From: a virus | DNA: 64,000 nucleotides | IMG/VR virus record: IMGVR_UViG_3300009184_000043 | Location: 4,745 to 68,744 of that record | Direction: 5' to 3' (one strand) | In this document: positions 1-64,000 of the stretch, one piece after another | Layout: each line of letters begins with the position of its first letter | Numbering within the stretch: position 1 is the first letter of the stretch | Notes under the pieces: generated by a model | What the model saw: the letters and a program-made list of their open reading frames with translations, nothing else | Database searches by the model: none | Told to the model about the DNA's origin: nothing | Made by a program: the position numbers and the translations under genes

Positions 1-1
1 C

Positions 2-349
2 AATAATCAAGTCTATTCTAATAACATATCATACAACACATCAACTGGAATAGCAACTCTAACAGCGGGAACCTATAGAATAACAGCAAGACTATCTTGG
101 AGTATGGCTGCTAATTATTTATTACAGTTTTCTTTGTTTGACACCTCAAACAATCAATTGGGTCCAACTGTTGAACAGATACAGCCAACCTCCGGTAGTT
201 ATAATACCAGTGATGCCACTCTTGATATGATATACGATACAGCATCTACGATAGACGTTAAAATTAGAACATTAAGTACCACCACAGCTCTATCCGGTGA
301 GTACATTAGAGGAGATTTGAATACACAGTTTATTATACATAAGCTTTGA
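2..349 (+). CDS. 3' end of a gene starting before the window; beta-rich C-terminal domain, possibly a fibre/C1q-like tip
   Basis: Frame of ORF 104..349 is open back to position 2 (NNQVYSNNISYNTSTGIATLTAGTYRITARLSW...). Confidence 0.5.
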   Translation, partial: NNQVYSNNISYNTSTGIATLTAGTYRITARLSWSMAANYLLQFSLFDTSNNQLGPTVEQIQPTSGSYNTSDATLDMIYDTASTIDVKIRTLSTTTALSGEYIRGDLNTQFIIHKL

Positions 350-371
350 TAATATTTAAGATATATAAGTC

Positions 372-626
372 ATGAATCATATCCAATTATTCGAGAATTT
401 TAACCAGGGGATGAGAAAGGAATTTACTGATTCTGAAATTCAATATTACCAGAAATTATGGGATTGGCTTCATGAGAAGTACAGATACAATAAATTCTTC
501 TCTGGTCTTTGGGATAAAGTAAAGACAAAAAAATCACTATCAAACAAACAGTGGATTGAATTAGAATTTCTACTTAAAAACGGAAAATCTAGATACGAAT
601 CTGGTATTCTACCTAATAATTATTAA
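372..626 (+). CDS. Hypothetical protein with capsid-targeting-like N-terminus
   Basis: MNHIQLFENF start; GATATATA at 360-367. Confidence 0.6.
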   Translation: MNHIQLFENFNQGMRKEFTDSEIQYYQKLWDWLHEKYRYNKFFSGLWDKVKTKKSLSNKQWIELEFLLKNGKSRYESGILPNNY

Positions 627-684
627 ATTTACGAAACAAAACCTTAGTTTAATCTATAAAAAACAAAGGTTATTGTAATTTGAG

Positions 685-1311
685 ATGGTAAGAAAAAGAA
701 ATTGGGGGGTATCAAATGTTTTTTCAGAAGCACATAGAAGATGTCTTCCTGGAAATTTTTGTTTGTGGGACGTAGACGGTTTTATGTTAGACGGAACAGG
801 AGAACCCTGTGCTATTTATGAAGGCAAATTCAAAATGGCAAGTGTAGATAGAGGTAACTTTATAGAATCTTTTTATCACTCCAATAATCTACAATCATCT
901 TTTCTACAAAAGATGTCTCAAGTAATACCAGTTTGGATATGCGAGGAATCAACTAATAATTGGTGGTATCTAAATAACACTATATTAGTCAAGGCAGAAA
1001 ATCCTGAGATGGATCTTTATAAGACAGAGAATCGTATTTATGTTGAAGATATACTAACTTCCGGATTTTATCGACACAATCCATCTGGGATATTTGTAAG
1101 AACGGAAGGAGAAAAACCTTGTGATCTTGTTGGAATTGCTGAAAGACTAGCATATATTTTAAATGTACCGACAGTTCTAGTTAATGATATTTTCGAGGAA
1201 GGACAGGTACATTTTAAAAACCAGGATAAAGACATACAATTAAAATCCGAAGTTCTAGAATCTTTTGAAGGCGATTGGCTAGATGACTGGAAAAATCTAG
1301 AGATTGTCTAA
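685..1311 (+). CDS. Hypothetical protein, possible PD-(D/E)xK nuclease fold
   Basis: 208-aa ORF; D-V-D...E-G-K spacing only weakly suggestive. Confidence 0.5.
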   Translation: MVRKRNWGVSNVFSEAHRRCLPGNFCLWDVDGFMLDGTGEPCAIYEGKFKMASVDRGNFIESFYHSNNLQSSFLQKMSQVIPVWICEESTNNWWYLNNTILVKAENPEMDLYKTENRIYVEDILTSGFYRHNPSGIFVRTEGEKPCDLVGIAERLAYILNVPTVLVNDIFEEGQVHFKNQDKDIQLKSEVLESFEGDWLDDWKNLEIV

Positions 1312-1383
1312 GAAAATCCAAGAATAAACGGGTTATTCCGAAACTATGCATCCCCCTTTAGGTATGATAATAAAAGAATTTAT

Positions 1384-1737
1384 ATGCCTAAAAGTAGAGT
1401 AAGAAAGAAAAAAGGTAAACCGGTTAAATATACTCCGAAGCCTCAGGGAATATCAAAAACTAAAATGAAACACCTGATGGAGTTGATTGCAAAGCAACAA
1501 GAATTAATGCAAACCCAATCAACAGAAACTCCAGAAATTAGAGAAGGCGAAGGACAGCTTTTAATCGGTTCAGAATTTACTAAAAAGCTAAACGTGAATT
1601 CAGCGGCTGAAATTTTAGAAGGACCAGGATTATCCGATATTAAAGATGAAAAGGAGAACGAAGCGCAGCCTGAAGAAATCTTAGAAGCTCCTCAAGCTGA
1701 TATTGAGGAAGGTCCGGTATCTAGTGATGTGGAATAA
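1384..1737 (+). CDS. Hypothetical protein, basic N-terminus and acidic C-terminus
   Basis: MPKSRVRKKKGK start; GAAAC-N18-TATGAT upstream. Confidence 0.55.
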   Translation: MPKSRVRKKKGKPVKYTPKPQGISKTKMKHLMELIAKQQELMQTQSTETPEIREGEGQLLIGSEFTKKLNVNSAAEILEGPGLSDIKDEKENEAQPEEILEAPQADIEEGPVSSDVE

Positions 1738-1803
1738 TTCCACAAAACACATCTTTACTGATCCTTTAAATGGTTATATACCATATCAAATAATCAAAGA
1801 CTA

Positions 1804-2121
1804 ATGGATTCTATCAGCGATGAAAAATTAAACGAAGCAATAAATAGCAAAAAAACAACCCTTGTATGGTTTTCAGCTGAATGGTGCGGACCTTGCAAGA
1901 TGCTAAAGCCAACTATTGAGAAAATTTCTACTGAACTTGCAGAGAGTTATAATTTTATAAAAGCCGAGGTTGGTACAGCAGAAGAAACCACAAAAAGATT
2001 TAATATTAGAAACATACCAACTTGTGTTTTAACTAGAGACGGCGAAGAAGTTGCAAGATTTTCAGGAGTAAAAAACGAGGAGCAAATAAAAAATTTCTTA
2101 CAGGAGCACAATCCTATTTGA
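1804..2121 (+). CDS. trxA: Thioredoxin
   Basis: WCGPC active site, cis-Pro motif NIPT, 105 aa. Confidence 0.95.
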   Translation: MDSISDEKLNEAINSKKTTLVWFSAEWCGPCKMLKPTIEKISTELAESYNFIKAEVGTAEETTKRFNIRNIPTCVLTRDGEEVARFSGVKNEEQIKNFLQEHNPI

Positions 2122-2168
2122 AACTTTTAGTATATTTGCAGGTATTATTAAAAAAAAGTTCTTTCACA
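2120..2168 (+). promoter_or_regulatory. Stacked promoter boxes and boxA-like site ahead of the Y-like RNAs
   Basis: GAAAC 2120, TATATTTG 2131 (Bacteroidota -7 box), GTTCTTTCACA 2158-2168. Confidence 0.5.
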
Positions 2169-2406
2169 TACTTATTTTCTTGAAGCGGTTTAAATGGTTA
2201 CTCCATACAATAAACGTCGAAAGGATTAGTTCTCCGGTTCTAATCTACACCAGGTCTCAGTACTGCTATAGATGAGGCGCTTTTATTTTCGTAAGGATTT
2301 AAAAGAAGAATTACAGTAGCTCGGTTTTATTCTCCTGACTAGAAATGCGGGAATGATTACCTCCCATAAGGAGGAACCACCTTTTAAAGATTTCTCAAGA
2401 AAGTAT
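2168..2406 (+). ncRNA. Y RNA-like element 1 (long form with multi-hairpin insert)
   Basis: TTTCTTGA/TCAAGAAA closing stem; GA-AGCGG; TTTAAATGGT/ACCTTTTAAA stem; TACTCC; upstream of TROVE gene. Confidence 0.6.
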
Positions 2407-2417
2407 TATTAATAAAA

Positions 2418-2505
2418 TAAACTCCGAAGCGGGAACAAGGATTACATCATTTACATTCTTATCAATTTAAACGAAAAACATCCTTGTTTATTTATTCTCG
2501 GTTTT
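2418..2505 (+). ncRNA. Y RNA-like element 2
   Basis: CCGA/TCGG; AGCGG; GAACAAGGAT/ATCCTTGTTT 10-bp stem; TACATC. Confidence 0.65.
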
Positions 2506-2513
2506 TAAATTAT

Positions 2514-2588
2514 TATTCTGAAGCGGGATAAAGAGTTACTTCACTACAATTACACGAAACAACGCTCTTTGTCAAAATACTCAGGATA
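2514..2588 (+). ncRNA. Y RNA-like element 3
   Basis: TATTCTGA/TCAGGATA; AGCGG; GATAAAGAGT/GCTCTTTGTC 10-bp stem; TACTTC. Confidence 0.65.
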
Positions 2589-2595
2589 TAACTTT

Positions 2596-2628
2596 AAGGG
2601 GTTTGAACTACGGTTTAAACCCTTTTTT
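2596..2628 (+). terminator. Intrinsic terminator between the Y-like RNAs and the TROVE gene
   Basis: AAGGGGTTTGAAC-TACG-GTTTAAACCCTTT followed by T run. Confidence 0.75.
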
Positions 2629-2656
2629 ATTGCGTAAAAATTAAAAAATAAAATAT

Positions 2657-4303
2657 ATGTCAAGACTAAGCGAATTTGCTGACAAAAAAACAGCAATGCA
2701 AATTTTACAAAACTCCACTTACGGAGCACTAGGAGTGGAGAACTTCATGGGAGGAACATCTTATGTTTTATCGCCTCTAAACACTTTAAAGATTGTTGCT
2801 GCGTCTTCGATCTTTGGTGAACCACAATACTATAGAGACGGATTAGGTGCTCCTAAGAATCTTATCACTATCCTTGACTATTCTATATTAGCTCCTATGT
2901 TCAAATCCGAATCCGGAGCTTTAAAAGACGATATGAGCGTTGTAGATATATTTGAGGAAGCCATACAAGCATCATTGGACTTCGACTTTAAATCAACCTT
3001 GGATTTAGCATTAGAACTTCGTAACGAGTACTATATGCGTTTAAATCCTGCTGTAATATTCATGAAAGCGAGTATGCACGAAGGACGTCAGAAGTTTAAC
3101 GAAGAAAATCCGGGATATATGAAAATGATAGGCAAGTCAATTGCTCTACGTCCAGATGATTTAACAAATCAGTTTGAATACTACATGTATAAGAACGGAA
3201 GCAAAAAAGGACTTTCCTCACTAGTAAAAAGAACTTGGGCAGAAAGACTTTCTGAATTCTCTAGATACCAATTGAATAAGTACAAAGGTAAAAGATTAAT
3301 AGATCTTGTTCGTATTTCCCACGGTAAAAGCGAGGACATTAACGAACTAATGTCAACTGGTACATTAAAAATAACAGAACGGGAAAAAACTTGGGAGAAT
3401 TTAAGATCTGAAAAGAAATCTTGGGAAGAGATCACAAATACTATCTTAATCCCTCACATGGCTCTTTTGAGAAACCTTAGAGGTATTTTTACTGAAGTTG
3501 AAGATCCTACAATTACTGCTAGAATTTTAACACAATTAAAATCGGGTGTTGTTAAGGGAAAACAATTTCCTTTTAGATATTGGTCTGCTTATAGAGCAGT
3601 AACAGATTCTCAGATCCACCACAAACAACTTGTTTTGGATACTTTAGAGGAATGTTTAGATATCTCTGTTGAGAATATGCCTAAGTTAAAAGGTAAAACA
3701 GTTTGTCTTTCAGATAACTCCGGATCTGCATGGGGAGCTTTCAATAGCGAATATGGAACAGTTACCGTGGCAGAAATTGCTAACTTGTCTTCTTTAATTA
3801 CCTCACTACAATCCGATTCTGGAGAGGTTGGAGTATTTGGAGATAACCTTTCATTAAAAGGTGTATCTAAAAGAAACGGTCTTCTTACTCAATTGGATGA
3901 AACATCTAAAAGAGGTAAAGCTCAAGGAGGTGGTACAGAAAATGGTATTTGGGTATTCTTTGATGAAGCTATTAAAAATAAAGTCCATTACGACAACATC
4001 TTTATCTATTCAGATATGCAGGCAGGGCACGGAGGTCTTTTTGGACACAGAGAAACAGTAGGATCAAGTAAATTTATCCACCCGAAAGGAGGGGGAACAC
4101 ACGTAGACGTACTTGCTATGGCTCAGGAATACAGGGAAAAGGTTAATCCTAAAGTTAATTTATTTACTGTACAGGTGGGTGGCTACAATAACACCGTGCT
4201 TCCTGAAGCTCTTTATAGAGGAGGAATATTAGCAGGATGGACAGGTAAAGAACCAATATTTGCTAAAGCAATTATAGACATTTGGGATTCAGTAGAAGCC
4301 TAA
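2657..4303 (+). CDS. Ro60/TROVE-domain RNA-binding protein (Rsr-like)
   Basis: 548 aa; MALLRNL, FPFRYWSAY, vWA MIDAS DNSGS, IYSDMQ, GW near C-terminus. Confidence 0.92.
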   Translation: MSRLSEFADKKTAMQILQNSTYGALGVENFMGGTSYVLSPLNTLKIVAASSIFGEPQYYRDGLGAPKNLITILDYSILAPMFKSESGALKDDMSVVDIFEEAIQASLDFDFKSTLDLALELRNEYYMRLNPAVIFMKASMHEGRQKFNEENPGYMKMIGKSIALRPDDLTNQFEYYMYKNGSKKGLSSLVKRTWAERLSEFSRYQLNKYKGKRLIDLVRISHGKSEDINELMSTGTLKITEREKTWENLRSEKKSWEEITNTILIPHMALLRNLRGIFTEVEDPTITARILTQLKSGVVKGKQFPFRYWSAYRAVTDSQIHHKQLVLDTLEECLDISVENMPKLKGKTVCLSDNSGSAWGAFNSEYGTVTVAEIANLSSLITSLQSDSGEVGVFGDNLSLKGVSKRNGLLTQLDETSKRGKAQGGGTENGIWVFFDEAIKNKVHYDNIFIYSDMQAGHGGLFGHRETVGSSKFIHPKGGGTHVDVLAMAQEYREKVNPKVNLFTVQVGGYNNTVLPEALYRGGILAGWTGKEPIFAKAIIDIWDSVEA

Positions 4304-4319
4304 ATAAAACCATTATTTT

Positions 4320-4348
4320 AAATCCCTAGCAATGCTAGGGATTTTTTT
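4320..4348 (+). terminator. Intrinsic terminator
   Basis: AAATCCCTAGC-AAT-GCTAGGGATTT plus T run. Confidence 0.85.
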
Positions 4349-4385
4349 GTGGGTTTCTAGTAAGATATTGGATAAATATACTTGT

Positions 4386-4664
4386 ATGAAAAATTTAAAG
4401 ACATTTGAGAATCACAGTTACGAGGTTTATACTTCTGGTTCTAATATATTAAAAGGATACGGAGAAGAATTTCCATTTTCAAATTTATCAGTAGGTGACA
4501 AATTAGTTTATATGGGAGCTCCTTGTGAAGTTTATGAAGTATCTGATACTATTATCACCCTACAGAACCTAAATCAAAACTCAAAAAGATTTACTGTAAA
4601 CCAAAATATGTTTAACAAAGGAGGATTCATCTCTAAAAAAGATACCCCAGCTAAGCTCAAATAA
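4386..4664 (+). CDS. Hypothetical protein with capsid-targeting-like N-terminus
   Basis: Start moved to MKNLKTFEN (4386) behind GATAAATA at 4371; upstream part overlaps the terminator. Confidence 0.6.
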   Translation: MKNLKTFENHSYEVYTSGSNILKGYGEEFPFSNLSVGDKLVYMGAPCEVYEVSDTIITLQNLNQNSKRFTVNQNMFNKGGFISKKDTPAKLK

Positions 4665-4673
4665 AAATAAAAA

Positions 4674-4820
4674 ATGGCTAAACCTAAAACTACAGATTCT
4701 AGCAAGAACCACAAGCGCAGCTCTAAGAAAAAAAGACCAGGAATTCATTCCAAGTGTAAAAGTAGTGTAAGTAAGAATTCTAAGAACTACAAGAAAGCTT
4801 ACGTTGGTCAAGGTAAATAA
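4674..4820 (+). CDS. Small basic protein (48 aa) ending KKAYVGQGK, not in the ORF track
   Basis: MAKPKTTDSSKNHKRSSKKKRPGIHSKCKSSVSKNSKNYKKAYVGQGK; A-rich start context; fills the gap between genes. Confidence 0.75.
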   Translation: MAKPKTTDSSKNHKRSSKKKRPGIHSKCKSSVSKNSKNYKKAYVGQGK

Positions 4821-4846
4821 TAAGGATATATAAAATAAAAAAAAAG

Positions 4847-5197
4847 ATGAAATATCTAAGAATTTACGAACAATATTCCACTGAGGCTATGCCTATGGAA
4901 GACACTATGAGTGATGTTCATTTTGAAGCAGAAACTACAGATTTTAGACCTACCGACGGAAATAGCGAAGGTAATTACATTGTTAACTTTCAAAATGCAG
5001 ACGGGGAAGATACAACAATAGAAATTGCTGGCGCTTCTGAACCAGAATACGTTGGAAGTTCAATGGTAAGCAATATCGAGATGATAGAAGATTCAAGCTC
5101 TGACGGAAGAAGATATTCAATCGTTGGATATTATGATGAAGTACCTGGACAGGACGGCGCATACGAACTTAAAAAAGTATTAGTAGAAGAAATCTAA
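4847..5197 (+). CDS. Hypothetical acidic protein with capsid-targeting-like N-terminus
   Basis: MKYLRIYEQY; GATATATA 4825. Confidence 0.6.
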   Translation: MKYLRIYEQYSTEAMPMEDTMSDVHFEAETTDFRPTDGNSEGNYIVNFQNADGEDTTIEIAGASEPEYVGSSMVSNIEMIEDSSSDGRRYSIVGYYDEVPGQDGAYELKKVLVEEI

Positions 5198-5199
5198 TT

Positions 5200-5481
5200 A
5201 TGTCAATTAAAGTCTATACAGGATACGAAGAATTTAAATTTGAGGAAGAAGAGATCTGCGAATATTTAGAATCAGATTTTTCAGATCCAAATCAAGGAGA
5301 AGAATCTGATGATGTATTTTTCTATACAGAATCTAAAATAGATTTTAGAGATGATGCAGATTTCTACATACTATGTGATCTCGAAGATGAAGAGACTGCA
5401 GAAGATATCGCTTCTTACTTAGGTAAGTCTAAAAAAATAAATCTTCAAGATTTCAGAAAATCATTTTTTTATATAAGATAA
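5200..5481 (+). CDS. Hypothetical acidic protein
   Basis: 93-aa ORF 2 nt after the previous stop. Confidence 0.55.
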   Translation: MSIKVYTGYEEFKFEEEEICEYLESDFSDPNQGEESDDVFFYTESKIDFRDDADFYILCDLEDEETAEDIASYLGKSKKINLQDFRKSFFYIR

Positions 5482-5531
5482 AATATCTATATTTGTGAAA
5501 CAAAACAACAAATACGATATATAAAGTTCAA

Positions 5532-5591
5532 ATGAAAACAATATTTAACATATCACCTTCAATATTAAGACCGTCGATAAGACGATCCTAA
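5532..5591 (+). CDS. Attenuator leader peptide 1 (MKTIFNISPSILRPSIRRS)
   Basis: Last 13 codons are only Ile(ATA)/Ser(TCN)/Pro/Leu(TTA)/Arg, matching tRNA array 1. Confidence 0.8.
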   Translation: MKTIFNISPSILRPSIRRS

Positions 5592-5657
5592 AGGTCCTGT
5601 GTTAATAAAAAATAATCATTAACTAAACCGGGACCTTCAAAAAGTCCCGGTTTTTTT
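5591..5657 (+). terminator. Attenuator 1: antiterminator plus intrinsic terminator
   Basis: Terminator AAACCGGGAC/GTCCCGGTTT + T7 (5625-5657); AAGGTCCTG (5591-5599) pairs with CGGGACCTT (5629-5637). Confidence 0.85.
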
Positions 5658-5658
5658 G

Positions 5659-5670
5659 TGTTCTTTGACA
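5659..5670 (+). promoter_or_regulatory. boxA-like antitermination site
   Basis: TGTTCTTTGACA, repeated after all three attenuators. Confidence 0.6.
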
Positions 5671-5687
5671 TGTTGGATTATCAAATT

Positions 5688-5777
5688 GGAGAGTTGGCAG
5701 AGCCCGGTTTAATGCACCAGTCTTGAAAACTGACGTAGTGAAAGCTACCGGGGGTTCGAATCCCTCACTCTCCTCCA
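5688..5777 (+). tRNA. tRNA-Ser(TGA)
   Basis: Cloverleaf, loop CT-TGA-AA, long variable arm, encoded CCA. Confidence 0.93.
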
Positions 5778-5780
5778 ATT

Positions 5781-5852
5781 GCCTCCGTAGTTCAACGGAT
5801 AGAACAGCGGTTTTCTAAACCGTCAATGTGGGTTCGATTCCCGCCGGGGGTA
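5781..5852 (+). tRNA. tRNA-Arg(TCT)
   Basis: Cloverleaf, loop TT-TCT-AA. Confidence 0.9.
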
Positions 5853-5865
5853 CTAAAAAATAAAA

Positions 5866-6024
5866 AGCCCTCTGCCTAGCGCTGGGTATGGATCGAAGAT
5901 AGAATATGCCTCTACAACGTAGACAGTTAGAATATTTCGGTATTCTTTAATGATATGCACACTTATTCTCTAAATCGTGGGTTAGCACAGTTTGTATGTT
6001 CTGGGGATATTTAAAGACATACAA
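5866..6024 (+). ncRNA. Putative structured RNA of unknown class inside tRNA array 1
   Basis: Nested hairpins, e.g. TCTAC/GTAGA, AGAATAT-TTCG-GTATTCT, TTGTATGTT/GACATACAA; no credible ORF. Confidence 0.35.
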
Positions 6025-6027
6025 TTT

Positions 6028-6100
6028 CGGGATGTAGATCAGTTGGTAGATCGCCTGGTTTGGGACCAGGAGGCCCCAGGTTCGAGTCCTGGTATCCCGA
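6028..6100 (+). tRNA. tRNA-Pro(TGG)
   Basis: Cloverleaf, loop TT-TGG-GA. Confidence 0.93.
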
Positions 6101-6108
6101 CAGCCCCA

Positions 6109-6182
6109 AGAGGCTTAGCTCAATTGGTTAGAGCACATGCCTTATACGCATGCGGTCATGGGTTCGACTCCCATAGTCTCTA
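6109..6182 (+). tRNA. tRNA-Ile(TAT)
   Basis: Cloverleaf, CATGC-CT-TAT-AC-GCATG. Confidence 0.88.
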
Positions 6183-6186
6183 CTTA

Positions 6187-6260
6187 GGTCCTTTAGCTCA
6201 GTAGGTTAGAGCAACTGACTCATAATCAGTAGGTCCACGGTTCGAGCCCGTGAGGGACCA
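6187..6260 (+). tRNA. tRNA-Ile2(CAT, lysidine type)
   Basis: CAT anticodon with Ile2-like body (GGTCCTT acceptor, ACTGA stem); initiator and elongator Met tRNAs are present elsewhere. Confidence 0.78.
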
Positions 6261-6276
6261 CAAAAATTACACATTC

Positions 6277-6360
6277 GCCCGGGTGGTGGAATTGGTAGTC
6301 ACGCAGCACTTAAAATGCTGTAACCATTTGGTTGTACGGGTTCGATTCCCGTCCCGGGTA
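6277..6360 (+). tRNA. tRNA-Leu(TAA)
   Basis: Cloverleaf, loop CT-TAA-AA, long variable arm. Confidence 0.93.
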
Positions 6361-6365
6361 CATAT

Positions 6366-6470
6366 ATAAGAGTGGCGGAAGTGTGATCATTGCAATGATC
6401 CGATAGATAGACGCTAGGGTAATCTACCCGAGAATGAAAGTTCATATTGGTGCAAGTCCAATCTCTTGTA
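6366..6470 (+). ncRNA. tRNA-like RNA with D-loop hairpin insertion and degenerate anticodon arm
   Basis: ATAAGAG/CTCTTGT acceptor; GCG/CGC D stem; insert GATCATTGCAATGATC; T arm ATTGG-TGCAAGT-CCAAT. Confidence 0.55.
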
Positions 6471-6492
6471 CTTTTTTGTTGATATATACTAT

Positions 6493-7344
6493 ATGCCAAC
6501 ATCAAGACCTTTCGCATATAATCCAACACAAGCAACAATTTCAGGAACTACAAACGTAGGTACATTATGTGTAGGTGTATCTGCTTTAAACTATGGTGCA
6601 AAACCCGGGGGATTAACTTGGTGGATGGGTCCAGACGAGGATAATTCTTATATAATAGCTAAAGATGTACCCTCTGGAAACTTTCCAACTCAAGTAGGTA
6701 ATATAGGCACTGTACAATTCTGGGGATGTACTAATACAGATGAAGCTTTTCGAATTACAGTACAAATAATAAGCGGTACTACACAAGCATCTGCTTCAGC
6801 AGCTAATGATTGGTTAACAGCAAATAACTATTGGACTAACAGAAATCCATATCTTGCAGGTTTATATAAGACGACTTACTCTGGGTATTTTGCTGATAAT
6901 GTTAGTTTCTTTGCAACTGCGACTCCCGCATCGGTAGGTGGAAATCCGGCAACATCAGTACAAACCACTTCTATATTTGAACCTTCTCAGAATGATGGAG
7001 AAAATTTCAGTTGTCAATGGTTAGGATATTTCAAACCAACCACCACAGAAACCTACACATTCTTTACTTCATCTGATGATGCCTCCTATGTTTGGGTTGG
7101 TAGTAATGCTGTTAGTGGATTCACTACAACAAACTCAACAGTTAATAACGGTGGATTACACGGTACAATCGAAAAATCTGGGACAATCGCTTTAACTTCG
7201 GGTGTTTATTATCCTATAAGAATACAATTTGGAGAGTTGAGTGGTGGTGACGTAATGACATTTAATTACTCAACTCCTACTATTACTAAAACGACTAATG
7301 TAACTGGATTGGTTTTCTATAATACATCAACTAATGGATTCTAA
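6493..7344 (+). CDS. PA14-domain carbohydrate-binding virion protein
   Basis: NFSCQWLGYF, YTFFTSSDDAS, YYPIRIQFGE PA14 motifs; start moved to MPTSRPF behind GATATATA 6481. Confidence 0.8.
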   Translation: MPTSRPFAYNPTQATISGTTNVGTLCVGVSALNYGAKPGGLTWWMGPDEDNSYIIAKDVPSGNFPTQVGNIGTVQFWGCTNTDEAFRITVQIISGTTQASASAANDWLTANNYWTNRNPYLAGLYKTTYSGYFADNVSFFATATPASVGGNPATSVQTTSIFEPSQNDGENFSCQWLGYFKPTTTETYTFFTSSDDASYVWVGSNAVSGFTTTNSTVNNGGLHGTIEKSGTIALTSGVYYPIRIQFGELSGGDVMTFNYSTPTITKTTNVTGLVFYNTSTNGF

Positions 7345-7447
7345 TTGGATAATTAGATATATAGAATGGATAAAAAACCTTGGAAGATATTATTGGGGTA
7401 CCTGATAGAATAGATCACTTTAAGGAGTATTATAACTTAATAAAATA

Positions 7448-8290
7448 ATGGAAGAGTATAAATTAAATGAATACAATGAGTTATTAATTAATTTTGTAAT
7501 TGATGTAACTGATGAATACGGTAGCACTACCACACAACCTGCTAACCCAGAGACAGGTGTAACTGTTATGGTTGGGTTGGTAGCTTTATTATCTAGGAGT
7601 GGTTTAAATGAAGCGGAACCAGTACTTAATTCTAAAACACCTAGTATAATAGATTCAACTGATTATTTATCAAAACAGTCCTCAAGGGTAAATGAACAAG
7701 GACAAGCTGTTATTAACTTAGATAAAACTTTTCTTTCTACTGAAGCATATAGATTCTACCAAAACTATTATCAAAAGTATACAATAGCACTTAAAATTGT
7801 TATCGAAGTACCAAAAAGTGAAATATATGCTTCTTCAATTACTTCAGATAATATATTAGTTGAATGGACTGTTTCTAAATATTTACAATTTGATTCAATC
7901 AATTACTCAGAATACAATGACGACATATATCTGGAGTCGGCGGGAAATAATATCGTTGACTTTGTACAACTTCGTTCAACTTTAAAAACAGCTGAGGAGA
8001 GCTATCTTTTGATTAAAAAAAGATACGATTCTGAATTATTAGCCAGTACTACAGACTTAGAATTACCAATAAGTGCTGTATATGAGCCTGCTTCATTTTC
8101 ACAAGTAATTACACGCTTACTTGAGTTTCAAGAAGGGACATTACTACCAGGATTATCTCATGCTGAAAAATTAAATTTAGATGTTGAATATAAAAGATTA
8201 GACACTATTAACAAGCTAATTAATATAGTAACTGGTATGTATTCTGAGATCACTATTGAAGATGGAGAAGGAATGCCTTATAGTGGATAA
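7448..8290 (+). CDS. Hypothetical protein
   Basis: 280-aa ORF. Confidence 0.6.
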   Translation: MEEYKLNEYNELLINFVIDVTDEYGSTTTQPANPETGVTVMVGLVALLSRSGLNEAEPVLNSKTPSIIDSTDYLSKQSSRVNEQGQAVINLDKTFLSTEAYRFYQNYYQKYTIALKIVIEVPKSEIYASSITSDNILVEWTVSKYLQFDSINYSEYNDDIYLESAGNNIVDFVQLRSTLKTAEESYLLIKKRYDSELLASTTDLELPISAVYEPASFSQVITRLLEFQEGTLLPGLSHAEKLNLDVEYKRLDTINKLINIVTGMYSEITIEDGEGMPYSG

Positions 8291-8324
8291 AATATTAGAT
8301 ATATAGATTAAATAAAAAAAAGAA

Positions 8325-8603
8325 ATGAAACACCTTAAAAAATATCAAGATAACAATTCCAAAATTAACGAAGGATTTTGGGATTCACTTTTCGGAAAAC
8401 CCACAGTTGACGATGCTGCTCACGATTCTCTTAGAGGTCAAGGATGGAGCCACAGGGGTAAGGACGAAGAAAACTATATCATGTTCCAGGGACAAAAATT
8501 TTATCCAGAGCAAATTCAATATGATGATGCTTATTCAACTAAACAAATACCAAGAGTAGAAGGAGATATGTTAATTGTAGCTAATCCAGCTTGGAGCATG
8601 TAA
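8325..8603 (+). CDS. Hypothetical protein with capsid-targeting-like N-terminus
   Basis: MKHLKKYQD...INE; GATATATA 8298. Confidence 0.6.
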   Translation: MKHLKKYQDNNSKINEGFWDSLFGKPTVDDAAHDSLRGQGWSHRGKDEENYIMFQGQKFYPEQIQYDDAYSTKQIPRVEGDMLIVANPAWSM

Positions 8604-8621
8604 AAAATTAAATATAAAAAA

Positions 8622-9317
8622 ATGAAAATTAAAAGATTCAACGATTTTATTCTAGAAAATCAATATTACAATCCTATTAACGAATCCGATATCGTACCAG
8701 GTGTACCTTATAATTTGGGTACCGATAGATCTGATAAGCTAGGTAACATGAAAGCTAATATAATGACGGTTGATACAAATAGTAATGACACAATTATTGG
8801 CTTTAGTAAAGGTGGTGAAAGTCCTAAAAGTGTATCAATTTACTTTCCTTCCTCTAATTATGCTGATAAGAAGACTCCCCCTGAATTAAAGCAGGGAAAA
8901 TCATACGCTTACATATATGAAAGAGTCGATGGGGATGATAGGTATCCTGCAGCAATTACTAAAATGGAAGATTTTGACGCAGATAAATCCAGCGGTCAAT
9001 TATATAATGCTTCAAATTCTATAGATCTACTTGCAAATTTTATGGAAAGATCCGGTATTTGCATCGATTCTACTGCAGGCACAAATCTAGCAAAAGTTAT
9101 AACTACTCTTCTATTGTCTCCTACTTATAATACTACGGTAACTGATACATTTAAAAAATTCGCGAAGAAGATCAGTAAAGAAATTACAATAAAAGGATTC
9201 ATTCCTAAAATGGCCAAACAGTTTGGTGATAGCGGAACTAAACAAGATCCAGGAATGAAATCATTCGTAGAAGAATTTCCAAAAAGTTATGCTGCTCTTT
9301 CCCCTAAAAAAGCATAA
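8622..9317 (+). CDS. Hypothetical protein with capsid-targeting-like N-terminus
   Basis: MKIKRFNDFILE. Confidence 0.6.
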   Translation: MKIKRFNDFILENQYYNPINESDIVPGVPYNLGTDRSDKLGNMKANIMTVDTNSNDTIIGFSKGGESPKSVSIYFPSSNYADKKTPPELKQGKSYAYIYERVDGDDRYPAAITKMEDFDADKSSGQLYNASNSIDLLANFMERSGICIDSTAGTNLAKVITTLLLSPTYNTTVTDTFKKFAKKISKEITIKGFIPKMAKQFGDSGTKQDPGMKSFVEEFPKSYAALSPKKA

Positions 9318-9336
9318 GGGTGTGAAACATTAAACT

Positions 9337-9366
9337 AAAAAGCCAGCTATATAGCTGGCTTTTTTT
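9337..9366. terminator. Bidirectional intrinsic terminator
   Basis: AAAAAGCCAGCTATATAGCTGGCTTTTTTT between convergent genes. Confidence 0.85.
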
Positions 9367-9877
9367 ATTGCTCTTTATATTCAGATATGGAGCATATCTT
9401 GTTATAATGCCATCCAACCATATATTCTCTATAGAATACGCCATCTTTGAATAGAGTATAAATCTCTTGGACAGTTCCATCGTCCTGAGTTTGAACCTCA
9501 TATTCATATCTGTCGTATCTTACCTGTTTAAGGAAACTATCGTAATATGAATCTACTGTGCTCTTTATCATAATTGGCTCATATAGCATATCGTCTTCTG
9601 TATAAAGATCCCATTCCACACCGGGAGCAAAAACTCCAATATAGCTTTCATCCTTCTTAGTAATAAATTTTTTCCATAGCTTAGGATTCCCTACTACGCT
9701 TAAGAATTTACCTCTTAGTTCCGGTTGATCGTAAAATGGATAGTAAGCATCGCCTCTCAATTTGCTAGCTCCAGCCATTGTGTTGTTGAAAGATTCTATG
9801 CCTTCATTCTGCGATAAAGCGGTTACACTTGTTCCTAGTATGAATAGGAAAATAAATGCTAATTTTAGATTTTTCAT
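9365..9877 (-). CDS. Secreted/periplasmic hypothetical protein
   Basis: N-terminal signal peptide MKNLKLAFIFLFILGTSVTALSQ. Confidence 0.65.
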   Translation of the reverse strand: MKNLKLAFIFLFILGTSVTALSQNEGIESFNNTMAGASKLRGDAYYPFYDQPELRGKFLSVVGNPKLWKKFITKKDESYIGVFAPGVEWDLYTEDDMLYEPIMIKSTVDSYYDSFLKQVRYDRYEYEVQTQDDGTVQEIYTLFKDGVFYREYMVGWHYNKICSISEYKEQ

Positions 9878-10016
9878 AGATCATTGTATTATTGTTACAG
9901 ATTCAAATATAGATCAGAAATATAGATAATTCCAGATGATTTCACATTTTTATTTTTTTTAATAGAAACTTTTTTGTACTTTTGAGGTATATAATAAAAA
10001 AAGAACAAAGCTTTCA

Positions 10017-10106
10017 ATGAAACACTTTTTAAATATCGCAATAGATTTTCAACTTCATAAAGAAGATGACCTTCTAGAGGATACAATTAAGTGTCAGAGG
10101 AAATAA
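10017..10106 (+). CDS. Attenuator leader peptide 2 (MKHFLNIAIDFQLHKEDDLLEDTIKCQRK)
   Basis: Run GAA GAT GAC CTT CTA GAG GAT matches the Glu/Asp/Leu(TAG) tRNAs of array 2. Confidence 0.8.
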   Translation: MKHFLNIAIDFQLHKEDDLLEDTIKCQRK

Positions 10107-10156
10107 ATTTATATAACGATATAATTTAAACCTCTGATAACCTCAGAGGTTTTTTT
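10092..10156 (+). terminator. Attenuator 2: antiterminator plus intrinsic terminator
   Basis: Terminator AAACCTCTGA-TAACC-TCAGAGGTTT + T run (10128-10156); TGTCAGAGG (10092-10100) pairs with CCTCTGATA (10131-10139). Confidence 0.85.
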
Positions 10157-10164
10157 GTTTTATA

Positions 10165-10176
10165 TGTTCTTTGAAA
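10165..10176 (+). promoter_or_regulatory. boxA-like antitermination site
   Basis: TGTTCTTTGAAA. Confidence 0.6.
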
Positions 10177-10180
10177 TTAC

Positions 10181-10252
10181 GCTGCCATCGTCTAACGGTT
10201 AGGACCTATGGTTTTCATCCATAAAATCGGAGTTCGATTCTCCGTGGCAGTA
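10181..10252 (+). tRNA. tRNA-Glu(TTC)
   Basis: Cloverleaf, loop TT-TTC-AT. Confidence 0.92.
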
Positions 10253-10263
10253 CAAAAAATTAA

Positions 10264-10338
10264 GGTCCCGTAGTTAAACGGCTATAATGCTGCCCTGTCA
10301 CGGCAGAGTTCGGAGTTCGATTCTCCGCGGGACCGCCA
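10264..10338 (+). tRNA. tRNA-Asp(GTC)
   Basis: Cloverleaf, loop CT-GTC-AC, G73, CCA. Confidence 0.93.
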
Positions 10339-10343
10339 TATAT

Positions 10344-10416
<73 letters not shown>

Positions 10417-10420
10417 CTAA

Positions 10421-10499
10421 GCCCAGGTGGTGAAATGGTATACACGCTAGATTTAGGATCTAGTGCGAAAGCGTGAGGGTTCGAGTCCCTCCCTGGGTA
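10421..10499 (+). tRNA. tRNA-Leu(TAG)
   Basis: Cloverleaf, loop TT-TAG-GA, variable arm. Confidence 0.93.
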
Positions 10500-10501
10500 C
10501 T

Positions 10502-11071
10502 ATGAAAATTATATTTTTAGATCATGATGGAGTAATTTGTCTTTCCCAACAATTTGGAGGACGTTACAAAAAGCAGGCTAAAGCTAGAAAAAAGCTTTCG
10601 CAGGATGTAATGAGTTTTCATGTAGGAGCTAGATTTGATAACTTCGACAAGAAAGCAATAAAGGTTTTAAATTTAATTCTAGAAGAGACTGGAGCTGAAA
10701 TAGTTGTTTCTTCAGATTGGAAGGTCTGGGCAACAATAGAGGAAATGGGAGAATACTATGAACAACAAGGAATAATTAAAAAACCTATAGATTTCACACC
10801 AAGAGAATATCCTTACACAGAAAACCAAGAATGGCATCCAGACTGGGATTTAGAAGCATCAAGAACTTTAGAAATCCAAGAATGGTTAAAGGCCCATTCC
10901 GGAGTTACTCATTGGGTAGCAATAGATGATTTAGATATGAGCTTTAAAGAAGTATCTAATAATAGAAGCGGTACTGGATGGGGATTAACAAACTTTGTAC
11001 ACACTCCTAGCATTATGCAAGGGATTAAGCAATCAGGAATAAAAGAAAAAGTTTTAAAATTTTTGAAATAA
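10502..11071 (+). CDS. HAD-superfamily phosphatase, Swiss-army-knife RNA-repair type
   Basis: IIFLDHDGV, IVVSSDW, WVAIDD motifs; start moved to ATG 10502 because the GTG start lies inside tRNA-Leu. Confidence 0.8.
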   Translation: MKIIFLDHDGVICLSQQFGGRYKKQAKARKKLSQDVMSFHVGARFDNFDKKAIKVLNLILEETGAEIVVSSDWKVWATIEEMGEYYEQQGIIKKPIDFTPREYPYTENQEWHPDWDLEASRTLEIQEWLKAHSGVTHWVAIDDLDMSFKEVSNNRSGTGWGLTNFVHTPSIMQGIKQSGIKEKVLKFLK

Positions 11072-11152
11072 TTTGAAAAACATTTTTTTATTTAAAAAAG
11101 ATATTGTACTTTTACGAAACTATTCTGGAAACAGGATATATAATAAAGAAAA

Positions 11153-11260
11153 ATGAAAAACTGTAGTAAACATAACATCAATCGCATGATCAGTCAGATT
11201 AATGGCTGCTATCAAACGGTGGCGTTTTGGGCAAAGGGGAAAGAACCCGATCGAAGCTAA
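11153..11260 (+). CDS. Attenuator leader peptide 3 (MKNCSKHNINRMISQINGCYQTVAFWAKGKEPDRS)
   Basis: First 30 codons use exactly the 16 amino acids of tRNA array 3 and no others. Confidence 0.82.
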   Translation: MKNCSKHNINRMISQINGCYQTVAFWAKGKEPDRS

Positions 11261-11323
11261 TACAGAAAATCATATTTAGATATTTCGGAAAAGGCTTTGA
11301 TTCACATCAAAGCCTTTTTTTTT
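11249..11323 (+). terminator. Attenuator 3: antiterminator plus intrinsic terminator
   Basis: Terminator AAAAGGCTTTGAT-TCAC-ATCAAAGCCTTTT + T run (11289-11323); GATCGAAGCT (11249-11258) pairs with GGCTTTGATT (11293-11302) using G:U pairs. Confidence 0.82.
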
Positions 11324-11334
11324 GTTCTTTGACA
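11323..11334 (+). promoter_or_regulatory. boxA-like antitermination site
   Basis: TGTTCTTTGACA. Confidence 0.6.
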
Positions 11335-11348
11335 TACTGGAAAAAAAT

Positions 11349-11421
11349 GGTACCGTAGCTCAGTTGGTAGAGCACTAGACTGAAAATCTAGGTGTCGCCG
11401 GTTCGATTCCGGCCGGTACCA
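11349..11421 (+). tRNA. tRNA-Phe(GAA)
   Basis: Cloverleaf, loop CT-GAA-AA. Confidence 0.94.
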
Positions 11422-11491
11422 CAATACTAAACAAGAAATTGTCTCACTAAACTAATCATGTTTAGTATTACAAAAACAAGTTTAGTAAAAT

Positions 11492-11564
11492 GATCTCGTA
11501 GCTCAGCTGGTAGAGCACCGCACTTTTAATGCGGGAGTCGAGGGTTCGAGCCCCTCCGGGATCA
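11492..11564 (+). tRNA. tRNA-Lys(TTT)
   Basis: Cloverleaf, loop CT-TTT-AA. Confidence 0.94.
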
Positions 11565-11570
11565 CTATAC

Positions 11571-11643
11571 ACATCGGTAGCTCAGTTGGTAGAGCACCAG
11601 TCTCCAAAACTGGGTGTCGTAGGTTCGAGTCCTACCCTTTGTG
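11571..11643 (+). tRNA. tRNA-Trp(CCA)
   Basis: Cloverleaf, loop CT-CCA-AA; two acceptor mismatches (ACATCGG/CCTTTGT). Confidence 0.82.
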
Positions 11644-11651
11644 CAAAATAA

Positions 11652-11724
11652 GGCTCTATAGTTCAATGGATTAGAATAGATCACTACGGATGATCTGATC
11701 CTGGTTCGAATCCAGGTGGAGCCT
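11652..11724 (+). tRNA. tRNA-Arg(ACG)
   Basis: Cloverleaf, loop CT-ACG-GA. Confidence 0.92.
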
Positions 11725-11735
11725 CAAATAAATAA

Positions 11736-11807
11736 GGTCGTGTGGTCGAGTGGTTTAGGCACTAGTCTGCAAAACTAGTTATACTGGTTCGATTCCAGTC
11801 ACGACCT
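11736..11807 (+). tRNA. tRNA-Cys(GCA)
   Basis: Cloverleaf, loop CT-GCA-AA, U73. Confidence 0.93.
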
Positions 11808-11824
11808 CAAAAAAATTTAAAAAT

Positions 11825-11962
11825 ATGACGATAGAAAGCAGAATAGTAGCAAGAGGAAGTTTCCCCTCTAGTAAAGAAAACTTAAGAAGAGAAACAATAA
11901 AATTTAAACACACCGAAAGATTGATAAAAAGAATCAGAAGGTTAATTAAAAAAGGAAAGTAA
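11825..11962 (+). CDS. Small basic ORF (45 aa) inside tRNA array 3
   Basis: MTIESRIVARGSFPSSKENLRRETIKFKHTERLIKRIRRLIKKGK; fills the spacer; stop overlaps tRNA-Ser 5' end. Confidence 0.45.
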   Translation: MTIESRIVARGSFPSSKENLRRETIKFKHTERLIKRIRRLIKKGK

Positions 11963-12039
11963 TCTCAGATGGTGACGGGGCTCGCCTGCTAAGCGAAGCG
12001 TACTTTAATTGGTATTTGGTTCGATTCCAATTCTTTCCG
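11954..12039 (+). tRNA. tRNA-Ser(GCT)
   Basis: Loop CT-GCT-AA, long variable arm, G73; atypical D arm. Confidence 0.78.
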
Positions 12040-12045
12040 CAACAT

Positions 12046-12122
12046 TGACATATAGCTCAGTTGGTTAGAGCGTTGATCTGATACGTCAAAGGCCGAAGGT
12101 TCGAATCCTTCTATGTCAACCA
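12046..12122 (+). tRNA. tRNA-Ile(GAT)
   Basis: Cloverleaf, loop CT-GAT-AC, CCA. Confidence 0.92.
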
Positions 12123-12127
12123 CATTT

Positions 12128-12200
12128 AGTCTCTTAGCTCAGTTGGTAGAGCGTTTGGTTTACATCCAAAATGTCGGGGGTTCGAATCCCTCAGGGACTA
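12128..12200 (+). tRNA. tRNA-Val(TAC)
   Basis: Cloverleaf, loop TT-TAC-AT. Confidence 0.92.
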
Positions 12201-12202
12201 CA

Positions 12203-12291
12203 AGATTAGAAGCGGTGAAAGGGGTTACTTCGATCAAAACCTTGTAATTTTTTGACCAAAAAAACCACCCCGTTCAAATATTCTCTAATCT
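12203..12291 (+). ncRNA. Y RNA-like element 4, between tRNA-Val and tRNA-Asn
   Basis: AGATTAGA/TCTAATCT; AGCGG; TGAAAGGGGT/ACCCCGTTCA; TACTTC; same architecture as elements 1-3. Confidence 0.65.
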
Positions 12292-12296
12292 AAACT

Positions 12297-12369
12297 GGGG
12301 ATGTAGCTCAGCGGTAGTAGCAACTGACTGTTAATCAGTAGGTCATAGGTTCGAATCCTATCATCCCCG
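12297..12369 (+). tRNA. tRNA-Asn(GTT)
   Basis: Cloverleaf, loop CT-GTT-AA, G73. Confidence 0.92.
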
Positions 12370-12374
12370 CACTT

Positions 12375-12459
12375 CGGAGTGTTGAGCAATTGGTTGCTCA
12401 GCTGACTGTAAATCAGCCGCCTTACGGCATTGGGGGTTCGAATCCCTCCGCTCCGACCA
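12375..12459 (+). tRNA. tRNA-Tyr(GTA)
   Basis: Loop CT-GTA-AA, long variable arm, CCA; C1:G72 pair. Confidence 0.9.
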
Positions 12460-12462
12460 AAT

Positions 12463-12537
12463 GCAGGTATCGTATAACGGTCATTACTTCTGACTTCCAA
12501 TCAGAAGATCTCGGTTCGATTCCGGGTACCTGCTCCA
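12463..12537 (+). tRNA. tRNA-Gly(TCC)
   Basis: Cloverleaf, loop CT-TCC-AA, U73, CCA. Confidence 0.93.
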
Positions 12538-12611
12538 GTGGGATTAGCTCAGCTGGCTAGAGCACTTGCCTTGCACGCAAGGGGTCAACGGTTCGAATCC
12601 GTTATCCTCCA
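12538..12611 (+). tRNA. tRNA-Ala(TGC)
   Basis: Loop CT-TGC-AC; G3:U70 identity pair. Confidence 0.92.
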
Positions 12612-12620
12612 CTTTTATAT

Positions 12621-12693
12621 GGCGAGTTAGCTCAGCTGGTAGAGCGTCGGAATCATACCCCGAAGGTCGGCAGTTCGAACCTGCCACTCGCTA
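12621..12693 (+). tRNA. Elongator tRNA-Met(CAT)
   Basis: GGCGAGT acceptor, loop AT-CAT-AC. Confidence 0.82.
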
Positions 12694-12695
12694 CT

Positions 12696-12769
12696 GTGAC
12701 GGTAGCTCAGTTGGTTAGAGCGTCTGATTGTGGTTCAGAAGGTCGGGAGTTCGATTCTCCTCTGTCACC
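12696..12769 (+). tRNA. tRNA-His(GTG)
   Basis: Loop TT-GTG-GT, C73; encoded -1 base is T. Confidence 0.9.
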
Positions 12770-12773
12770 TATT

Positions 12774-12846
12774 GCCTTTGTAGCTCAGCTGGTAGAGCGC
12801 TTCATTTGTAATGAAGATGTCGCAGGTTCGATCCCTGTCAAAGGCT
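12774..12846 (+). tRNA. tRNA-Thr(TGT)
   Basis: Cloverleaf, loop TT-TGT-AA. Confidence 0.93.
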
Positions 12847-12852
12847 CTATAA

Positions 12853-12925
12853 TGTCCTGTGGTGTAATTGGCAACACGTCTGATTTTGATTCAGAAGAGT
12901 CCAGGTTCGAGCCCTGGCGGGACAT
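12853..12925 (+). tRNA. tRNA-Gln(TTG)
   Basis: Cloverleaf, loop TT-TTG-AT, U1:A72. Confidence 0.92.
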
Positions 12926-12948
12926 CTAAAAAATAAGATATATAGGTC

Positions 12949-13677
12949 ATGATGATCCTAAAATATTCTGAATTTATTAACGAGAGTAATAGGGAAGAAT
13001 ACATAAAAAATTATTGCAAAGAATCCCCTGTTATTCCACAGGTTCCTGTGTCTTTTAAAAAAATACATGGTGATCTAATTAAAGTGGGAAAATACAAAGA
13101 GACGTTAAAATCTATTGATAATGGTGATGCAGTAATAGTAGGAATAAGAAGAAAATTGGAAGCTAGAAAGAATGGTCAAGAAAAATATATTGACAGTATT
13201 TATTTTATACCAAAGAATGCAAAAAAAGAAAATCCTAATATTACACCATTCCAAGCCACCACAGTTCCTTCTGTCGCTTGGTTCGATACCGATGTAGCAA
13301 TTTTGGATGATTCTGAATATAAATTTAAGATCGGAACTCACACTTTTGGATCGTCGAATAAAACAATACCTGCTTTGGTTCCTAGTATTGATGGATTATC
13401 TCCAAAGGAAATACCAGTAAATAGATTTTCAGCAAAAGACAACGTGGTAAAAACATATGATCCACCAAAAAAAGATATAGGAACTGGTACAAATTTTCAT
13501 TATGGGTTATCTCCTAAAGGTGTAGATGGATCTTCTGGTATACCCTGTGTTGGTGGATATTCTGCTGGATGTCAAGTAATTCCGACAGAAAAAAAATGGA
13601 ACGAATTTTGGAATTTAGTAAAAAATTCAAAACAACAAATCTTTTGGTATTCTATTATCGAAGAAGATAAATTATAA
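12949..13677 (+). CDS. Putative L,D-transpeptidase-like (YkuD-type) cell-wall enzyme
   Basis: NFH...YSAGCQV His/Cys motif; capsid-targeting-like start ILKYSEFINE. Confidence 0.55.
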   Translation: MMILKYSEFINESNREEYIKNYCKESPVIPQVPVSFKKIHGDLIKVGKYKETLKSIDNGDAVIVGIRRKLEARKNGQEKYIDSIYFIPKNAKKENPNITPFQATTVPSVAWFDTDVAILDDSEYKFKIGTHTFGSSNKTIPALVPSIDGLSPKEIPVNRFSAKDNVVKTYDPPKKDIGTGTNFHYGLSPKGVDGSSGIPCVGGYSAGCQVIPTEKKWNEFWNLVKNSKQQIFWYSIIEEDKL

Positions 13678-13709
13678 ATTAAAAATCCAGTATGTAAAAA
13701 AGTGTAGTT

Positions 13710-14204
13710 ATGAAAGTGCTAGTACTAAATAATGACTTTACGCCTATAAGCGTTACCGATTTTGCCCGGGGATTTAAGCTTGTATACAAAGGTAAAGCTG
13801 AGGTTTTAGAGCATGACGAACAAAATCCAATTGTTACTGATCAAAGCACTTACAAAAGACCGTCAGTAATTCGGCTTCTAAAGTATGTTGTTTTACCTTT
13901 TAAGAAGTTAAAGCCTACAAGGGAAAATATCTTTAAAAGAGATGGAATGAAATGTATTTATTTAGGGTGTGAATCCAATAAGAATCTCACGCTAGATCAC
14001 GTTATTCCAAGATCTAGGGGTGGGGGTAACACATGGGAAAATCTAGCTACTTGCTGTTCAAAATGTAACGGTAGAAAGGGCGATAGAACACCTGAGGAAG
14101 CTGGTATGAAAATGAGACAAAAGCCATTTAAACCAGGCTATGGTTATTTCATAAGGAATTTTTCCAAAGGGATCGATGTTTGGACAGCATATCTTCCTGA
14201 TTAA
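13710..14204 (+). CDS. HNH endonuclease (McrA-like)
   Basis: VLVLN start; LTLDHVIPRSRGG...WENLATCCSKCN. Confidence 0.92.
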   Translation: MKVLVLNNDFTPISVTDFARGFKLVYKGKAEVLEHDEQNPIVTDQSTYKRPSVIRLLKYVVLPFKKLKPTRENIFKRDGMKCIYLGCESNKNLTLDHVIPRSRGGGNTWENLATCCSKCNGRKGDRTPEEAGMKMRQKPFKPGYGYFIRNFSKGIDVWTAYLPD

Positions 14205-14208
14205 TTTT

Positions 14209-14236
14209 AAAAATCCCAGTATTACTGGGATTTTTT
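14209..14236 (+). terminator. Intrinsic terminator
   Basis: AAAAATCCCAGTA-T-TACTGGGATTTTTT. Confidence 0.8.
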
Positions 14237-14276
14237 GTGAATCTTATATCTATAAGATTTATAAATAATAAAAGAT

Positions 14277-15341
14277 ATGCTATTTGACTTTGACGATATT
14301 CTTATCGAACCAGAAATGCACACGGGAATACTTTCAAGAAAGAAAGTAGATCCTTTCGACGAGAAACAAATGCTTCCCCTTTTTACAGCTCCAATGGACA
14401 CAGTAATCAGTATGGATAATTATGAAGTTTTTAACTCTCATAAAATATACAGCATTATTCCTAGAAAAATAGAATACGAATTAACAGATATCTCATTAGA
14501 TCATAATGTCTGGTTCTCTTATGGTTTAGATGATTTTAAGAGACTTTTTATTGATAATCAGGCTAACATACCTCTAGGTCGAAAAGCGTACGCCTTAATT
14601 GATATAGCGAACGGACACATGAGGATTGTAAAGGAATTGCTAGAACAATCTAAGGAAATCTACGGAAGAAATCTAGTTATTATGGTTGGCAATTGTGCTA
14701 ACCCTTTAACATATCTTTCTTTAGCACAATCAGGAGCTGATTATGTTAGAATGGGAATAGGAAACGGAGCAGGATGTTTAACAACTGTACAAACGGGTGT
14801 TGGTTATCCTATGGCTTCTTTGATTCACGAAACTGCAAAAATCCAGCAGGAAAGAAATCTTTCAGCCAAGATCGTAGCAGACGGTGGATTTAAAAAATAT
14901 GCTGACGTGATTAAGGCATTAGCTTTAGGAGCTGATTACGTGATGCTTGGAAGTATTTTTAATAAAGCTCTAGAAAGCTGCGGTGAAACATTCGAAGCTA
15001 ATAAAAAATATGATTCTTGGACAGAGCCAGGAGATAAAGTAGATCAATACTCTTTTGATACACTAATCCAATTTGAAGCAGGAAAGAAATTCTATAAGAA
15101 GTTTAGAGGTATGTCAACTAAGGAAGTACAAAAGAGTCTAGGAAAAAAAGATTTGAAAACATCCGAAGGAATTAGTAAAATGCAACCCGTCGAATACACG
15201 CTTGGAGGATGGGCTGAAAATTTTAAAGATTATTTAAAATCTGCTATGAGTTATACTGATTGTCTAACGATCGGGGAATTTATTGGCAAAGTAAAGTTCA
15301 ATAAAATTTCTAAAAATTCTATGGAAAGATACTCCAAATAG
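14277..15341 (+). CDS. GMP reductase / IMP dehydrogenase family protein
   Basis: APMDTV, DIANGH, GIGNGAGCLT, ADGG, FRGMST, SEG motifs; no CBS domains. Confidence 0.88.
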   Translation: MLFDFDDILIEPEMHTGILSRKKVDPFDEKQMLPLFTAPMDTVISMDNYEVFNSHKIYSIIPRKIEYELTDISLDHNVWFSYGLDDFKRLFIDNQANIPLGRKAYALIDIANGHMRIVKELLEQSKEIYGRNLVIMVGNCANPLTYLSLAQSGADYVRMGIGNGAGCLTTVQTGVGYPMASLIHETAKIQQERNLSAKIVADGGFKKYADVIKALALGADYVMLGSIFNKALESCGETFEANKKYDSWTEPGDKVDQYSFDTLIQFEAGKKFYKKFRGMSTKEVQKSLGKKDLKTSEGISKMQPVEYTLGGWAENFKDYLKSAMSYTDCLTIGEFIGKVKFNKISKNSMERYSK

Positions 15342-15383
15342 GAAACTAGATCAGGTTTTTTAGTATAATAAAGAAAAAGTTTA

Positions 15384-16184
15384 ATGAAAAAGTTTGGGAG
15401 ATTTAATGATGTGATCCGTTGGACTGCACAACAGATGTACGATTATTCATATATTGTTCACACTGAAAGATGGCAAGGCAAAGAGATCAAAGATGATCCC
15501 AAATATGCCATGATAGAAACATTAAATCTTTCATTCTCATGTCAGATGTCTCCTGACATTAAAGTTATTGGTGAGCAGATCAAACCAAATTTTTTATGGG
15601 CAGACGAACACTTCGAAGAAAGGGTTAGTGGTTCACCTCTTAATCCCCCTCCTTCTCATGTTCGTTGGCCATATGCTCAAAAGAACAATTCAGAATTTGG
15701 AGGAGAAGAGAAATTCTCACATACTTATCCAGAAAGAATATGGGGGAAATACGGAGAGGATGATTCAGCAACTAGGAAATCTGGTGTAACCCTAAAAGGA
15801 ATAAGATATCACTACGGTGATTTTGCAGACGTTATTAATCTTATGGTTAGAGAACCTTTTACAAGACAAGCATTTCTTCCTATTTGGTTTCCAGAAGATA
15901 CAGGATCAGTTCACGGGGAAAGAGTTCCTTGTACGATAGGATATCACTTTATTAGAAGGGCAGAGTGGGTACACGTTGTTTATTATATTAGATCGTGTGA
16001 TTTCTTCAGACACTTCAGAGATGACATATATTTATGTGCTAAGAAGGTATTTTGGCTTATCGAAGAATGTAAGAAAAAAGATCCAGAAAACTGGAAAGAT
16101 GTAAAACCAGGTATGCTTACAATGCACATTACTTCTTTACATGCTTGGGCTTCTGAAAAACCTATGCTTAAGAATTTATTATAA
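15384..16184 (+). CDS. Thymidylate-synthase-superfamily enzyme, probably dCMP hydroxymethylase/methylase
   Basis: VPC catalytic Cys, RSCDFFRHFRDD, SLH. Confidence 0.75.
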   Translation: MKKFGRFNDVIRWTAQQMYDYSYIVHTERWQGKEIKDDPKYAMIETLNLSFSCQMSPDIKVIGEQIKPNFLWADEHFEERVSGSPLNPPPSHVRWPYAQKNNSEFGGEEKFSHTYPERIWGKYGEDDSATRKSGVTLKGIRYHYGDFADVINLMVREPFTRQAFLPIWFPEDTGSVHGERVPCTIGYHFIRRAEWVHVVYYIRSCDFFRHFRDDIYLCAKKVFWLIEECKKKDPENWKDVKPGMLTMHITSLHAWASEKPMLKNLL

Positions 16185-16197
16185 GGATATATAATAA

Positions 16198-17010
16198 ATG
16201 CTAAAACATCTAAGAGACTTCAAAAACTTTTTAAACGAATCTATAAGAATAGATAAAGTAGATCCTGAATCTTATCAAGACGAGACTGTTACTGCTTTAC
16301 CTTATCCAAAACTAATAGAAGAAAATAGACAAGCATTTCTTAAAAAAATAGTCAGGATATCAGACGATTTAGGAATTGATCCATTATGGCTTATGCACAC
16401 TATTTTTCACGAGAGTAGATTTGATTCTAAGAAAAATGACAGAATGTCAGGAGCAGTAGGACTTCTATCATTTATGCCTTTAGTTATAGAAAAATTCATA
16501 GATACAGAGAGTGGAAAAACATTAACTCCTAACGACGTTTTACAAATGTCCAATATTGATCAACTTGATCTTATCAGGTCTTTCTACAAGACTTGGTTTC
16601 AGAGAATGAAGTTAAAAAAACCAATAGTAGCTGGCGATTTTGCAGCAATTACTTTCTATCCTGCAGTAATAAAAAAAGATTGGGAATGGGAATTTCCAGA
16701 TTATATAGTAGAGAAAAATAATCAGATGTTTAAATCGTTCCCTTCTGGTGGGGGTAAGACTAAAAAGGATTACTACGAGTACATAGATCAGATTTTCGGG
16801 AATGAAGGAGAACATGATGATTCAAATAATCATCTACTAGGTAATTTTACGGGAGCTATAGCTGAGCCGGGGGAATATGAAAATAAAAAACCACTTGAAT
16901 ATTACAGAGAACTTCTTACTAGTATAGAAGATCCAGTTCTTAGCCAGCAATCACAAGCACAACTACAAGACCAACAGGAGACAGAAAAATTTAAGCAAAA
17001 CGACAACTAA
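16198..17010 (+). CDS. Lytic transglycosylase-like protein
   Basis: HESRF catalytic Glu, GAVGLLSFMP motif; capsid-targeting-like start RDFKNFLNE. Confidence 0.7.
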   Translation: MLKHLRDFKNFLNESIRIDKVDPESYQDETVTALPYPKLIEENRQAFLKKIVRISDDLGIDPLWLMHTIFHESRFDSKKNDRMSGAVGLLSFMPLVIEKFIDTESGKTLTPNDVLQMSNIDQLDLIRSFYKTWFQRMKLKKPIVAGDFAAITFYPAVIKKDWEWEFPDYIVEKNNQMFKSFPSGGGKTKKDYYEYIDQIFGNEGEHDDSNNHLLGNFTGAIAEPGEYENKKPLEYYRELLTSIEDPVLSQQSQAQLQDQQETEKFKQNDN

Positions 17011-17027
17011 AAATAAAACAATCCTCT

Positions 17028-17294
17028 ATGAAAGCCATCATTAATTTTTTTAAAAATCTGTTTAGTAAAACTGAAAAAAATCTTGAAAACTACGATATAG
17101 ATTTTAAGATGAATATGAGTCTTTGGGATCCACCAAAAAATGTTGAGATCTACCAGGAGATTAGAGATGAGCATCAAAAAAGTGAAGTAGAGGAAAAGCC
17201 CAAAAAGAGAAAACCCACTAAACCTAAATCTAAGAAAGTGGAAGAAGTAAAAGAAGCTCCCGTTAAAAAAACGAGAAAGAAAAAATCAGAGTAA
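17028..17294 (+). CDS. Hypothetical protein with Lys-rich C-terminus
   Basis: 88-aa ORF. Confidence 0.55.
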   Translation: MKAIINFFKNLFSKTEKNLENYDIDFKMNMSLWDPPKNVEIYQEIRDEHQKSEVEEKPKKRKPTKPKSKKVEEVKEAPVKKTRKKKSE

Positions 17295-17421
17295 TTTTTG
17301 TAACTTTTTATAAGTTGGTTATATAATAGTAGAACTAGAGGTTTCTAGTCACTTCCCGGTCAACAAACCGTAGAGTTTTCAGAAATGGAAACAAAGGAAG
17401 GGGCCAAATAAAATAGTCTTT

Positions 17422-18186
17422 ATGTATTATTCAACGCCAAGCGTGACGTCGCAGTGTACTGCGAACATCACAAAAAACAGAAATAGATCTAAGATCTATG
17501 AGAATTCCGTCTATCTAAAAGACGGTGAAAATTTCGAGATTGAATTATTCAATCCAACAACGTCAAGGGTACTTGCAAAAATCACTATCAACGGTAATAG
17601 TATTTCTAATTCAGGGATTGTACTAAAACCAGGTGAGAGAGTTTATCTGGAAAGATTTATCGATTCAAACAACAAATTTGTTTTTGAAACGTATGAAGTC
17701 GAAGGATCAAATGAAGCTTTAAATGCTATCAGAAATAATGGAGGTGTAGAAGTTTCTTTTTATACTGAGATTACAACTTCCACTTACTCGTCATTTCCTG
17801 GATCTCTTACATTGACTTCTAGTAGTAATACAGGATACATCCCCGGTACATTGTATGATACTTATAGCTATCCATTCGGTGGTACCACTGTAAATAATAC
17901 TTTTACTGTGTCCAGCGTTACTAGCGGTTCTATAGGAGTTAATGCTAGTGTATCTAAAAGTGTTGAAACAGGTAGGATAGAAAAAGGTGATTCGAGCAAT
18001 CAATTATTCGAAACAGTAAACGGAAATTTTAGCTCATTTCCTACAAGTTCTATTATCATTAAATTACTTCCTGAGTCACAAAAACCAGTTGAGGTTTCTA
18101 CTCTTAGAAACTACTGTACAAACTGTGGTACAAGAGCTAAAAAGCAATCTTGGAAATTCTGTCCAAATTGCGGGGAAAAAATCTAA
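17422..18186 (+). CDS. Hypothetical protein with C-terminal zinc ribbon
   Basis: CTNCG...FCPNCG. Confidence 0.7.
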   Translation: MYYSTPSVTSQCTANITKNRNRSKIYENSVYLKDGENFEIELFNPTTSRVLAKITINGNSISNSGIVLKPGERVYLERFIDSNNKFVFETYEVEGSNEALNAIRNNGGVEVSFYTEITTSTYSSFPGSLTLTSSSNTGYIPGTLYDTYSYPFGGTTVNNTFTVSSVTSGSIGVNASVSKSVETGRIEKGDSSNQLFETVNGNFSSFPTSSIIIKLLPESQKPVEVSTLRNYCTNCGTRAKKQSWKFCPNCGEKI

Positions 18187-18198
18187 ATCTTACTACAC

Positions 18199-18225
18199 AA
18201 AAAACCCAAGAGAAATCTTGGGTTT
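18199..18225 (-). terminator. Intrinsic terminator between convergent genes
   Basis: AAACCCAAGA-GAAA-TCTTGGGTTT with A run on the left. Confidence 0.7.
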
Positions 18226-18232
18226 GTAGTTT

Positions 18233-19021
18233 TTATAGGTATTGTGACCAGTCGTTAGCCATTTCAGCTTGAGATATCTCCATATCAGTATAAGGCCTAA
18301 TATTTTGTAGTGGTGTTCCTTGGTAAGACATATAGGCATCTTTAGGAACCGGCATTTGATATTGTGGGGCTGACCCGTATCCTCCATATGCACTAGCTGA
18401 AGCAGTAGACGGCATTGATGATGTTTTATCCCCAAAAATCCATTCAGTAAATTTAACTCCGCTTTTTAAGTTTCTAGCTTCTCTCTTAAGTGATTTTATT
18501 TTAGAAGTGTCCTTAGCTAAATTAGCAATCTGAGATCCTCCGTTCGTAACGAAATTTTTAAGAGATCCCATCATTTTACTTGTATAAGGTGCTATACCAG
18601 CAAACTTAGAAGTAAATTTAGCGCTCTTAAAGAAAGCTGCAATTTTAGGGAAAAATTTAGCTACTAAATTAACTAAAGGCCTTAATATGCTAGCTCCTAA
18701 ACCAGCTCCTTTTCCTAAAGCTTTAACTAGCAATGTACCACCTGCTCCAATATATTGCCCGAAGATTGGAATTAATCCGATAGCACAAAGTCCTGCTAAA
18801 AGATATTCACCTTGTTTAGCATAAGATACTAAGTTAATACCCTCTGCTGCAGATCCTACTACTGGAAGAAGCGCTGCAAAATCTAATATTGTATTATACC
18901 AAGCCTCTAGTAATTGTGGATCATCAGAATTAAGATATTCTAATGATTCCCTTATCTGTTGAGGGGAAAACTGTAGTTTTCCCTCTGTTATAAATTGTTC
19001 TATAGACAATAAATTCTCCAT
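18233..19021 (-). CDS. Hypothetical protein with pre-toxin-TG-like hydrophobic segment
   Basis: DFAALLPVVGSAAEGIN...AGLCAIGLIPIFG; start LLSIEQFITE; GATATATA on minus strand at 19034-19041. Confidence 0.6.
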   Translation of the reverse strand: MENLLSIEQFITEGKLQFSPQQIRESLEYLNSDDPQLLEAWYNTILDFAALLPVVGSAAEGINLVSYAKQGEYLLAGLCAIGLIPIFGQYIGAGGTLLVKALGKGAGLGASILRPLVNLVAKFFPKIAAFFKSAKFTSKFAGIAPYTSKMMGSLKNFVTNGGSQIANLAKDTSKIKSLKREARNLKSGVKFTEWIFGDKTSSMPSTASASAYGGYGSAPQYQMPVPKDAYMSYQGTPLQNIRPYTDMEISQAEMANDWSQYL

Positions 19022-19082
19022 GAATTTTTATTTTATATATCTACATTTCGAATTTTTTACATTTAGATACACTATAAATAAT

Positions 19083-19439
19083 ATGTTATACAGATCAAAT
19101 AAGATTTATGTCGACGATTCTTCCATTCACGGGAGAGGAGTTTTTTGCTCGGAAATAATAAAGCAAGGGGAAATTATTGAAGAATGCCATTTTTTTATAG
19201 TTCCCCGAGAATTGGAATATCCTAAGATTCTACATGACCATTTTTTTAGCTGGCCTAAAAAGGGGGAAGGATTATGTATATGCTTAGGATTTGGAAGTAT
19301 ATTTAATCATTCAGATAAAGAATTTAATGCTGACTGGGAAACTGATACACAGAAAAACAAAATAATATTTTTTGCTCTTAGAGAAATATCAATAGGAGAG
19401 GAGATATTTACAAATTATCAAAAACCGGGAAACATCTAA
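19083..19439 (+). CDS. SET-domain methyltransferase
   Basis: IHGRGVF, FNHS, GEEIFTNY; start placed at MLYRSNK. Confidence 0.88.
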   Translation: MLYRSNKIYVDDSSIHGRGVFCSEIIKQGEIIEECHFFIVPRELEYPKILHDHFFSWPKKGEGLCICLGFGSIFNHSDKEFNADWETDTQKNKIIFFALREISIGEEIFTNYQKPGNI

Positions 19440-19491
19440 GGAATCATTTTTTTTAAACAAAAATAGTAGTTATATTTACAATTAATAAATA

Positions 19492-19767
19492 ATGGATATG
19501 GATATGGGAAACATGAAAAAACTCCAAGATTTAGAAGATCAGATTGATGAACTCTATGATGAGCAATCAAGAAAACTCTATAATTATATAGAAACCATGG
19601 GCGAAAAAGCTTTCGAAGAAGGAAGCCCATTATACAAATTTAGAGACTCAGATCTTTTTGAAAGATTGATTAGCCATTTTGAAGAATTAGAAGAATACGA
19701 AAAGTGTGCATTTTTAGTAAAATCGTCTTGGAGTATTAAAAAATCTATACTGGGAAGTCTGGTCTAA
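19492..19767 (+). CDS. Hypothetical protein with UVR-like motif
   Basis: FEELEEYEKCA. Confidence 0.55.
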   Translation: MDMDMGNMKKLQDLEDQIDELYDEQSRKLYNYIETMGEKAFEEGSPLYKFRDSDLFERLISHFEELEEYEKCAFLVKSSWSIKKSILGSLV

Positions 19768-19809
19768 GAACTTGGAAACTTATTTGTCTTTTTCTACTAT
19801 AAATATAGT

Positions 19810-20088
19810 ATGGAAAAGGGCAAAAAATATATTAAAAGATCTCCCGACGGTAGATATTTTATTTATATAGAAAAACCTGAATATATTATTGATAAGGAGA
19901 AGAAAACAAAGCTATGGCTTTCTTCTCCTTTTTTGTTTTCTGAGGCATTGGATGATAATCCAATTGAGGCAGAAAAAACTCTAGATACCCTTATTGAATG
20001 GAACGAGGAATCCCAGAACTTTGAAGCTTGTTCTAAACTTCTTAATCTTAAGAGAAGTTTTAAAAATAATTCAAAACCGTTGAATTAA
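19810..20088 (+). CDS. Hypothetical protein with UVR-like motif
   Basis: EESQNFEACSKL. Confidence 0.55.
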   Translation: MEKGKKYIKRSPDGRYFIYIEKPEYIIDKEKKTKLWLSSPFLFSEALDDNPIEAEKTLDTLIEWNEESQNFEACSKLLNLKRSFKNNSKPLN

Positions 20089-20124
20089 AACGGTTTAATA
20101 GGGGTATAATAAAGAAAACAACTT

Positions 20125-20430
20125 ATGGAAGAAATTTTTGAAAGTGAAAAATTGCTCCGTGGAAGAATGATTTCTTCTTCTAAATCATCCTACCGAGATA
20201 GATTTCCAGACAATGAAGTTTATTTTAATTCAAATATTTTTGTTTTAGGAGAGGGTAAAATTTGGTATGGTGATATTGATGTAACTAAAGAAAAAGAGCA
20301 ATTGGAAAACGTAGCAAGAGAAATAGGGAAAGATCTATACATTCTTAGTGAAATGGATGGAAGATTTGGAAATGAGGAATTAAAGGATTCTGAAATTATT
20401 ACTAAAGCAAGATGTAAGATAACTAAATAA
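20125..20430 (+). CDS. Hypothetical protein
   Basis: 101-aa ORF in operon context. Confidence 0.6.
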   Translation: MEEIFESEKLLRGRMISSSKSSYRDRFPDNEVYFNSNIFVLGEGKIWYGDIDVTKEKEQLENVAREIGKDLYILSEMDGRFGNEELKDSEIITKARCKITK

Positions 20431-20440
20431 TAAAAATAAT

Positions 20441-21604
20441 ATGGCAAAAAAAGAATTTTCGTTTACAGAATTAGACAAAGCCCTTTCAAAGATCGATGGA
20501 TTTGAAATGGGATCAATTTTAGAAACCAATGAGTTTTCAAAAACAACAGAATGGATTTCGACGGGTAATTATCTTTTAAATGCTCAGCTTTCAGGAAGTT
20601 TGTTTGGAGGTATAGCAAATAACAGATCAATAGGAATTGCAGGCGATCCTTCTACAGGTAAAACATTTCTTGCAATGAATATTACAAGAGAAGCTCAGAA
20701 GCAAGATTATGATGTTATTTATTGTGACACTGAAGGTGCTATAGATAAAAGCTCAGCCAAAAAATTTGGAGTCGATCCAACTAGAGTTCGATACCAGCCT
20801 ATTAAGACTATTAATGACTTTAAAATATTCACAACAAATATTTTAGAAAAAGTTAAGAATGCAAGAAAAGAAGGAGCAGAACCTAAAATCATGATCATTT
20901 TAGATTCTCTTGGTATGCTTAGTACCGATAAAGAAACAGGAGATGCAGTCAAAGGTAAGAGCGCAATGGACATGGGATTAAGATCTAAAGAAATGAGATC
21001 TCTTTTCCGTGTTATAACACTAGACCTAACAGGGGTTAGAATTCCATTGATATGCACTAATCACACGACAACAGGAGGAATAGGTGGATTTATGCCAACG
21101 AAAGAAGCATCTGGTGGTGACGGTCCTATTTTTTCAATGAGTAATGTTATTATGCTTTCTAAAGCACAATTAAAAGAGAATGACACAAAAACAGGAATTA
21201 TTGTAACATCAACGCCTAAGAAAGCAAGATTTACTAGACCCTATCCAGTTAAATTCCATATCTCATTCATGAATGGTATGAATCCTTACGTGGGATTACA
21301 AGATTTTACTTCTTGGGAAATTTGCGGGATCGAAAGAGGTAAATTAGAGGTTGACAAGAAAACAGGAGAAATGGAATTTACTCCTAATGCTTCGTCAACG
21401 AGATGGGCAATCAAGCACTTAGGTAAAACCGTTACTTCGTCACAATTATTCTCTGGTGAAATATTCACAGATGAGGTTCTACATATGATTGACGAAAAAG
21501 TAATTAAACCTCATTTCTTATTGCCAGATCTTTTTGATGAAAACGAATTAGCAATATTAGCTGAGCCTGAATTAGATACTGAAGGAGAAGATGGAGAAGA
21601 GTAA
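20441..21604 (+). CDS. uvsX: RecA-like recombinase UvsX
   Basis: GDPSTGKT Walker A, DTE, IILDSLG, TNH, SGG. Confidence 0.92.
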   Translation: MAKKEFSFTELDKALSKIDGFEMGSILETNEFSKTTEWISTGNYLLNAQLSGSLFGGIANNRSIGIAGDPSTGKTFLAMNITREAQKQDYDVIYCDTEGAIDKSSAKKFGVDPTRVRYQPIKTINDFKIFTTNILEKVKNARKEGAEPKIMIILDSLGMLSTDKETGDAVKGKSAMDMGLRSKEMRSLFRVITLDLTGVRIPLICTNHTTTGGIGGFMPTKEASGGDGPIFSMSNVIMLSKAQLKENDTKTGIIVTSTPKKARFTRPYPVKFHISFMNGMNPYVGLQDFTSWEICGIERGKLEVDKKTGEMEFTPNASSTRWAIKHLGKTVTSSQLFSGEIFTDEVLHMIDEKVIKPHFLLPDLFDENELAILAEPELDTEGEDGEE

Positions 21605-21884
21605 ACTTAAAATGAAATATCTTCTAGGTATATGGAGAGATCTTCCAGAATACCCAACAAAAGAAGATGTTATATACGAGCTTAATTCTTATCTAATTAA
21701 AGATGGAAGACCTGATGGGGAATTCTCAGATCAGACTTTCAATTCATTTTTACCGGAGAATTGGGAAAGTGAAAAATTTGGAGATGCTGTAAAAGAATTA
21801 ATAGAAACGGAGATTTTCGAGAAAACTGAAAAAACTTTAGGAAATAAAAATTGGTACAAAATAAAGGATAACCCACATTATTAA
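21591..21884 (+). CDS. Hypothetical protein
   Basis: 97-aa ORF overlapping the uvsX end. Confidence 0.6.
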   Translation: MEKSKLKMKYLLGIWRDLPEYPTKEDVIYELNSYLIKDGRPDGEFSDQTFNSFLPENWESEKFGDAVKELIETEIFEKTEKTLGNKNWYKIKDNPHY

Positions 21885-21887
21885 AAA

Positions 21888-23189
21888 ATGCAGAATCAAC
21901 ACTTAGAAAATATTTGGTTTAAAGCAGTGATCGATAATCCTGCTTATATTGAAGCAACGGAATCTAACTACTTCAAGAACACGGATTATCAAGAGGCTTT
22001 TAAAGTTGTAAAATCTTTTTGGAAAAAATATCAGCAAATCCCGAGCAAAAATCAGGTTAGAGAATCTGCCAAGCTTTTAAAGATTGAAGACAAACTTACT
22101 GATTCCTTATTGGAATCTATGTGGTCTATATCATTAAGCGATTACGATCTAGATTGGTTACAACAAAATACCGAATCTTGGATAGAGTGGAAGACACTAG
22201 AAAAAAGTGCGGTTGACTCTATTAATTATATTAAAAGTACCGATGTAACTCCTGACAATATTAAGGATGTAATTAACACTTACAAATCAATTGTTGTTGA
22301 TAGAAACAAAGTGGATTTCTCATTTGATATGGGATTAAACTTTAATGATCCGGAAGCTCATAAACAATACGCTAACAGCACATTCTCCAGCGGATATGAA
22401 TATATTGACTACTGCTTAGGAGGAGGGTTTTCTGCTAAATCATTATATGTTTTGTTGGGACAACCTAAAGTTGGTAAAACACTATGGCTAGGAAATATAG
22501 CATCACAAGCTGTAAGAGCTTCTAATAATGTTGCTATTATTACTCTCGAGTTAGGTGACAGAAAATATATGAAAAGATTAGGATCTAATCTTCTAGGTAT
22601 TAGAATGTCAGAATATAAGAATACTGCTGACAATGACGAGTTACTAAAGAAAAAAATTAGAAACATTGGATTTGACAATTTAGCAACCCCTGGTCAATTA
22701 GTCGTTAAGGAATTTCCAACATCGCAAGCATCTGCAATAGACGTGGAAAACTGGCTTTCTAAAACAGAGCAGATAATGGGAATAAAATTTAAGATTGTTA
22801 TTATAGACTACATTAATATTATGAAGAACTGGAGAAATCCAAATTCTGAGAATACTTATATGAAGATCAAACAGATTGCAGAAGATCTTAGAGCTGCTGC
22901 ACAAAGAAATGAATGGGCTATAGTAACTGCAACACAAACAAAACAAAGCGAATTTGATGCTACTGATTTAAGTATGAATTCAGCATCTGAATCTTCTGGC
23001 TTAGTGGCTACAGTTGATGGAATGTTTGGTATTATTCAAGATCCGTTAATGTATACGGCAGGAGAATATAAATTGAAGCTACTAGCAAACAGGGACGAGG
23101 GATATAAAAACTCATACAGGAAATTCCTAGTTGATTACAATTTTATGAGAATCTCAGAGGATCCTAATTCTCAAATAATGAACGATTAA
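21888..23189 (+). CDS. Replicative DNA helicase (T4 gp41/DnaB-like)
   Basis: GQPKVGKT, TLE, IIDYIN, TATQ, SES motifs. Confidence 0.92.
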   Translation: MQNQHLENIWFKAVIDNPAYIEATESNYFKNTDYQEAFKVVKSFWKKYQQIPSKNQVRESAKLLKIEDKLTDSLLESMWSISLSDYDLDWLQQNTESWIEWKTLEKSAVDSINYIKSTDVTPDNIKDVINTYKSIVVDRNKVDFSFDMGLNFNDPEAHKQYANSTFSSGYEYIDYCLGGGFSAKSLYVLLGQPKVGKTLWLGNIASQAVRASNNVAIITLELGDRKYMKRLGSNLLGIRMSEYKNTADNDELLKKKIRNIGFDNLATPGQLVVKEFPTSQASAIDVENWLSKTEQIMGIKFKIVIIDYINIMKNWRNPNSENTYMKIKQIAEDLRAAAQRNEWAIVTATQTKQSEFDATDLSMNSASESSGLVATVDGMFGIIQDPLMYTAGEYKLKLLANRDEGYKNSYRKFLVDYNFMRISEDPNSQIMND

Positions 23190-23662
23190 TGAAAAAACAA
23201 AAAAAACTGATTGAAGATGATGCGAAAGATCTTGACCTAAACCCTGAGATTGAGGATATAGAATCCAAAAACGTAGAGCTAGAAGAATTCGAAGTTGATC
23301 CCAACCTAGACTATAGAAGTTTACAATCTACGGTCACTTACGAGGACGAGGAATATTTACATTCAGTTAAGCTAAATTCCAAGATAGATGAGATATTTTT
23401 AAGATCTAGGTGGACAATTATTAGTCCAAGTAAAAAGATTCCCAAAGATCTTATCCCTTTAATATTTCAGGATATTCTTAAGGAATTAGAGGAAACAGAA
23501 TTCTCAATGGTAGAGAAATTTGTTGCAATATGTGACTATACAGCTATTAATTACCAGAAAGCTTATGAATCTATCCATATGAAATATAAAGAGATTATAG
23601 TTCAAGAAATGGACAAAAAATATGGTATTCTAAGTAAGAAAGGTATTAAAAAAATATTTTAA
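23189..23662 (+). CDS. Hypothetical protein, possibly gp33-like late transcription coactivator
   Basis: SMVEKFVAICDY...YKEIIVQE resembles the gp33 core; weak. Confidence 0.4.
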   Translation: MKKQKKLIEDDAKDLDLNPEIEDIESKNVELEEFEVDPNLDYRSLQSTVTYEDEEYLHSVKLNSKIDEIFLRSRWTIISPSKKIPKDLIPLIFQDILKELEETEFSMVEKFVAICDYTAINYQKAYESIHMKYKEIIVQEMDKKYGILSKKGIKKIF

Positions 23663-24771
23663 TGCTAGATTTTCCAAAAATAAAGAGAGTAATTTTTATT
23701 ACCGATACTCACTTAGGTGTAAGAAACAATTCTAACGATTGGATCGAAATACACGAGGACTATTTTAAGAACTGGTTTATACCATTATGTAAGAAGATTT
23801 ATAGACCGGGTGATTGTTTAGTTCATCTTGGCGATGTTTACGATAGTAGACAATCATTAAATCTTAGGGTACTTAATCTTGGAATAGAAATTTTCGAGGA
23901 ATTATCCGGCATTTTTAAAGATGGTATCTTTATAATATGCGGAAATCACGACATCTATGGTAAAAATACCAACGAGGTCAACTCTTTAAAATCTTTAAAA
24001 TGGATACCAAAGATTAAAATATTCGAGGAACCAGAGACAATACAAATGGGTCCTAAGAAAGTTTTTCTAATGCCATGGAGAAAGGATCACGAAGCAGAAA
24101 GGGAAACATTATCTCAAGCGAAAACCCATGATTATATGTTCTGCCATACAGATCTAAAAGGGCTTATGTTCAATAAGTTTGTTAGAATTGAAGCAGGGCT
24201 TGAATATTCAGATATGGATAAATTTGAAAGAGTTTATTCTGGGCATATTCATTTCTCTCAGACATTTGGTAAAATGAGAATGCTAGGATCCCCGTATCAA
24301 CTAACAAGATCTGATACAGATAATGCTAAAGGTATAACTGTTTTGGACCTAGAGACAGGATTTGAAGAATACTACGAAAACAATTATTCTCCAAGATTTG
24401 TTAGGATGTCATTCGAACAAATATTGAATTCTACGCCTTCAGAGCTAAATCCAATTTTTAAAAATAATTTTATCGACATATTAGTAGATCCAGAAGTTGC
24501 AGTTAAAGCACCACTTGGATTATTAACAGAATATGTAAATCCCCCGCTTAAAATTTCTTTCACTCCTATTACTAGCAACGATCATGAAGTTGTAGACGAA
24601 GGATTTCACGATCTAGAGGGTAAGAGCTTTTCTATATTAGATCTTACACAGTTATATCTAGATAAATGTAATTACGAGGACGATAAGAAAACTAAGATTT
24701 ATAAAGCAATAGAAAAACTTTTACACAAGGTTTCAGTCAAAGTAGAAGAAGATGAAGATACAGAAGATTGA
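23662..24771 (+). CDS. Recombination nuclease (T4 gp47/SbcD/Mre11)
   Basis: DTHLG, GDVYD, GNHD, SGHIH phosphoesterase motifs. Confidence 0.92.
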   Translation: MLDFPKIKRVIFITDTHLGVRNNSNDWIEIHEDYFKNWFIPLCKKIYRPGDCLVHLGDVYDSRQSLNLRVLNLGIEIFEELSGIFKDGIFIICGNHDIYGKNTNEVNSLKSLKWIPKIKIFEEPETIQMGPKKVFLMPWRKDHEAERETLSQAKTHDYMFCHTDLKGLMFNKFVRIEAGLEYSDMDKFERVYSGHIHFSQTFGKMRMLGSPYQLTRSDTDNAKGITVLDLETGFEEYYENNYSPRFVRMSFEQILNSTPSELNPIFKNNFIDILVDPEVAVKAPLGLLTEYVNPPLKISFTPITSNDHEVVDEGFHDLEGKSFSILDLTQLYLDKCNYEDDKKTKIYKAIEKLLHKVSVKVEEDEDTED

Positions 24772-26419
24772 GTGGAGAAACGTTGCCTCTTATGGTAATA
24801 AGACCCAGATTTTAGAATTACCGGAAAAATCTGGACTTATACAGGTTGTAGGTGAAAATGGTGTTGGTAAATCAACTATTTCCGATGTTATTACTTTCGG
24901 TCTATATGGTAAATTAGAAGGGAAAAAACTAAAGGATATTCCCAATAGATCTAATAAATCTGCATGGATGAAAATAACATTCGAGCAGGATGGTAGAATA
25001 TATGAGGTTGAGAGGGGTTTAGACCCATCTCTTTTTCAGCTTTCGATAGATGGGAATATCTATGATCAAGCAGGTAAGGATAATGTACAGGACTTTCTAT
25101 CTAATGACATATTAAAGATACCATACTACGTATTTAATAACACTATATCATTATCAATTAACGATTTTAAAAGCTTTCTCAAGATGAGCACAGCTGATAA
25201 GAAATTAATTATTGATAAGATCTTTGGGTTTTATATTCTAAACGAAATGAGAGATATTCTCAAAGAAGAAACAAAGAATATTAAATCATCAATAGACAGG
25301 TTATCTGGTGAGATATTTGCAACAGGAAGATCTATAGCAGCTTCTCAAAAAGAACTAGATGAGCTACAACAAAGAATAGTAGAAAACGCAGGATCTGAAA
25401 TAGGAAGTGCAGAGGAAAATTTAGAAAATTACAGAGAGCTACTTAAACTGCATTCAGACAAGCTTAAAGATTTTAGAAGTAAAGAAAATGAAGCTCAGAG
25501 GAACGTAACAAAATCATACGAGATTTTAAGTGATCTTTCCTCTAAAATAAAAGAACTAGATTCTAAAATGAATCTGTATAACAATGAAAAATGCCCCACA
25601 TGTAAATCGGATCTTTCTACAGATTTTCATAAAAACGTATTTGACGATCTATCAAATACAAGGGAAAAATACACAGACGATCTCAAGGATTTAAAGAAGA
25701 ATTACGAGGATGCTAAAAAGGTACAATCAGATTTAGCAACTATTAAAAATGATTTATTTACCAAGGGAGGAAAGATTGAGAGTGCAATAAGAACTTTACA
25801 AGATAAATTAAAAACACTTAAGACTGCCAAGAATAATGATCAGTTAAATTCTATACGTAAACTATTAAATTCTGCTAATGATGATCTATCAAATTTTAGT
25901 CAGGAAAAAACCGTATGGGAAGAAAGACAAATATGGGTTAAGACCTTAGATGAAGTATTAAGCGAGAAGGGCGTTAAGCAGCTCGCTATTAAGTCTATTC
26001 TCCCCTCGCTTAATAATGAGATACTTAATACACTTCTATCGCTTCATTTGCCTTATAAAGTGGTATTTAACGAGGAATTTAATGCTCAGATATTTCATAT
26101 GGGGGAAGAGATATCTTCACAGACATTATCAACTGGAGAAATGAAAAAAGTTGACTTTGCAGTACTTGTAGCAATCATCAAGTTGATGAAAATCAGATTC
26201 TCGTCAGTTAATATATTATTCCTTGACGAGATATTTAGCTCTGTAGATCCTGATGGAGTTCACAGCATACTAAATACATTAAGAAAATTATCTGATGATT
26301 TAAGTATGAACATTTTTGTAATTAATCATGCTCCGATGCCCACAGAGATATTCGATTACAAAATAGAAATATCAAAGAAGAACAATTTCTCGGATATTGC
26401 TTTTGAAAAGTTATCTTAA
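24752..26419 (+). CDS. Recombination ATPase (T4 gp46/SbcC/Rad50)
   Basis: GENGVGKS, CPTC hook, LSTGE, LFLDE. Confidence 0.93.
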   Translation: MKIQKIEWRNVASYGNKTQILELPEKSGLIQVVGENGVGKSTISDVITFGLYGKLEGKKLKDIPNRSNKSAWMKITFEQDGRIYEVERGLDPSLFQLSIDGNIYDQAGKDNVQDFLSNDILKIPYYVFNNTISLSINDFKSFLKMSTADKKLIIDKIFGFYILNEMRDILKEETKNIKSSIDRLSGEIFATGRSIAASQKELDELQQRIVENAGSEIGSAEENLENYRELLKLHSDKLKDFRSKENEAQRNVTKSYEILSDLSSKIKELDSKMNLYNNEKCPTCKSDLSTDFHKNVFDDLSNTREKYTDDLKDLKKNYEDAKKVQSDLATIKNDLFTKGGKIESAIRTLQDKLKTLKTAKNNDQLNSIRKLLNSANDDLSNFSQEKTVWEERQIWVKTLDEVLSEKGVKQLAIKSILPSLNNEILNTLLSLHLPYKVVFNEEFNAQIFHMGEEISSQTLSTGEMKKVDFAVLVAIIKLMKIRFSSVNILFLDEIFSSVDPDGVHSILNTLRKLSDDLSMNIFVINHAPMPTEIFDYKIEISKKNNFSDIAFEKLS

Positions 26420-26441
26420 ATCCCCTTCGGATATATAAAAC

Positions 26442-26861
26442 ATGGCAGAAGTATATCCAGCAGGTACCACATCGATTAGAAATCTTACACCAAGATACAA
26501 TTACTTCCTGGTAGTAAAACCTGATTCATTAGTAGACGATATTCCACAAAAAGAGTATTTTGTTTACAGATTTAAAGTATCTGTTTCTTCGAGTGATGGG
26601 GTAAGATATTTAAAATCTTATTTTATAGGAGTATCTTTAATAGAGTGTAGATCTTTATCCGATGTAGAATATGCAACTGGTAATTTTCAACATCCAGATT
26701 ACACTAACAGCAACATGACTCCTCTAACATTTAAGATGAGAGATATTCCAATCTATTTACAATCAGCAGTAGGTATAATAAATCTTAATAAAGATCCATA
26801 CCAATATGGAAGCAAACCAATCATTATCGATAGTACTTCCGTAATATTAGACAATAATTAA
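26442..26861 (+). CDS. Hypothetical late protein
   Basis: 139-aa ORF behind GATATATA 26430. Confidence 0.55.
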   Translation: MAEVYPAGTTSIRNLTPRYNYFLVVKPDSLVDDIPQKEYFVYRFKVSVSSSDGVRYLKSYFIGVSLIECRSLSDVEYATGNFQHPDYTNSNMTPLTFKMRDIPIYLQSAVGIINLNKDPYQYGSKPIIIDSTSVILDNN

Positions 26862-26862
26862 T

Positions 26863-27699
26863 ATGAATTTTTTAGAAAAATTTAATACGGACGACGTATT
26901 CTTTAGAGGTATTATCTTAGGGTTACTTAGTAAACTGAACGAGACTATAACTTATACTCAGGTCAATTCAGACCAAAGCAGTAGTACTATATACATCCCT
27001 TTTTTCTACTCTATGGTAGGAGATGAGCCATTCTTACAGGATTTCTATTTATCTTATGAAGATTGCGACGGTAATCCTGCTTTTGCTGAAGGTAACTACG
27101 ATGTTGTACCTAGGGGAATATTGGAAATGGGTGCAATAAGAATAGACACAGGAGGAGCGACTACTAAATATGTAAGGGCTTCTTATGTAAAAGAAGTCGA
27201 AAAAGGAAGTGGTAGCGAAATGGTTACTTATTCTTCTTACTTAAATCCTATACCTTTAGGAATACAGATAAGTGCAAAAATAAAAGCAGATACCACAGTG
27301 GATGCTTTTAAAATACAACAGAGCGTTCTAGAAATACTTTATAAAAGATTCCAATATTTCTTCTATTACAAAGGATTTAGAGTACCTGTTCAGGTTAGCT
27401 TACAAGATTCTCCTCCAGATAAACAGCCTAACAATTTTCAAATGTCTTACGGATCACAGAGAGGTGAAGCAATAACACTTAGTTTCTCTATGGACCTAGA
27501 GACTTATCTTCCACAGTTAGATCTTACGACAGAAAGATTTAGAGGAAACTTAATGCAAGGAGGAATAAAATTAAATGTTGAATTAGGTACTGCTCCGCCA
27601 GACAATAGTACAATTATAAGTGGACTTGGAATTTATGATATTAATAAGGACATCACAGGTGTGACTGGAGCAACGGGTCAAGCTCCTTATAATCCTTAA
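26863..27699 (+). CDS. Tail terminator/sheath stabiliser (gp15-like)
   Basis: IPF, VPR, P-I-P, QSVLEIL pattern; next to neck gene. Confidence 0.55.
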   Translation: MNFLEKFNTDDVFFRGIILGLLSKLNETITYTQVNSDQSSSTIYIPFFYSMVGDEPFLQDFYLSYEDCDGNPAFAEGNYDVVPRGILEMGAIRIDTGGATTKYVRASYVKEVEKGSGSEMVTYSSYLNPIPLGIQISAKIKADTTVDAFKIQQSVLEILYKRFQYFFYYKGFRVPVQVSLQDSPPDKQPNNFQMSYGSQRGEAITLSFSMDLETYLPQLDLTTERFRGNLMQGGIKLNVELGTAPPDNSTIISGLGIYDINKDITGVTGATGQAPYNP

Positions 27700-28019
27700 G
27701 AATTTAGCATCTGATCCTCGTTATTAGGAGTTTCTTCAGTTTCTTTTATTTTTTCAGGTTCTATCTCCTCAATACCAGAATCTTTAGATTTTCTGTATCC
27801 TAAAAGTGTTGCTCCTATAGATATCATAATAATAGATTGTGTTAAAATATCTACACTCTTATCAAGAAACATTTTATCTATACATCCAAGAAAAAAACAA
27901 ACACCTCCAATAAATACAATATAAAGTCCCGCCGTACCACTTCCTGATGTTTTACCGTCGGAATTTGAAGTAAGTTGACCGAAGCTAAACCTGTCCATTG
28001 CTGCTCTTAATTTTTTCAT
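27696..28019 (-). CDS. Two-TM membrane protein, holin-like
   Basis: Two hydrophobic segments and a charged C-terminus. Confidence 0.5.
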   Translation of the reverse strand: MKKLRAAMDRFSFGQLTSNSDGKTSGSGTAGLYIVFIGGVCFFLGCIDKMFLDKSVDILTQSIIMISIGATLLGYRKSKDSGIEEIEPEKIKETEETPNNEDQMLNS

Positions 28020-28058
28020 AACATTTTTACTGATATATATTACAAACAGAAAGCCAAA

Positions 28059-30251
28059 ATGGCAGAACTAATAGAATTTACATCAATCGGCAATTATAGG
28101 ATAATCTCCTACAACGATTCATTTAAGAACGTACAAAGTTTTAATGGATGGATTATAGATGCTAGTGGAGAGAATCCTCCTAGTATTTTTCTTTATCTGG
28201 AATTCAGATGGAGTATTAATGGAGATAACTGGTCATTGTGGAGTGAGCTAACAGAACAAGCAGTACAGGCTCTTCCTATATCTCCGGCAAATCCCCTATG
28301 GATAGAAATAAGATTAACTGCTGCTTCAGATGAAAATTCTAGCCCTTATTTTCCCCCAGGAACTAATTTAAGTCCTCCAATAATATTAAATGATTTTGAG
28401 CTGGATTTAACTTATGCTACTGTGGATCCTAGAGATCTAATGACAGCACCGCCTGCACCAATTTGTGGAAGAGAGCTAACTAACTATCCTATAGTTTTTA
28501 GCGATTGTGATTTTACATTTAGACCTTATGATATAAACAGAGCAATAAATCTCTATCAGGATCTAAGTAAGGTTGTAAATAATGTTTTTGGCCACGAGGT
28601 GGTGTATTATTCAGTACAACCACAAGGTAGAGGAAAAGATGTTCTATTAAAAGAGTATACATTATTTGACGTTGTTGATGAGAAATGCGTGAAGGTAATG
28701 GTGCCTAATAACCAATTCCCGGATGCAGCTTTAACATTTGAAACCTGGGGATTAAATTTTAACCAGCCTTTTGAAATTCATATAGATAGAAAATATTTTG
28801 AAGGGATTTTTGGTAAGGGATCTCAGCCAAGAAAGAGGGATATTATTTATTTTCCTAGAACTAATAGAATCTACCGTATAGATTCAATGTACGTTTTTAG
28901 AGACATAAATAACTATCCAGTATATTTTAAAATACAATTAGTAAAATACGATGTTCAAAAGAACACAACATTTACTGATGCTGTGGATGGAACTGGATTA
29001 CTCGATTACACAGTAAACACAAAGGATTTATTTGGCGAAGAAGTGAAAAATCAAGAAACTGACGCAACTAAGCCACAGCAATATGCGGTTACATCACAGA
29101 GAAGATTAGAAGATCCTACAAGATCATACATAAATAAAGATCTACCTATTATCGAATATGATCTAAATAACAACTGGACAATAGTATTTAATAATTATTA
29201 TGATCTAGATAAGATATTTGTAGATGATCCAAACACTATAGATCCTGTGTCTCCTGCTTCTGGATGGACTGACGAAGAAAGAGATGCTGTTAGATGGAAA
29301 GCAGATCCTGTTCTTACTGATGCAGATGAAAGATCATTTATGTGCTGGTTTAGAACTAGAAATTATCTGGACAGAAGTAAATTAGTTCCTAAGCCTTCAC
29401 CTAAATTACCAATTTCAATAGATAACATAGGAAGTGGAGAAATAACTTATACAACATATCCTATACCTCACAATTTTCACATTAGGCCTAATCCTAATGG
29501 TTATGTTTCTATCCTAGGAGACTCAATCAGATCTGGTGGTTTTGAAATACTAAATATTGTAGATGGATTTAGATTTACTGTTAAGGACGGAGGCGCAGCA
29601 TCACCAGTTACTACTGCTGGATGGAAAGCACAGAAAGCACAGTCTAGAATATTGTTTGATGGTTATTATAATGGGCAGGGATTATATCTAGATTTCATTT
29701 GGAGCGGATCAAATTCTGTTGGAAGCCCAACTACTAATAACTACCTACAAACAGGTAGTTTTAGAATAAGGATAAATAACTTAGAGATATCTTCTCCTTT
29801 TGGAGAAGGTATAGCAAGCACATTAGGTTCTTTTATACCTAGCGTTGATGATTGGTTTGGATTCGTTTTTAATTTTTCTAACGTTTTTAGACAATACTCA
29901 ATAAAGGTGTGGAAGTTAACTTATGATCCAGAGAATCCAACAACTCAAACTTCGGATTTGAGCTTAGTCCATTCTTTGGATGGGGTAACAACTCAGGCAT
30001 ATACATTTAATATACCGCCTGTTATAGAAGAAAATTATGATAGTCCTTTTTATGGAACTAATAATTATGCTTACAAAACTAGATCTTGTCCTTTATGGGC
30101 AACGAACTTTAGATTTTTTAAATATATGGTAGAAGAGGAAAAACAGTCAACAATTCTAAATCAAAATATAATAGATGATGCTCAGTTGGGTATTATTATA
30201 GACAATGCTAAACCAGTACTGAAACTTCCAAAAGTTGCCAGAAACAGATAA
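28059..30251 (+). CDS. Neck protein (gp14-like core with extra domains)
   Basis: FGHEVVYY, WGL, PRKRDIIYFP motifs. Confidence 0.6.
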   Translation: MAELIEFTSIGNYRIISYNDSFKNVQSFNGWIIDASGENPPSIFLYLEFRWSINGDNWSLWSELTEQAVQALPISPANPLWIEIRLTAASDENSSPYFPPGTNLSPPIILNDFELDLTYATVDPRDLMTAPPAPICGRELTNYPIVFSDCDFTFRPYDINRAINLYQDLSKVVNNVFGHEVVYYSVQPQGRGKDVLLKEYTLFDVVDEKCVKVMVPNNQFPDAALTFETWGLNFNQPFEIHIDRKYFEGIFGKGSQPRKRDIIYFPRTNRIYRIDSMYVFRDINNYPVYFKIQLVKYDVQKNTTFTDAVDGTGLLDYTVNTKDLFGEEVKNQETDATKPQQYAVTSQRRLEDPTRSYINKDLPIIEYDLNNNWTIVFNNYYDLDKIFVDDPNTIDPVSPASGWTDEERDAVRWKADPVLTDADERSFMCWFRTRNYLDRSKLVPKPSPKLPISIDNIGSGEITYTTYPIPHNFHIRPNPNGYVSILGDSIRSGGFEILNIVDGFRFTVKDGGAASPVTTAGWKAQKAQSRILFDGYYNGQGLYLDFIWSGSNSVGSPTTNNYLQTGSFRIRINNLEISSPFGEGIASTLGSFIPSVDDWFGFVFNFSNVFRQYSIKVWKLTYDPENPTTQTSDLSLVHSLDGVTTQAYTFNIPPVIEENYDSPFYGTNNYAYKTRSCPLWATNFRFFKYMVEEEKQSTILNQNIIDDAQLGIIIDNAKPVLKLPKVARNR

Positions 30252-30254
30252 TTT

Positions 30255-31016
30255 ATGCCAAGAAGAAAACCTAAAAAACAGAATCTTTCAAAGGAACAAG
30301 AGCTTAACCTCAAGGATAAGCTCGATGGTATCATTTTGGCGGACGAAATGCTTGCAGGATTAAGTGCTCCTGATATACCGCCAATGAAGCCTCAAAGGTT
30401 TATAAATGTAGATACAGTTAAAACTGAGGTCGAAGTGGAAGCTAGAGCAATACTAGACTCGCTATCAAAGTTTTATAATGATATGGAAAATCTTCCTGCT
30501 GATAACTATATTAGACACAAACAAAAGATAGACGCATTAAATATTTCAACAATGGCTTTTCAGATAAGAACTGCTCAACATGCTATATCAAAATTAGTTG
30601 AGGAGATAGATTCAGGAAGAATGGAGCCAAGATTATTCGAGGTTCTAGCACAGCTACAAAATCAGATAATGCAAATGCCTAAAAACTTTTCCAATTATAT
30701 GACTCAAATGGAAAAGAACTATAAGCAATTAAAAAGCGAATCTGCAGAGATAAACAAAGAAAATATAGAATTTGATTCAGACGGTAATCTAATACAATCT
30801 AAAGATAATATGGATGCCCTTAAAGTTAGAGGTAACAAATCTTTAATGGAAAATCTACAGAATATCATGAAAAATGGTAGTATGGTTAAGGAGGCAGAAA
30901 TAGTAATGCCGAAAGACAATCTAATAAATCCCAAGACTAAAGACGGGGGAACCTCCGACCTTTTGGGTGGCGACGATGACGAGTACTTTGAAATAGAGGA
31001 CGACATCTTCGAATAA
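30255..31016 (+). CDS. Terminase small subunit (gp16-like)
   Basis: PRLFEVLAQL motif; directly upstream of the large subunit. Confidence 0.65.
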   Translation: MPRRKPKKQNLSKEQELNLKDKLDGIILADEMLAGLSAPDIPPMKPQRFINVDTVKTEVEVEARAILDSLSKFYNDMENLPADNYIRHKQKIDALNISTMAFQIRTAQHAISKLVEEIDSGRMEPRLFEVLAQLQNQIMQMPKNFSNYMTQMEKNYKQLKSESAEINKENIEFDSDGNLIQSKDNMDALKVRGNKSLMENLQNIMKNGSMVKEAEIVMPKDNLINPKTKDGGTSDLLGGDDDEYFEIEDDIFE

Positions 31017-31026
31017 ATATAAAAAT

Positions 31027-32829
31027 ATGGCTGAAGATAAATCAGGTAATAATTATTGGTCGACGGAAAAAGTTGGTACTCTTATCTATAATGCAGAAGA
31101 GCACGGGGTAGACTATAAAGATGTGGACAATCCGTTTCACGAGAATGATCCTGAGCTTAGAAAGGGTAATATTCTTTTTGAATATACCGAATGGGAATTA
31201 GAGGAAATGCAAAGATGCGCCGCTGATGTTGTTTATTTTGCTAACAAGTATTGTCACGTTATGACTGATGAGGGCATTAGACAAATACAGCTTAGAGATT
31301 ATCAAATACAAATTCTAAATCAATACCAGTTCCACAGGAAAAACGTTTTCGTTTCTCCTAGACAATCTGGTAAAACTATTACATCATCTATATTTCTTCT
31401 TTGGTTCCTACTATTTAACTACGAGAAAAATGCCATGATTATGGCAAATATCGGGGATACAGCTGCAGAGTTAATGGATAAGATCAAAGTTATTATGAAA
31501 GGACTACCTTTCTTCTTAAAGCCTGGTCTAATCGTTTATAATGTGATGACCATGAAGTTTGATAACGGATGTAGAATAATGGCTAAGACGACGACTAAAA
31601 CATCGTCTATCGGTTATACAATCCATATGTTATACATGGATGAGTTCGCTCACATTAATCCTAACTTCATTAATCAATTCTTCAAATCGGTTTATCCCAC
31701 AATATCCTCATCACAGATTGCAAGGGTTATTATTACATCGACCCCAAATGGGATGAATAAATTCTGGGAATTGTATAAAGGCGCAATTGATGGGGAGAAT
31801 GAATTTAACCCAATTAGAGTTGAATGGTGGCAGATTCCCAATAGAGATGAGGAATGGAAGAAAAAGGAGATAGCAGCATTAGGATCAGAAGAAGACTTCA
31901 ATCAAGAATACGGGTGTCAATTTCTTTCTTCATCTAGGTTACTATTAGATTCGCCGACGCTTAAAAGATTAAAAACAAACGAAGAGAGTTTTGTTTTTCA
32001 CGAGCTATCTTCTTTTGAGATGAGTCCTATAGATTATACAAGTCTAGTGTGGCATCCTAAATTCGATCCCGCTTCAATATTTGAAAAGGATGCTCAAAAA
32101 TTTTATATCTCTATAGATACAGCAGGTGGAGGTGGGGGTGACTTTTCTGTAGTTAATATTTTTAAAGTTACTCCTATGCCAACCACCAGCATAAAGAATA
32201 AAAAATTCTTCGAGGATGAAAGTGACTTCTTCTGTTTACTTCAGGTAGGCATTTATAGATCTAATACTGTTCAAATAGACGAGCTTAAAGCATTTGTTGA
32301 AATCTTAGTACTTCATATATTAGGGGAAGAAAATACAAGGATCGTATTGGAGATGGATTATAAAGGTGAATTACTAATGAGTAAATTACTTGATGGTGAA
32401 GATTTTTATGATGAGATGTTTGTTTACACTAAACATTCAGAGGCTACATCTAAATTAAGACCAGGGGTAAAGCTTACGGTAAGAAATAAAGAAAAATTCT
32501 GCTACGATCTTAAAATAAACACAAGATCATATAAAATAATCCCTTCAGAAAAAAATACGATCCATGAATTAACGAATTTTGGTATAAACTCTAATGGAAG
32601 TTTCTCTAGCCAAATAGGTAAGGATGATATAGCAATGACACTAGTTAATCTCAACTGTGTATTCGACAATGGGGATTTTCAAGAAACAGTATCAGAACTA
32701 TATGATGTTATTCCTGAAAAATTTAGAAATCTTATAGAGGAAAGACTAAACGATTCAGTAGAAGAGATACAAAATAGAAATAATGAGATGTCAAACTATA
32801 CTTTCTTGAATGGCCTCCTTGATTCCTAA
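31027..32829 (+). CDS. Terminase large subunit (gp17)
   Basis: LRDYQ, RQSGKT, YMDEFA, STPNG, QEY, nuclease DTAGG...DFS, KDD. Confidence 0.95.
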   Translation: MAEDKSGNNYWSTEKVGTLIYNAEEHGVDYKDVDNPFHENDPELRKGNILFEYTEWELEEMQRCAADVVYFANKYCHVMTDEGIRQIQLRDYQIQILNQYQFHRKNVFVSPRQSGKTITSSIFLLWFLLFNYEKNAMIMANIGDTAAELMDKIKVIMKGLPFFLKPGLIVYNVMTMKFDNGCRIMAKTTTKTSSIGYTIHMLYMDEFAHINPNFINQFFKSVYPTISSSQIARVIITSTPNGMNKFWELYKGAIDGENEFNPIRVEWWQIPNRDEEWKKKEIAALGSEEDFNQEYGCQFLSSSRLLLDSPTLKRLKTNEESFVFHELSSFEMSPIDYTSLVWHPKFDPASIFEKDAQKFYISIDTAGGGGGDFSVVNIFKVTPMPTTSIKNKKFFEDESDFFCLLQVGIYRSNTVQIDELKAFVEILVLHILGEENTRIVLEMDYKGELLMSKLLDGEDFYDEMFVYTKHSEATSKLRPGVKLTVRNKEKFCYDLKINTRSYKIIPSEKNTIHELTNFGINSNGSFSSQIGKDDIAMTLVNLNCVFDNGDFQETVSELYDVIPEKFRNLIEERLNDSVEEIQNRNNEMSNYTFLNGLLDS

Positions 32830-32908
32830 AGAAAGAATGATATATACATAGAAAAAGAAGTCTAAAGAAGCGAACTTCTTCGATATATAAAAAAAATAAA
32901 AATTAGAG

Positions 32909-35900
32909 ATGGCCAAACAAGTTAAACTTGACTTATCACAATTCAAAGCATCTGGTGTTTACACTTTGGAGTTTGATGCTTCGGAAAATATTATAATCAA
33001 TCCACAAACAATTCGTTTGGTTGTTGGTTATTCTAATATTGGACCTTTTAATACTCCAGTATACTGCCCGGACATCACAACTTTTCAAGCAGTTTTTGGA
33101 GGAATTGATAAAGCCCTAGAGAAAAAAGGATCTTTTTTCCATAGATCTGTACTAACATGTTTAGGAAGTGGACCTGTATTTGCATTAAATCTTAGAATAC
33201 TTAATAATACAGTAGATGTAAACGGAGATCCTGATTTTGCTGCTGGTGCTGATGTTGCTAGATATCGTGCATTATCTGTTGATACGGAAGAGCAAAATGG
33301 TAATAATGCAACAGGAGGATATTCAGATCCATTAACAAAACAAGACAAATTAGTATCTTCTTATTACAACAAGGAGAAATTCTGGTTCCCTGATACTAAT
33401 TATTTCTTAGCAACTGAAGATACATCAGGATCAAAACCAGATTCTAGAAAGCTATTTAGCTTAGTTAATATAGGACAAAATCCTGTAAGTGTTATTGTTA
33501 GAAAATCTCTTGACTCACCTTTCCCTTTAAAAGGATTCGATATTACTGCTAGAGAATATTTTGGAGCAGATAACGTGCCTTCTTTCATGAATCAGTACGA
33601 TTATCTTTCTGATTGGTTTATTGATGTAATTGCAATTAGCGGTAACTGGACAGATTACCAAGCTTTAGCAAATGACCCAGTTTACAGTGCATATTTCACT
33701 TCAAAAGGATTCATTAAGGCACAAATTGATAACTTCTTAGCACAAGACGGAATTAATATCGTTACAACAGTAACTGGTACACTTATTCCTAACTTCGTAG
33801 ATCAAAACGGTACTCTTAGATACATTCAGACATTGATTAATAACCAAGCTCAAACAACTGGTATCTTCTGTGCAGTTAACGAAGAAGCTTTAGATGATTT
33901 AGAAAACAACTCTTCAGTAATTGACTTAGTTGGTCACCACTTAGTTGACGAGATTGGACCGGATGCAGATATCACAACAAATCCTAAGAATCTTAATTTC
34001 TTATCGTATAGCCAAAATCTATTTGCAGATTTCACATATTATAAGAACATTGCAGGATCTACTGGAGGTACAGAGATTACAGATACTGGAGTTTCTCCTT
34101 CTACTGGATTTGATATCTTACCAGAAACAGGAACTTTAGCAGAAGATACATTATTTAATGCTACTGGAGATGCTGGTATACCTACAACTCTATGGGACAC
34201 TTACAATGCTTCTAATAGAGATGGCGGAGCTATTTATATCGATACATTATTTACTAACTCTGTAAATCATGACGCTCAGATTACTACATTAAGCTCATTT
34301 GTTACTACTGATAATGATGCTCCTGGAGCTAGATGGGTACTTGGTAAAGTTACATCTAACCTACCAACTCCTGGATATTTAGGATTCTATGCTGGAGATC
34401 TTGTTAAATTAAAAGTAGTAGAAGCTAAAACAATAACTAATTCAACATTACCTGTAGGACAAAGAACACAAATAAGATTAAGATTATCACATCCTCTTGT
34501 TGGTTCTACTGCATCTATAACATACGTTGAGCCTTGGTACGAAACAAACAAAAGTACATTAGATGCTTACCAAATTGGTAGTCCTGACTACTTTGATAAT
34601 GATGACGTTTTCTTCTCACCTGATATTCCAATAGGAACTGATAGCTATTTAGCTTACGAAAACTCCGCAATGTACAGAGACTGGGTAAAAGGTAATATCA
34701 GCGATGGTGATATTGATTGGAAAGATGATACAGGATCACTTCTTCAATATCTTAAGTTTGAAAATAACGTTGATAGAGACGGATTTAATATCCTAGTATG
34801 CAGAGCGTATGCTGATGATACATTTACAACACCAGAAGTTATTGCAACTTGGAACACAACTTATGTTAGTTCGCTTCCTATAGGTACAAACTTAACAACA
34901 GGTTTAAGCTTTAATGTCGTTTCAACTAACGGTAATCTTAGCGATTATGTTGATATTATTACTCAGTTAGCACCTAACATTATTGAAATGACAGTTGCTG
35001 AGGCTAATTCATCGGGTATTAAAGTAGGAGATCTATTAGTTTCTACTGACACTCAGACTTATGATAATCCGTTAACTGAAAATTTACAGTCTAGACTAAC
35101 AAGAGTACTTGAAGTTAAAACTGTAGCTTCTGCTTCTTCACCTGGAGTTTATACAATCCAAGTTAAGACAGAAAGACCTATTCAGCTTTATCCTGGTACA
35201 ACCACAAGAGTATGGAAGTTCAAATCTGTACAAGAGTTTGTTACATCATTCAACTTTACGTATCTACCAGGAGCAGCTATTAAAGCAGCTTCAGTTCCAA
35301 ATGGAACAGATGTAAGAATGAATGCTATTTTAGATGTACTTTACAATACTAACTTAGCTAGAACTCTTGCAGACACTGACGTTATTACATTCAGATATGT
35401 GGTAGATACATTTGACGGAGGTATTCAACCAAACTGTAAATACCAACTTACAAGACTTGCTAAGAACAGACAAAAATGTATGGCAATCTGTAACGTACCC
35501 TCAATGCAGAAATTCTCAGAATCACAAGATCCTAGATTTACTTCTGCACCTACTGCAACAGATCCAGCACCAATTTTACAAGCTAGATATATCGCAGACG
35601 GAGGTAATTTAAGTTTAAATCCTTCATTCACATTCTCTCTTCCTGACGAAGATCAAGGAGCTAAATTCTCTGGATTCTTCTCTCCGTTCTTAACGATTAG
35701 AGATAACGGTAAAAACTTAAACGTTCCACCAGCACCATACGTATCTAATAACTTCATCCGTAAGTTTATCACAGGTGAACCTTATTCAATCGTAGCAGGT
35801 GTTAAAAGAGGTATTATTTCAGCTGGTAACTTAGTTGGACTTGAGTATGACTTCGATCTTCAAGATAGAGAATACTTAGAGCCATTTGGTATCAACCCAA

Positions 35901-36310
35901 TCATCCGTAAAAGAGGAGTTGGTGTAGTTATCTACGGTAACCAAACAAGCTACCAAAGAACTAACTCAGCATTTAATAACTTACACGTTAGAGATTTATT
36001 AATCACAGTAGAATCTGCAATTGAAGAGATCTTAGCAAACTACGTTTTCGATTTCAACGAAGATTCAGTAAGACTTGAGATTAAAACTTTAGTAGACAAC
36101 TACTTAACTGGAGTAAGATCAGTAGGAGGTATTTATAACTACTTAACTATTATGGACTCTTCGAACAATACTCCTGCAATCATCGATCAAAATATCGGTA
36201 TCATCGACGTTATTATCGAGCCTGCAAGAGGAATTCATAAGTTTATTAATAGAATGACCGTTACTAGAACAGGTGGTATTGCTTCTGGAGGATTTATCCA
36301 ATTTAGTTAA
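32909..36310 (+). CDS. Tail sheath protein (gp18) with insertion domains
   Basis: SGVYTLE start, GPFNTP, INPI...GNQT...LHVRDLL C-terminal domain. Confidence 0.92.
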   Translation: MAKQVKLDLSQFKASGVYTLEFDASENIIINPQTIRLVVGYSNIGPFNTPVYCPDITTFQAVFGGIDKALEKKGSFFHRSVLTCLGSGPVFALNLRILNNTVDVNGDPDFAAGADVARYRALSVDTEEQNGNNATGGYSDPLTKQDKLVSSYYNKEKFWFPDTNYFLATEDTSGSKPDSRKLFSLVNIGQNPVSVIVRKSLDSPFPLKGFDITAREYFGADNVPSFMNQYDYLSDWFIDVIAISGNWTDYQALANDPVYSAYFTSKGFIKAQIDNFLAQDGINIVTTVTGTLIPNFVDQNGTLRYIQTLINNQAQTTGIFCAVNEEALDDLENNSSVIDLVGHHLVDEIGPDADITTNPKNLNFLSYSQNLFADFTYYKNIAGSTGGTEITDTGVSPSTGFDILPETGTLAEDTLFNATGDAGIPTTLWDTYNASNRDGGAIYIDTLFTNSVNHDAQITTLSSFVTTDNDAPGARWVLGKVTSNLPTPGYLGFYAGDLVKLKVVEAKTITNSTLPVGQRTQIRLRLSHPLVGSTASITYVEPWYETNKSTLDAYQIGSPDYFDNDDVFFSPDIPIGTDSYLAYENSAMYRDWVKGNISDGDIDWKDDTGSLLQYLKFENNVDRDGFNILVCRAYADDTFTTPEVIATWNTTYVSSLPIGTNLTTGLSFNVVSTNGNLSDYVDIITQLAPNIIEMTVAEANSSGIKVGDLLVSTDTQTYDNPLTENLQSRLTRVLEVKTVASASSPGVYTIQVKTERPIQLYPGTTTRVWKFKSVQEFVTSFNFTYLPGAAIKAASVPNGTDVRMNAILDVLYNTNLARTLADTDVITFRYVVDTFDGGIQPNCKYQLTRLAKNRQKCMAICNVPSMQKFSESQDPRFTSAPTATDPAPILQARYIADGGNLSLNPSFTFSLPDEDQGAKFSGFFSPFLTIRDNGKNLNVPPAPYVSNNFIRKFITGEPYSIVAGVKRGIISAGNLVGLEYDFDLQDREYLEPFGINPIIRKRGVGVVIYGNQTSYQRTNSAFNNLHVRDLLITVESAIEEILANYVFDFNEDSVRLEIKTLVDNYLTGVRSVGGIYNYLTIMDSSNNTPAIIDQNIGIIDVIIEPARGIHKFINRMTVTRTGGIASGGFIQFS

Positions 36311-36355
36311 TAAATTTGATGATCAAAAAGAATGTTAAATATATAAAATAAAAAC

Positions 36356-36928
36356 ATGGCAGGATTACCACACTATTCAAGTTCGAAGGCTTCTATTAAC
36401 AAGTTCGAACCAGTTTTCCTCAACCAGTTTGAGGTTACTATAAGTCCACCTACAGGTGTGGCTATTCCGCAAGGAAATCCTGGAAGTAATAATATACTTT
36501 TAGAACAAGTAACTAGAGTTTCTGGATTACAGGTAGATCAAAACCCTGGAGAAATAACACAGCAATATAAATTTGCTAAAAGATATTACGCGGGAGCAGC
36601 TCCTCAAAGAACTGGTTTAGATTGTGATATAGAGTTTGAAGTCAACTTAAATGATGACAATTCAATGTATGTTTTTAAAGTACTTCGTCAGTGGTCAGAT
36701 TTAATTTACAATCCTCTAACAGGTGCAATGGGATTAAAAGCAAACTATGCGGGTAATATCCTAATCAACGTCTTCAATAAACAAGGAGATGTTTATAGAA
36801 AGATTAACCTTAGAGATTGCTTTCCTAGTACACCTATTCCTGAGATGGCTTTAAATTACACTCAAACGTCTATTTACAAATTAAATGTTACTTGGGCAGT
36901 TGATTACTTTGATGACGTATTTATATAA
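36356..36928 (+). CDS. Tail tube protein (gp19-like) 1
   Basis: NQFEV, W, CFP, DYF; directly after sheath. Confidence 0.85.
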   Translation: MAGLPHYSSSKASINKFEPVFLNQFEVTISPPTGVAIPQGNPGSNNILLEQVTRVSGLQVDQNPGEITQQYKFAKRYYAGAAPQRTGLDCDIEFEVNLNDDNSMYVFKVLRQWSDLIYNPLTGAMGLKANYAGNILINVFNKQGDVYRKINLRDCFPSTPIPEMALNYTQTSIYKLNVTWAVDYFDDVFI

Positions 36929-36938
36929 TTAAAAAGAA

Positions 36939-37517
36939 ATGGCAGGATTACCACATTTTAGCTCCTCAAAGGCAGCGGTTCAATTATACGAACCAGTTTA
37001 TCTTAACCAGTTCGAGGTTATTATTCAACCTCCAGTTGGTGTAGGAAATCCGCAAGGAAACGGCGGAAGAACACTACTAGTAGAAAACGTTCTATCAGTA
37101 GCTGGTCTTGCAGTTGATAAAAACCCAGGAATAGCAGAACAAAGATACAAGTTCTCTAAAAGAAGATATGCAGCAGCAGCTGTTGATGATACTGGTGTAA
37201 AAGTTAGAATTGATTTTGAAACTAACTTAGACGATAACAACAGTAACTATGTGTTCAAAACACTTAGACAATGGTCTGACTTAGTTTATAATCCTTTAAC
37301 TGGTGCTACTGGTATAAAATCTACCTATGCTGGAGGAACTTACATACTTGTCTCTATCTTCAATAAACAAGGAGATGTATTTAGAAGAGTTAAATTAGTT
37401 AATTGCTTCCCAGTAGATCAAATTAAAGCAATGGACTTAGATTACACAAACGGAACAACACCTTACAAAATATCACTATCATTTAGAGCAGACTATTTTG
37501 AAGATGTATTCAATTAA
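36939..37517 (+). CDS. Tail tube protein (gp19-like) 2
   Basis: Clear paralog of the previous gene (MAGLPH, LRQWSDL.YNPLTGA). Confidence 0.85.
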   Translation: MAGLPHFSSSKAAVQLYEPVYLNQFEVIIQPPVGVGNPQGNGGRTLLVENVLSVAGLAVDKNPGIAEQRYKFSKRRYAAAAVDDTGVKVRIDFETNLDDNNSNYVFKTLRQWSDLVYNPLTGATGIKSTYAGGTYILVSIFNKQGDVFRRVKLVNCFPVDQIKAMDLDYTNGTTPYKISLSFRADYFEDVFN

Positions 37518-37556
37518 TTCTTAGCATTTCTTAGCATTTTCTTAAAATAAATATAT

Positions 37557-37583
37557 AAATGGAGACCCTGAGTCTCCATTTTT
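37557..37583 (+). terminator. Intrinsic terminator
   Basis: AAATGGAGAC-CCTGA-GTCTCCATTTTT. Confidence 0.8.
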
Positions 37584-37644
37584 TATTTTAATCGATTAGG
37601 AAACTTAACGATAAAAAGTAGTAAAAGAAATATAAGCAAATGAA

Positions 37645-38709
37645 ATGGCTGACAATATAGACGACGAATTATTAAATGAACTTAGCAAAAGGGAAGAAGG
37701 TTCAAAATTTGAGTACGATCAATTACAACAAGAATCTACACCAGATCCGGATGTAGATAATGTAAATATCCCATCTTGGATCCCACAAGATTATCAAAAG
37801 CCTTCAGCGGAGCAATTAATAGAAAAAGCAGATCAAAATAACAATCTTAATCTAGGAAAATCTACTAGAGTTCCAATGGGCATGGAAAGTGAATGGAAGA
37901 ATCTTCCACCAGAATCTTTACCTTCTAAAGGATTTGGGTATCCAGAAGGATTCGAAATTGCTATTAAACCTGCATCTGTTAAAGAGATTAGACATTTTTC
38001 CACAGTAGATGATGACGATAGAATAGATTTAGACGACAAGCTAAATACTATACTATCTAAATGTATGAAGATAAGATGGGACGGTGGATTCCTTGAAAAT
38101 TATGATCTATGGTATGAAGATAGATTTTTCATTATAATGTCTATAAGAGATCTAACATTTATTAAAGGTGAAAATAGAATACTTCTTCCATTAACTAAAA
38201 ATTGTACAAAACCTGATTGTAATATAGCAGATCAGATAGAATTAAAATCTAATCTTCTAGATAGCTTTGTAATAGATCCAGAGCTGCTAAAAAGATATAA
38301 TAAAGATACCTATTCTTTTAGATTTATTCCAAAAGACGGAAGCCCAGAAATGGATCTTTATATTCCTACTGTAGGTGTTACTACTTTATGTAGAAAAATA
38401 CTTTCGGAAAAAAGAAAGAAAGGAAAAAAATTCGATGAGAGCTTCTCAAAGGTTGCAAGTTTTATTATTCCGGATTGGAGAAATCTAGATGAAATTCTTT
38501 ACGATCAATATGAAAGAGCATCTAATGAATGGTCTCCTTTACAATTTTCAATTGCGGATCAGATTAGCGAAAAAATAAATTTTGCAACTAAATCAAGAAT
38601 CTATAGTAAATGTTCTAGCTGTGATGGGGAGGTCACAGCAGAAATATCATTTCCCAGAGGATACAGATCCCTTTTCGTTATTTCAGATATCCTTAGCCAA
38701 TTACTTTGA
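37645..38709 (+). CDS. Baseplate hub/tail assembly chaperone (gp26-like)
   Basis: LPSKG..Y, VKE, DR..I...IR, two Cys pairs; follows the tail tubes. Confidence 0.65.
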   Translation: MADNIDDELLNELSKREEGSKFEYDQLQQESTPDPDVDNVNIPSWIPQDYQKPSAEQLIEKADQNNNLNLGKSTRVPMGMESEWKNLPPESLPSKGFGYPEGFEIAIKPASVKEIRHFSTVDDDDRIDLDDKLNTILSKCMKIRWDGGFLENYDLWYEDRFFIIMSIRDLTFIKGENRILLPLTKNCTKPDCNIADQIELKSNLLDSFVIDPELLKRYNKDTYSFRFIPKDGSPEMDLYIPTVGVTTLCRKILSEKRKKGKKFDESFSKVASFIIPDWRNLDEILYDQYERASNEWSPLQFSIADQISEKINFATKSRIYSKCSSCDGEVTAEISFPRGYRSLFVISDILSQLL

Positions 38710-38887
38710 TATCAAATTTAGATTATGGGAAGAGTTTAAGCTATCAATAGATTCTTTAGAAGCTTTACCTTTCTACGAATATCAAATCTATATAGATAAG
38801 CTAAACGAAAAGATAGAAAGAGATAACAAAAAATCTGAACAAGGAGATTTAGTTGAAGCATTTTCATTTTCAAAGCCAAAAAGTTAA
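38624..38887 (+). CDS. gp51-like baseplate assembly chaperone; may be expressed by frameshift from the previous gene
   Basis: SLANYF...LEALPFYEYQIYIDKL pattern; +1 frame overlap; start uncertain. Confidence 0.55.
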   Translation: MGRSQQKYHFPEDTDPFSLFQISLANYFDIKFRLWEEFKLSIDSLEALPFYEYQIYIDKLNEKIERDNKKSEQGDLVEAFSFSKPKS

Positions 38888-38926
38888 ACTTTTTGGCTTT
38901 TTAGGTATATAAATAAAAAAAACATT

Positions 38927-40585
38927 TTGGCAGGAGAAACAGGATCAGGATTTCCAGTTTTTAAAACTGAAGGCGGTGCTTTTGACAGAGCTAAATTTAA
39001 TGCGGATCTACAGTCTAGCATGGGTGCTAATATAAACCCAGAAACTGCTGATACTTTAAAAGAAGCAAATAGTGTAGGAGATGCAGCAAAGAAATTTTTC
39101 AAAGGTTCTTTTGAACAAAATTTAAAAGCATTAGATCCTGCTTATGATCCTAAAAGTGTATTTTATAGAGAAGCTCGTTCGCCTTCAGGATTATATTCGA
39201 AATCTCTACAGAATCAAATAGACAAAGGTGAAGCAGTAGACGGAAAAGAAATTTTCGAAATGTCTAAGAAATATGCAGAGAAAAAGATTGCTAATGCAGC
39301 AATACTTAAAACTGGTAAAGTTACTGAGATTTTAGAAAATGTTGGATTTGACAGCTTTAAGGATTTTGATGCTTACGAAGACGTAAAAAGCGATTTTGAT
39401 AGTAAGATCAAAGAGGATAAGTTTAAGTTTGATTCAGTATTAGACGGATTTTGGCTTTTATTAAATGATTTTAATAGCAAAGAGTCAATTCCAGCACAAA
39501 CATTACAATATCTAAATAATCCGGAGAATAGTGCAATGCTGTCCGCTATAGCTAAAATTCTAGAATCTGAAGGATTCAATAGCGAAAGCGTTTTAGCTAT
39601 GTCTAAAAAATACGACGAAAGTTTAGCTAAACTTTTAGAAATAGATCAAAAGGGATCTGTTGAAGGTGCTAAAGCTCCAACTGAAGAAAAAAAAGCAGAA
39701 ACCCCTTCCACTACAGCTGCTGAGGAACAAAAGATGGGGGAGAAAAAAGAAGGACCCAAGGGAGAAACTGGAGGAACCCCTGTAGAACCAGCTAAAACAG
39801 AAACTACATCAACTGCAGGAACTACTGGAGGAGCTAATACAGCTACACAAGGAAGCACACAAGAAACTACCCTAAATAAACCAACAGAGGAATCTAAAAA
39901 GGTTGAGGGAGCAGCTGGAGGCAATACACCAGCCACTACAACAGGGCCTGCGTCTGCTGAAGCATCTTCTAAGATTGATAGCTTAATATCAAATCTTTTT
40001 GGAGTAAAATCAGGAGCAGGGGGAACTGGGGGAACTGGAGCAGGTGGAACTGGAGCAGGCGGAACTGGAGCAGGAACAACTGGAGCAGCACAATCTTTAG
40101 AAAGTAAAATATCCTCCACAGCTCCAACAAGTACAGATGTATCTTCAGCGATAGATAAAAATTTAGAATCCCTTGGATTTACTACGAAAGCTTCACCGGG
40201 AGGAACTTCTACTAGCACTGTAGAAAATTTATCAGCTAAGAATGAAACTTCTTCGCAATCTACTGGTATAAAAGAAACAGAAACACAAAAGTTAGGTAGT
40301 GTGACTCCTCCTGCAGAAAATAAACCAGCAGAAGAACCTAAGCCCGCTACTACAACGCCAGTGAGTTCTGAGACAGTAACTAAGGTATCGGCAGAAACGG
40401 CAAGTCTCAATTCCACATCAGGAAACGAACAAAACAAAGGCGAATCTCCAAAAGAAACCGTTAGTTCTACGGGTAATGAAGACTTAAACAAAACAATGGA
40501 AACTATGGTTACGCTACTGACTCAACTAAATAATACTATGCAAGGACCTTTATTAGTAACATCAATGTCAAAAAAAATCGACTAG
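38927..40585 (+). CDS. Low-complexity tail/hub protein in the tape-measure position
   Basis: TTG start; helical N-half, Gly/Thr/Ser-rich C-half. Confidence 0.5.
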   Translation: MAGETGSGFPVFKTEGGAFDRAKFNADLQSSMGANINPETADTLKEANSVGDAAKKFFKGSFEQNLKALDPAYDPKSVFYREARSPSGLYSKSLQNQIDKGEAVDGKEIFEMSKKYAEKKIANAAILKTGKVTEILENVGFDSFKDFDAYEDVKSDFDSKIKEDKFKFDSVLDGFWLLLNDFNSKESIPAQTLQYLNNPENSAMLSAIAKILESEGFNSESVLAMSKKYDESLAKLLEIDQKGSVEGAKAPTEEKKAETPSTTAAEEQKMGEKKEGPKGETGGTPVEPAKTETTSTAGTTGGANTATQGSTQETTLNKPTEESKKVEGAAGGNTPATTTGPASAEASSKIDSLISNLFGVKSGAGGTGGTGAGGTGAGGTGAGTTGAAQSLESKISSTAPTSTDVSSAIDKNLESLGFTTKASPGGTSTSTVENLSAKNETSSQSTGIKETETQKLGSVTPPAENKPAEEPKPATTTPVSSETVTKVSAETASLNSTSGNEQNKGESPKETVSSTGNEDLNKTMETMVTLLTQLNNTMQGPLLVTSMSKKID

Positions 40586-40647
40586 GGGGTTTACTTTTTG
40601 AGAACAATGTAATATATTTGTAAAAAACCAAAACTAAATAAATAAAA

Positions 40648-40920
40648 ATGAGTAAAAATTATGAGATCACTAAGGAGCTAAGGCAGGCTTCATTAGAATT
40701 CCTAAAGGAGTTTGGGAATTATCAAAAATGTCTAGAAATTTTAAGCGATGAAAAAAAATTAGAATTTACCGAGGAAGAAGTTAATGAAATATTGAATCTA
40801 TTGGGCTCATTCAGATTAAGGGATGTATTCAACATCGTAGAAAGATATAAAGTTGAAGTTACACCTTTAAAATCTCAAGCTGATGAGCAATCAGAGCCTA
40901 CCACAGGACAAGCAGAATAA
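40648..40920 (+). CDS. Hypothetical protein
   Basis: 90-aa ORF; TATATTTG box upstream. Confidence 0.6.
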   Translation: MSKNYEITKELRQASLEFLKEFGNYQKCLEILSDEKKLEFTEEEVNEILNLLGSFRLRDVFNIVERYKVEVTPLKSQADEQSEPTTGQAE

Positions 40921-41320
40921 GGTCGATCGTTTATACTTAAAAATGGCTAAGATATGGGCCGAGAATTCTCATTGTAAGAGAAGTCAGGTCGGATGTCTTA
41001 TTGTTAATAATCGACAAATTATATCTGATGGATACAACGGAACACCATCCGGATTTTCCAACAATTGTGAAGATTGTGACAACAACACATTACCCACAGT
41101 ATTACACGCTGAAGCCAATGCTATTACCAAAATAGCTAAAAGTACAAACAGTGCAGAAGGTTCAACACTTTACGTGACTCTCTCCCCATGTTTCGATTGT
41201 GCTAAACTTATAATTCAGGCAGGAATTAAAAGAATAGTATACTCAGAAGTTTATAGAAAAACAGATTCCTTTAAACTTTTTCAAGAAGCAGGTATAGAAA
41301 TAAAACAAATGGAAATTTAA
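40883..41320 (+). CDS. dCMP deaminase
   Basis: GYNG, HAEANA, SPCFDC. Confidence 0.93.
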   Translation: MSNQSLPQDKQNKVDRLYLKMAKIWAENSHCKRSQVGCLIVNNRQIISDGYNGTPSGFSNNCEDCDNNTLPTVLHAEANAITKIAKSTNSAEGSTLYVTLSPCFDCAKLIIQAGIKRIVYSEVYRKTDSFKLFQEAGIEIKQMEI

Positions 41321-41334
41321 AAAAATTAGAAAAA

Positions 41335-41952
41335 ATGGCAGTAAAAAACATTCAGGAATTAGCAGAAAGCTTTATGAGGACGTCCTCAGATAAAGACTTC
41401 GTGGAATTGTATAAAAGAATTAAACCGGGATTATTAAATCATTGTAAATCCATATTAATGGATACAGATGCAGCAGAAGATGCAGTGTCAAATACAATGG
41501 CTAAGATATGGACCAAGATATCACAGTATGATCCACAAAGGGGTAACTTTTCTACATGGGTATACAATATAGCAAGAAACGAATCTTTAGTAATAAAAAA
41601 GAGTGAGGACCGATATATGCCAATCATACAAGAAATAGTTAGAAATAACGATGATGGCGATAATCCAGTACAAAAGGTAAGTCATTATAAGGATAACATA
41701 TACAATTGCGATTATATTAGTAGTGATACTGACGAAATGGAAGATCTATACGAAAATGTGTTAGAAAGAATGAAGGATCTGCCTGACATCTATAAGGATA
41801 TACTCTTTGATAGAGAGATACTAAGAATGAAATACCAAGAAATAGCAGATAAACATGGTATGAAAAAAAGAGCTATTGCTACTAGAATAAGAAGAGCGAG
41901 ATTAAAAGTTAGGGAGATGTTTCCTGGAGTTAATTTAACTTTTAACGATTAA
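41335..41952 (+). CDS. ECF-type sigma-70 factor
   Basis: AEDAVS, FSTWVYNIARN (region 2); YQEIA...IATRIRRAR (region 4). Confidence 0.88.
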   Translation: MAVKNIQELAESFMRTSSDKDFVELYKRIKPGLLNHCKSILMDTDAAEDAVSNTMAKIWTKISQYDPQRGNFSTWVYNIARNESLVIKKSEDRYMPIIQEIVRNNDDGDNPVQKVSHYKDNIYNCDYISSDTDEMEDLYENVLERMKDLPDIYKDILFDREILRMKYQEIADKHGMKKRAIATRIRRARLKVREMFPGVNLTFND

Positions 41953-42000
41953 TCGTTTTGTAACTTTTCCTTCAGTTTAATCTAAAAATAGAAAAGATTT

Positions 42001-42462
42001 ATGAATTATCCTTTCAAAAGAATCGTAATAGATATTAAAAATTATCTTTATATCCGTAGGATCATAAAGAATAACGAGAATAGTATAGAATGGAAAAAGT
42101 TTAAATTAAGAGTGGATTGGGTGGGAAGAATATACACAGTAGTAAATTTACCTCCTGAAGTTATTTATTCCCCCGATACGCCAGAAGAAATTAGACCCGC
42201 TTTTGTAATTGAAGAATCCAAGCCTTTAAATGAATATTTAACAAGCTTAAACCTTCACGAGATTATACTACCCAGTATTAATCCAATACCAGGATCTCTA
42301 TCATATCTATTAACGTATACTCCATATTTCCAAAGACTATCATTAAGATGGGTTATCTATCGAATATTATTAATTCTAGTACTTATTTGGTCCCAAGCAA
42401 AATTTGGATTTTTAGGATGGATAGCATCACAACTAATTAATCTCTATGAATTTATCTTCTGA
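42001..42462 (+). CDS. Hypothetical membrane protein
   Basis: C-terminal hydrophobic segment. Confidence 0.6.
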   Translation: MNYPFKRIVIDIKNYLYIRRIIKNNENSIEWKKFKLRVDWVGRIYTVVNLPPEVIYSPDTPEEIRPAFVIEESKPLNEYLTSLNLHEIILPSINPIPGSLSYLLTYTPYFQRLSLRWVIYRILLILVLIWSQAKFGFLGWIASQLINLYEFIF

Positions 42463-43204
42463 TATAAACATAACAAGACAAGCATACCCTTGGGGTAGAG
42501 CTTACATAATAGAAGGAGCCTCTGAGGCTCCTTTAATTTTACCATCAGTTACTACTATATTAAAGCTAGTAGAAAACAAAAAATACGAAAAGCTTAAGAA
42601 GGAATTCGGCGAGAAAAGATGGGAAAAGATACTACATGATGCTGCAGAAAGAGGAACTGTCATGCACACAATGCTGGAGCTTTTTCTTTTAGAGTGGGCA
42701 AAAGAAAAAGACGTGGACAGATCATTGAAGAAAGCACAGATCTTTGCAATCGAAGAAGCTAGAAGGGAAGGCGGAAAATTCTTAAAATATGTTGAGAAAG
42801 GGAGAAATCTATTCTGGAATTTCTATCATGCTAAGTTCTGGGAAAATATCTCAGAAGTTGTAGACAACGAAGCATTTCTTTATACTACATTCAAAGGAGG
42901 ATGGGCAGGAGCTTGTGACTTTGTTTACAGAGATTTAGAAAGAAACCTAATAGTAGATGATTTTAAATCTTCAACGTCTCCTAAAGATGAAGAAGACATA
43001 TTAAATTACAAATTACAGATAGCTGCTTATATGTTTATGTGTGCGGAAAAATATGGAGAGGTTCCAAAGGTTGGTAAAATAAGGATAGCAAATGAACAGA
43101 CGTCAGATTTGCAAATATTTGAAGTGCACGATTACGAACTAAAAGAATATCTTTCTCAGTTTATTGAATTAGCTCAAAAATTCAGAAAAATGCACTCTAT
43201 CTAG
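42446..43204 (+). CDS. PD-(D/E)xK exonuclease
   Basis: PSVTTIL, RGT.MH, AGACD, DFKSS, LQIAAY. Confidence 0.88.
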   Translation: MNLSSDINITRQAYPWGRAYIIEGASEAPLILPSVTTILKLVENKKYEKLKKEFGEKRWEKILHDAAERGTVMHTMLELFLLEWAKEKDVDRSLKKAQIFAIEEARREGGKFLKYVEKGRNLFWNFYHAKFWENISEVVDNEAFLYTTFKGGWAGACDFVYRDLERNLIVDDFKSSTSPKDEEDILNYKLQIAAYMFMCAEKYGEVPKVGKIRIANEQTSDLQIFEVHDYELKEYLSQFIELAQKFRKMHSI

Positions 43205-43252
43205 GAAACTTCCTACAATTTCTAAGTATAACAAACATAAAAAATATTTAAA

Positions 43253-43762
43253 ATGGCAAAGACTAAATTTAAAGAAACATCACCAGCTATTACAGAGGCG
43301 CAAAACGAAGAAATCCTTGATAAGTTTATCAGTAATGTTGATCAAGAAAAAGTTGCTTCAATCAGAAAAGATCTAGAGGACTTCAAAAAAAGTCTTACTA
43401 ATAAGGAGTATGCAGTTTCAATGGATGCTAAATTATTGAAAAGATTCGACAACTTTATGAACGAAGAAGTGGAATGGAGATCCAAGGAAGCATTGGGTGT
43501 TACTGAAATTCTCAAAAGAATCGAAGCCGTTAAAAAAGAAGGAATTAAGGATGGTGTAGCATATCTAACAAATCTTGAAGTTGAAGCTTCTCACTATTTT
43601 CTTATGAAATGGTCAGGAAAAGGTGCTTCTGAAGTTAAGGATTTTATTTCTTTATGGAAGACATTCGAAGAAACTTTAGCTCTTATCCAACAAGATAACG
43701 CTGTAGTTAAAGACTTAGAGCAACAGTTAGCTGCTGCAGAGCAAGGGGTAGTGATTGAATAA
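43253..43762 (+). CDS. Hypothetical protein
   Basis: 169-aa ORF; GAAAC-N17-TATAAC upstream. Confidence 0.65.
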   Translation: MAKTKFKETSPAITEAQNEEILDKFISNVDQEKVASIRKDLEDFKKSLTNKEYAVSMDAKLLKRFDNFMNEEVEWRSKEALGVTEILKRIEAVKKEGIKDGVAYLTNLEVEASHYFLMKWSGKGASEVKDFISLWKTFEETLALIQQDNAVVKDLEQQLAAAEQGVVIE

Positions 43763-43786
43763 TTAAATTTTACCTACTATAATATT

Positions 43787-43817
43787 AAAGACTGGATTTA
43801 AATCCAGTCTTTTTTTT
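43787..43817 (+). terminator. Intrinsic terminator
   Basis: AAAGACTGGATTTAAATCCAGTCTTTTTTTT. Confidence 0.85.
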
Positions 43818-43835
43818 GTGGATATATACTAGAGT

Positions 43836-44993
43836 ATGAAAAAGAAATTATTTCCCTGGTTGATTGCACTTTCAGCTTTATCTGTTTCTGGATCTGCAGC
43901 TTTTTATTCCGTATCAGGTTTAGGTAAGATGTTTGCAGGAGCTTCTTTGCAGGTAATGGTTCTTGCAGGGAGTCTAGAGTTTGCAAAATTAGTAACAGCT
44001 TCATTGTTGTATCAATATTGGAGCTCAATCAATAAAGGACTCAAGATATATCTTTCTATAGCCACTCTAATTTTGATTTTAATAACGTCTGCTGGGATTT
44101 ACGGGTTCCTTTCATCTGCTTACCAAGAGACTGCTTTTAAAGTTGAAAATCAGGACAAAAACATAGAGATTTTAGATAGAAATATATCAACAATTAAAAC
44201 TGAGATAAACAATTACGAATCACAGGTTAAACAAAAGAATGACCGTGTTTTGCAATTGACTACAATAAGAACAAATTTACAATCAACACAAGATGTTCTG
44301 ATTGAGAAAGGTAAATCTACTAATTCAGTTAGACAACAAATCAAAGATGTTGATTCTGAAATTAAAAGGGTAGATTCTGAAGTTTCTGTTCTTAATGACT
44401 CTATATCATCTAAAAATAATAAGATCTCCTCGATAGAAGGTAACAAACTTCATGTATCATCAGATTCAGATCTTGCTAAGGAAGTCGGACCCCTTAAATA
44501 TATTGCAGAACTGACCGGTAAAAGCTTAGGAGAAGTTGTGAATTGGTACATTATAGTTCTAATGTTAGTTTTTGATCCTCTTGCAATAGCTTTAGTTATT
44601 GCTGCAAACTTTGCATTTGAAAAATTAAAAGATGATGACGGTGACATCGAAAATAAAAAACCAGAAAAAAAATCTAAAGAAGAAAATAAAAAAGAGGAGA
44701 TGAAAGAATTAGTTAAAAAAATATGGGCATTAATACCTAGATTTAGAAGAAAGGTGAAAGAGGAGACACAGGATAAAAATAAAAGTGTCTCTATAACAGA
44801 TTACATCTCGCCACAAAAAGAATCACCAATTATCTCAGTTTCTGATATTATAAAAGAAGAAACTACGGATAATATCCAAGTAGATGGGATTAAAGAGAGC
44901 GAAGAGGATAAATACAATAGGGATATAGAAGAATACAAGAGGAAAAGAAATAAGTTTAGAAATAATCCTGGAGGACAAGGACGATTAAAATGA
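43836..44993 (+). CDS. Membrane protein with long coiled coil
   Basis: Three N-terminal TMs, coiled coil, VGPLKY, FDPLAI. Confidence 0.7.
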   Translation: MKKKLFPWLIALSALSVSGSAAFYSVSGLGKMFAGASLQVMVLAGSLEFAKLVTASLLYQYWSSINKGLKIYLSIATLILILITSAGIYGFLSSAYQETAFKVENQDKNIEILDRNISTIKTEINNYESQVKQKNDRVLQLTTIRTNLQSTQDVLIEKGKSTNSVRQQIKDVDSEIKRVDSEVSVLNDSISSKNNKISSIEGNKLHVSSDSDLAKEVGPLKYIAELTGKSLGEVVNWYIIVLMLVFDPLAIALVIAANFAFEKLKDDDGDIENKKPEKKSKEENKKEEMKELVKKIWALIPRFRRKVKEETQDKNKSVSITDYISPQKESPIISVSDIIKEETTDNIQVDGIKESEEDKYNRDIEEYKRKRNKFRNNPGGQGRLK

Positions 44994-45574
44994 TAAAAAC
45001 AGTTTATACAACAAATCCGGATTATATAAAATTTTTAGATTGTAATCCTGGAGTCTACCGAAGAGTAGCATTCCAATCGTGTAATTTAGATATAAAACAG
45101 GGTTCAAATGTTCTGTCTACTATATCTTTATGTGACTTCAAGCTAGAATCATTAGGTAGTGGGGATCTTGGAGGATGTGGGGGATCATTAAAAAGAAGTG
45201 TAACCTTAAAAGCTTCTTCTAATTATATATTAACAGCTCCTGAAGTAGGACAAGAACAAGGGGAGGTTCAGTTAATTATCATTAAAGTTAAATATGATAG
45301 TAAAATAGAACCTATTGATCGATACTTAACATGGGAATATAAAGGAAATGTTTATCCTATAAATTCAATGATGGCTTTAACTGGTAGAACTGAACCAGGA
45401 ATACCTTGGCACGGGTGGGATTTAAGCTATTATTCTAACAATCCACCCTCACCTGATTTTTCACCACAGATATTTCCTCCAGTTGCTTCACCAGATTTAA
45501 CTTTCGGAGGTATTATGTTTACCAACCCTAATCAGTATTATGATACTGAACTAGAAATATTTGTTTTTAACTAA
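44990..45574 (+). CDS. Hypothetical late protein, paralog A
   Basis: FQSCNL...ISLCD...GWDL...GGIMF. Confidence 0.6.
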   Translation: MIKTVYTTNPDYIKFLDCNPGVYRRVAFQSCNLDIKQGSNVLSTISLCDFKLESLGSGDLGGCGGSLKRSVTLKASSNYILTAPEVGQEQGEVQLIIIKVKYDSKIEPIDRYLTWEYKGNVYPINSMMALTGRTEPGIPWHGWDLSYYSNNPPSPDFSPQIFPPVASPDLTFGGIMFTNPNQYYDTELEIFVFN

Positions 45575-46074
45575 TGGCTACACCACCTCTAGTATGTAAT
45601 ACTATTCCTTTTGAAGGAGCAATTTTCCAAAGATGTAATCTACAGATTATTAATGGAACAACTGTAATTAGAGAAATATCTTTATGTGATACAGATATAA
45701 CAATAAATAACTTTTCAAGTTTTACTGGATGTGTTTACGGTAACTCCACTCTTTTGTTAAATTCGGAAGGACTAGGAGAACTTTCTTTTGTAATGATAAA
45801 AGCAACATATCCAACAACACTACCAGTAGCTAGTAGATTTATAAATATAATTTACAATGGAGCTTACCTTCCAATGGCAAATTTAACTATATTAACAGGT
45901 AATCCTAGTGACTATTCACCCAATTTCCCAGGAAGGGGATGGGACTTAGATCCTAATGGTAGTGATATCGAGTCTCCTTTCTTTAGCCAGGGAGGTATGT
46001 TACTCTATAATCCTCATAGTGTTAGAGTAAATGTTGAGGTGATATTAGCCGGAGGGTTTTCTACTATAACATAA
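45574..46074 (+). CDS. Hypothetical late protein, paralog B
   Basis: FQRCNL...ISLCD...GWDL...GGMLL. Confidence 0.6.
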   Translation: MATPPLVCNTIPFEGAIFQRCNLQIINGTTVIREISLCDTDITINNFSSFTGCVYGNSTLLLNSEGLGELSFVMIKATYPTTLPVASRFINIIYNGAYLPMANLTILTGNPSDYSPNFPGRGWDLDPNGSDIESPFFSQGGMLLYNPHSVRVNVEVILAGGFSTIT

Positions 46075-46124
46075 CTAGGAAAATCTTTGTAGATGATGAT
46101 ATATACTAAAAAAGCGAATTAAAA

Positions 46125-48455
46125 ATGGAAAAAAATATTAATCCAGAGATCAACAGATTAAACATGGAAACATCTAAGAATGCTGCAGACTCCTTAAGAG
46201 AGTGGGCAGGTCTAGATGCTACTAAAGCTCCTGTTGCTTCTTCTTTCCTTAATGGATCGACTTCACAAATGCTTAAAGAATCAAATAACAACGATTTTTC
46301 ACCAAAATCAAAAGGAAATACATCTTTTAGTTTCGGTCTTACTAACACAGTTTCAGCACTTAAAAATTCAAGTATTTATGAATTACCAGCAGGTAAAATT
46401 CTTCTTGAAAAATACGAACACCTTCTTTTTAATAAGGGAATATCTGAAGCTTTCTTAATTGAGGGATTAATCGAAGACCTTAGATCTTTTTCTTGGGAAA
46501 ATTCAGTTGCACCGGTTTTAGAAAACTTATCTGACACATACGAAAAAAATAGAAGAGAGGTTGAGGTTTTAAAAACATACGAAACTATCAAAGGAGCTTC
46601 AGGAAAAGAATTATTTTCTGATGCAACATCTCAAATGAAAAATTGGTTAGTATCAGAAAAAAGAACATCAGACACTTTAATTCATGGACTTAAAAGATTT
46701 GGATTTAATCCAATGGTTAGAAATTTAGTTAGTTTCCTTTCTATCTATGAAAATAACGAAACTGGTAAATTTAATGTAGGATACGATAATGATGTTTGTG
46801 AAGTTACTAACATCTATTCTCCTGTTCATGTAAATGAAAACGAATCTATATTCTATGCTTCTGGCAAATTCTTCAAATTAGACGGAGATACTAACAGCAT
46901 CTTCGAATGTGAAATGGAAGAGGTTCCTGCTGAACTTGCTGATAAAGCTCAGGTATTAGCTGATAGAGATATTAAAATTGGCAACAATAAGATATCTTTA
47001 AATCTAGGTAACAATAGAATAGAGATCGTATTCGAAAACGAAACTAAAAATATTTACTTTGATGGTAAAAAAATAAGCGAAGAAGATCTTCCAGCAGTAG
47101 TTAGTGTTTCAACCAATAATCTATTAGAAGGTTCAAACCACAAGATTGCAAAAGCGATGTTTGTTTCTAATGTAGCTGAAGAATTAGTTGATCTTGACTT
47201 TGGCAAGAAAATTAAATCTAAAATCTACGAAGGAGTAGAAGCTAACATTTTTAAAATCGAAGGTAAAATCTACGTACAAACTGTTAATCCTTCTATGAGA
47301 CTTAACAAAATGTACGAAGCTAATGCAACACAAGCTATTAACATCGTACAAGATTTTCTTAAATATGATATCTCAGAATCTCTTACAGAATTCTTAGATG
47401 GAGAAAAAGCTTTCTTAAGCATTATGAAAAACGATAAAAAAGAGATCGTTAATAATATAGAAATATTAGAAAGTGAATTAAGAAAAATCGATCAGGCTAA
47501 AGAACAAAATCCTTTACTTGTAAATTCACAAGAATTAATTTCTTTAACAGAAGGGATCGAAAATGAGATCGAATCTCTTAAAGATAGATGGAATCAAATT
47601 AACGTTGAGATATCTAGATTTGAAAATAAAGCAAAGGTGATCGATTCAGTTAATGAAGATATGGGATATCCAATCGACACTGAGATTAGAGTAAAAAGAA
47701 ATGGTGTTAAAGGTAAAGTAATAGGCGTTGATGGTAGTTCAAAAACTTACACAGTGCTTTTTAAGGAAGGTAAGACAGGAGAATATTTTTTCTCTGACGT
47801 AGAAGATCTTACCGACGAAGTAGATAATTATGATATTCAAGCACCAGAATTAGATCTTGAATTTAGCGATGACACTGCAAATGAATCTAGTCAAAACTTT
47901 GCATCTGCACCGGATAAAGCAGCTGCTAGTCACTACGATAAAGTTTTTATGAGTATGTACAAAAAACATTTATCAGCTGCTCCTAATAAAAAAACTGGAT
48001 CTTCATCTAAGTTTATTGATGATTCAAAAAATTCTAATTTAGCTTCTGTTTCTAATTCTGGAAAACAATCACCGTTAACAGGAAGAGGAATTAAGAACAA
48101 TGCAGGAATGGCTAATTCCCCTAAAGGAAGTGCAGGTAAAGGTAAAAACTTTATCGATAACCCATCAAATGCAGATTTAGCTGATGCACCTGGATCTAAG
48201 ATCAAAACACCAGGTAAATTCATACAGGATCTTAAAAGCATGAATTTAGCTTTAAAGGAGAATCAAAAAAATTCACATATTGAAAAGGCTCCTAAAGGAA
48301 AAACTGAAAAGCCAAAAAAATTCATCGAAGATGAAGATGATGCTAATTTAGCTGATGCTCACGGTAACAGCAAAAAAAATGGTTCTAAATTCGTAGAAGA
48401 TATCAATAGAGCAGGACTTTCTAAAGCACCTGCTTCTAAATCAAAAAAAAACTAA
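46125..48455 (+). CDS. Large late protein (possible head/core protein) with repeated basic C-terminal motif
   Basis: 776 aa; GATATATA 46098; repeats of KFI.D....NLA.AP. Confidence 0.65.
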   Translation: MEKNINPEINRLNMETSKNAADSLREWAGLDATKAPVASSFLNGSTSQMLKESNNNDFSPKSKGNTSFSFGLTNTVSALKNSSIYELPAGKILLEKYEHLLFNKGISEAFLIEGLIEDLRSFSWENSVAPVLENLSDTYEKNRREVEVLKTYETIKGASGKELFSDATSQMKNWLVSEKRTSDTLIHGLKRFGFNPMVRNLVSFLSIYENNETGKFNVGYDNDVCEVTNIYSPVHVNENESIFYASGKFFKLDGDTNSIFECEMEEVPAELADKAQVLADRDIKIGNNKISLNLGNNRIEIVFENETKNIYFDGKKISEEDLPAVVSVSTNNLLEGSNHKIAKAMFVSNVAEELVDLDFGKKIKSKIYEGVEANIFKIEGKIYVQTVNPSMRLNKMYEANATQAINIVQDFLKYDISESLTEFLDGEKAFLSIMKNDKKEIVNNIEILESELRKIDQAKEQNPLLVNSQELISLTEGIENEIESLKDRWNQINVEISRFENKAKVIDSVNEDMGYPIDTEIRVKRNGVKGKVIGVDGSSKTYTVLFKEGKTGEYFFSDVEDLTDEVDNYDIQAPELDLEFSDDTANESSQNFASAPDKAAASHYDKVFMSMYKKHLSAAPNKKTGSSSKFIDDSKNSNLASVSNSGKQSPLTGRGIKNNAGMANSPKGSAGKGKNFIDNPSNADLADAPGSKIKTPGKFIQDLKSMNLALKENQKNSHIEKAPKGKTEKPKKFIEDEDDANLADAHGNSKKNGSKFVEDINRAGLSKAPASKSKKN

Positions 48456-48703
48456 ATACACAAAAAATAATTGAGTCTGTTACTGGCAATCCTGAAGAGG
48501 GGCTTGGTAACAGACTCAATTTTATTTTAGACGATTTGAAAGATTGTCTAGCAAAAATAGAAGAATTGGAAACTTCTAGTAAAGAACATGGTAAGATAGG
48601 TATAGACACAATTAGAAATTCTAGGAAAAATTTGGAACAATTGAAAGTAAATTTAGAAAATCAGCTACAAAAGCTCCAAAATAATCTCCCTGAAGAACAA
48701 TGA
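48449..48703 (+). CDS. ATG-less -1 frame extension (84 codons) of the 776-aa gene
   Basis: Open from the A9 run to TGA 48701-48703, which overlaps the next ATG (ATGA). Confidence 0.55.
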   Translation, partial: KLNTQKIIESVTGNPEEGLGNRLNFILDDLKDCLAKIEELETSSKEHGKIGIDTIRNSRKNLEQLKVNLENQLQKLQNNLPEEQ

Positions 48704-49056
48704 TCTACGTAAAAAACAAAGAATTAAAAAGAGCACTTTTAGAAAGCAAAGAAAAAGGCCAGCTCACAAGAGAAACCGTTGAAATGTTTACCCTTATAGT
48801 AAACGGTATGTCAAAAACACATTCATATAGAGATAGCGAAGACAGAGAAGACTGTATGTCGTCAGGGCTAGAGGATCTAGTTAAATACTGGAATCGTTAC
48901 GATCCTGCAAAATCCGATAACCCTTTTGCATTCATATCTCAAATCGCACACAACGGTATGAAAAAAGGATGGAAAAAAATCCACCCACCAAAATCAATTA
49001 AAACTATACCTTTTTCTAGAATAGTAAGAGAAGAGAACTCTGTCTATAACGTTTAA
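48700..49056 (+). CDS. Late transcription sigma factor (gp55-like, short)
   Basis: YVKNKEL, Y...DREDC, YDPAKSDNPFAFISQI. Confidence 0.75.
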   Translation: MIYVKNKELKRALLESKEKGQLTRETVEMFTLIVNGMSKTHSYRDSEDREDCMSSGLEDLVKYWNRYDPAKSDNPFAFISQIAHNGMKKGWKKIHPPKSIKTIPFSRIVREENSVYNV

Positions 49057-49058
49057 TT

Positions 49059-49547
49059 TTGGACATTAAAAAGTTAAAACCGAATGGTAAGTGGCAGTCT
49101 GGTAAATATTTTCCAAACAACCCTGAAAAGTACATCGGTGATATACACAATATAATATACAGAAGCTCGTGGGAAAGAAAATTCTGTCAATACTGCGACA
49201 CGAATCCCAATATATTAAAATGGAGTTCTGAGCCTCTTTCGATACCTTATTGGAGTCCTATCGATAAGAAAGAGCATAAATATTTCGTTGATTATTATAT
49301 TCAGGTTAAGAAAGCCGATCAAACCATAGAAAATTGGTTTATAGAGATCAAACCCGAAAATCAATATGATATAACAAAACGTCCACAAGAACCGATAGGT
49401 AATTTAACTGAAAAGAAAATTAGAAATTACAACGAGAAGCTTAAGACATGGATAATAAATAGATCAAAGTTTGAGGCAGCAACAAGATTTGCAGAAGCAA
49501 GGGGTTATAAATTTGGAGCTATAAACGAAAACTTTATAATGAGATGA
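49059..49547 (+). CDS. Head completion nuclease (gp4-like)
   Basis: NPEKYIGD...YRSSWE, WSSE, YFVD, IEIKP. Confidence 0.88.
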   Translation: MDIKKLKPNGKWQSGKYFPNNPEKYIGDIHNIIYRSSWERKFCQYCDTNPNILKWSSEPLSIPYWSPIDKKEHKYFVDYYIQVKKADQTIENWFIEIKPENQYDITKRPQEPIGNLTEKKIRNYNEKLKTWIINRSKFEAATRFAEARGYKFGAINENFIMR

Positions 49548-50137
49548 AGCCTTTTAAAGATCAATTTGAAGATTATAAATTAAATGTTTCGGGATTATCA
49601 TCGCTAGCGGAGGAATCTTTTATGTTCTGGTTTAAAAATTTTGTAAACCAAAAGAGTCAATTCAATCCTCAAGGTTTTTTACCCGGTAAATTTTATTCTT
49701 TTGAGTACGATGACGTATTGGAGAAGAATAAGAAATTCATAAATAAAAGACCAGTTATATTTTTTACTGGATTTATGAATTATGAGAATAAGCAGGCTTT
49801 TAGTGGTGTAGATATAATATTAATGCCTCCTATTTTTAGATTAGCATTTTTTTCAAGGATACAATCTGTTTATCAGGATTTAATAGAATCTAATATGAAA
49901 AAAATAGAAAGCGGAGAATCGAGGGGACAGATCCCGCTTAAAACCGATTACGAAACTTTTGATGTTATTATGAAGGGGATACCTTATAAAAATACATATA
50001 GAGTATGGGATTTAAAAAAAGTTCGCGATGTAATGGAAATTCCCTACGAAGATTGGACTAGAATAATATATCTACATACTCGGTCAATTCAAGGGACCCC
50101 GATAGAAGAGATATATACTAAAAACTCAAAGATCTAA
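49544..50137 (+). CDS. DNA end protector (gp2-like)
   Basis: PGKFYSFEY...P.I; position after the gp4-like gene. Confidence 0.55.
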   Translation: MKPFKDQFEDYKLNVSGLSSLAEESFMFWFKNFVNQKSQFNPQGFLPGKFYSFEYDDVLEKNKKFINKRPVIFFTGFMNYENKQAFSGVDIILMPPIFRLAFFSRIQSVYQDLIESNMKKIESGESRGQIPLKTDYETFDVIMKGIPYKNTYRVWDLKKVRDVMEIPYEDWTRIIYLHTRSIQGTPIEEIYTKNSKI

Positions 50138-51756
50138 TGGCTGGATTTACAGACGGAAATAAAACATTTTTTAGCTCTATCGTTGATAGTATTAAAAAGG
50201 TTAGTAGCTTCGGAATGGCTTATGAGGATCTTGTTATAAAGAATTCTCAGGCTGTAGGTGTTTCTGAAGCTCAATTCTTACAAAAGGGTGGAATTAAAGA
50301 CGAGGCTTTCCTTTTCGGATTAAGAAGAGCTGATACGTCTACCAAGCAATACATAGCTTATTTCGATAAGGATTACAAAAACAAAAGACATTATTTACAA
50401 GGATTTGGACAGAACCCAGAGATTGAATTTATCTTAGATACAATATGTGACGAATCTATTGTATACGACGAAAAAAACTTCTGGGCTTATTTCTCTTTCA
50501 TGCAACACGAAGATGTTGATGAGGAAACATACAAGAAAGTACAGAAAAGATATAGGGAGATATACAATCTATTCGGATTTAACCAAGATATTTTAGCTTG
50601 GCATCTTTATAGAAAATTTTTAGTAGAAGGTATTTTATCATTTGAAATAGTTTTTGATAAGAAAGGTAAGAATATCGTAGGATTTAAAGAATTAGATCCT
50701 GCATCTCTCGTACCAACAGTAGAACAACAACCAGATGGAAGCTACATTGATATATGGATACAATATCCGGACAATCCAGCATTAACTAGAAAGCTTTACG
50801 ATTCTCAGATAATTTATATAAGTTATGCAAAAGGAGGCGGTACATCATCTAGAGTAAGCTACGTTGAAAGAATGATTAGATCTTTTAACCTTCTTAGAAT
50901 TATGGAACACACAAGAATCATATGGAACGTGATGAATTCATCATATCGTATGGCAATGACCGTTCCTATTGGTACTAAATCGCCGCAAAAAGCTAAACAA
51001 ACACTTGGAGAACTTATGTCTATCTACAAAGAGGATATAAGATTAAATACGGACAGTGGAGAATTAACAGTAGACGGAAGACCAAAAATACAATTCTTCA
51101 AAAACTATTTAATGCCTTCGTCTCCTAACGGAACTCCTGATATACAACCTTTAGCAGGAGCTGGTGATGCAACAGCATTTAGCGACACGACAGCATTAAA
51201 ATATTTTGCTAATAAGCTCCGAATGGATTCCAAAATTCCCGTAACACGATTCGGAAGAGAAGAATCTGGATCAGAGGGTACAATTACATTTGCTGCAGAA
51301 GGGGTAGATCAAGAGGAAATCAGGTTTGGTAAATTTATTAACAGATTAAGATCTATTTACCAGGATATACTTATGAAGCCTCTATGGGTTCAATTCTGTT
51401 TAGATTTCCCTGAATTAAAAAAAGATTACATTCTTAAATCCGAATTTGGACTAGACTATGTTAAGGAGAACATGTTTAGGGAATCCAAGGATATGGAAGT
51501 AATGACTGCAAGAAAAGATCAGGTTATTAAAATATCAGGACTTAAAAATTCTGAAGGGAAAAACTACTTCAGTATGGATTTCCTTATAGATAGATTCTTA
51601 GGTATGACTAATCAGGATTTATTAGATAACAAAAAAGCTAAAGAAAAAGCTGCAGAAGCAAAAAAAGAAGCAGAGGGAGCTACGGGAGCAGAAGGAGCTA
51701 CAGGAGCAGAAGGAGCTACTGAAGAAGAAGGCGGAGGCGAAGAATTCAAATTATAA
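50137..51756 (+). CDS. Portal protein (gp20-like) 1
   Basis: PEIE..LD.I.DE, ELDP, SY.E, NLLRIME, KIP..R, EEIRFGKFINRLR. Confidence 0.9.
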   Translation: MAGFTDGNKTFFSSIVDSIKKVSSFGMAYEDLVIKNSQAVGVSEAQFLQKGGIKDEAFLFGLRRADTSTKQYIAYFDKDYKNKRHYLQGFGQNPEIEFILDTICDESIVYDEKNFWAYFSFMQHEDVDEETYKKVQKRYREIYNLFGFNQDILAWHLYRKFLVEGILSFEIVFDKKGKNIVGFKELDPASLVPTVEQQPDGSYIDIWIQYPDNPALTRKLYDSQIIYISYAKGGGTSSRVSYVERMIRSFNLLRIMEHTRIIWNVMNSSYRMAMTVPIGTKSPQKAKQTLGELMSIYKEDIRLNTDSGELTVDGRPKIQFFKNYLMPSSPNGTPDIQPLAGAGDATAFSDTTALKYFANKLRMDSKIPVTRFGREESGSEGTITFAAEGVDQEEIRFGKFINRLRSIYQDILMKPLWVQFCLDFPELKKDYILKSEFGLDYVKENMFRESKDMEVMTARKDQVIKISGLKNSEGKNYFSMDFLIDRFLGMTNQDLLDNKKAKEKAAEAKKEAEGATGAEGATGAEGATEEEGGGEEFKL

Positions 51757-51759
51757 AAA

Positions 51760-53403
51760 ATGGCTGGATTTTTAGATAACATAGGTAAATTTAACCCAAA
51801 CGTATCAAGAATACTAAAAACAATTAGTGGACTTGGATCATTTGGTATGGATTACAAAGACATGGTAATTCAAGACTCTATGGCTATTGGTATATCCGAA
51901 GCTGATCTTAGAGAAAGATTTGGATTCAGTGCTGATGATGAGGACTTTATCTATAGTATAGCTGCACAGGATACTACAAATAGAAAATACATTGCATACT
52001 TTGATAAAGATTATCCTTTCAAAAGGGACTTCTTAAGAACATTTGCATTAAATGCTGAAGTAGAATACATTTTAGACACTATTTGTGATGAGGGCATAGT
52101 ATACGATGAAAAGAACTTCTTTTGTCACAATGCGATGCTTAGTATGGATTTACAGGATGATGTAATAAAAGCTCTTAGAAAGAATTTTAGAAAATTATAC
52201 GTACTACATAATTTTGCAAACGGTTTAACTGGATGGCAATACTTTAGACAATTATTAGTTGAAGGATTCTTAGCATTTGAAATAATATATTCTAGCGACG
52301 GTAAAGAAATCGTAGGTTTTAAAGAATTAGATGCTATAAGTCTTACTCCAGCAGTAGAGAAAAAAGCTGACGGGACTAGAGAAACTATATGGTGGCAATA
52401 TTACGGAGAAACTACTAGACAAAGAAGATTGCTAGATGCACAGGTTATTTATATCTCTTATGCTAAAGCAAATACTGTTTCTAGAACTTCCTACGTTGAA
52501 CGTCTTATTAGATCTTATAACTTATTGAAGATCATGGAGCATTCCAGAATTATTTGGAACGTTATGAATGCTCAGTACAGAATTAAGATGACAGTTCCTA
52601 TTGGTAGTAAGTCTCCACAGAAGGCAAAAGAAACTTTAGGAGAGCTTATGTCTGTTTATAAAGAGGACATTAAACTAGATACATCATCAGGTGAGCTTGC
52701 TATTAACGGTAGACCAGATTTACAATTCTATAAGAATTACCTATTTCCCCAACAAGGAGGAGATTCGGTTAAAGTTGAAACTATAAATGCACAAGGTCCA
52801 AACTTAAACGTAATGGATTCGGTTCTTTATTTCTACAATAAGCTAAGACAAGATTCTAAAATCCCATACAATAGGTTCTCATCTCGATTTGGTGTAGGTG
52901 CTAACAACACATTCCATACTGCTGCAGATGGTGCAGAAAGAGACGAGGTTAGATTCTCTAAGTTCATTACACGATTAAGATCAATATTCCAAGAAATAAT
53001 GGTTAAGCCATTATGGATTCAAATGTGTCTTGAATTTCCTCACCTAAAAAATGATACTGAATTTAGAAGCCAAATAGGTATTAAGTTTGAAAGCGATAAC
53101 ACATTCGGTGAATCTAGAGAAATAGAACAATTAATTAAGAAGATAGATTTTGTAACTTCACTAGGGGAGATTAAAGAAACAGTTAACGACGAAGAGGTAC
53201 AATATTTTGATCAGAATTTCCTTATTGAAAGATGGCTAGGACTTCCTAATGATGATATCCAAATGAATAGAACATATCTAGAAAAGGACAAGGAAGAGGG
53301 CCAAGGAGCAGCTACCGGAGCAGCACCAGCAGAAGCACCAGCAGAAGCAGCACCAGCAGAAGCAGCACCAGCAGAAGGTGAAGCACCCGCAGAAGGGGCA
53401 TAA
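51760..53403 (+). CDS. Portal protein (gp20-like) 2
   Basis: Full-length paralog with RDEVRFSKFITRLR. Confidence 0.9.
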   Translation: MAGFLDNIGKFNPNVSRILKTISGLGSFGMDYKDMVIQDSMAIGISEADLRERFGFSADDEDFIYSIAAQDTTNRKYIAYFDKDYPFKRDFLRTFALNAEVEYILDTICDEGIVYDEKNFFCHNAMLSMDLQDDVIKALRKNFRKLYVLHNFANGLTGWQYFRQLLVEGFLAFEIIYSSDGKEIVGFKELDAISLTPAVEKKADGTRETIWWQYYGETTRQRRLLDAQVIYISYAKANTVSRTSYVERLIRSYNLLKIMEHSRIIWNVMNAQYRIKMTVPIGSKSPQKAKETLGELMSVYKEDIKLDTSSGELAINGRPDLQFYKNYLFPQQGGDSVKVETINAQGPNLNVMDSVLYFYNKLRQDSKIPYNRFSSRFGVGANNTFHTAADGAERDEVRFSKFITRLRSIFQEIMVKPLWIQMCLEFPHLKNDTEFRSQIGIKFESDNTFGESREIEQLIKKIDFVTSLGEIKETVNDEEVQYFDQNFLIERWLGLPNDDIQMNRTYLEKDKEEGQGAATGAAPAEAPAEAAPAEAAPAEGEAPAEGA

Positions 53404-53492
53404 TATCGGAACTTAGCATTTTAAGTAGAGTATAATAATAGAATCCTTTTTATTATTAAGTAGGAATTTCTACATTTGCTTAAAATCTTCCA

Positions 53493-54821
53493 ATGAAAAA
53501 AGAACTCAGAATCTTATTAGAGATTGAATCGTCGACAGGTAACGGATCTCAAAAAATTAAACAGGACCTTATAAAGGATAACTATTCTCCGATTTTGGAG
53601 TATTTTCTAAAAGTTGCCTTAGATCCATTTCTTACAACAAAGTTACATAAGCTTGATGTAATAGAGGGGTCACCATATTTAGTCGATGATGACTACAATC
53701 CATTTGAAAAATTTAAGGATTTAACGTCAAGACTTTTTATAGCTCCTGCACCGAATGATAAATTTAGGGAGGAAGCATTTGAATTAGTTAATTGTATAGA
53801 TCTTTCATTTGATGAAAGAAAGATTCTAGGAAAGATACTTACTAAAAGATTAAACATAGGGATAGGTGCTAAGCTAATCAACAAAGCTTTCGGTAAAGAA
53901 GTTATACCAGATCCTAGTCTAATGTTAGCACAAGATGACGAGGACGAGATAAAAAAATGGGATTCAATAATATGCGAAGAAAAATACGATGGTGTTAGAG
54001 TAATTGCATTCGTTTCTGGTAAGGAAGTTAAATTCTACACAAGGGCATTTAATGAAATACCAAATCACTACCTAGAAAAAATAGCAGTAGAATGTTTAGG
54101 CATGATTAAGAATTCACAATTACAAGGGGATTGGTTTTTTGACGGGGAGCTTACAGATCTAGATAGAAAGAGTGTATCTGGTAAAGTTAATCAAATGCTA
54201 AAAGGAAAACCTATGAATTCAATAGGTGACGAGCTTATATTTAACGTATTTGATTTAGAAGATACAGATACTCTTAAAACAGGCAAAGGCATTATTCCTT
54301 TTGATATTAGAAGACAATCGTTAGAGGGGGTTTTTAAGACGTATACGACATCTTCGGTCACTCTAGCAGATTCTTTCTTAACTAAAGAAAAAGAAGACAT
54401 CTACGCTTACTATAAGAAAATCGTAGATGCAGGAGGTGAGGGTGTAATTTTAAAAAATCCAGATCACGTTTACGAATGTAAAAGATCTAAGAATTGGATC
54501 AAGTTAAAAGAAGTAAATGAATGCGATCTTACAATTACTGGCTGGTATCCCGGGGAAGGAAAGAGAGAAGGGTTCATTGGAGGATTTATTTGCGAAGATA
54601 AATCTGGAACTTTAAAAGTGAAAATCGGATCAGGATTCACAGATCGAGATTTAAAAGAATTAAGTGAAAATCCGGATTCACACGTGAACAAAATATGTTC
54701 AGTACAGTATAATGTAATAATAAGTGACAAGAACGGAAACTGGTCATTATTTTTACCTAGATTTGTAGAGATAAGAAACGATAAAGATTTTGCGGACGAT
54801 TTAAAAGATAAATGTAAATGA
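53493..54821 (+). CDS. ATP-dependent DNA ligase
   Basis: EKYDGVR, DGEL, EGVILK, WIKLK, GSGF, FLPRF. Confidence 0.95.
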   Translation: MKKELRILLEIESSTGNGSQKIKQDLIKDNYSPILEYFLKVALDPFLTTKLHKLDVIEGSPYLVDDDYNPFEKFKDLTSRLFIAPAPNDKFREEAFELVNCIDLSFDERKILGKILTKRLNIGIGAKLINKAFGKEVIPDPSLMLAQDDEDEIKKWDSIICEEKYDGVRVIAFVSGKEVKFYTRAFNEIPNHYLEKIAVECLGMIKNSQLQGDWFFDGELTDLDRKSVSGKVNQMLKGKPMNSIGDELIFNVFDLEDTDTLKTGKGIIPFDIRRQSLEGVFKTYTTSSVTLADSFLTKEKEDIYAYYKKIVDAGGEGVILKNPDHVYECKRSKNWIKLKEVNECDLTITGWYPGEGKREGFIGGFICEDKSGTLKVKIGSGFTDRDLKELSENPDSHVNKICSVQYNVIISDKNGNWSLFLPRFVEIRNDKDFADDLKDKCK

Positions 54822-55765
54822 TACAAGAATTATTAACAGAAAAATTAAGGCCAAAGGAATTAAAACATATGATCCTTCCACAAAGGATCAAGGGATCTTT
54901 CGAAAATGGATTACAACAAAATGTCTTACTTTCAGGATCCCCTGGATCAGGTAAGACCAGTATGGCTAAAATTCTAATAAAGAATCACCCATATATTTTT
55001 ATAAACGTATCTGACGAGAGCTCGGTTGAGACAATCAGAACTAAAGTACACGACTTCTGTTCTACAGTTTCTATTCTTGATGGAGAAAATCACATTAAGA
55101 TTGTTGTACTAGATGAGTTTGATGGTGCATCAGAGCAGTTCTACAAGGCTTTAAGAGGCACAATTGAGAAATATGCTAAGACAACAAGATTTGTTGCCAC
55201 GTGCAACTATTTAAGCAAGATCCCAGATGCTATTAAATCTAGATTCGAGGTGTATGACTTTGATCCTGTAAATAAAGAAGAGGAAAACGAAATAAAGATT
55301 GAATGGCAGGAAAGGGTTTCTAAAATACTTTCGTTAATGGAAATAAATCATGATGAAAAAAGCTTAGATCTTTTTTCTAAGAAATATTTCCCAGATATGA
55401 GATCTGCATTGAATACAATTCAAAGATGGCAGATTGATGGGGTAACAGATCTAACTGAAAGTAAAATCAACGAAATAACTTTCGACCACGAGTCTATTTT
55501 CAGTATGATTCTTTCTAAACCTGACAGTATTAGTAATTACCAATATATTGTTGGACAATATTCAGGAAGAGTGGATGAAGTTATGGCTTCTTTGAGTTCT
55601 GACTTTATTAAATGGTTGGAAGAAAAAAATCCATCTAAATTAAATCTTATCCCAGTAACTATAATTACTGTTGCTAAGTATCAATCTCAAAGAAGTCAAG
55701 TAATCGATCCTATAGTCAGTCTTTTGGCTTTGATTTTCGAATTACAGCAGATGTTTAATAAATGA
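54818..55765 (+). CDS. Clamp loader large subunit (gp44/RFC)
   Basis: EKLRP, GSPGSGKT, LDEFD, SRF, PDMR. Confidence 0.92.
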   Translation: MIQELLTEKLRPKELKHMILPQRIKGSFENGLQQNVLLSGSPGSGKTSMAKILIKNHPYIFINVSDESSVETIRTKVHDFCSTVSILDGENHIKIVVLDEFDGASEQFYKALRGTIEKYAKTTRFVATCNYLSKIPDAIKSRFEVYDFDPVNKEEENEIKIEWQERVSKILSLMEINHDEKSLDLFSKKYFPDMRSALNTIQRWQIDGVTDLTESKINEITFDHESIFSMILSKPDSISNYQYIVGQYSGRVDEVMASLSSDFIKWLEEKNPSKLNLIPVTIITVAKYQSQRSQVIDPIVSLLALIFELQQMFNK

Positions 55766-55832
55766 CCATTATACTAGGCATTATGCTTGGATTCATTGCT
55801 AATGCGTAGTATACTATACAAAAAATAATATT

Positions 55833-56303
55833 ATGAGAGGCAAAATTATAATAGTTGGCCCTGGTGGATCAGGAAAGGATTACTTAAGAAAAAAAATGGT
55901 CAGCAGAGGATTTGAATACGGGGTTTCTTTTACAAGTAGACCACCTAGGGAAGGTGAAGAAGAAGGTGTCGATTATTATTATAGAGACGAGGATTTTTTC
56001 TCATTAAATTCAGATCTATTCCTAGAATTACAGGAATTTAATGGGTGGAAGTATGGAATATCAAAAGGAGAATTTTCAATAAAGAATCTTTTTATCCTTA
56101 GTCCTGCCGGTCTTAGAAGCTTGCCAAGTGATTTTAGAAATGATTCTTTTGTTATCTATTTGAATCCCGAAGAGGATGTTAGGGTTAAAAGATTACGAGA
56201 AAGAAATGATGCTGACAATGTGGAGAGAAGATTAATTGCCGACAGGAAGGATTTTTTTGATTTTTCCGATTATGATATAATGATAACCAATGAAAATTTT
56301 TAA
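55833..56303 (+). CDS. Guanylate kinase-like protein
   Basis: GPGGSGK, TSRPPREGEEEGVDYY. Confidence 0.88.
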   Translation: MRGKIIIVGPGGSGKDYLRKKMVSRGFEYGVSFTSRPPREGEEEGVDYYYRDEDFFSLNSDLFLELQEFNGWKYGISKGEFSIKNLFILSPAGLRSLPSDFRNDSFVIYLNPEEDVRVKRLRERNDADNVERRLIADRKDFFDFSDYDIMITNENF

Positions 56304-57139
56304 TCATTATATTCCCAAAGAAATCCACCGATTCTTTTAACTTCCCCCTTACAACATCTACATATATTCGAGGGACTGAATCCCAGTTCCATTTTTATAT
56401 CCTGAAAAGAATCCCATGTTTTAATTAGATCGCCATTAATTGATTTCTGATTAACCTTTCTAGCCCTTGGGTTATTCTTTCCTGTTTTTTTCTTCATATG
56501 ATGATCATCGCCTCTTTTAGCAGATAAGGACATTTTCATTCTGGTTTCTTCCGAATGGTTAGGCATTTTAAACTTATTTTTTAAATGCCCCTGTAATTTA
56601 TCAGATTCGTTTTTATATCTCCATTGGAATCCTCCTGCAGTTTTATATCTTCCTGTTAAAGCGGAAGAAATATTTTGCTTTATTATTCCTGTTTTTTCTG
56701 AAGCCTCTTTTACAGAATTATATTCTATAATTTCTAAACCATCTTTTATTTGTACAACAGGTTTACTGAGTACTTTTTTCCATTCAGGTTTATGTTTTAG
56801 TCCAGTTCCGCCAGTTCCACCATCGGTCATATTAGTAAGTGGACCTAGATTTTTATCCTTTCTTCCTATTTTTATTATTGTTTCAATCTCCTTTTCACAC
56901 GATTCAATATTTGTAAGACCTTCGTAAATTTTAAGAATTATCGGAAATCTACCAGATTTTATTATTGATGATATTTTAGTTACTTTATAAGATTTTTTTT
57001 TATCTCTTATACCACTAAAACATCTATGTCTAGTTCCCTTACCGACATAAAAAGGCTCAAATTCAAAAAATAGATCATCATATTGGTATTTTCCATTTTT
57101 TCTTGGATCTAAATAAACATAAACGTAGTATTCATTCAT
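56300..57139 (-). mobile_element. Free-standing GIY-YIG/NUMOD homing endonuclease
   Basis: YVYVYLDPR...FYVGKG, NMTDGG, HSEETR (NUMOD3), two NUMOD1-like domains; inverted relative to neighbours; GATATATA at 57158-57165 (minus). Confidence 0.82.
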
Positions 57140-57187
57140 ACCGAAACATAATATGTTTATATATCTATAATACAAAAAGTAATTCCC

Positions 57188-58318
57188 ATGATAACTGTCC
57201 TGTGTGATGGCAACTATATTTTCCATAAGACCTTTGGAATATTCTCGGGTTTTGGAAGTAAAAATCCAGGTGATGTATTATCATCAGAGGCGGAGAGAAA
57301 TATGTTTATGAGAAAGGTGATAACAGATTTATGTTATTCATTAAATCAAATACCAGAAATTAATCAAATAATCTTTTGTAAAGATTCAAGATCTTGGAGA
57401 AAAGATTATAAAATAACCCGTAGTGTCTATAAAGAAAGCAGGGTTAAGAGTGAAGGAGTTGACTGGGGATCTTTTTTTAAGCTCATGGACGAGTTTGGAG
57501 ATTTCTTAGAAGAAAACGGTTTTATCTATAGTTCTTATCAAGGAGCAGAGGGCGACGACTTAATTTGGGCATGGTGTGATTATTTAAAAGATTCAGATGA
57601 CTGTGTTATAGTTCTTAGCGGTGATAAGGATATGAACCAGCTGGTTGAATATAATGGTAAAACTTGGACTGGGATCTGGAATAGCAATTCTAAAAACAAT
57701 AAACTCGTAGTACACAACGATTGGAGTATAGAAGATAAAAAACAGCCAACTATATTTGATGTTACTCCAGTATCGGGATCTAATAATTCAAAAATAGAAA
57801 AACTTGTATCCTCTTGTATTGTGGAAAAAATAGATACGAAAGAATTTATTTTTAAGAAAATACTAATGGGAGATAAAAAAGACGATGTACCTGGTGTTTT
57901 TCCTTACCAAACCAAGAATGGTAAGAATTCAAATATTGCAGAGGGAAAATCACAAAAAATATGGGATTTATATCAACAATCACCCTGGGCGGAATATAAA
58001 TTGGAAGATATATGGCAGAATGAAGATTTTCTAGGTTGGCTAGCAGGTCTTTCTCTCAGACTTATATCTCAAACAGACAATAAAGAAAACAGAGATTTAT
58101 TCAAGCAGTTCTACGAAGAGAATGCAAGATTAGTTTGGCTTAATTCTGAATCTATACCACATAACATGGTGGAAGGATTAAAAAATCACGTTATAGAACT
58201 TAATGCTAAAGAAAAATCTCCAGTTTTAATTGATAAAAAAATAATGATCGAAAAATCACCATGGTATAAAGATACTACTCCACCTAGAGGATTCGATCCT
58301 TTTGATCTTTTTAAATAA
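57188..58318 (+). CDS. RNase H / 5'-3' exonuclease (T4 rnh-like)
   Basis: DGN, SWRK, YKESR, EGDD, SGDKD, GDKKDDVPG. Confidence 0.9.
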   Translation: MITVLCDGNYIFHKTFGIFSGFGSKNPGDVLSSEAERNMFMRKVITDLCYSLNQIPEINQIIFCKDSRSWRKDYKITRSVYKESRVKSEGVDWGSFFKLMDEFGDFLEENGFIYSSYQGAEGDDLIWAWCDYLKDSDDCVIVLSGDKDMNQLVEYNGKTWTGIWNSNSKNNKLVVHNDWSIEDKKQPTIFDVTPVSGSNNSKIEKLVSSCIVEKIDTKEFIFKKILMGDKKDDVPGVFPYQTKNGKNSNIAEGKSQKIWDLYQQSPWAEYKLEDIWQNEDFLGWLAGLSLRLISQTDNKENRDLFKQFYEENARLVWLNSESIPHNMVEGLKNHVIELNAKEKSPVLIDKKIMIEKSPWYKDTTPPRGFDPFDLFK

Positions 58319-58719
58319 TGGATAATCCTTTCGAAATAATTAAATCTTTTCACACGAAGAGTTGGGGGAAGGTAAGAGATAGAGATAAAGCAAGAAATCT
58401 CTTTATGATTAATCGAACATGCTCTATTGCATATCCATTACAGGCTAATTCTTTCAATAATATTAAAATCCAACCTGAAAAAGTAGTGGATTTCTGGAAA
58501 GTGTTCGTAACACATCATAATAAAAAAACTCCATCTTGGATTTGGACTAAAACTATAAAGAAAGAGAAGGAAAAATCGCAAGATAATTATAAGGAGGAAA
58601 TATTAGATTTTATCAAAGAAAAATATCAAATATCGAATAGGGAAATACAAGAAATGAAAGATTTTTTCCCATCTAAATTCAAACAATTCTATAAAGAGAT
58701 AGAAACTCTGCTCAGTTAG
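58318..58719 (+). CDS. Clamp loader small subunit (gp62-like)
   Basis: FMINR..S, W...K, IKEKYQIS..E pattern. Confidence 0.6.
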   Translation: MDNPFEIIKSFHTKSWGKVRDRDKARNLFMINRTCSIAYPLQANSFNNIKIQPEKVVDFWKVFVTHHNKKTPSWIWTKTIKKEKEKSQDNYKEEILDFIKEKYQISNREIQEMKDFFPSKFKQFYKEIETLLS

Positions 58720-58767
58720 GATTCATATTCCTAAGTCCGGATATATAAATAAACAAAATAGTCCGGA

Positions 58768-61293
<2,526 letters not shown>

Positions 61294-61361
61294 TTTTTCA
61301 TTAGAGGATAATATTTTTTAGAGATAAATACTAATGATAAAATAAGATAAAATTAAATTAA

Positions 61362-64000
61362 ATGGCCCAAATACCAGAACTACCTATAACAATGATCGCT
61401 TCCGTAAGGCCGGGATCAGTTATAGTTAGTAGCTTATATGAAAATAATGCAAGTGTGTGGGACAATTATCCTTCATCTTTTGATTGTATTTTAGATATAA
61501 TCCCCACACCAACTTCACAAGAGCCAAATTTCAACATAAACGGAAACGACCTTAAAGTTGGAATGTTTATTTTACAGCCCAACGGAAATGCTTATCTCAT
61601 CACTGGGATTTCTTCATCTAGCGATTTCGAGGCAACTGTAACATTAAAAGATATAGATCTTTATAATTTAGTAAGTGATTATACAGCAACAGGTAATAAT
61701 TATCCAGTAGAAGGAATAAATGGTGTAAGTTTTGAGGTTTCTGAAGACGGAGCTCCTATTACAGCTTTAATTGCAACTGCTTTAGCGCCTAATTTAGATG
61801 ATTCTGGATATTGGATAGATGATGCTTTAGCAAGATTTCAATATAGAAATATACTTAAAGCTAGTTATACTACATTTTATTCACCAAACCCATCATATAG
61901 TATTAACTCTGTAGGTGAAGTAGTTTATTTAGATTCTTATGGAGTTTTTACATTAGTTGATACAACAAATGCAGTTGAAGTAGAGAGAGCTTTTGGTGTT
62001 ATTACTTCATTAAACGAGCCGGAACAAGGAAATATAACAGTTAGACCCTTTGGTAGAATAGTAACAACGGATTTTTTACTTCCTGGCTCTATAGGAGAGG
62101 TATTATACTTTGATTCTAGCGCTTCACCGTCATTTGTAACGAACGTTAAACCCGCAGTTGGTGTTGTACCTGTCTATATTAAAATAAATGACTATACGGC
62201 TTCCTATTTGTATCCTGCACAAGGATCAGCATCTGGAACGTCAGGAAGTAACGGTACTAGTGGAAGCTCTGGATCATCGGGTCTTTCAGGTAACGATGGC
62301 GCTAATAGCGGAAGATGGCTATTTAACAGTACAAATACTGCTTGGAGTAATCCCGGAGGTACTGGTTTATTTTTATTAGATAATTCAAATTTAACACTTG
62401 TTCAAAAATTATCTATTAATTCAACAGCTTCTAATGGTTCTTCTTATTACAGCTGGCTTAATTCATTAAAAAATAGTTTAACCTCTGGATATACAGCAAT
62501 ATTACAGATAGCTAAAGTTGGAAATCCTTCAATAATTGCTATTTATGAAATATCTTCTATTACAGGCGGACCAGTTCTTTATGATTTTTCATTAAATTTT
62601 GTTAGTGGTTCCGGAACATTAGGCAATTTAGATGAATGTTCTATTTCTTATATTATAAACGGGAAAAATGGATCAAGCGGAACTTCAGGTTCATCTGGTT
62701 CGTCAGGATCTTCAGGGACATCAGGAACTTCGGGATCCGATGGATCTTCTGGAACATCTGGAACAGACGGATCTTCTGGAACATCAGGAACAGACGGATC
62801 TTCTGGAACATCAGGAATAGATGGATCTTCTGGAACATCTGGTACTAGCGGAATAGATGGATCTTCAGGTACTAGCGGAATAGATGGATCTTCAGGGACA
62901 TCAGGAACTTCGGGATCCGATGGATCTTCTGGAACATCAGGAACAGACGGATCTTCTGGAACATCAGGAATAGATGGATCTTCTGGAACATCTGGCACTA
63001 GCGGAATAGATGGATCTTCAGGTACTAGCGGAATAGATGGATCTTCAGGGACATCTGGAACTAGCGGAATAGATGGAACTAGTGGATCATCAGGTACTAG
63101 TGGAATAGATGGAACTAGTGGATCATCAGGAACATCAGGACTAAGTGGTGTAGACGGATCGTCAGGAACTAGTGGTAGTTCAGGATCATCAGGAACTAGC
63201 GGATCATCAGGAACTTCGGGATCATCGGGATCATCTGGAACTAGTGGTAGCTCAGGAACTTCAGGATCATCTGGAACTTCAGGATCATCTGGAACGAGCG
63301 GAGTAGATGGAACTTCGGGAACATCAGGATCAAGTGGAACATCAGGATCAAGTGGATCTTCAGGAACATCAGGATCAAGTGGAACATCAGGATCAAGTGG
63401 TTCATCAGGATCAAGTGGAACATCAGGAACATCAGGATCTAGTGGAACATCTGGATCTTCAGGAACATCAGGATCAAGTGGAACATCAGGATCATCAGGA
63501 TCAAGTGGAACATCAGGATCATCAGGATCTAGTGGATCATCAGGAACATCAGGTTCTTCGGGAACATCAGGATCTAGTGGTGTAGACGGATCTTCAGGAA
63601 CTAGTGGTAGTTCAGGATCATCTGGAACTAGTGGATCATCTGGAACAAGCGGATCATCTGGAACAAGTGGAGTGGACGGAACTTCGGGATCATCTGGATC
63701 GTCCGGATCGGCAGGAACTAGTGGTAGCTCAGGAACTTCAGGATCATCAGGAACAAGTGGAATAGATGGAACTAGTGGATCATCAGGAACAAGTGGAATA
63801 GATGGAACTAGTGGATCATCAGGAACTTCAGGAATAGATGGAACCAGTGGTTCTTCTGGAACTAGCGGGATAGATGGAACTAGTGGATCATCAGGAACTT
63901 CAGGAATAGATGGAACCAGTGGTTCTTCTGGAACTAGCGGGATAGATGGAACTAGTGGATCATCAGGAACAAGTGGAATAGATGGAACTAGTGGATCATC
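61362..64000 (+). CDS. Large fibre-like protein with Gly-Ser/Thr repeats, runs off the window end
   Basis: ATG 61362 (MAQIPELPITMIAS...); no stop seen before 64000; GATAAATA 61323. Confidence 0.8.
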   Translation, partial: MAQIPELPITMIASVRPGSVIVSSLYENNASVWDNYPSSFDCILDIIPTPTSQEPNFNINGNDLKVGMFILQPNGNAYLITGISSSSDFEATVTLKDIDLYNLVSDYTATGNNYPVEGINGVSFEVSEDGAPITALIATALAPNLDDSGYWIDDALARFQYRNILKASYTTFYSPNPSYSINSVGEVVYLDSYGVFTLVDTTNAVEVERAFGVITSLNEPEQGNITVRPFGRIVTTDFLLPGSIGEVLYFDSSASPSFVTNVKPAVGVVPVYIKINDYTASYLYPAQGSASGTSGSNGTSGSSGSSGLSGNDGANSGRWLFNSTNTAWSNPGGTGLFLLDNSNLTLVQKLSINSTASNGSSYYSWLNSLKNSLTSGYTAILQIAKVGNPSIIAIYEISSITGGPVLYDFSLNFVSGSGTLGNLDECSISYIINGKNGSSGTSGSSGSSGSSGTSGTSGSDGSSGTSGTDGSSGTSGTDGSSGTSGIDGSSGTSGTSGIDGSSGTSGIDGSSGTSGTSGSDGSSGTSGTDGSSGTSGIDGSSGTSGTSGIDGSSGTSGIDGSSGTSGTSGIDGTSGSSGTSGIDGTSGSSGTSGLSGVDGSSGTSGSSGSSGTSGSSGTSGSSGSSGTSGSSGTSGSSGTSGSSGTSGVDGTSGTSGSSGTSGSSGSSGTSGSSGTSGSSGSSGSSGTSGTSGSSGTSGSSGTSGSSGTSGSSGSSGTSGSSGSSGSSGTSGSSGTSGSSGVDGSSGTSGSSGSSGTSGSSGTSGSSGTSGVDGTSGSSGSSGSAGTSGSSGTSGSSGTSGIDGTSGSSGTSGIDGTSGSSGTSGIDGTSGSSGTSGIDGTSGSSGTSGIDGTSGSSGTSGIDGTSGSSGTSGIDGTSGS
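62669..64000 (+). repeat. Coding tandem repeat of 9-nt units (GSS/GTS/GID/GTD), with 27-nt and longer higher-order units
   Basis: GGATCTTCT-GGAACATCA-GGAATAGAT type units. Confidence 0.9.

Follow-up and report, generated by a model that had tools for sequence, protein, structure and literature searches.

Leader-peptide attenuators are known from the amino-acid operons trp, his, leu and phe, with multivalent forms in thr and ilvGMEDA, and the nearest case of attenuation acting on a component of translation is the pheST synthetase operon. T-boxes each bind one uncharged tRNA via a specifier codon, use neither an ORF nor a ribosome, and control synthetase or amino-acid genes. Resistance genes of the ermC/cat type have stalling-responsive leader peptides, for which the signal is a drug-bound ribosome at one specific nascent peptide and the usual target is translation initiation. 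Antitermination by boxA and Nus factors is known from rRNA operons and from the lambda nut boxA. Among tRNA arrays, the silent trn operon of Anabaena sp. PCC 7120 is induced under translational stress, as described in two reports (PMC8421152, PMC10272220).

Here, we analyze three tRNA arrays of a freshwater phage; upstream of every array lie a short ORF, an intrinsic terminator and an exact copy of the TGTTCTTTGA box. The arrays lie in a 64-kb stretch of the phage DNA, hereafter the window. We consider it likely that each array is controlled by codon-sensing attenuation through its leader peptide. The literature search returned no published account of leader-peptide attenuation controlling tRNA genes, and the statement of the first-pass annotation that no such description exists therefore holds within the literature searched.

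Organization of the tRNA units

ARAGORN identified 25 tRNAs in three co-oriented arrays and, at a relaxed threshold, called a 26th, tRNA-Ser(gct) at 11954-12040, where the Rfam match (tRNA clan) is weak; with this gene included, the arrays comprise 6, 4 and 16 genes (Table 1). The common layout proposed in the first-pass annotation was borne out, with ORF, terminator, box and tRNAs present in all three units. The CAT tRNA of array 2 is labelled initiator-like from sequence features judged by criteria that we assume to apply. The HAD_SAK_2 gene, encoding an RNA-repair-associated HAD protein, starts 1 nt past the last tRNA of array 2, and this spacing suggests that it is probably co-transcribed with the array.

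The promoter boxes described earlier could be located but not made secure: a TAnnTTTG-like octamer is found 31-43 nt upstream of each leader ATG, but the motif has 72 copies in the window, counting both strands, and is thus weak evidence for a promoter. The label of putative promoter depends on a -7-type consensus that we take to be valid. The terminator hairpins of the window have dG values of -13 to -15 and are followed by T-runs; the distance to the first tRNA is 22-35 nt and contains no promoter. Terminator 1 is absent from the consensus terminator scan, since its 9-nt loop is beyond the loop limit of that scan.

The exact TGTTCTTTGA sequence has three copies in 64 kb (0.28 expected), a number reached in 1 of 100 shuffles, and all three copies fall in the interval between terminator and array, 2-12 nt past the T-run and 12-20 nt ahead of the first tRNA. 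With one mismatch, no enrichment was observed in the 64 kb (11 found, 10.4 expected). The box motif has at least 120 genome matches, mostly in Bacteroidota. Among six loci scanned, it lies between the spacer tRNAs and 23S in all four full Bacteroidota rRNA operons, and two of these four have a second copy 130-150 nt upstream of 16S. In sequence, the phage box agrees with the element found at the boxA position of rRNA operons in Bacteroidota. In other phages, units that lack a leader carry the box directly downstream of a TTTG-N19-TAnnTTTG promoter; the window boxes are downstream of a terminator, with no promoter between terminator and box.

Table 1. Features of the three tRNA units in the window.
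Feature	Coordinates	Strand	Description	Basis
Promoter octamer 1 (putative)	5488..5495	+	-7-type, TAnnTTTG form; 36 nt upstream of leader ATG	motif
Leader ORF 1	5532..5591	+	19 codons	ORF call, codon match
Antiterminator strand 1 (predicted)	5593..5604	+	directly 3' of stop codon; pairs with terminator 5' arm	dG -10.4, p=0.06
Intrinsic terminator 1	5625..5657	+	hairpin 5625-5653 and T-run; 10-bp stem, 9-nt loop, dG -15.0	folding
boxA-like element 1	5659..5677	+	18 nt identical to 16S-23S spacer element of a Flavobacteriales genome (L101)	sequence match
tRNA array 1	5688..6361	+	Ser-TGA, Arg-TCT, Pro-TGG, Ile-TAT, CAT (Met or Ile2), Leu-TAA	ARAGORN
Promoter octamer 2 (putative)	9977..9984	+	-7-type; kept in relatives	motif
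Leader ORF 2	10017..10106	+	29 codons	ORF call, codon match
Antiterminator strand 2 (predicted)	10093..10110	+	over last codons and stop	dG -11.8, p=0.048
Intrinsic terminator 2	10128..10159	+	10128-10152 in consensus scan	consensus scan, folding
boxA-like element 2	10165..10178	+	relatives have the CGCTCTTTGA variant here	TGTTCTTTGA match
tRNA array 2	10181..10500	+	Glu-TTC, Asp-GTC, CAT (initiator-like), Leu-TAG	ARAGORN
HAD_SAK_2 gene	10502..11071	+	RNA-repair-associated HAD	PF18143, E=7.6e-22
Promoter octamer 3 (putative)	11107..11114	+	-7-type, one mismatch; perfect in relative L009	motif
Leader ORF 3	11153..11260	+	35 codons	ORF call, codon match
Antiterminator strand 3 (predicted)	11249..11259	+	within last codons	dG -11.0, p=0.024
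Intrinsic terminator 3	11287..11322	+	11287-11320 in consensus scan	consensus scan, folding
boxA-like element 3	11323..11341	+	17 nt shared with spacer element of a Rufibacter rRNA operon (L078)	sequence match
tRNA array 3	11349..12926	+	15 ARAGORN tRNAs and tRNA-Ser(gct)	ARAGORN, relaxed threshold, Rfam

Codon content of the leaders and its match to the arrays

Every amino acid served by an array is present in the leader of that array (6/6, 4/4 and 16/16 in units 1, 2 and 3). Leader 1, which starts at 5532 and not, as annotated earlier, at 5533, has array 1 amino acids at 14 of its 18 post-start residues, with a longest run of 13. Leader 2 contains seven consecutive Glu/Asp/Leu codons (10062-10082), and the sole change in this block among relatives is synonymous. 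Codons 2-30 of leader 3 specify exclusively the 16 amino acids of array 3, using every one; the leader is devoid of Leu, and Glu, Pro and Asp are confined to codons 31-33. The match had been claimed to extend down to the synonymous family. For codons that discriminate between families (Leu TTR/CTN, Arg AGR/CGN, Ser TCN/AGY, Ile ATA/ATY), this is so in 22 of 24 cases, where the codon belongs to the family read by the isoacceptor of its own array, against the 12.5 that the codon usage of the phage would predict (P=6.4e-6); the exceptions are a single CGA (leader 1) and a single TTA (leader 2).

Average small ORFs had been suggested as a comparison, and 351 small ATG ORFs of the 68.7-kb genome were scored jointly for enrichment, run length and coverage. 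Each window leader ranks first or second: no other ORF equals the values of leaders 1 and 3, and leader 2 is one of two ORFs reaching its values. Enrichment over the whole peptide is weak for leader 2 and for large arrays (P=0.07-0.1). All window leaders are retained as ORFs in relatives (L003, L009, L018), and their natural variants are either synonymous, or outside the matched codons, or strengthen the antiterminator.

The same arrangement was found in an independent phage, Cellulophaga phage phi4:1, where three promoter/short-ORF/terminator units are located 6-10 nt from their respective tRNAs. The phi4:1 arrays divide the amino acids differently from the window arrays, and each phi4:1 leader is enriched for the set of its own array (coverage 6/6, 8/9 and 6/6). 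Two further sets were assembled from uncultured phage contigs; as controls, arrays were permuted, the remaining reading frames were scored and protein windows were drawn at random. The rule-based discovery set (31 candidates reduced to 20 non-redundant units, obvious false ones kept in) has a summed -log10 P of 33.4, against a permutation null of 9.0 +/- 2.7 (maximum 23.8; reached by 0 of 20,000 permutations); the other frames give 12.9 and 2.9, and the reverse complement 8.9. The leader spans the entire array set in 17 of these 20 units (Fisher P=1.3e-5), and the own array is ranked first for only 10 of the 20 leaders. The replication set, collected via the box motif, includes 35 non-redundant units from 56 candidates at 115 loci, none homologous to the discovery leaders; its summed score is 32.5 against 13.4 +/- 2.6 (maximum 25.5; again 0 of 20,000), with complete array coverage in 24 of 35 units (Fisher P=1.8e-9). 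Array permutation is beaten in each set (P<=5e-5), and the test of leader against array content in related phages, proposed with the first-pass annotation, is thus positive for phi4:1 and both rule-based contig sets.

Codon families across phages match in 63 of 88 cases (48.5 expected, P=0.001); outside the window, Ser codon families match poorly. The homologous leaders L004 and L010 differ by a one-codon insertion that keeps the frame. Covariation within families was null, with leader counts changing with the array difference in 19 contrasts, opposite to it in 16 and not at all in 49 (P=0.37); many of the array differences among close homologues are likely due to truncation by locus ends.

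Modelled switch and proposed mechanism

The antiterminator had been placed at the 3' end of the ORF. This location stands for units 2 and 3, both with significant complementarity, but in unit 1 the strand lies past the stop codon and its complementarity is at p=0.06. A natural variant, 5598 T>C, converts a U-G pair of antiterminator 1 to a C-G pair. A leader-proximal strand complementary to the terminator 5' arm at p<0.05 was found in 8 of 14 units (Fisher P=1.1e-6), and significant complementarity is absent in five (phi4:1 unit B, L027, L032, L012 and L041b).

Folding with a ribosome footprint, also suggested earlier, predicts a switch in all three window units: a stall in the matched codons leads to read-through, and a ribosome at the stop codon leads to termination. 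The modelled pairing probability of antiterminator 1 is 0.9 with the ribosome stalled versus 0.08 with the ribosome at the stop; that of antiterminator 2 is 0.8-0.9 versus 0.2-0.3 with the ribosome on one of the last six codons or the stop; and that of antiterminator 3 is 1.0 for stalls at codons 2-28 versus 0.4-0.6 from codon 31 to the stop. In the untranslated state the window units also read through, so that the default predicted by the model is ON. Across phages, the switch appears in 6 of 12 units, the window units among them, and is absent in the other six (phi4:1 units B and C, L004, L039, L027 and L032). In the six switching units, array amino acids are concentrated in the stall-sensitive zone (84 of 115 codons) relative to the insensitive zone (7 of 33; odds ratio 10, P=1e-7). 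The footprint model is an equilibrium model, and the terminators are more stable than the antiterminators; the switch would therefore have to be kinetic.

In the proposed mechanism, each array would be a transcription unit made of a promoter, a short translated leader, an intrinsic terminator, a boxA-like element and the tRNA genes. There is no space for a promoter between the window terminators and the tRNAs, and thus the tRNAs would be made only by terminator read-through. If a tRNA is scarce, the ribosome would stall at the leader codon and leave the antiterminator strand free; this strand would capture the terminator 5' arm ahead of synthesis of the 3' arm, and the polymerase would continue into the array. 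A ribosome reaching the stop codon close behind the polymerase would cover the strand, allowing the terminator to form and transcription to end. Since each leader is written in the codons of the tRNAs of its own array, a lack of its own tRNAs would turn the array on, and a restored supply would turn it off again; the phage would probably make a tRNA block only while ribosomes read its codons slowly. Past the attenuator, the boxA-like element probably recruits host rRNA-type antitermination factors, which would carry the polymerase through the long untranslated array. We infer leader translation, the stalling response, the box function and the natural trigger, for which anticodon nucleases, codon-usage mismatch or starvation are candidates.

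The attenuator reading, a known mechanism in a new use, is supported in silico by the anatomy of the units, by a leader-array match that recurs in other phages, by the complementarity and by the modelled switch. The leaders could also be translated and matched but follow another logic, either feed-forward, where efficient translation gives read-through, or action of the short terminated transcript or the peptide in trans, where the terminator merely ends a small gene and the tRNAs derive from a different promoter or from leakage through the terminator. Several other phages do have a canonical promoter between terminator and tRNAs (L004 first unit, L010, L043 second unit, L020 and L029), so that an attenuator is not the only route to the array there; half of the modelled units show no switch, and an ACATA motif, conserved around nt +17 of the leaders whichever of the three frames it falls in, points to an extra factor. 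Nevertheless, we regard such a logic as improbable: for the units of the window and of phi4:1, and for most others, a promoter-free gap of 6-35 nt separates the terminator and the first tRNA, and array-matched codons sit where stalling favours the antiterminator. Moreover, 18-33 nt separate the stop codon from the terminator stem downstream of it, a distance at which a terminating ribosome cannot melt the stem; in the window units such a ribosome does cover the antiterminator strand.

Sensing by the RNA itself, where leader triplets would bind tRNA anticodons like a T-box specifier and so set terminator formation, would suit a match that is to tRNAs and the units that lack a clear ribosome-dependent switch. 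It appears very unlikely, since the matched triplets share a single open frame that runs from a start to a stop codon and has survived an in-frame insertion, and much lower scores are obtained in the other frames of that DNA. We know of no T-box that reads up to 16 different tRNAs, and Rfam matches at E<=1 in 4500-13500 include neither a T-box, which rejects identity with this riboswitch, nor any other riboswitch. The least credible reading, already disfavoured, is that of accidental small ORFs, terminators of upstream units, and constitutive tRNAs transcribed through weak termination. The genome is AT-rich and has many small ORFs, and the whole-peptide enrichment of leader 2 alone is not significant; however, chance is disfavoured by the rank of the window leaders among those ORFs, by their codon-family match, and by the controls on two separate sets (permutations, frames and random windows).

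Given codon-sensing attenuation, the units may possibly serve, as a more tentative proposal, as per-array sensors of tRNA supply in an inducible counter-defence, where the tRNA blocks and the RNA-repair gene stay mostly silent, the needed block is switched on, and the polymerase is handed over at the boxA. If this is true, the switched-on block would be exactly that whose tRNAs are cut by the host or exhausted by AT-rich phage genes, the polymerase would be passed to the host's own rRNA antitermination machinery via a copied boxA, and the RNA-repair gene fused to block 2 would be kept largely silent along with the tRNA blocks. The design would be found widely, in phages of Bacteroidota and in others, and would provide a natural modular readout of decoding speed at chosen codons.

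Comparison with described systems

Like ermC/cat-type leaders, the leader ORFs of the phage units would report the translation state and open downstream expression; the phage leaders differ in that, in the proposed model, they would sense the codon supply of many tRNAs. Like T-boxes, they would sense tRNA status and control termination upstream of translation-apparatus genes. The Anabaena trn operon is an extra tRNA array turned on when translation is impaired, as the phage arrays would be, whereas its control involves direct repeats at the promoter and the repressor TrcR (PMC8421152); the terms "leader peptide", "attenuat-" and "terminator" are absent from both texts (PMC8421152, PMC10272220). 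With the rRNA boxA/Nus antitermination system and the lambda nut boxA, the phage units are linked by the same 17-18 nt element as in the Bacteroidota 16S-23S spacer and 16S leader; in contrast to the rRNA boxA, the phage copy heads tRNA arrays downstream of a regulated terminator, and its binding of NusB/NusE is putative.

As in the attenuators of amino-acid operons, the window units have, in silico, a leader ORF rich in product-cognate codons, an intrinsic terminator with no later promoter, and a competing antiterminator that depends on ribosome position, with stalling leading to read-through in the model. They differ in having no clear 1:2 hairpin and in the modelled read-through of the untranslated state. 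The amino-acid leaders have runs of one or three amino acids, whereas the phage leaders draw on as many as 16-17 amino acids, each present in one or a few copies. The regulated genes of the phage units are tRNAs, and thus the sensor is spelled in the product's own codons; moreover, these attenuators are phage-borne and are followed by a boxA-like element.

Leader ORFs and tRNA arrays of the window

At the default threshold of ARAGORN, the window contains 25 tRNA genes, all on the plus strand and grouped in three arrays. Every array is preceded, in the same order, by (i) a TAnnTTTG-like octamer, (ii) a short ORF starting with ATG, (iii) a hairpin followed by a T-run, and (iv) an exact copy of TGTTCTTTGA, a boxA-like element that we call the box. 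Thus, the common layout that the first-pass annotation proposed for all three arrays was borne out; its description was also correct, apart from a start of leader 1 placed one base off. Since the gap of 22-35 nt between each terminator and the first tRNA holds nothing but the box, the tRNAs of the window can be transcribed only via the terminators. Terminator 1 was absent from the consensus scan solely owing to its 9-nt loop. A scan for sigma-70-type promoters, a model unsuited to this host clade, gave 35 matches vs 32.1 in shuffled sequences.

Features of the tRNA units and their neighbors (window coordinates), and loci of other phages with a promoter in the terminator-tRNA interval
Feature	Coordinates	Strand	Comment
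TAnnTTTG-like octamers, units 1/2/3	5488, 9977, 11107	+	
GGTATATAAT-like stretches, units 1/2/3	5515-5525, 9986-9998, 11134-11148		After the -7 octamer
Leader ORFs, units 1/2/3	5532-5591, 10017-10106, 11153-11260	+	ATG start
Terminators, units 1/2/3	5625-5657, 10128-10159, 11287-11322	+	Strong hairpin and T-run
tRNA array 1	5688-6361	+	6 genes, ARAGORN
tRNA array 2	10181-10500	+	4 genes, ARAGORN
tRNA array 3	11349-12926	+	16 genes, including tRNA-Ser(gct) found at relaxed threshold
tRNA-Ser(gct)	11954-12040	+	ARAGORN, relaxed threshold; weak Rfam tRNA-clan match
tRNA-free gaps within arrays 1 and 3	5854-6027, 11809-11953, 12202-12296		No terminator in the terminator scan
45-codon ORF	11825-11962		In the second gap; overlaps the start of tRNA-Ser(gct)
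HAD_SAK_2 gene	10502-11071	+	PF18143, E=7.6e-22; HAD domain of the RNA-repair 'Swiss Army Knife' family
TROVE (Ro60-like) domain protein	2657-4303		548 aa; 1.2 kb upstream of unit 1
Promoter and box between leader terminator and tRNAs, other phages	L004 448-680; L010 1069-1300; L043 13937-14209; L020 2955-3230; L029 4181-4482		Oriented locus coordinates

The leaders of units 1, 2, and 3 cover 6/6, 4/4, and 16/16 of the amino acids served by their own arrays. For comparison, the 351 ORFs of the 68.7-kb genome, a single contig, that start with ATG and span 15-50 codons were each scored against every array by three measures: enrichment, coverage, and the longest matched run. No other ORF reaches the values of leader 1 or of leader 3 on the three measures together, and a single other ORF reaches those of leader 2; enrichment over the whole peptide is weak for leader 2 and for very large arrays. 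The correspondence extends to synonymous families, as had been claimed from the sequence: 22 of the 24 family-discriminating codons (Leu TTR/CTN, Arg AGR/CGN, Ser TCN/AGY, Ile ATA/ATY) match the isoacceptor of the respective array, vs 12.5 expected from the codon usage of the phage itself (P=6.4e-6). Leader 3 has two Arg codons, both of them CGN, a family that accounts for 11% of Arg codons in the phage genes. We therefore regard the observation that leaders match their own arrays as confirmed.

Several further features of the units were noted. The GGTATATAAT-like stretch is conserved in all three units, is also present in many other phages, including leaderless ones, and probably marks the transcript start. 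In the CAT tRNA of array 2 (10344-10417), the first acceptor pair is mismatched and the anticodon stem contains three G-C pairs; by the criteria for initiator tRNAs, it is probably an initiator. The CAT tRNA of array 1 adjoins Ile-TAT, and leader 1 uses ATA for each of its four Ile residues; a putative Ile2 identity fits this context. Rfam matches to leader families were set aside, namely Thr_leader at 5538-5660 (25.7 bits vs a cut-off of 55) and L20_leader, which is also far below threshold. At gathering score, Rfam searches of ten loci listed the tRNAs again and nothing else.

Leader-array correspondence in other phages

The window genome has DNA matches in freshwater and riverine metagenomes, with no RNA dataset among the matches listed for 5400-13000, and no close relative among deposited phages, where its best match is a tRNA-Glu of Cellulophaga phages. 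As this match pointed to Cellulophaga phage phi4:1, we examined the tRNA region of the latter and found three similarly built units, at 7714-7835, 8638-8809, and 10420-10568 of its locus (L001), each with a short ORF behind a promoter octamer and with a terminator located 6-10 nt before the first tRNA. The box is absent from this region, and the amino acids are partitioned among the arrays quite unlike those of the window. Codons 4-14 of the unit A leader specify only, and all, six amino acids of the next seven tRNAs, and in the unit C leader 13 of 14 consecutive codons belong to the following six-member set. The unit B leader corresponds to the annotated hypothetical protein gp075 (8638-8757 in the phi4:1 locus), whose frame lacks ATG. 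Since the annotated TTG start falls within the promoter octamer common to units A and B, translation more likely begins with GTG at 8674. When the leaders of eight curated units were scored against all eight arrays, every leader gave its highest value with its own array, with one tie. By record similarity, the cultured Cellulophaga phage phi17:2 also carries these units.

To extend the comparison, 44 viral contigs were fetched via a conserved tRNA-Glu end (the discovery set). A unit was called where a tRNA had 150 nt or more of upstream gap and a T-run followed a hairpin of -8 kcal/mol or below, and the leader was defined as the longest ATG ORF of 12-70 codons ending at most 60 nt before the hairpin. 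The resulting 31 candidates gave 20 non-redundant units, among which three obviously false ones were retained. Their summed enrichment was 33.4, vs 9.0 +/- 2.7 (maximum 23.8) under permutation of arrays, and none of 20,000 permutations was as high; the same sum was 12.9 and 2.9 for the two remaining frames and 8.9 for the reverse complement. In 17/20 units, every amino acid of the array is represented in the leader (Fisher P=1.3e-5 vs random windows of real proteins), and the own array ranked first for just 10 of the 20 leaders.

A replication set of 115 loci, 90 of them with tRNAs, was fetched via the box motif and yielded 56 candidates, from which we retained 35 non-redundant units with at least three tRNAs and no homology to the discovery leaders. 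Their sum of 32.5 exceeded all permutations (13.4 +/- 2.6, maximum 25.5; 0/20,000), and coverage was full in 24/35 units (Fisher P=1.8e-9). Thus, the expectation that leader content follows array composition in other phages held in both sets, which show independently of each other that many phages share the design. Matching of codon families across phages, with 63/88 codons vs 48.5 expected (P=0.001), is weaker than in the window; Arg CGN and Leu CTN track the array well, and Ser does so poorly. Among close homologues, leader changes went in the same direction as the detected array difference in 19 cases, in the opposite direction in 16, and were absent in 49 (P=0.37), with arrays partly cut by locus ends; such cuts probably account for many of these array differences.

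In five units (the first of L004, the second of L043, and those of L010, L020, and L029), the interval from the terminator to the tRNAs contains a canonical TTTG-N19-TAnnTTTG promoter, and the leader still matches the array despite this promoter. As the promoter follows the terminator, an attenuator here would only add to a second expression route. This arrangement suggests either two routes of expression or another role of the leader.

Predicted switch and putative antitermination signal

In the attenuator model, a ribosome stalled in the leader would let an antiterminator capture the 5' arm of the terminator, leading to read-through, and a ribosome reaching the stop codon would allow termination. 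The best duplex between the terminator 5' arm and an upstream leader segment was compared with 500 dinucleotide shuffles in 14 units. It was significant (p<0.05) in 8/14 units, with a combined Fisher P of 1.1e-6 and with p values of 0.06, 0.048, and 0.024 for window units 1, 2, and 3; five of the 14 units, two of them mutually homologous, had a non-significant duplex. The partner strand is always 3' of the matched codons, within an interval of -43 to +15 nt relative to the first base of the stop codon; in window unit 1, the predicted pairing joins 5593-5604 with 5628-5637.

Next, nascent RNA ending at the terminator loop was folded with the ribosome footprint forced single-stranded; the footprint was set to begin 15 nt upstream of the A-site codon and to end 10 nt downstream of it. 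With a ribosome anywhere in the matched codons, the 5' arm in the window units is sequestered with a probability of 0.8-1.0, and with a ribosome at the last codons or the stop the values are 0.08, 0.2-0.3, and 0.4-0.6 for units 1, 2, and 3. Thus, folding with and without a footprint, as suggested at first reading, predicts read-through on stalling and termination at the stop codon in all three window units, which are among the 6/12 units with a modelled switch. The non-array residues of leaders 2 and 3 fall in the stall-insensitive tail. In the six switching units, array amino acids occupy 84 of 115 codons in the sensitive zone vs 7 of 33 in the insensitive one (odds ratio 10, P=1e-7); pooling all 12 units gives an odds ratio of 1.7 (P=0.02). 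The ribosome-free state is modelled as read-through in the window units (0.8-0.98) and as terminating in phi4:1 unit A (0.21), a default similar to the classical trp arrangement. Because the terminators exceed the antiterminators in stability, which is also the case in trp, the choice between them must be kinetic under this model, the folding used here being an equilibrium one.

Natural variants agree with constraint on the leaders. Leader 1 varies by a synonymous Ser change, a last-codon change, and a terminator loop change, and a T>C variant in its region converts an antiterminator U-G pair to C-G; the sole change in relatives within the seven-codon Glu/Asp/Leu block of leader 2 is synonymous. 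Close relatives of the window (L003, L009, and L018) are 97-98% identical to it in units 2 and 3, too close for covariation. In one diverged leader family of seven members, compensatory changes in the terminator stem were seen by eye, and RNAalifold found no antiterminator helix. Overall, leader-peptide control of the tRNA arrays is supported by comparative and structural computation, and we consider it probable that stalling gives read-through as the attenuator model predicts.

The exact box occurs three times in the 64 kb, once per unit, vs 0.28 copies expected. At least 120 stretches of bacterial genomes, the majority from Bacteroidota, contain its 17-nt form. In six loci scanned with Rfam, all four complete rRNA operons carry the box between the spacer tRNAs and 23S, and two of the four have a second copy 130-150 nt upstream of 16S. 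The boxA of enterobacterial rRNA operons has the same dual position, and the first 12 nt of the box resemble the Escherichia coli boxA. Box 1 of the window is identical to the spacer copy of a Flavobacteriales genome, and box 3 to that of a Rufibacter genome. In unit 2 of L003 and L009, TGTTCTTTGA is replaced by CGCTCTTTGA, which is nearer to the enterobacterial and lambda boxA. A promoter function was considered for the box and rejected, since the box lies inside the transcript in rRNA operons and, in leaderless phage units, immediately 3' of a canonical promoter; the latter position identifies it as a transcribed element. A literature search with the box sequence returned primer matches only. 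Judging from sequence and position, we read the box as a putative copy of an rRNA antitermination signal, which would guard the long untranslated array against termination once the polymerase has passed the attenuator.

A separate motif, ACATA(T), with the letters of the 3' half of the box, was observed ~16-18 nt past the ATG in 35/55 rule-selected leaders vs 40/1255 long ORFs (P=1e-33). It is carried by window leaders 1 and 3 (near 5546 and 11167) and by most leaders in fetched loci L001-L045 and L166 onward. Its presence in each of the three frames marks it as a nucleotide signal rather than a peptide motif; it may be a pause site or a factor-binding site.

Neighboring genes and comparison with known attenuators

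The HAD_SAK_2 gene begins 1 nt past the last tRNA of array 2; as neither a terminator nor a promoter intervenes, it would share attenuator 2. Together with the TROVE domain protein, this neighbor fits a module handling damaged or scarce RNA, a context that does not in itself prove the trigger.

If the proposed control is confirmed, phage tRNA arrays would be regulated, self-correcting modules rather than constitutive cargo, and their splitting into blocks with one leader apiece would have a reason. The supply of tRNAs would be tied to RNA-repair genes and to a captured host rRNA antitermination signal, with relevance to the arms race over host tRNA-cutting defences, and experimenters would gain a compact natural sensor of codon-specific decoding speed. 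The idea is directly testable, since cultured Cellulophaga phages carry such units.

Leader-peptide attenuation is the textbook means by which bacteria match amino-acid synthesis to demand, and here the device appears to be turned on tRNA genes, in a virus. In the main texts of freely accessible papers, no description of tRNA genes under leader-peptide control was found, and the earlier statement that none was known held within this scope. The nearest published regulated extra tRNA array that we found is the silent trn operon of Anabaena sp. PCC 7120, which is controlled at its promoter via repeats and the repressor TrcR (PMC8421152); leader peptides, attenuation, and terminators are mentioned in neither of the two papers on this operon (PMC8421152, PMC10272220). 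The testable features of ribosome-mediated attenuators of amino-acid operons were found here in silico, and we assign the units to this class. In contrast to its known members, the targets here are tRNAs, the sensor is spelled in the very codons that its products read, and it samples as many as 16-17 amino acids.

What the first reader, a model, noticed from the sequence alone, without database searches (positions are those of the whole stretch)
5532..5670. Attenuator 1: Ile(ATA)/Ser/Pro/Leu(TTA)/Arg(AGA) sensor
Seen: ATG AAA ACA ATA TTT AAC ATA TCA CCT TCA ATA TTA AGA CCG TCG ATA AGA CGA TCC TAA. The last 13 codons use only the five amino acids of array 1. All four Ile are ATA and all four Ser are TCN; only CGA belongs to another array. 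AAGGTCCTG begins at the stop codon and pairs with CGGGACCTT in the terminator's 5' arm, so a terminating ribosome would mask it. Inference: this array covers codons that are common in the phage (ATA, AGA, TTA) and often scarce in hosts.
Basis: partly seen in the sequence, partly recalled or inferred. Interest (0 to 1): 0.85.

Follow-up and report, generated by a model that had tools for sequence, protein, structure and literature searches.

The report
Codon-matched attenuator before phage tRNA genes
A 19-codon mini-gene and a switchable transcription stop sit in front of six tRNA genes of a large freshwater phage, and the mini-gene is written almost wholly in the codons those tRNAs read, so the phage probably makes these tRNAs only when ribosomes are slow at those codons.

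Summary
ATG 5532 to TAA 5589-5591 encodes MKTIFNISPSILRPSIRRS. Thirteen of its 18 sense codons after the ATG lie in the codon boxes of the six tRNAs that follow (Ser-TGA, Arg-TCT, Pro-TGG, Ile-TAT, Met-CAT, Leu-TAA), against a background of 21% (P=5e-6). The run of 11 such codons is the longest in any frame of the 68.7-kb contig. The RNA has the four regions of a classical attenuator: 1:2 hairpin, 2:3 antiterminator starting in the stop codon, 3:4 terminator.

Two further arrays in the window carry the same module. The three leaders split Leu, Arg, Ser and Ile codons according to where each isoacceptor gene lies (22 cognate, 2 not). In related viral contigs, 29 leader families match their own arrays far better than re-paired ones (0 of 200,000), and 17 of 29 have a significant antiterminator near the stop codon.

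Best reading: ribosome-mediated attenuation giving feedback control of phage tRNA transcription. There is no experimental proof. One low-depth RNA-library contig spans leader, terminator and tRNA-Ser.

Eight literature searches found no description of this for tRNA genes. This scan has noted the same thing before on other DNA. I rate it a new variant of a known kind.

The parts
5493..5524 (+). Promoter-like stretch: TTGTGA (5493-5498) and GATATATAA (5516-5524), ending 7 nt before the ATG. The leader mRNA would have a 5' UTR of 0-2 nt or very short.
   Evidence: One search gives the sequence. The stretch is invariant or nearly so in 5 aligned relatives. TATATAA-type motifs lie 2-25 nt before many ATGs of the window. 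The transcription start was not mapped.
5532..5591 (+). Leader ORF, 19 codons plus TAA: MKTIFNISPSILRPSIRRS.
   Evidence: It is the only ATG ORF of 8 or more codons that ends within 90 nt before the terminator. It is kept in 9 distinct homologous leaders, 8 of them with ATG.
5550..5582 (+). Sensor run of 11 consecutive codons read by the array's tRNAs: ATA TCA CCT TCA ATA TTA AGA CCG TCG ATA AGA.
   Evidence: longest such run in six frames of the contig. Codons 7-11 stay in the cognate set in 45 of 45 cells of 9 distinct homologues, although the amino acid changes.
5545..5559 (+). Region 1 (anti-antiterminator 5' strand), inside the ORF; pairs with region 2.
   Evidence: MFE fold (-34.2 kcal/mol, z -5.0). 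Kept in the consensus fold of 4 relatives.
5591..5605 (+). Region 2. Pairs either with region 1 or, through AAGGTCCTG (5591-5599), with the terminator 5' arm. It starts at the last base of the stop codon.
5625..5657 (+). Intrinsic terminator (regions 3 and 4): stem 5625-5634 / 5644-5653, loop 5635-5643, seven T at 5651-5657.
   Evidence: -15.5 kcal/mol. Not listed by the consensus scan, whose loop limit is 8.
5660..5671 (+). Conserved box GTTCTTTGACAT between the terminator and the first tRNA; function unknown.
   Evidence: It occurs 3 times in the window, each time after one of the three tRNA-leader terminators. In loci chosen through a protein, 33 of 54 + strand copies lie within 60 nt before a tRNA.
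5688..6361 (+). Regulated tRNA array 1: Ser-TGA 5688-5777, Arg-TCT 5781-5853, Pro-TGG 6028-6101, Ile-TAT 6109-6183, Met-CAT 6187-6261, Leu-TAA 6277-6361.
10017..10152 (+). Sister module 2: leader MKHFLNIAIDFQLHKEDDLLEDTIKCQRK (10017-10106) and terminator 10128-10152, before Glu-TTC, Asp-GTC, Met-CAT, Leu-TAG.
11153..11320 (+). Sister module 3: leader MKNCSKHNINRMISQINGCYQTVAFWAKGKEPDRS (11153-11260) and terminator 11287-11320, before Phe, Lys, Trp, Arg-ACG, Cys, Ser-GCT, Ile-GAT, Val, Asn, Tyr, Gly, Ala, Met, His, Thr, Gln.

Best explanation
This is a ribosome-mediated (leader-peptide) transcription attenuator that gates a phage tRNA operon and reads out how fast the codons of that operon's own tRNAs are decoded.

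Inferred sequence of events:
1. Transcription starts at the promoter-like site just before the ATG, and a ribosome starts on the nascent leader.
2. If tRNAs for ATA, TCN, CCN, TTA or AGA are short, the ribosome stalls inside 5550-5580. That keeps region 1 (5545-5559) single-stranded and leaves region 2 (5591-5605) free.
3. Region 2 then pairs with the 5' arm of the terminator as it emerges. The terminator cannot form, and RNA polymerase runs on into Ser-TGA, Arg-TCT, Pro-TGG, Ile-TAT, Met-CAT and Leu-TAA.
4. If decoding is fast, the ribosome reaches TAA (5589-5591) and covers region 2. If there is no translation, region 1 sequesters region 2. In both cases the terminator forms and the array stays off.

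The result would be negative feedback on the supply of exactly these tRNA species. The same design is used at the two other arrays of the phage.

Shown here: the anatomy, the statistics and the conservation. Inferred: translation of the leader, coupling to transcription, and the response to tRNA shortage.
For: (1) Codon match. 13 of 18 leader codons lie in the array-1 boxes against a background of 0.211, P=4.8e-6. The run of 11 is the longest in the contig.

(2) Control within one genome. Counts of leader codons falling in arrays 1, 2, 3 are: leader 1 13/0/5, leader 2 3/9/16, leader 3 1/2/30. Against backgrounds of 0.21, 0.17 and 0.62, each leader is most enriched for its own array.

(3) The match is at the level of the isoacceptor. 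Leader 1 uses ATA x4, TCN x4, TTA and AGA x2, with one CGA. Leader 3 uses ATY x3, AGY x3 and CGN x2, although CGN is only about 11% of Arg codons in the phage. Leader 2 uses CTN x3 and TTA x1. That is 22 cognate against 2 non-cognate. Across 29 leader families the figures are 60 against 23 (72%), compared with 52+-6% after re-pairing; 2 of 20,000 re-pairings reach the observed value.

(4) Four-region anatomy. The MFE fold has the 1:2 hairpin plus the terminator (-34.2 kcal/mol, z -5.0, 0 of 200 shuffles). The 2:3 alternative is -13.7, or -16.5 as a duplex with 0 of 1000 shuffles as good. The terminator is -15.5. While the 3' arm is still unmade, the MFE structure is 2:3.

(5) Generality. 77 terminator-before-tRNA modules were found, 74 of them with an ORF, grouping into 29 leader families. 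Summed own-array match is 12.83 against 9.18+-0.45 after re-pairing; 0 of 200,000 re-pairings reach it. 17 of 29 families have a segment within -25 to +28 nt of the stop codon that pairs with the terminator 5' arm at p<0.05, and 13 at p<0.01. Within loci, match to the own array is 0.49 against 0.18 for other arrays of the same locus.

(6) Evolution of this leader. In 9 distinct homologues, codons 7-11 are always in the cognate set (45 of 45), while the amino acid switches among S, L and I. For codons 2-6 the figure is 6 of 45.

(7) Missing Shine-Dalgarno site. Only 3 of 48 long genes of the phage have an SD-like site, so its absence before the leader is normal for this phage.

(8) Weak RNA hint. 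In one metatranscriptome run, a 231-nt contig of depth 2.4 covers 5545-5773, that is leader, terminator and tRNA-Ser, with 2 differences. The protein-coding flanks of that run have no cover.
Against: - There is no experiment. The transcription start, translation of the leader and termination at 5657 are not mapped.
- At equilibrium the terminator always wins. With a ribosome footprint masked at each of 14 positions, the MFE structure kept the terminator 14 of 14 times. The model therefore depends on co-transcriptional kinetics, as it does for trp.
- There is no compensatory base-pair change among the 4 aligned relatives (0 of 28 pairs); they are too similar to give a covariation test.
- Covariation with array content is imperfect. 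L003 lacks Leu-TAA yet keeps two TTA codons. In the distant clade, 4 of 5 arrays that begin with Trp kept the unchanged leader.
- 12 of 29 families show no significant antiterminator near the stop codon.
- Leader 2 alone is only marginal (P=0.036).
- One homologue (L200) has ATA in place of the ATG.
- The RNA contig is of low depth, and DNA carry-over cannot be excluded.
- The conserved box after the terminator is unexplained and contains a -35-like hexamer.
Confidence: 0.75

Rival explanations
1. The module is a separate small transcription unit (promoter, tiny gene, ordinary terminator). The tRNA array is transcribed on its own from a promoter in the conserved box GTTCTTTGACAT, so the terminator only insulates.
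For: The box is conserved, lies between the terminator and the first tRNA, and contains a perfect -35-type hexamer. The terminator is the equilibrium structure in all folds.
Against: No -10-like element follows at a usable distance. In the window the hexamer ends 4, 14 and 17 nt before the mature tRNA 5' end. The box end lies mostly 14-16 nt before the tRNA in relatives. This reading explains neither the codon-anticodon match nor the antiterminator at the stop codon. An RNA-library contig runs from the leader through the terminator into tRNA-Ser (weak). A second promoter could coexist with attenuation.
Confidence: 0.1
2. It is a true attenuator, but it senses amino-acid supply or general translation stress rather than the abundance of particular tRNA species.
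For: Classical attenuators respond to charged tRNA, and any slowing of decoding in the leader would give read-through. The leader uses five amino acids, as multivalent amino-acid attenuators do (recalled knowledge of ilvGMEDA and thr).
Against: The genes controlled are tRNAs, not biosynthetic enzymes, so read-through would not relieve amino-acid starvation. Codon choice within Leu, Arg, Ser and Ile follows where each isoacceptor gene lies (22 against 2 in the window; 72% against 52% across families). An amino-acid sensor does not need that.
Confidence: 0.1
3. The ORF encodes a functional micro-protein, or the terminated leader RNA acts in trans, and the resemblance of its codons to the array is secondary.
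For: Leaders of many families share an N-terminal pattern (M-K, then N-I or N-V near codons 6-7). Attenuator-derived small RNAs and leader peptides with functions of their own are known (search listing of PMC6614838 and PMC7968998; abstracts only).
Against: In the sensor run the amino acid is not conserved (S, L or I at one position), whereas membership of the cognate codon set is (45 of 45). This is the reverse of what selection on a peptide sequence gives. In 4 of 9 distinct leaders the stop codon lies just before region 2, and in the other 5 it lies 15 nt later, so 5 residues are added without loss of the module.
Confidence: 0.04
4. Chance: a short ORF that happens to lie before a terminator in an AT-rich intergenic region.
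For: Short ORFs are common (180 ORFs of 20 aa or more in the first 14 kb).
Against: P=4.8e-6 for the codon match, and the longest cognate run in the contig. The design recurs at all three arrays and in 29 leader families. 0 of 200,000 re-pairings reach the observed match.
Confidence: 0.01

Closest known systems
Leader-peptide attenuators of enterobacterial amino-acid operons (trpL, hisL, leuL, pheL), as recalled from textbooks; theory paper PMC1183508 seen only as search listing and abstract
   Same: A short translated leader with regulatory codons. Regions 1:2, 2:3 and 3:4, with the stop codon placed so that a terminating ribosome covers region 2. An intrinsic terminator lies before the regulated genes.
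   Different: The regulated genes are tRNAs, not biosynthetic enzymes, so the loop closes on the decoding agent itself. The regulatory codons cover five amino acids and are chosen at the isoacceptor level. There is no Shine-Dalgarno site and probably almost no 5' UTR. No Rfam leader family is matched at its threshold: Thr_leader 25.7 bits against a gathering score of 55.
Multivalent attenuators ilvGMEDA (Ile/Val/Leu) and thr (Thr/Ile), recalled
   Same: One leader mixes codons of several amino acids, so shortage of any of them gives read-through.
   Different: There the set of codons mirrors the end products of a pathway. Here it mirrors the anticodons of the tRNA genes behind the terminator, and it changes as the array changes.
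pheST leader-peptide attenuator and T-box riboswitches, which control aminoacyl-tRNA synthetase genes (recalled)
   Same: Genes of the translation apparatus are controlled by the state of the cognate tRNA through a terminator/antiterminator switch.
   Different: pheST controls a synthetase with codons of a single amino acid. T-boxes bind uncharged tRNA directly and need no ribosome; no T-box match appeared at E<=1 in 4800-13200.
Cryptic long tRNA operon (trn) of Anabaena 7120, induced under translational stress (PMC8421152, passages searched; PMC10272220, abstract)
   Same: An accessory tRNA array that is kept silent and switched on when translation is impaired. RNA-repair genes lie nearby: rtcB there (15 occurrences of the term), Ro/TROVE and HAD_SAK_2 here.
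   Different: According to the abstract of PMC10272220, control there is by a transcriptional repressor, TrcR. PMC8421152 contains neither 'attenuat', 'leader peptide' nor 'terminator' (0 occurrences each).
Leaderless polycysteine short ORFs acting as Cys-responsive attenuators in mycobacteria (bioRxiv 10.1101/834739; title and abstract start seen)
   Same: A short sensor ORF at or near the 5' end of the transcript with no SD site, which controls downstream genes through ribosome stalling.
   Different: That system has one amino acid, controls biosynthetic genes and belongs to a bacterial chromosome. Here there are several tRNA species, tRNA genes are controlled, and the element is in a phage.

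Membership tests
Ribosome-mediated (leader-peptide) transcription attenuators | Short ORF with a start codon in the transcribed leader, in a translatable context | tested here: met
   ATG 5532 to TAA 5591. 8 of 9 distinct homologues keep ATG; L200 has ATA. The lack of an SD site is the rule in this phage: 3 of 48 genes have one. Translation itself was not observed.
Ribosome-mediated (leader-peptide) transcription attenuators | Regulatory codons cognate to what the operon supplies | tested here: met
   13 of 18 codons, P=4.8e-6, with a run of 11. All five non-Met tRNAs of the array are represented.
Ribosome-mediated (leader-peptide) transcription attenuators | Intrinsic terminator between the leader and the regulated genes | tested here: met
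   10-bp stem, seven T, -15.5 kcal/mol, ending 30 nt before tRNA-Ser.
Ribosome-mediated (leader-peptide) transcription attenuators | Antiterminator (2:3) mutually exclusive with the terminator | tested here: met
   5591-5599 pairs with 5629-5637. Fold energy -13.7 kcal/mol, with 2 of 200 shuffles as good. Duplex energy -16.5, with 0 of 1000 shuffles as good.
Ribosome-mediated (leader-peptide) transcription attenuators | Anti-antiterminator (1:2) whose 5' strand holds regulatory codons | tested here: met
   5545-5559 pairs with 5591-5605 in the MFE fold and in the consensus fold of 4 relatives. No compensatory changes were available.
Ribosome-mediated (leader-peptide) transcription attenuators | Stop codon placed so that a terminating ribosome masks region 2 | tested here: met
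   Region 2 starts at the last base of TAA. In 5 of 9 distinct homologues the stop lies 15 nt later, directly after AAGGTCCTG. The same geometry is seen in leaders 2 and 3.
Ribosome-mediated (leader-peptide) transcription attenuators | Leader and regulated genes on one transcript | tested here: inconclusive
   One RNA-library contig of depth 2.4 covers 5545-5773. DNA carry-over cannot be excluded, and only contigs were available, not raw reads.
Ribosome-mediated (leader-peptide) transcription attenuators | [quoted passage not shown] | not testable with these tools
   This needs a reporter or in-vitro coupled transcription-translation.
Rfam leader families (Thr_leader, Trp_leader, Phe_leader, L20_leader and others) | Score at or above the family's gathering threshold | tested here: not met
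   Thr_leader scores 25.7 bits at 5538-5660 against a gathering score of 55. L20_leader scores 22.4 against 58.7.
T-box riboswitch | Match to the T-box covariance model (specifier loop and T-box sequence) | tested here: not met
   No T-box row among the 48 matches at E<=1 in 4800-13200.

The most novel reading that the evidence does not exclude
Large phages carry a modular, evolvable family of multi-codon decoding-speed sensors. Each tRNA operon sits behind a mini-gene spelled in the codons of its own tRNAs, so the phage measures, isoacceptor by isoacceptor, whether the infected cell can decode, and tops up only the species that are short. Shortage could arise when the host's tRNAs are scarce, degraded, or cut by anticodon nucleases. 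That would be the first cis-acting feedback loop known for tRNA genes. It would also be a built-in counter-measure to tRNA-targeting defence, which fits the Ro-like and RNA-repair-type genes next to the arrays.
Probability: 0.55. Interest if true: 0.88.

Novelty: new variant of a known kind. Interest (0 to 1): 0.8.

Why it matters
How phages regulate their tRNA genes is largely unknown, and why they carry them is still debated (codon compensation, host shut-off, escape from tRNA-cleaving defences). A leader-peptide switch whose codons mirror the tRNAs behind it would give tRNA genes a demand-driven control, something not described for any tRNA operon in my searches. It would also make the debate testable, because the signal that opens the switch is by construction the shortage the phage cares about.

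The element is small and modular, and it appears to be re-programmable simply by changing codons. That also makes it attractive as a synthetic sensor of decoding capacity for individual codons.

Tried and rejected
**Bacteriophage T5.** I recalled, without a source, that short ORFs in its tRNA region had been linked to attenuation. I fetched 26000-42000 of NC_005859 and ran my module finder on it. It found no terminator within 110 nt before any tRNA. The record annotates promoters and small ORFs but no attenuator. T5 is therefore not an example by my criteria, and the recollection stays unverified.

**Literature.** Eight searches ran, plus passages of PMC4810235, PMC7412058, PMC10644984 and PMC8421152. 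None describes leader-peptide attenuation of tRNA genes. Subscription-only papers and supplements were not visible.

**Similarity searches against deposited phages.**
- Megablast of 5200-6400 gave no match.
- Distant blastn matched only the tRNA genes.
- The HAD protein matched only two uncultured records, at 35% identity.
- The portal is nearest to uncultured huge phages and Prevotella Lak phages, at 33-44% identity.
- No cultured relative was found that could serve as a model.

**Rfam.** Only sub-threshold leader matches.

**Equilibrium folding with a masked ribosome footprint.** The terminator stayed the MFE structure at all 14 positions. This cannot discriminate the two states; a kinetic model is needed.

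**Structural covariation.** 0 of 28 pairs have double changes among 4 relatives. This is uninformative, not negative.

**Spacer 5853-6028 as a structured RNA** (for example a partner of the Ro-like protein). The fold is no better than shuffles (z +0.82) and there is no Rfam match.

**Protein 5200-5481 as an anchor for relatives.** Only 3 loci came back.

**RNA runs.** Only contigs were available. Parts of the stretch without cover in X19-X22 say nothing.

**Box GTTCTTTGACAT as a sigma-70-type promoter.** Rejected for want of a -10 element at a workable distance. Its role stays open.

**Rows dropped before the counts.**
- 3 of 77 modules had no ORF.
- Modules whose arrays had only undetermined anticodons were also dropped. 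There were about five, visible; the exact number was not printed.
- For each leader family, the member with the most diverse array was used.
Full report
**What is there.** The window is most of a 68.7-kb contig with 34.5% G+C. It encodes a T4-type large terminase, a T4-type portal and a tail sheath. Its portal is closest to uncultured huge phages and Prevotella Lak phages, at 33-44% identity. The DNA occurs in freshwater and riverine metagenomes.

ARAGORN finds 25 tRNA genes in three blocks. A 26th, tRNA-Ser(GCT), lies at 11953-12039. ARAGORN missed it and Rfam scored it below threshold as tRNA-Sec, but it aligns with the Ser-GCT genes of two relatives. Together the set serves all 20 amino acids. 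The finding lies directly before the first block.

**The observation.**
- ATG 5532 to TAA 5589-5591 reads MKTIFNISPSILRPSIRRS.
- The last 13 codons use only I, S, P, L and R.
- Ile is ATA four times and Ser is TCN four times.
- CGA is the only codon of the 13 read by a tRNA of another block.
- AAGGTCCTG (5591-5599) starts at the last base of the stop codon and pairs over 9 bp, one of them G-U, with 5629-5637, which overlaps the 5' arm of a terminator. The terminator has stem 5625-5634 / 5644-5653 and seven T.

Against the phage's own codon usage, 13 of 18 codons in the array-1 boxes has P=4.8e-6. The run of 11 cognate codons (5550-5582) is the longest in all six frames of the contig; the next longest is 8.

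**Anatomy.** The leader therefore has the four classical regions:
- 1:2, the anti-antiterminator;
- 2:3, the antiterminator, at -13.7 kcal/mol in a fold and -16.5 as a duplex, with 0 of 1000 shuffles as good;
- 3:4, the terminator, at -15.5 kcal/mol.

While the 3' arm is still unmade, 2:3 is the MFE structure. At equilibrium the terminator always wins, even with a ribosome footprint masked at any of 14 positions. The switch must therefore be kinetic, as in trp.

A promoter-like stretch ends 7 nt before the ATG and there is no Shine-Dalgarno site. That is normal for this phage: only 3 of 48 long genes have an SD-like site, and TATATAA-type motifs sit just before many start codons.

**The same module at the other arrays.**
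- *Leader 2* (10017-10106) contains GAA GAT GAC CTT CTA GAG GAT. It is followed by a terminator and then Glu-TTC, Asp-GTC, Met-CAT and Leu-TAG.
- *Leader 3* (11153-11260) contains at least one codon for each of the 15 amino acids served by the third block that ARAGORN found, plus AGY Ser codons for the Ser-GCT gene. It has no Leu codon at all.

Leader codons fall in arrays 1, 2 and 3 as 13/0/5, 3/9/16 and 1/2/30. Because the three leaders lie in one genome, this comparison controls for composition. Each leader has a segment at or just before its stop codon that pairs with its terminator's 5' arm: -16.5, -11.1 and -11.0 kcal/mol, with 0, 1 and 9 of 1000 shuffles as good.

**The codon, not only the amino acid.** The split families are divided among the leaders exactly as the isoacceptor genes are divided among the arrays.
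- Leader 1 uses ATA, TCN, TTA and AGA.
- Leader 2 uses CTN three times and TTA once.
- Leader 3 uses ATY, AGY and CGN, even though CGN is only about a tenth of the phage's Arg codons.

That is 22 cognate against 2 non-cognate codons in the window. This argues for sensing of tRNA species rather than of amino acids.

**Relatives.** The HAD_SAK_2 protein between arrays 2 and 3 has 298 relatives in viral contigs, some over 300 kb long. I scanned those loci, plus loci found through the post-terminator box, for a terminator within 110 nt before a tRNA. This gave 77 modules, 74 of them with an ORF ending within 90 nt of the terminator, grouping into 29 leader families. The tests on these families gave:
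- *Own array against re-paired arrays.* The summed fraction of leader codons in the own array's boxes is 12.83, against 9.18+-0.45 when leaders and arrays are re-paired. 0 of 200,000 re-pairings reach the observed value.
- *Split families.* 60 cognate against 23 non-cognate codons (72%), against 52+-6% after re-pairing; 2 of 20,000 reach it.
- *Antiterminator near the stop codon.* Significant in 17 of 29 families at p<0.05 and in 13 at p<0.01; 12 show none.
- *Within loci that hold two or more modules.* Match to the own array is 0.49, against 0.18 for the other arrays of the same locus. These loci are related, so they are not independent.

Striking single cases include:
- FDFAFFAAEADE before Phe, Glu, His, Asp, Ala;
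- TTGTTYQPKQYTQGGKP before Pro, Gln, Tyr, Thr, Gly, Lys;
- ANINIANNYPCNAGNPDYD before Pro, Asn, Asp, Ala, Tyr.

**Evolution of this particular leader.** Nine distinct homologues were recovered.
- In codons 7-11, all 45 cells stay within the array-1 codon set, while the amino acid changes (TCA, TTA or ATA at one position; TCA, ATA, TTA, TCC or TCT at another).
- In codons 2-6, only 6 of 45 cells are in the set.
- The stop codon lies either just before region 2 (4 leaders) or 15 nt later, just after it (5 leaders). Either way a terminating ribosome covers region 2.

This is selection on which tRNA reads the codon, not on the peptide.

**Results against the reading.**
- L003 has lost Leu-TAA from the array but keeps two TTA codons.
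- L200 has ATA instead of the ATG, together with a rearranged array.
- In a more distant clade, one array reduced to Trp, Ile, Phe, Gly, Asp and Gln has a leader with 8 substitutions, all to those six amino acids. By my arithmetic from the frequencies this is roughly 3e-5 by chance. However, four other arrays that begin with Trp keep the unchanged leader.
- There were no compensatory base-pair changes to test.
- Leader 2 alone is marginal (P=0.036).

**RNA evidence.** Four metatranscriptome runs, available as contigs only, were laid on 4800-13200. One 231-nt contig of depth 2.4 in run X19 covers 5545-5773 with 2 differences, running from codon 5 of the leader through the terminator into tRNA-Ser. 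That run has no cover on the coding flanks 4800-5361 and 6486-10138. This is compatible with a read-through precursor, but it is weak: the depth is low and DNA carry-over is not excluded.

**Mechanism, and which steps are inferred.** The anatomy, the statistics and the conservation are shown. The following steps are inferred.
1. A ribosome that is slow at ATA, TCN, CCN, TTA or AGA within 5550-5580 holds region 1 open without reaching region 2.
2. Region 2 then captures the terminator's 5' arm, and the polymerase reads into the six tRNA genes.
3. A fast ribosome reaches TAA and covers region 2. With no ribosome at all, 1:2 forms. In both cases termination follows.

The outcome is negative feedback on the supply of these tRNA species. 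What causes shortage in nature is open: codon-usage mismatch with the host, host shut-off, or tRNA-cleaving defence. The neighbouring Ro/TROVE-like gene and the HAD domain of RNA-repair proteins hint at RNA damage but prove nothing.

**Comparison and novelty.** It works like the trp, his and leu attenuators, and most like the multivalent ilv and thr ones. It meets every structural criterion of that class that I could test.
- It is not a member of any Rfam leader family, and it is not a T-box.
- The nearest case in print that I could find for conditional expression of an accessory tRNA array is the Anabaena trn operon. According to the abstract seen it is controlled by a repressor, and its 2021 paper never mentions attenuation, leader peptides or terminators.
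- Phage T5 has no such module by my criteria.
- Eight full-text searches found no description of leader-peptide attenuation of tRNA genes. Subscription journals and supplements were out of reach.
- This scan has recorded the same design many times on other DNA. Those notes are unchecked AI notes and were used only as leads.

I class it as a new variant of a known kind, of high interest, awaiting experiment.

Noticed in passing
window 11953-12039 (+): An unannotated tRNA-Ser(GCT). ARAGORN misses it and Rfam calls it tRNA-Sec below threshold (36.6 bits against 47). It aligns with the Ser-GCT genes of L006 and L007 and has the anticodon loop CTGCTAA. It brings the set to 26 tRNA genes and makes the AGT/AGC codons of leader 3 cognate.
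   Followed up: partly
window 5660-5671, 10166-10177, 11324-11335 (+): Conserved box GTTCTTTGA(C/A)AT directly after each of the three tRNA-leader terminators and nowhere else in the window. In 860 kb of protein-selected relatives, 33 of 54 + strand copies lie within 60 nt before a tRNA, mostly 14-16 nt. Function unknown (processing site, pause site or phage-specific promoter?).
   Followed up: partly
window 2657-4303 (+) and 10502-11071 (+): A Ro/TROVE-like protein (50% identical to Bacillus phage G gp540) lies upstream of array 1. A HAD domain of 'Swiss Army Knife' RNA-repair proteins lies between arrays 2 and 3. These are RNA quality-control or repair genes embedded in the tRNA region.
   Followed up: partly
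whole window: Only 3 of 48 long + strand genes have a Shine-Dalgarno-like site. GATATATA-type motifs lie 2-27 nt before many start codons. This suggests a host that does not use SD (the portal's nearest named relatives infect Prevotella) and a phage-wide promoter type giving very short 5' UTRs.
   Followed up: partly
L012 8857-8970 compared with L008, L017, L025, L027, L067, L076: In a more distant clade, the leader before a reduced array (Trp, Ile, Phe, Gly, Asp, Gln) carries 8 substitutions, all to those six amino acids. Four other arrays that begin with Trp keep the unchanged leader. The adjustment of leader to array is apparent but inconsistent.
   Followed up: partly
L200 (reverse strand) about 7030-7300: A homologue of leader 1 with ATA in place of ATG. 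It is followed by a Ser-TGA-like tRNA that ARAGORN does not call, and by a rearranged array (Arg-TCT, an inserted ORF, Ile-TAT, Glu-TTC). It may be a decaying or re-wired module.
   Followed up: partly
leaders in window, L001-L197 and L199-L206: Leaders of many unrelated-looking families begin alike: M-K, or M-R/M-T, then N-I, N-V or N-L near codons 6-7. This suggests either common descent of the modules or a shared requirement for initiation or for region 1.
   Followed up: no
window 5853-6028 (+): A 176-nt spacer inside array 1, between tRNA-Arg and tRNA-Pro. It is present in RNA-library contigs (5924-6107 with 0 differences; 5872-6156) but has no fold signal and no Rfam match. Part of it recurs in L200 next to an inserted ORF.
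   Followed up: partly
window 11825-11962 (+): A 45-codon, very basic ORF (MTIESRIVARGSF...KKGK) lies inside array 3 and overlaps the start of the Ser-GCT gene. Whether it is real is unknown.
   Followed up: no
window 6466-7344 (+): A protein with a PA14/GLEYA carbohydrate-binding domain directly after array 1. This is unusual cargo in a tRNA region.
   Followed up: no

What the first reader, a model, noticed from the sequence alone, without database searches (positions are those of the whole stretch)
10017..10176. Attenuator 2: Glu/Asp/Leu(CTN) sensor
Seen: the 29-aa leader has GAA GAT GAC CTT CTA GAG GAT (10062-10082), seven consecutive codons all served by the downstream Glu-TTC, Asp-GTC and Leu-TAG tRNAs. 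TGTCAGAGG in the last codons duplicates the terminator's 3' arm and pairs with CCTCTGATA. The array also holds initiator tRNA. Inference: failure to initiate on the leader would also leave the antiterminator free, so loss of tRNA-fMet may be sensed too.
Basis: partly seen in the sequence, partly recalled or inferred. Interest (0 to 1): 0.85.

Follow-up and report, generated by a model that had tools for sequence, protein, structure and literature searches.

The report
Codon-matched attenuator gating phage tRNAs
A 29-codon "test" gene and a switchable transcription stop sit in front of four phage tRNA genes (Glu, Asp, initiator Met, Leu), so the phage probably makes these tRNAs only when ribosomes read Glu, Asp and Leu codons slowly, a control I found no paper describing for tRNA genes.

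Summary
At 10017-10106 a 29-codon ORF lies between a Bacteroidota-type promoter motif and an intrinsic terminator (10128-10156). A boxA-like box and the array tRNA-Glu/Asp/initiator-Met/Leu(UAG) follow. Codons 16-22 (10062-10082) belong to that array, but CTT counts only if Leu-UAG reads it. TGTCAGAGG (10092-10100) pairs with the terminator's 5' arm.

A modelled stalled ribosome leaves this antiterminator free up to the last codon of the run and masks it two codons later. Attenuators 1 and 3 show the same boundary.

Across 25 leader families from related phage contigs, leader codons match their own downstream tRNAs far better than swapped tRNA sets do (z about 8; 0 of 20,000 permutations). The match is frame-specific and follows synonymous codon boxes. 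Cultured Cellulophaga phage phi4:1 has the same layout.

Best reading (about 0.8): a ribosome-mediated attenuator that sets array transcription by tRNA supply. A co-transcribed RNA-repair HAD gene may be controlled too.

There are no expression data.

Eight literature searches found no description. This scan has already reported the same kind of element on this genome (attenuator 3) and on at least eight other genomes.

The parts
9977..9984 (+). promoter-like -7 motif TACTTTTG (Bacteroidota TAnnTTTG type), 40 nt before the leader ATG
   Evidence: Sequence read. TAnnTTT[G/A] lies 10-75 nt before the ATG in 16 of 25 family representatives, against 2 of 25 control segments. The consensus itself is recalled. 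The upstream gene 9365-9877 is on the minus strand, so this is the only candidate promoter for the array.
10017..10106 (+). leader ORF, 29 codons plus TAA
   Evidence: It is conserved in 7 distinct homologues, and the ORF indels are 12 nt and 3 nt. The codon match to the array is specific to this frame across families: 52.9% against about 30% in the two shifted frames. The second codon is AAA, as in 14 of 25 family representatives.
10012..10027 (+). region 1: pairs with 10089-10102 in the untranslated RNA and covers the start codon
   Evidence: Pair list. The pairing is worth 7.9 kcal/mol.
10062..10082 (+). regulatory run GAA GAT GAC CTT CTA GAG GAT
   Evidence: These are the last seven A-site positions at which a stalled ribosome (mask A-15..A+13) leaves 6-9 antiterminator pairs. 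The count falls to 4 at 10083 and to 0 from 10086 to the stop.
10092..10100 (+). region 2: 5' strand of the antiterminator (TGTCAGAGG), inside the last five codons
   Evidence: In L006/L007 it changes together with both terminator arms.
10128..10156 (+). intrinsic terminator: 5' arm 10128-10137, loop 10138-10142, 3' arm 10143-10152, T-run 10150-10156. Positions 10131-10139 form the 3' strand of the antiterminator
10165..10176 (+). boxA-like box TGTTCTTTGAAA
   Evidence: GTTCTTTGA follows all three attenuators. The E. coli rrn boxA is UGCUCUUUA (passage in PMC2724277). In 5 of 8 bacterial loci examined, the same box lies just before the 16S or 23S rRNA gene.
10181..10500 (+). regulated tRNA array: Glu(ttc), Asp(gtc), initiator-like Met(cat), Leu(tag)
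10502..11071 (+). 189-aa HAD_SAK_2 (RNA-repair HAD) gene that starts 2 nt after tRNA-Leu, so probably in the same transcript
   Evidence: Pfam PF18143, E 7.6e-22. There is no room for a promoter. Co-transcription is inferred.

Best explanation
This is a ribosome-mediated (leader-peptide) transcription attenuator that controls a phage tRNA operon.

Proposed course of events:
1. Host RNA polymerase starts about 30 nt before the leader ATG.
2. A ribosome translates the 29-codon leader while the polymerase approaches the terminator.
3. If Glu, Asp and Leu(CTN) codons are decoded quickly, the ribosome reaches the last codons or the stop. There it covers TGTCAGAGG, the terminator hairpin forms, and transcription ends at 10150-10156.
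4. If charged tRNA-Glu, tRNA-Asp or tRNA-Leu is scarce, the ribosome stalls in the run at 10062-10082. TGTCAGAGG stays free and pairs with the 5' arm of the terminator.
5. The polymerase then reads on through a boxA-like element, which is inferred to load Nus factors and make the complex termination-resistant.
6. It transcribes tRNA-Glu, Asp, initiator Met and Leu, and probably the adjoining RNA-repair HAD gene.

The product tRNAs relieve the stall, so the unit acts as a negative-feedback controller of tRNA supply. Such a controller would also respond to loss of host tRNAs during infection.

Shown here: the anatomy, the alternative pairings, the geometry, and the codon-to-tRNA match with its conservation. 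Inferred: translation of the leader, actual termination and read-through, the boxA function, and the physiological trigger.
For: Anatomy:
- The promoter motif, ORF, terminator, box and tRNAs follow each other with no space for another promoter. The upstream gene is on the other strand.
- The leader RNA is more structured than all 200 shuffles.
- MFE folds of growing transcripts give the classical succession 1:2, then 2:3, then 3:4 in all three attenuators of the window.

Geometry:
- With a 29-nt ribosome mask, the array-matched run ends exactly where a stall stops permitting the antiterminator. This holds in att2 and in att1 and att3.
- In 14 families with a clear antiterminator, 205 of 286 codons in the permissive zone match the array, against 41 of 117 in the masked zone (OR 4.7, p 1.4e-11).

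Codon-to-tRNA match, using 25 leader families drawn from 106 units in phage contigs:
- 368 of 696 leader codons are read by the unit's own array. The null from permuted arrays is 233 +/- 17, z 7.9, with 0 of 20,000 permutations as high. The longest matched run averages 7.9 codons against 3.0.
- The match is specific to the reading frame.
- It follows synonymous codon boxes for Leu, Arg, Ser and Ile: [[15,3],[11,48]], OR 21.8, p 1e-6.

Antiterminator:
- Its pairing with the terminator's 5' arm beats shuffles in 15 of 25 families. The pairing is centred a median 16 nt before the end of the stop codon.

att2 family:
- 7 distinct homologues keep a D-(L/R)-L-(V)-E-D core.
- ORF indels are 12 nt and 3 nt long, while indels in the spacer are 1 nt and 2 nt.
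- L006/L007 change region 2 and both terminator arms together.

Within the window:
- Each leader matches its own array best relative to background: L1 13 of 18, L2 9 of 28, L3 31 of 34.

Cultured phage:
- Cellulophaga phage phi4:1 has the leader MKIQRLHLQELEQPIISGGTGV. Eleven consecutive codons are read by the seven tRNAs that follow (Pro, Glu, Gln, His, Leu, Leu, Arg).
- A second leader precedes its next array.
Against: - There are no expression data. No RNA run holds the stretch.
- Leader 2 is the weakest of the three matches: 9 of 28 codons against 18.3% expected (P 0.056). Under strict wobble it is 7 of 28 with a longest run of 3.
- 16 of 28 leader-2 codons are served by array 3. Stalls there would also open attenuator 2, so specificity is not exclusive.
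- In relatives the run is interrupted or shortened. L002 has CGT inside it, L019 and L249 lack four codons, and L006 and L007 carry AAT and GTG.
- Five of the seven homologues have an identical region 2 and terminator. Covariation within this family therefore rests on one event.
- The full-length RNA favours the terminator by 5.9 kcal/mol, so the switch has to be kinetic.
- Units were detected through the boxA-like motif, and two of the three locus searches used that motif. The sample is therefore not a random draw of phage tRNA arrays.
- Within-family tracking of array changes is weak: 74 more, 31 fewer, 161 equal, and the pairs are not independent.
Confidence: 0.8

Rival explanations
1. It is a general translation-capacity gauge rather than a codon-specific sensor. 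The antiterminator is the default state, and only a ribosome that has run to the end of the leader in time causes termination. Any slowing would then open the gate, including failed initiation through loss of initiator tRNA.
For: - At the decision window the naked RNA favours 2:3 by 8.0 kcal/mol.
- The 1:2 helix is made of short segments of 4, 3 and 5 pairs.
- The array holds an initiator-like tRNA.
- 16 of 28 leader codons belong to another array.
Against: - Region 2 is first paired with the start region, a pairing worth 7.9 kcal/mol. In the trp model this gives termination without translation.
- A non-specific gauge would not need the strong codon-box-specific and frame-specific match across families, nor a matched run that ends at the masking boundary.
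- The internal-ATG analysis was uninformative.
Confidence: 0.1
2. It is a plain terminator that merely damps a strong promoter, beside a chance or vestigial short ORF. Under this reading there is no switch.
For: - The terminator is thermodynamically favoured in the full transcript.
- The overall codon enrichment of leader 2 is only marginal.
- There are no expression data.
Against: - The ORF is kept in 7 homologues, with indels in multiples of three.
- The region 2 pairing is significant and covaries.
- A run of 7 has P 1.3e-4.
- The family-wide statistics argue against chance.
- The same build precedes all three arrays of the window and the arrays of a cultured phage.
Confidence: 0.05
3. The short ORF encodes a functional small peptide, and the hairpin ends its own mRNA. 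The tRNAs would be made from another start.
For: A similar small ORF in Cellulophaga phage phi4:1 is annotated as a hypothetical protein, gp075.
Against: - Only 24 nt, filled by the boxA-like box, separate the T-run from tRNA-Glu, so there is no room for a promoter.
- Leader peptides of different families are unrelated in sequence, yet each tracks its own array.
- The C-terminal codons are dictated by RNA pairing.
Confidence: 0.03

Closest known systems
Multivalent leader-peptide attenuators of amino-acid operons (trp and his; thr leader with Thr+Ile; ilvGMEDA leader with Ile/Leu/Val). Recalled knowledge; a modelling paper appeared in the listing (PMC1183508, abstract only seen)
   Same: Both have a short translated leader with clustered regulatory codons. 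Both have overlapping 1:2, 2:3 and 3:4 hairpins and an intrinsic terminator. In both, a ribosome at the end of the leader masks the antiterminator, and several amino acids are sensed by one leader.
   Different: The regulated genes here are the tRNAs that read the regulatory codons, not biosynthetic enzymes. The loop therefore closes on the tRNA itself. The match follows isoacceptor codon boxes. The element is phage-borne and followed by a boxA-like element. No Rfam leader model matches.
pheM leader attenuator of the E. coli pheST operon (recalled)
   Same: Leader-peptide attenuation governs a gene of the translation apparatus in response to decoding of cognate codons.
   Different: The output there is an aminoacyl-tRNA synthetase and only one amino acid is sensed. 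Here the output is a tRNA array.
T-box riboswitches (recalled)
   Same: A terminator/antiterminator switch reports tRNA status.
   Different: T-boxes bind uncharged tRNA directly and need no ORF. No T-box match was found here, and this element depends on a translated ORF.
Anabaena sp. PCC 7120 L-array trn operon (PMC8421152; passages read)
   Same: A supernumerary tRNA array is silent by default and induced when translation is impaired. RNA-repair genes are linked to it (rtcB there, a HAD_SAK_2 gene here).
   Different: [quoted passage not shown] The terms attenuat, leader and terminator do not occur in that paper's text.
rrn boxA / Nus-factor antitermination (PMC2724277; passages read)
   Same: The box TGTTCTTTGAAA resembles rrn boxA UGCUCUUUA. 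In Bacteroidota genomes the same box lies before the 16S and 23S genes.
   Different: Here it lies directly after a regulated terminator and before a phage tRNA array. Binding of NusB/NusE was not tested.

Membership tests
Ribosome-mediated (leader-peptide) transcription attenuator | Short ORF with a start codon directly after the promoter, kept as a reading frame | tested here: met
   The ORF lies at 10017-10106. There are 7 homologues with ORF indels of 12 nt and 3 nt. The codon match is frame-specific.
Ribosome-mediated (leader-peptide) transcription attenuator | Clustered regulatory codons cognate to what the operon supplies | tested here: met
   Run of 7 codons at 10062-10082, P 1.3e-4 if Leu-UAG reads CTT. 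Under strict wobble the run splits into 3+3. Family-wide z is 7.9. The synonymous-box test gives p 1e-6.
Ribosome-mediated (leader-peptide) transcription attenuator | Intrinsic terminator between the leader and the regulated genes, with no other promoter | tested here: met
   Stem of 10 pairs plus T7 at 10128-10156. Only 24 nt remain before tRNA-Glu.
Ribosome-mediated (leader-peptide) transcription attenuator | Antiterminator that excludes the terminator and is masked by a ribosome at the end of the leader | tested here: met
   Positions 10092-10100 pair with 10131-10139. There are 9 pairs with the A-site up to 10077, 7 at 10080 and 0 from 10086. 15 of 25 families are significant. All of this is in silico.
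Ribosome-mediated (leader-peptide) transcription attenuator | Anti-antiterminator (1:2) that gives termination when the leader is not translated | tested here: inconclusive
   The 1:2 pairing exists and is worth 7.9 kcal/mol, but 2:3 is favoured by 8.0 kcal/mol once the 5' arm is out.
Ribosome-mediated (leader-peptide) transcription attenuator | Read-through rises when the cognate charged tRNA is limiting | not testable with these tools
   No RNA run holds the stretch. Reporter assays or term-seq are needed.
Rfam leader families (Thr, His, Trp, Leu, Phe leaders and others) | Match to a covariance model at its gathering score | tested here: not met
   No match at E <= 1 overlaps 10017-10176. 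The best leader-type matches in the region are sub-threshold and lie elsewhere: Thr_leader, 25.7 bits against a gathering score of 55, at 5538-5660.
T-box riboswitch | Match to the T-box model (specifier loop and T-box sequence) | tested here: not met
   No T-box match in 5300-13000 at E <= 1.
rrn-type boxA | Sequence like UGCUCUUUA, and the same box in the rrn leader and spacer of the host phylum | tested here: met
   7 of 9 positions agree with the E. coli rrn boxA. The box lies about 105 nt before 16S in L270. It lies 40-100 nt before 23S in L293, L268, L352 and L366, which makes 5 of 8 loci examined. It precedes tRNA genes in L335 and L281. Nothing was found near it in L343.
rrn-type boxA | Binds NusB/NusE and confers termination resistance | not testable with these tools
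   No tool is available for this.

The most novel reading that the evidence does not exclude
Attenuator 2 is one module of a widespread, unpublished tRNA-damage response of Bacteroidota phages. These range from huge phages to cultured Cellulophaga phages. Each tRNA array is autoregulated by a leader spelled in its own codon boxes and then locked into read-through by boxA. This particular module would also report loss of initiator tRNA, through failed leader initiation, and would co-induce an RNA-repair phosphatase. It would thus work as an on-demand counter-measure to host anticodon nucleases or to decay of the tRNA pool.
Probability: 0.3. Interest if true: 0.95.

Novelty: new variant of a known kind. 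Interest (0 to 1): 0.85.

Why it matters
Why phages carry tRNA arrays, and how they control them, is an open question. Codon-usage matching and replacement of tRNAs lost to host defences or to host shut-off are the current ideas.

A leader-peptide attenuator spelled in the array's own codons would show that the phage measures decoding speed and supplies tRNAs on demand. It would also extend a textbook mechanism to a new class of target, namely the sensed molecule itself.

The idea is directly testable, because a cultured phage-host pair carries the same layout (Cellulophaga baltica and phage phi4:1). The leaders could also be used to predict which tRNAs a phage expects to lose, and as compact codon-specific sensors in Bacteroidota.

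Tried and rejected
- Expression: the look-up of sequencing runs listed 24 DNA holders and no RNA holder.
- Rfam: no known leader, T-box or other cis-regulatory family lies on 10017-10176.
- First clustering of leader peptides: it collapsed all 64 leaders into one family because the identity measure was too lax. It was redone with stricter scoring.
- Within-family tracking of tRNA gain and loss by leader codons: 74 more, 31 fewer and 161 equal. The pairs are not independent and some arrays are cut by locus ends. I count this only as a weak trend.
- Internal ATG codons against the type of CAT tRNA in the array: 3.7% with an elongator or Ile2 type, 3.5% with no CAT tRNA, 1.3% with an initiator only. 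This is uninformative for Met sensing.
- The count of structure pairs on alignment A1 was not run. Five of the seven sequences are identical in region 2 and the terminator, and MAFFT offset the L006/L007 arm by an indel.
- The box as a promoter -7 element: rejected. No -33 element fits, the distance to the tRNA varies (8, 21 and 18 nt), and the same box lies between tRNA-Ala and 23S in bacterial rrn operons.
- Antisense ORF 9895-10086 (63 aa, TTG start): treated as chance. The codon match is specific to the plus-strand frame.
- Pro codons in the L006/L007 leaders beside a Pro tRNA further down: not counted as tracking, because those codons form region 2.
- Literature: eight searches found no paper on leader-peptide attenuation of tRNA genes. 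One search was aimed at boxA. Most subscription journals are not in the library, and supplements were not opened.

Full report
**Setting**

The window is 64 kb of a single 68.7-kb contig with 35% G+C. Its portal protein is at most 44% identical to those of uncultured huge phages and Prevotella Lak phages. It is therefore a fragment of a large phage that probably infects Bacteroidota. Related IMG/VR contigs reach 150-320 kb.

ARAGORN finds 25 tRNA genes in three arrays. An Rfam tRNA-Sec match at 11953-12039 scores 36.6 bits, below the gathering score of 47. It probably marks a 26th gene, a tRNA-Ser(GCU).

**The observation**

The ORF at 10017-10106 encodes MKHFLNIAIDFQLHKEDDLLEDTIKCQRK. Codons 16-22 (10062-10082) are GAA GAT GAC CTT CTA GAG GAT. 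The array that follows holds Glu(ttc), Asp(gtc), Met(cat) and Leu(tag).

- The CAT tRNA at 10344-10417 has a C1-U72 mismatch, GGG/CCC in the anticodon stem and A11-U24. That these features mark initiator tRNAs is recalled.
- A terminator with 10 stem pairs, a 5-nt loop and seven T lies at 10128-10156.
- TGTCAGAGG (10092-10100) repeats part of the 3' arm. It pairs with CCTCTGATA (10131-10139) in 9 pairs.
- The leader folds with z -4.9 against shuffles.

One qualification is needed. CTT is read by Leu-UAG only if U34 reads the whole four-codon box.

- Under that rule the run is 7 codons. A run of 7 or more has P 1.3e-4 for a 28-codon ORF drawn from this genome's codon usage.
- Under strict wobble the run is 3+3.
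- CTT is enriched like CTA in leaders that precede Leu-tag arrays, which favours the whole-box rule.

Overall, leader 2 matches its array in 9 of 28 codons against 18.3% expected (P 0.056). It is the weakest of the three leaders of this window. Leader 1 matches 13 of 18 and leader 3 matches 31 of 34.

**The same build three times**

All three arrays are preceded by the same series of elements:

1. a TAnnTTT[G/A] motif;
2. a short ORF;
3. a segment at the end of the ORF that can pair with the terminator's 5' arm;
4. an intrinsic terminator;
5. the box GTTCTTTGA;
6. the tRNAs.

For array 2 the upstream gene is on the other strand. Only 24 nt, filled by the box, separate the T-run from tRNA-Glu. 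The array can therefore be transcribed only through the terminator.

**Alternative structures and geometry**

MFE folds of growing transcripts show three stages in all three units. Region 2 is first paired upstream. It pairs with the 5' arm once that arm is complete. The terminator forms once the 3' arm is out.

I then masked a ribosome footprint from A-15 to A+13. This footprint size is recalled and was fixed before I saw the results.

- In attenuator 2 the antiterminator keeps 6-9 pairs with the A-site at any codon up to GAT at 10080. It keeps 4 pairs at 10083 and none from 10086 to the stop. The Glu/Asp/Leu run thus fills the last seven positions where a stall still allows antitermination.
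- Attenuators 1 and 3 behave alike.

**Comparative evidence**

Loci came from three searches:

- the window's HAD protein against IMG/VR (80 loci);
- the box as a DNA pattern against IMG/VR (stopped at 120 stretches, 82 stretches);
- the box as a DNA pattern against bacterial genomes (stopped at 120 stretches).

A script defined a unit by four criteria. It needed a T-run plus a [CT]TTTGA box within 70 nt before a tRNA, a hairpin before the T-run, and an ATG ORF of 10-45 codons ending near the hairpin. Codon content played no part in this definition.

This gave 106 units and 65 distinct leader peptides. The 64 viral ones fell into 25 families. About five of these look like false units, and I kept them.

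- **Permutation of arrays.** 368 of 696 leader codons are read by the unit's own array under strict wobble. Permuting arrays among families gives 233 +/- 17 (z 7.9; 0 of 20,000). Under the box rule the figures are 405 against 258 +/- 18.
- **Reading frame.** In the two shifted frames the match falls to about 30%.
- **Synonymous boxes.** For Leu, Arg, Ser and Ile, leaders use the synonymous box whose tRNA is in the array. The table is [[15,3],[11,48]], OR 21.8, p 1e-6. The match is therefore to tRNAs, not only to amino acids.
- **Antiterminator.** The pairing between the leader and the terminator's 5' arm beats shuffles in 15 of 25 families. It is centred a median 16 nt before the end of the stop codon, although the sequences differ.
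- **Position of matched codons.** In 14 families with a clear antiterminator, matched codons concentrate where a stall leaves it free: 205 of 286 against 41 of 117 (p 1.4e-11).
- **Translation signals.** 16 of 25 representatives have the promoter motif 10-75 nt before the ATG, against 2 of 25 controls. 14 of 25 have AAA as second codon.

Striking cases, all:

- MKNTLYSSLYASLGTG precedes Tyr, Ser, Ser, Leu, Leu, Ala.
- MKNLFHTTTSSSTSTSSCDEDT... precedes Ser, Ser, Thr, Cys, His, Thr, Ser, Glu, Asp.

**The att2 family**

Seven distinct homologues keep LNI...QL...D(L/R)L(V)ED.

- ORF indels are 12 nt and 3 nt long, while indels in the spacer are 1 nt and 2 nt.
- In L006 and L007, region 2 and both terminator arms change together (CAGAG/CTCTG/CAGAG to CCGAG/CTCGG/CCGAG).
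- The run itself is not strictly kept. L002 has CGT inside it, and L019 and L249 lack four codons.

**A cultured example**

Cellulophaga phage phi4:1 (NC_021788.1) has a leader MKIQRLHLQELEQPIISGGTGV followed by a terminator. Eleven consecutive codons of this leader are read, under strict wobble, by the seven tRNAs that follow.

A second leader overlaps the annotated gene gp075. It precedes Ala, Lys, Ile, Gly, Met, Asp, Thr, Val, Arg(tct), Met and Tyr, and it is spelled almost wholly in those amino acids. No boxA-like box follows the first of these terminators.

**The box**

E. coli rrn boxA is UGCUCUUUA (PMC2724277, passage read). The window has UGUUCUUUG. Eight bacterial loci were examined.

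- In five of them the box lies about 105 nt before 16S (L270) or 40-100 nt before 23S, after the spacer tRNAs (L293, L268, L352, L366).
- In two it precedes tRNA genes (L335, L281).
- In one nothing was found near it (L343).

I read the box as a boxA that makes the polymerase termination-resistant once the attenuator has been passed. That function is inferred.

**What the unit controls**

The 189-aa gene at 10502-11071 starts 2 nt after tRNA-Leu. It matches HAD_SAK_2, the HAD domain of RNA-repair proteins (E 7.6e-22). It is probably co-transcribed with the array, which would link the unit to tRNA repair. This link is inferred.

**The initiator-tRNA idea**

Without a ribosome, region 2 is first paired with the start-codon region, a pairing worth 7.9 kcal/mol. 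At the decision window 2:3 is favoured by 8.0 kcal/mol. In the full transcript the terminator is favoured by 5.9 kcal/mol.

The ATG knockout decides this.

**Comparison with known systems**

The element works like the multivalent leader-peptide attenuators of amino-acid operons. It matches no Rfam leader or T-box model.

Its target is new. The regulated genes are the tRNAs that read the regulatory codons.

The nearest functional analogue that I read is the Anabaena tRNA L-array. That array is induced by translational stress through promoter repeats, not by attenuation (PMC8421152).

Eight literature searches found no description of leader-peptide attenuation of tRNA genes. The library lacks most subscription journals.

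**Earlier notes of this scan**

The same kind of element was reported for attenuator 3 of this genome and for at least eight other phage genomes. I treat these notes as leads only. Everything above was computed here.

**Verdict**

The attenuator reading is supported, with confidence about 0.8. The initiator-tRNA extension remains open. The element is a new variant of a known kind and is of high interest.

Noticed in passing
window 10502-11071: A HAD_SAK_2 (RNA-repair HAD phosphatase) gene starts 2 nt after the last tRNA of array 2 (Pfam E 7.6e-22). It has 298 relatives in IMG/VR, usually beside tRNA arrays.
   Followed up: partly
window 5532-5591 and 11153-11260: Attenuators 1 and 3 have the same build. 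Their array-matched runs end exactly where a stalled ribosome would begin to mask the antiterminator.
   Followed up: partly
window 11953-12039: A probable tRNA-Ser(GCU) missed by ARAGORN (Rfam tRNA-Sec model, 36.6 bits, below the gathering score of 47). Leader 3 contains AGT and AGC codons.
   Followed up: no
window 11825-11962: A 45-aa, very basic ORF (MTIESRIVARGS...KKGK) lies inside array 3, between tRNA-Cys and the probable tRNA-Ser.
   Followed up: no
window 2657-4303: A 548-aa protein with a TROVE (Ro60-like) domain (Pfam E 6.7e-9) lies upstream of the tRNA region. Earlier scan notes mention Y-RNA-like elements beside it.
   Followed up: no
L384 (Cellulophaga phage phi4:1, NC_021788.1) 2214-2282 and 3174-3257: A cultured phage carries codon-matched leaders and terminators before its tRNA arrays. 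The second leader overlaps the annotated hypothetical gene gp075.
   Followed up: partly
L335 6300-6720 (Winogradskyella sp., 766-kb contig): A chromosomal tRNA array is preceded by a short ORF, a terminator hairpin and the same box. GGGAGA near the end of the ORF could pair with the hairpin's 5' arm. The codon match is not obvious, and the region may be a prophage or a cellular counterpart.
   Followed up: partly
L281 (Flavobacteriales MAG), about 110 nt before its tRNA-Thr: A TACATTTG promoter motif is followed at once by a hairpin, a T-run, the box and tRNA-Thr, with no leader ORF.
   Followed up: no
L308, L313, L330, L337, L343, L351 (Emticicia agri): The box with identical flanks recurs on six contigs of one genome. 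In the one copy that was scanned, L343, Rfam found no rRNA or tRNA within 8 kb. It looks like a repeated element of unknown kind.
   Followed up: no
window 6493-7344 and 14277-15341: A GLEYA/PA14-domain protein lies directly after array 1, and an IMPDH/GMP-reductase-like gene lies after array 3.
   Followed up: no
window 50137-51756: The portal-like protein is at most 44% identical to those of uncultured huge phages (LR756500-LR756504) and Prevotella Lak phages.
   Followed up: no
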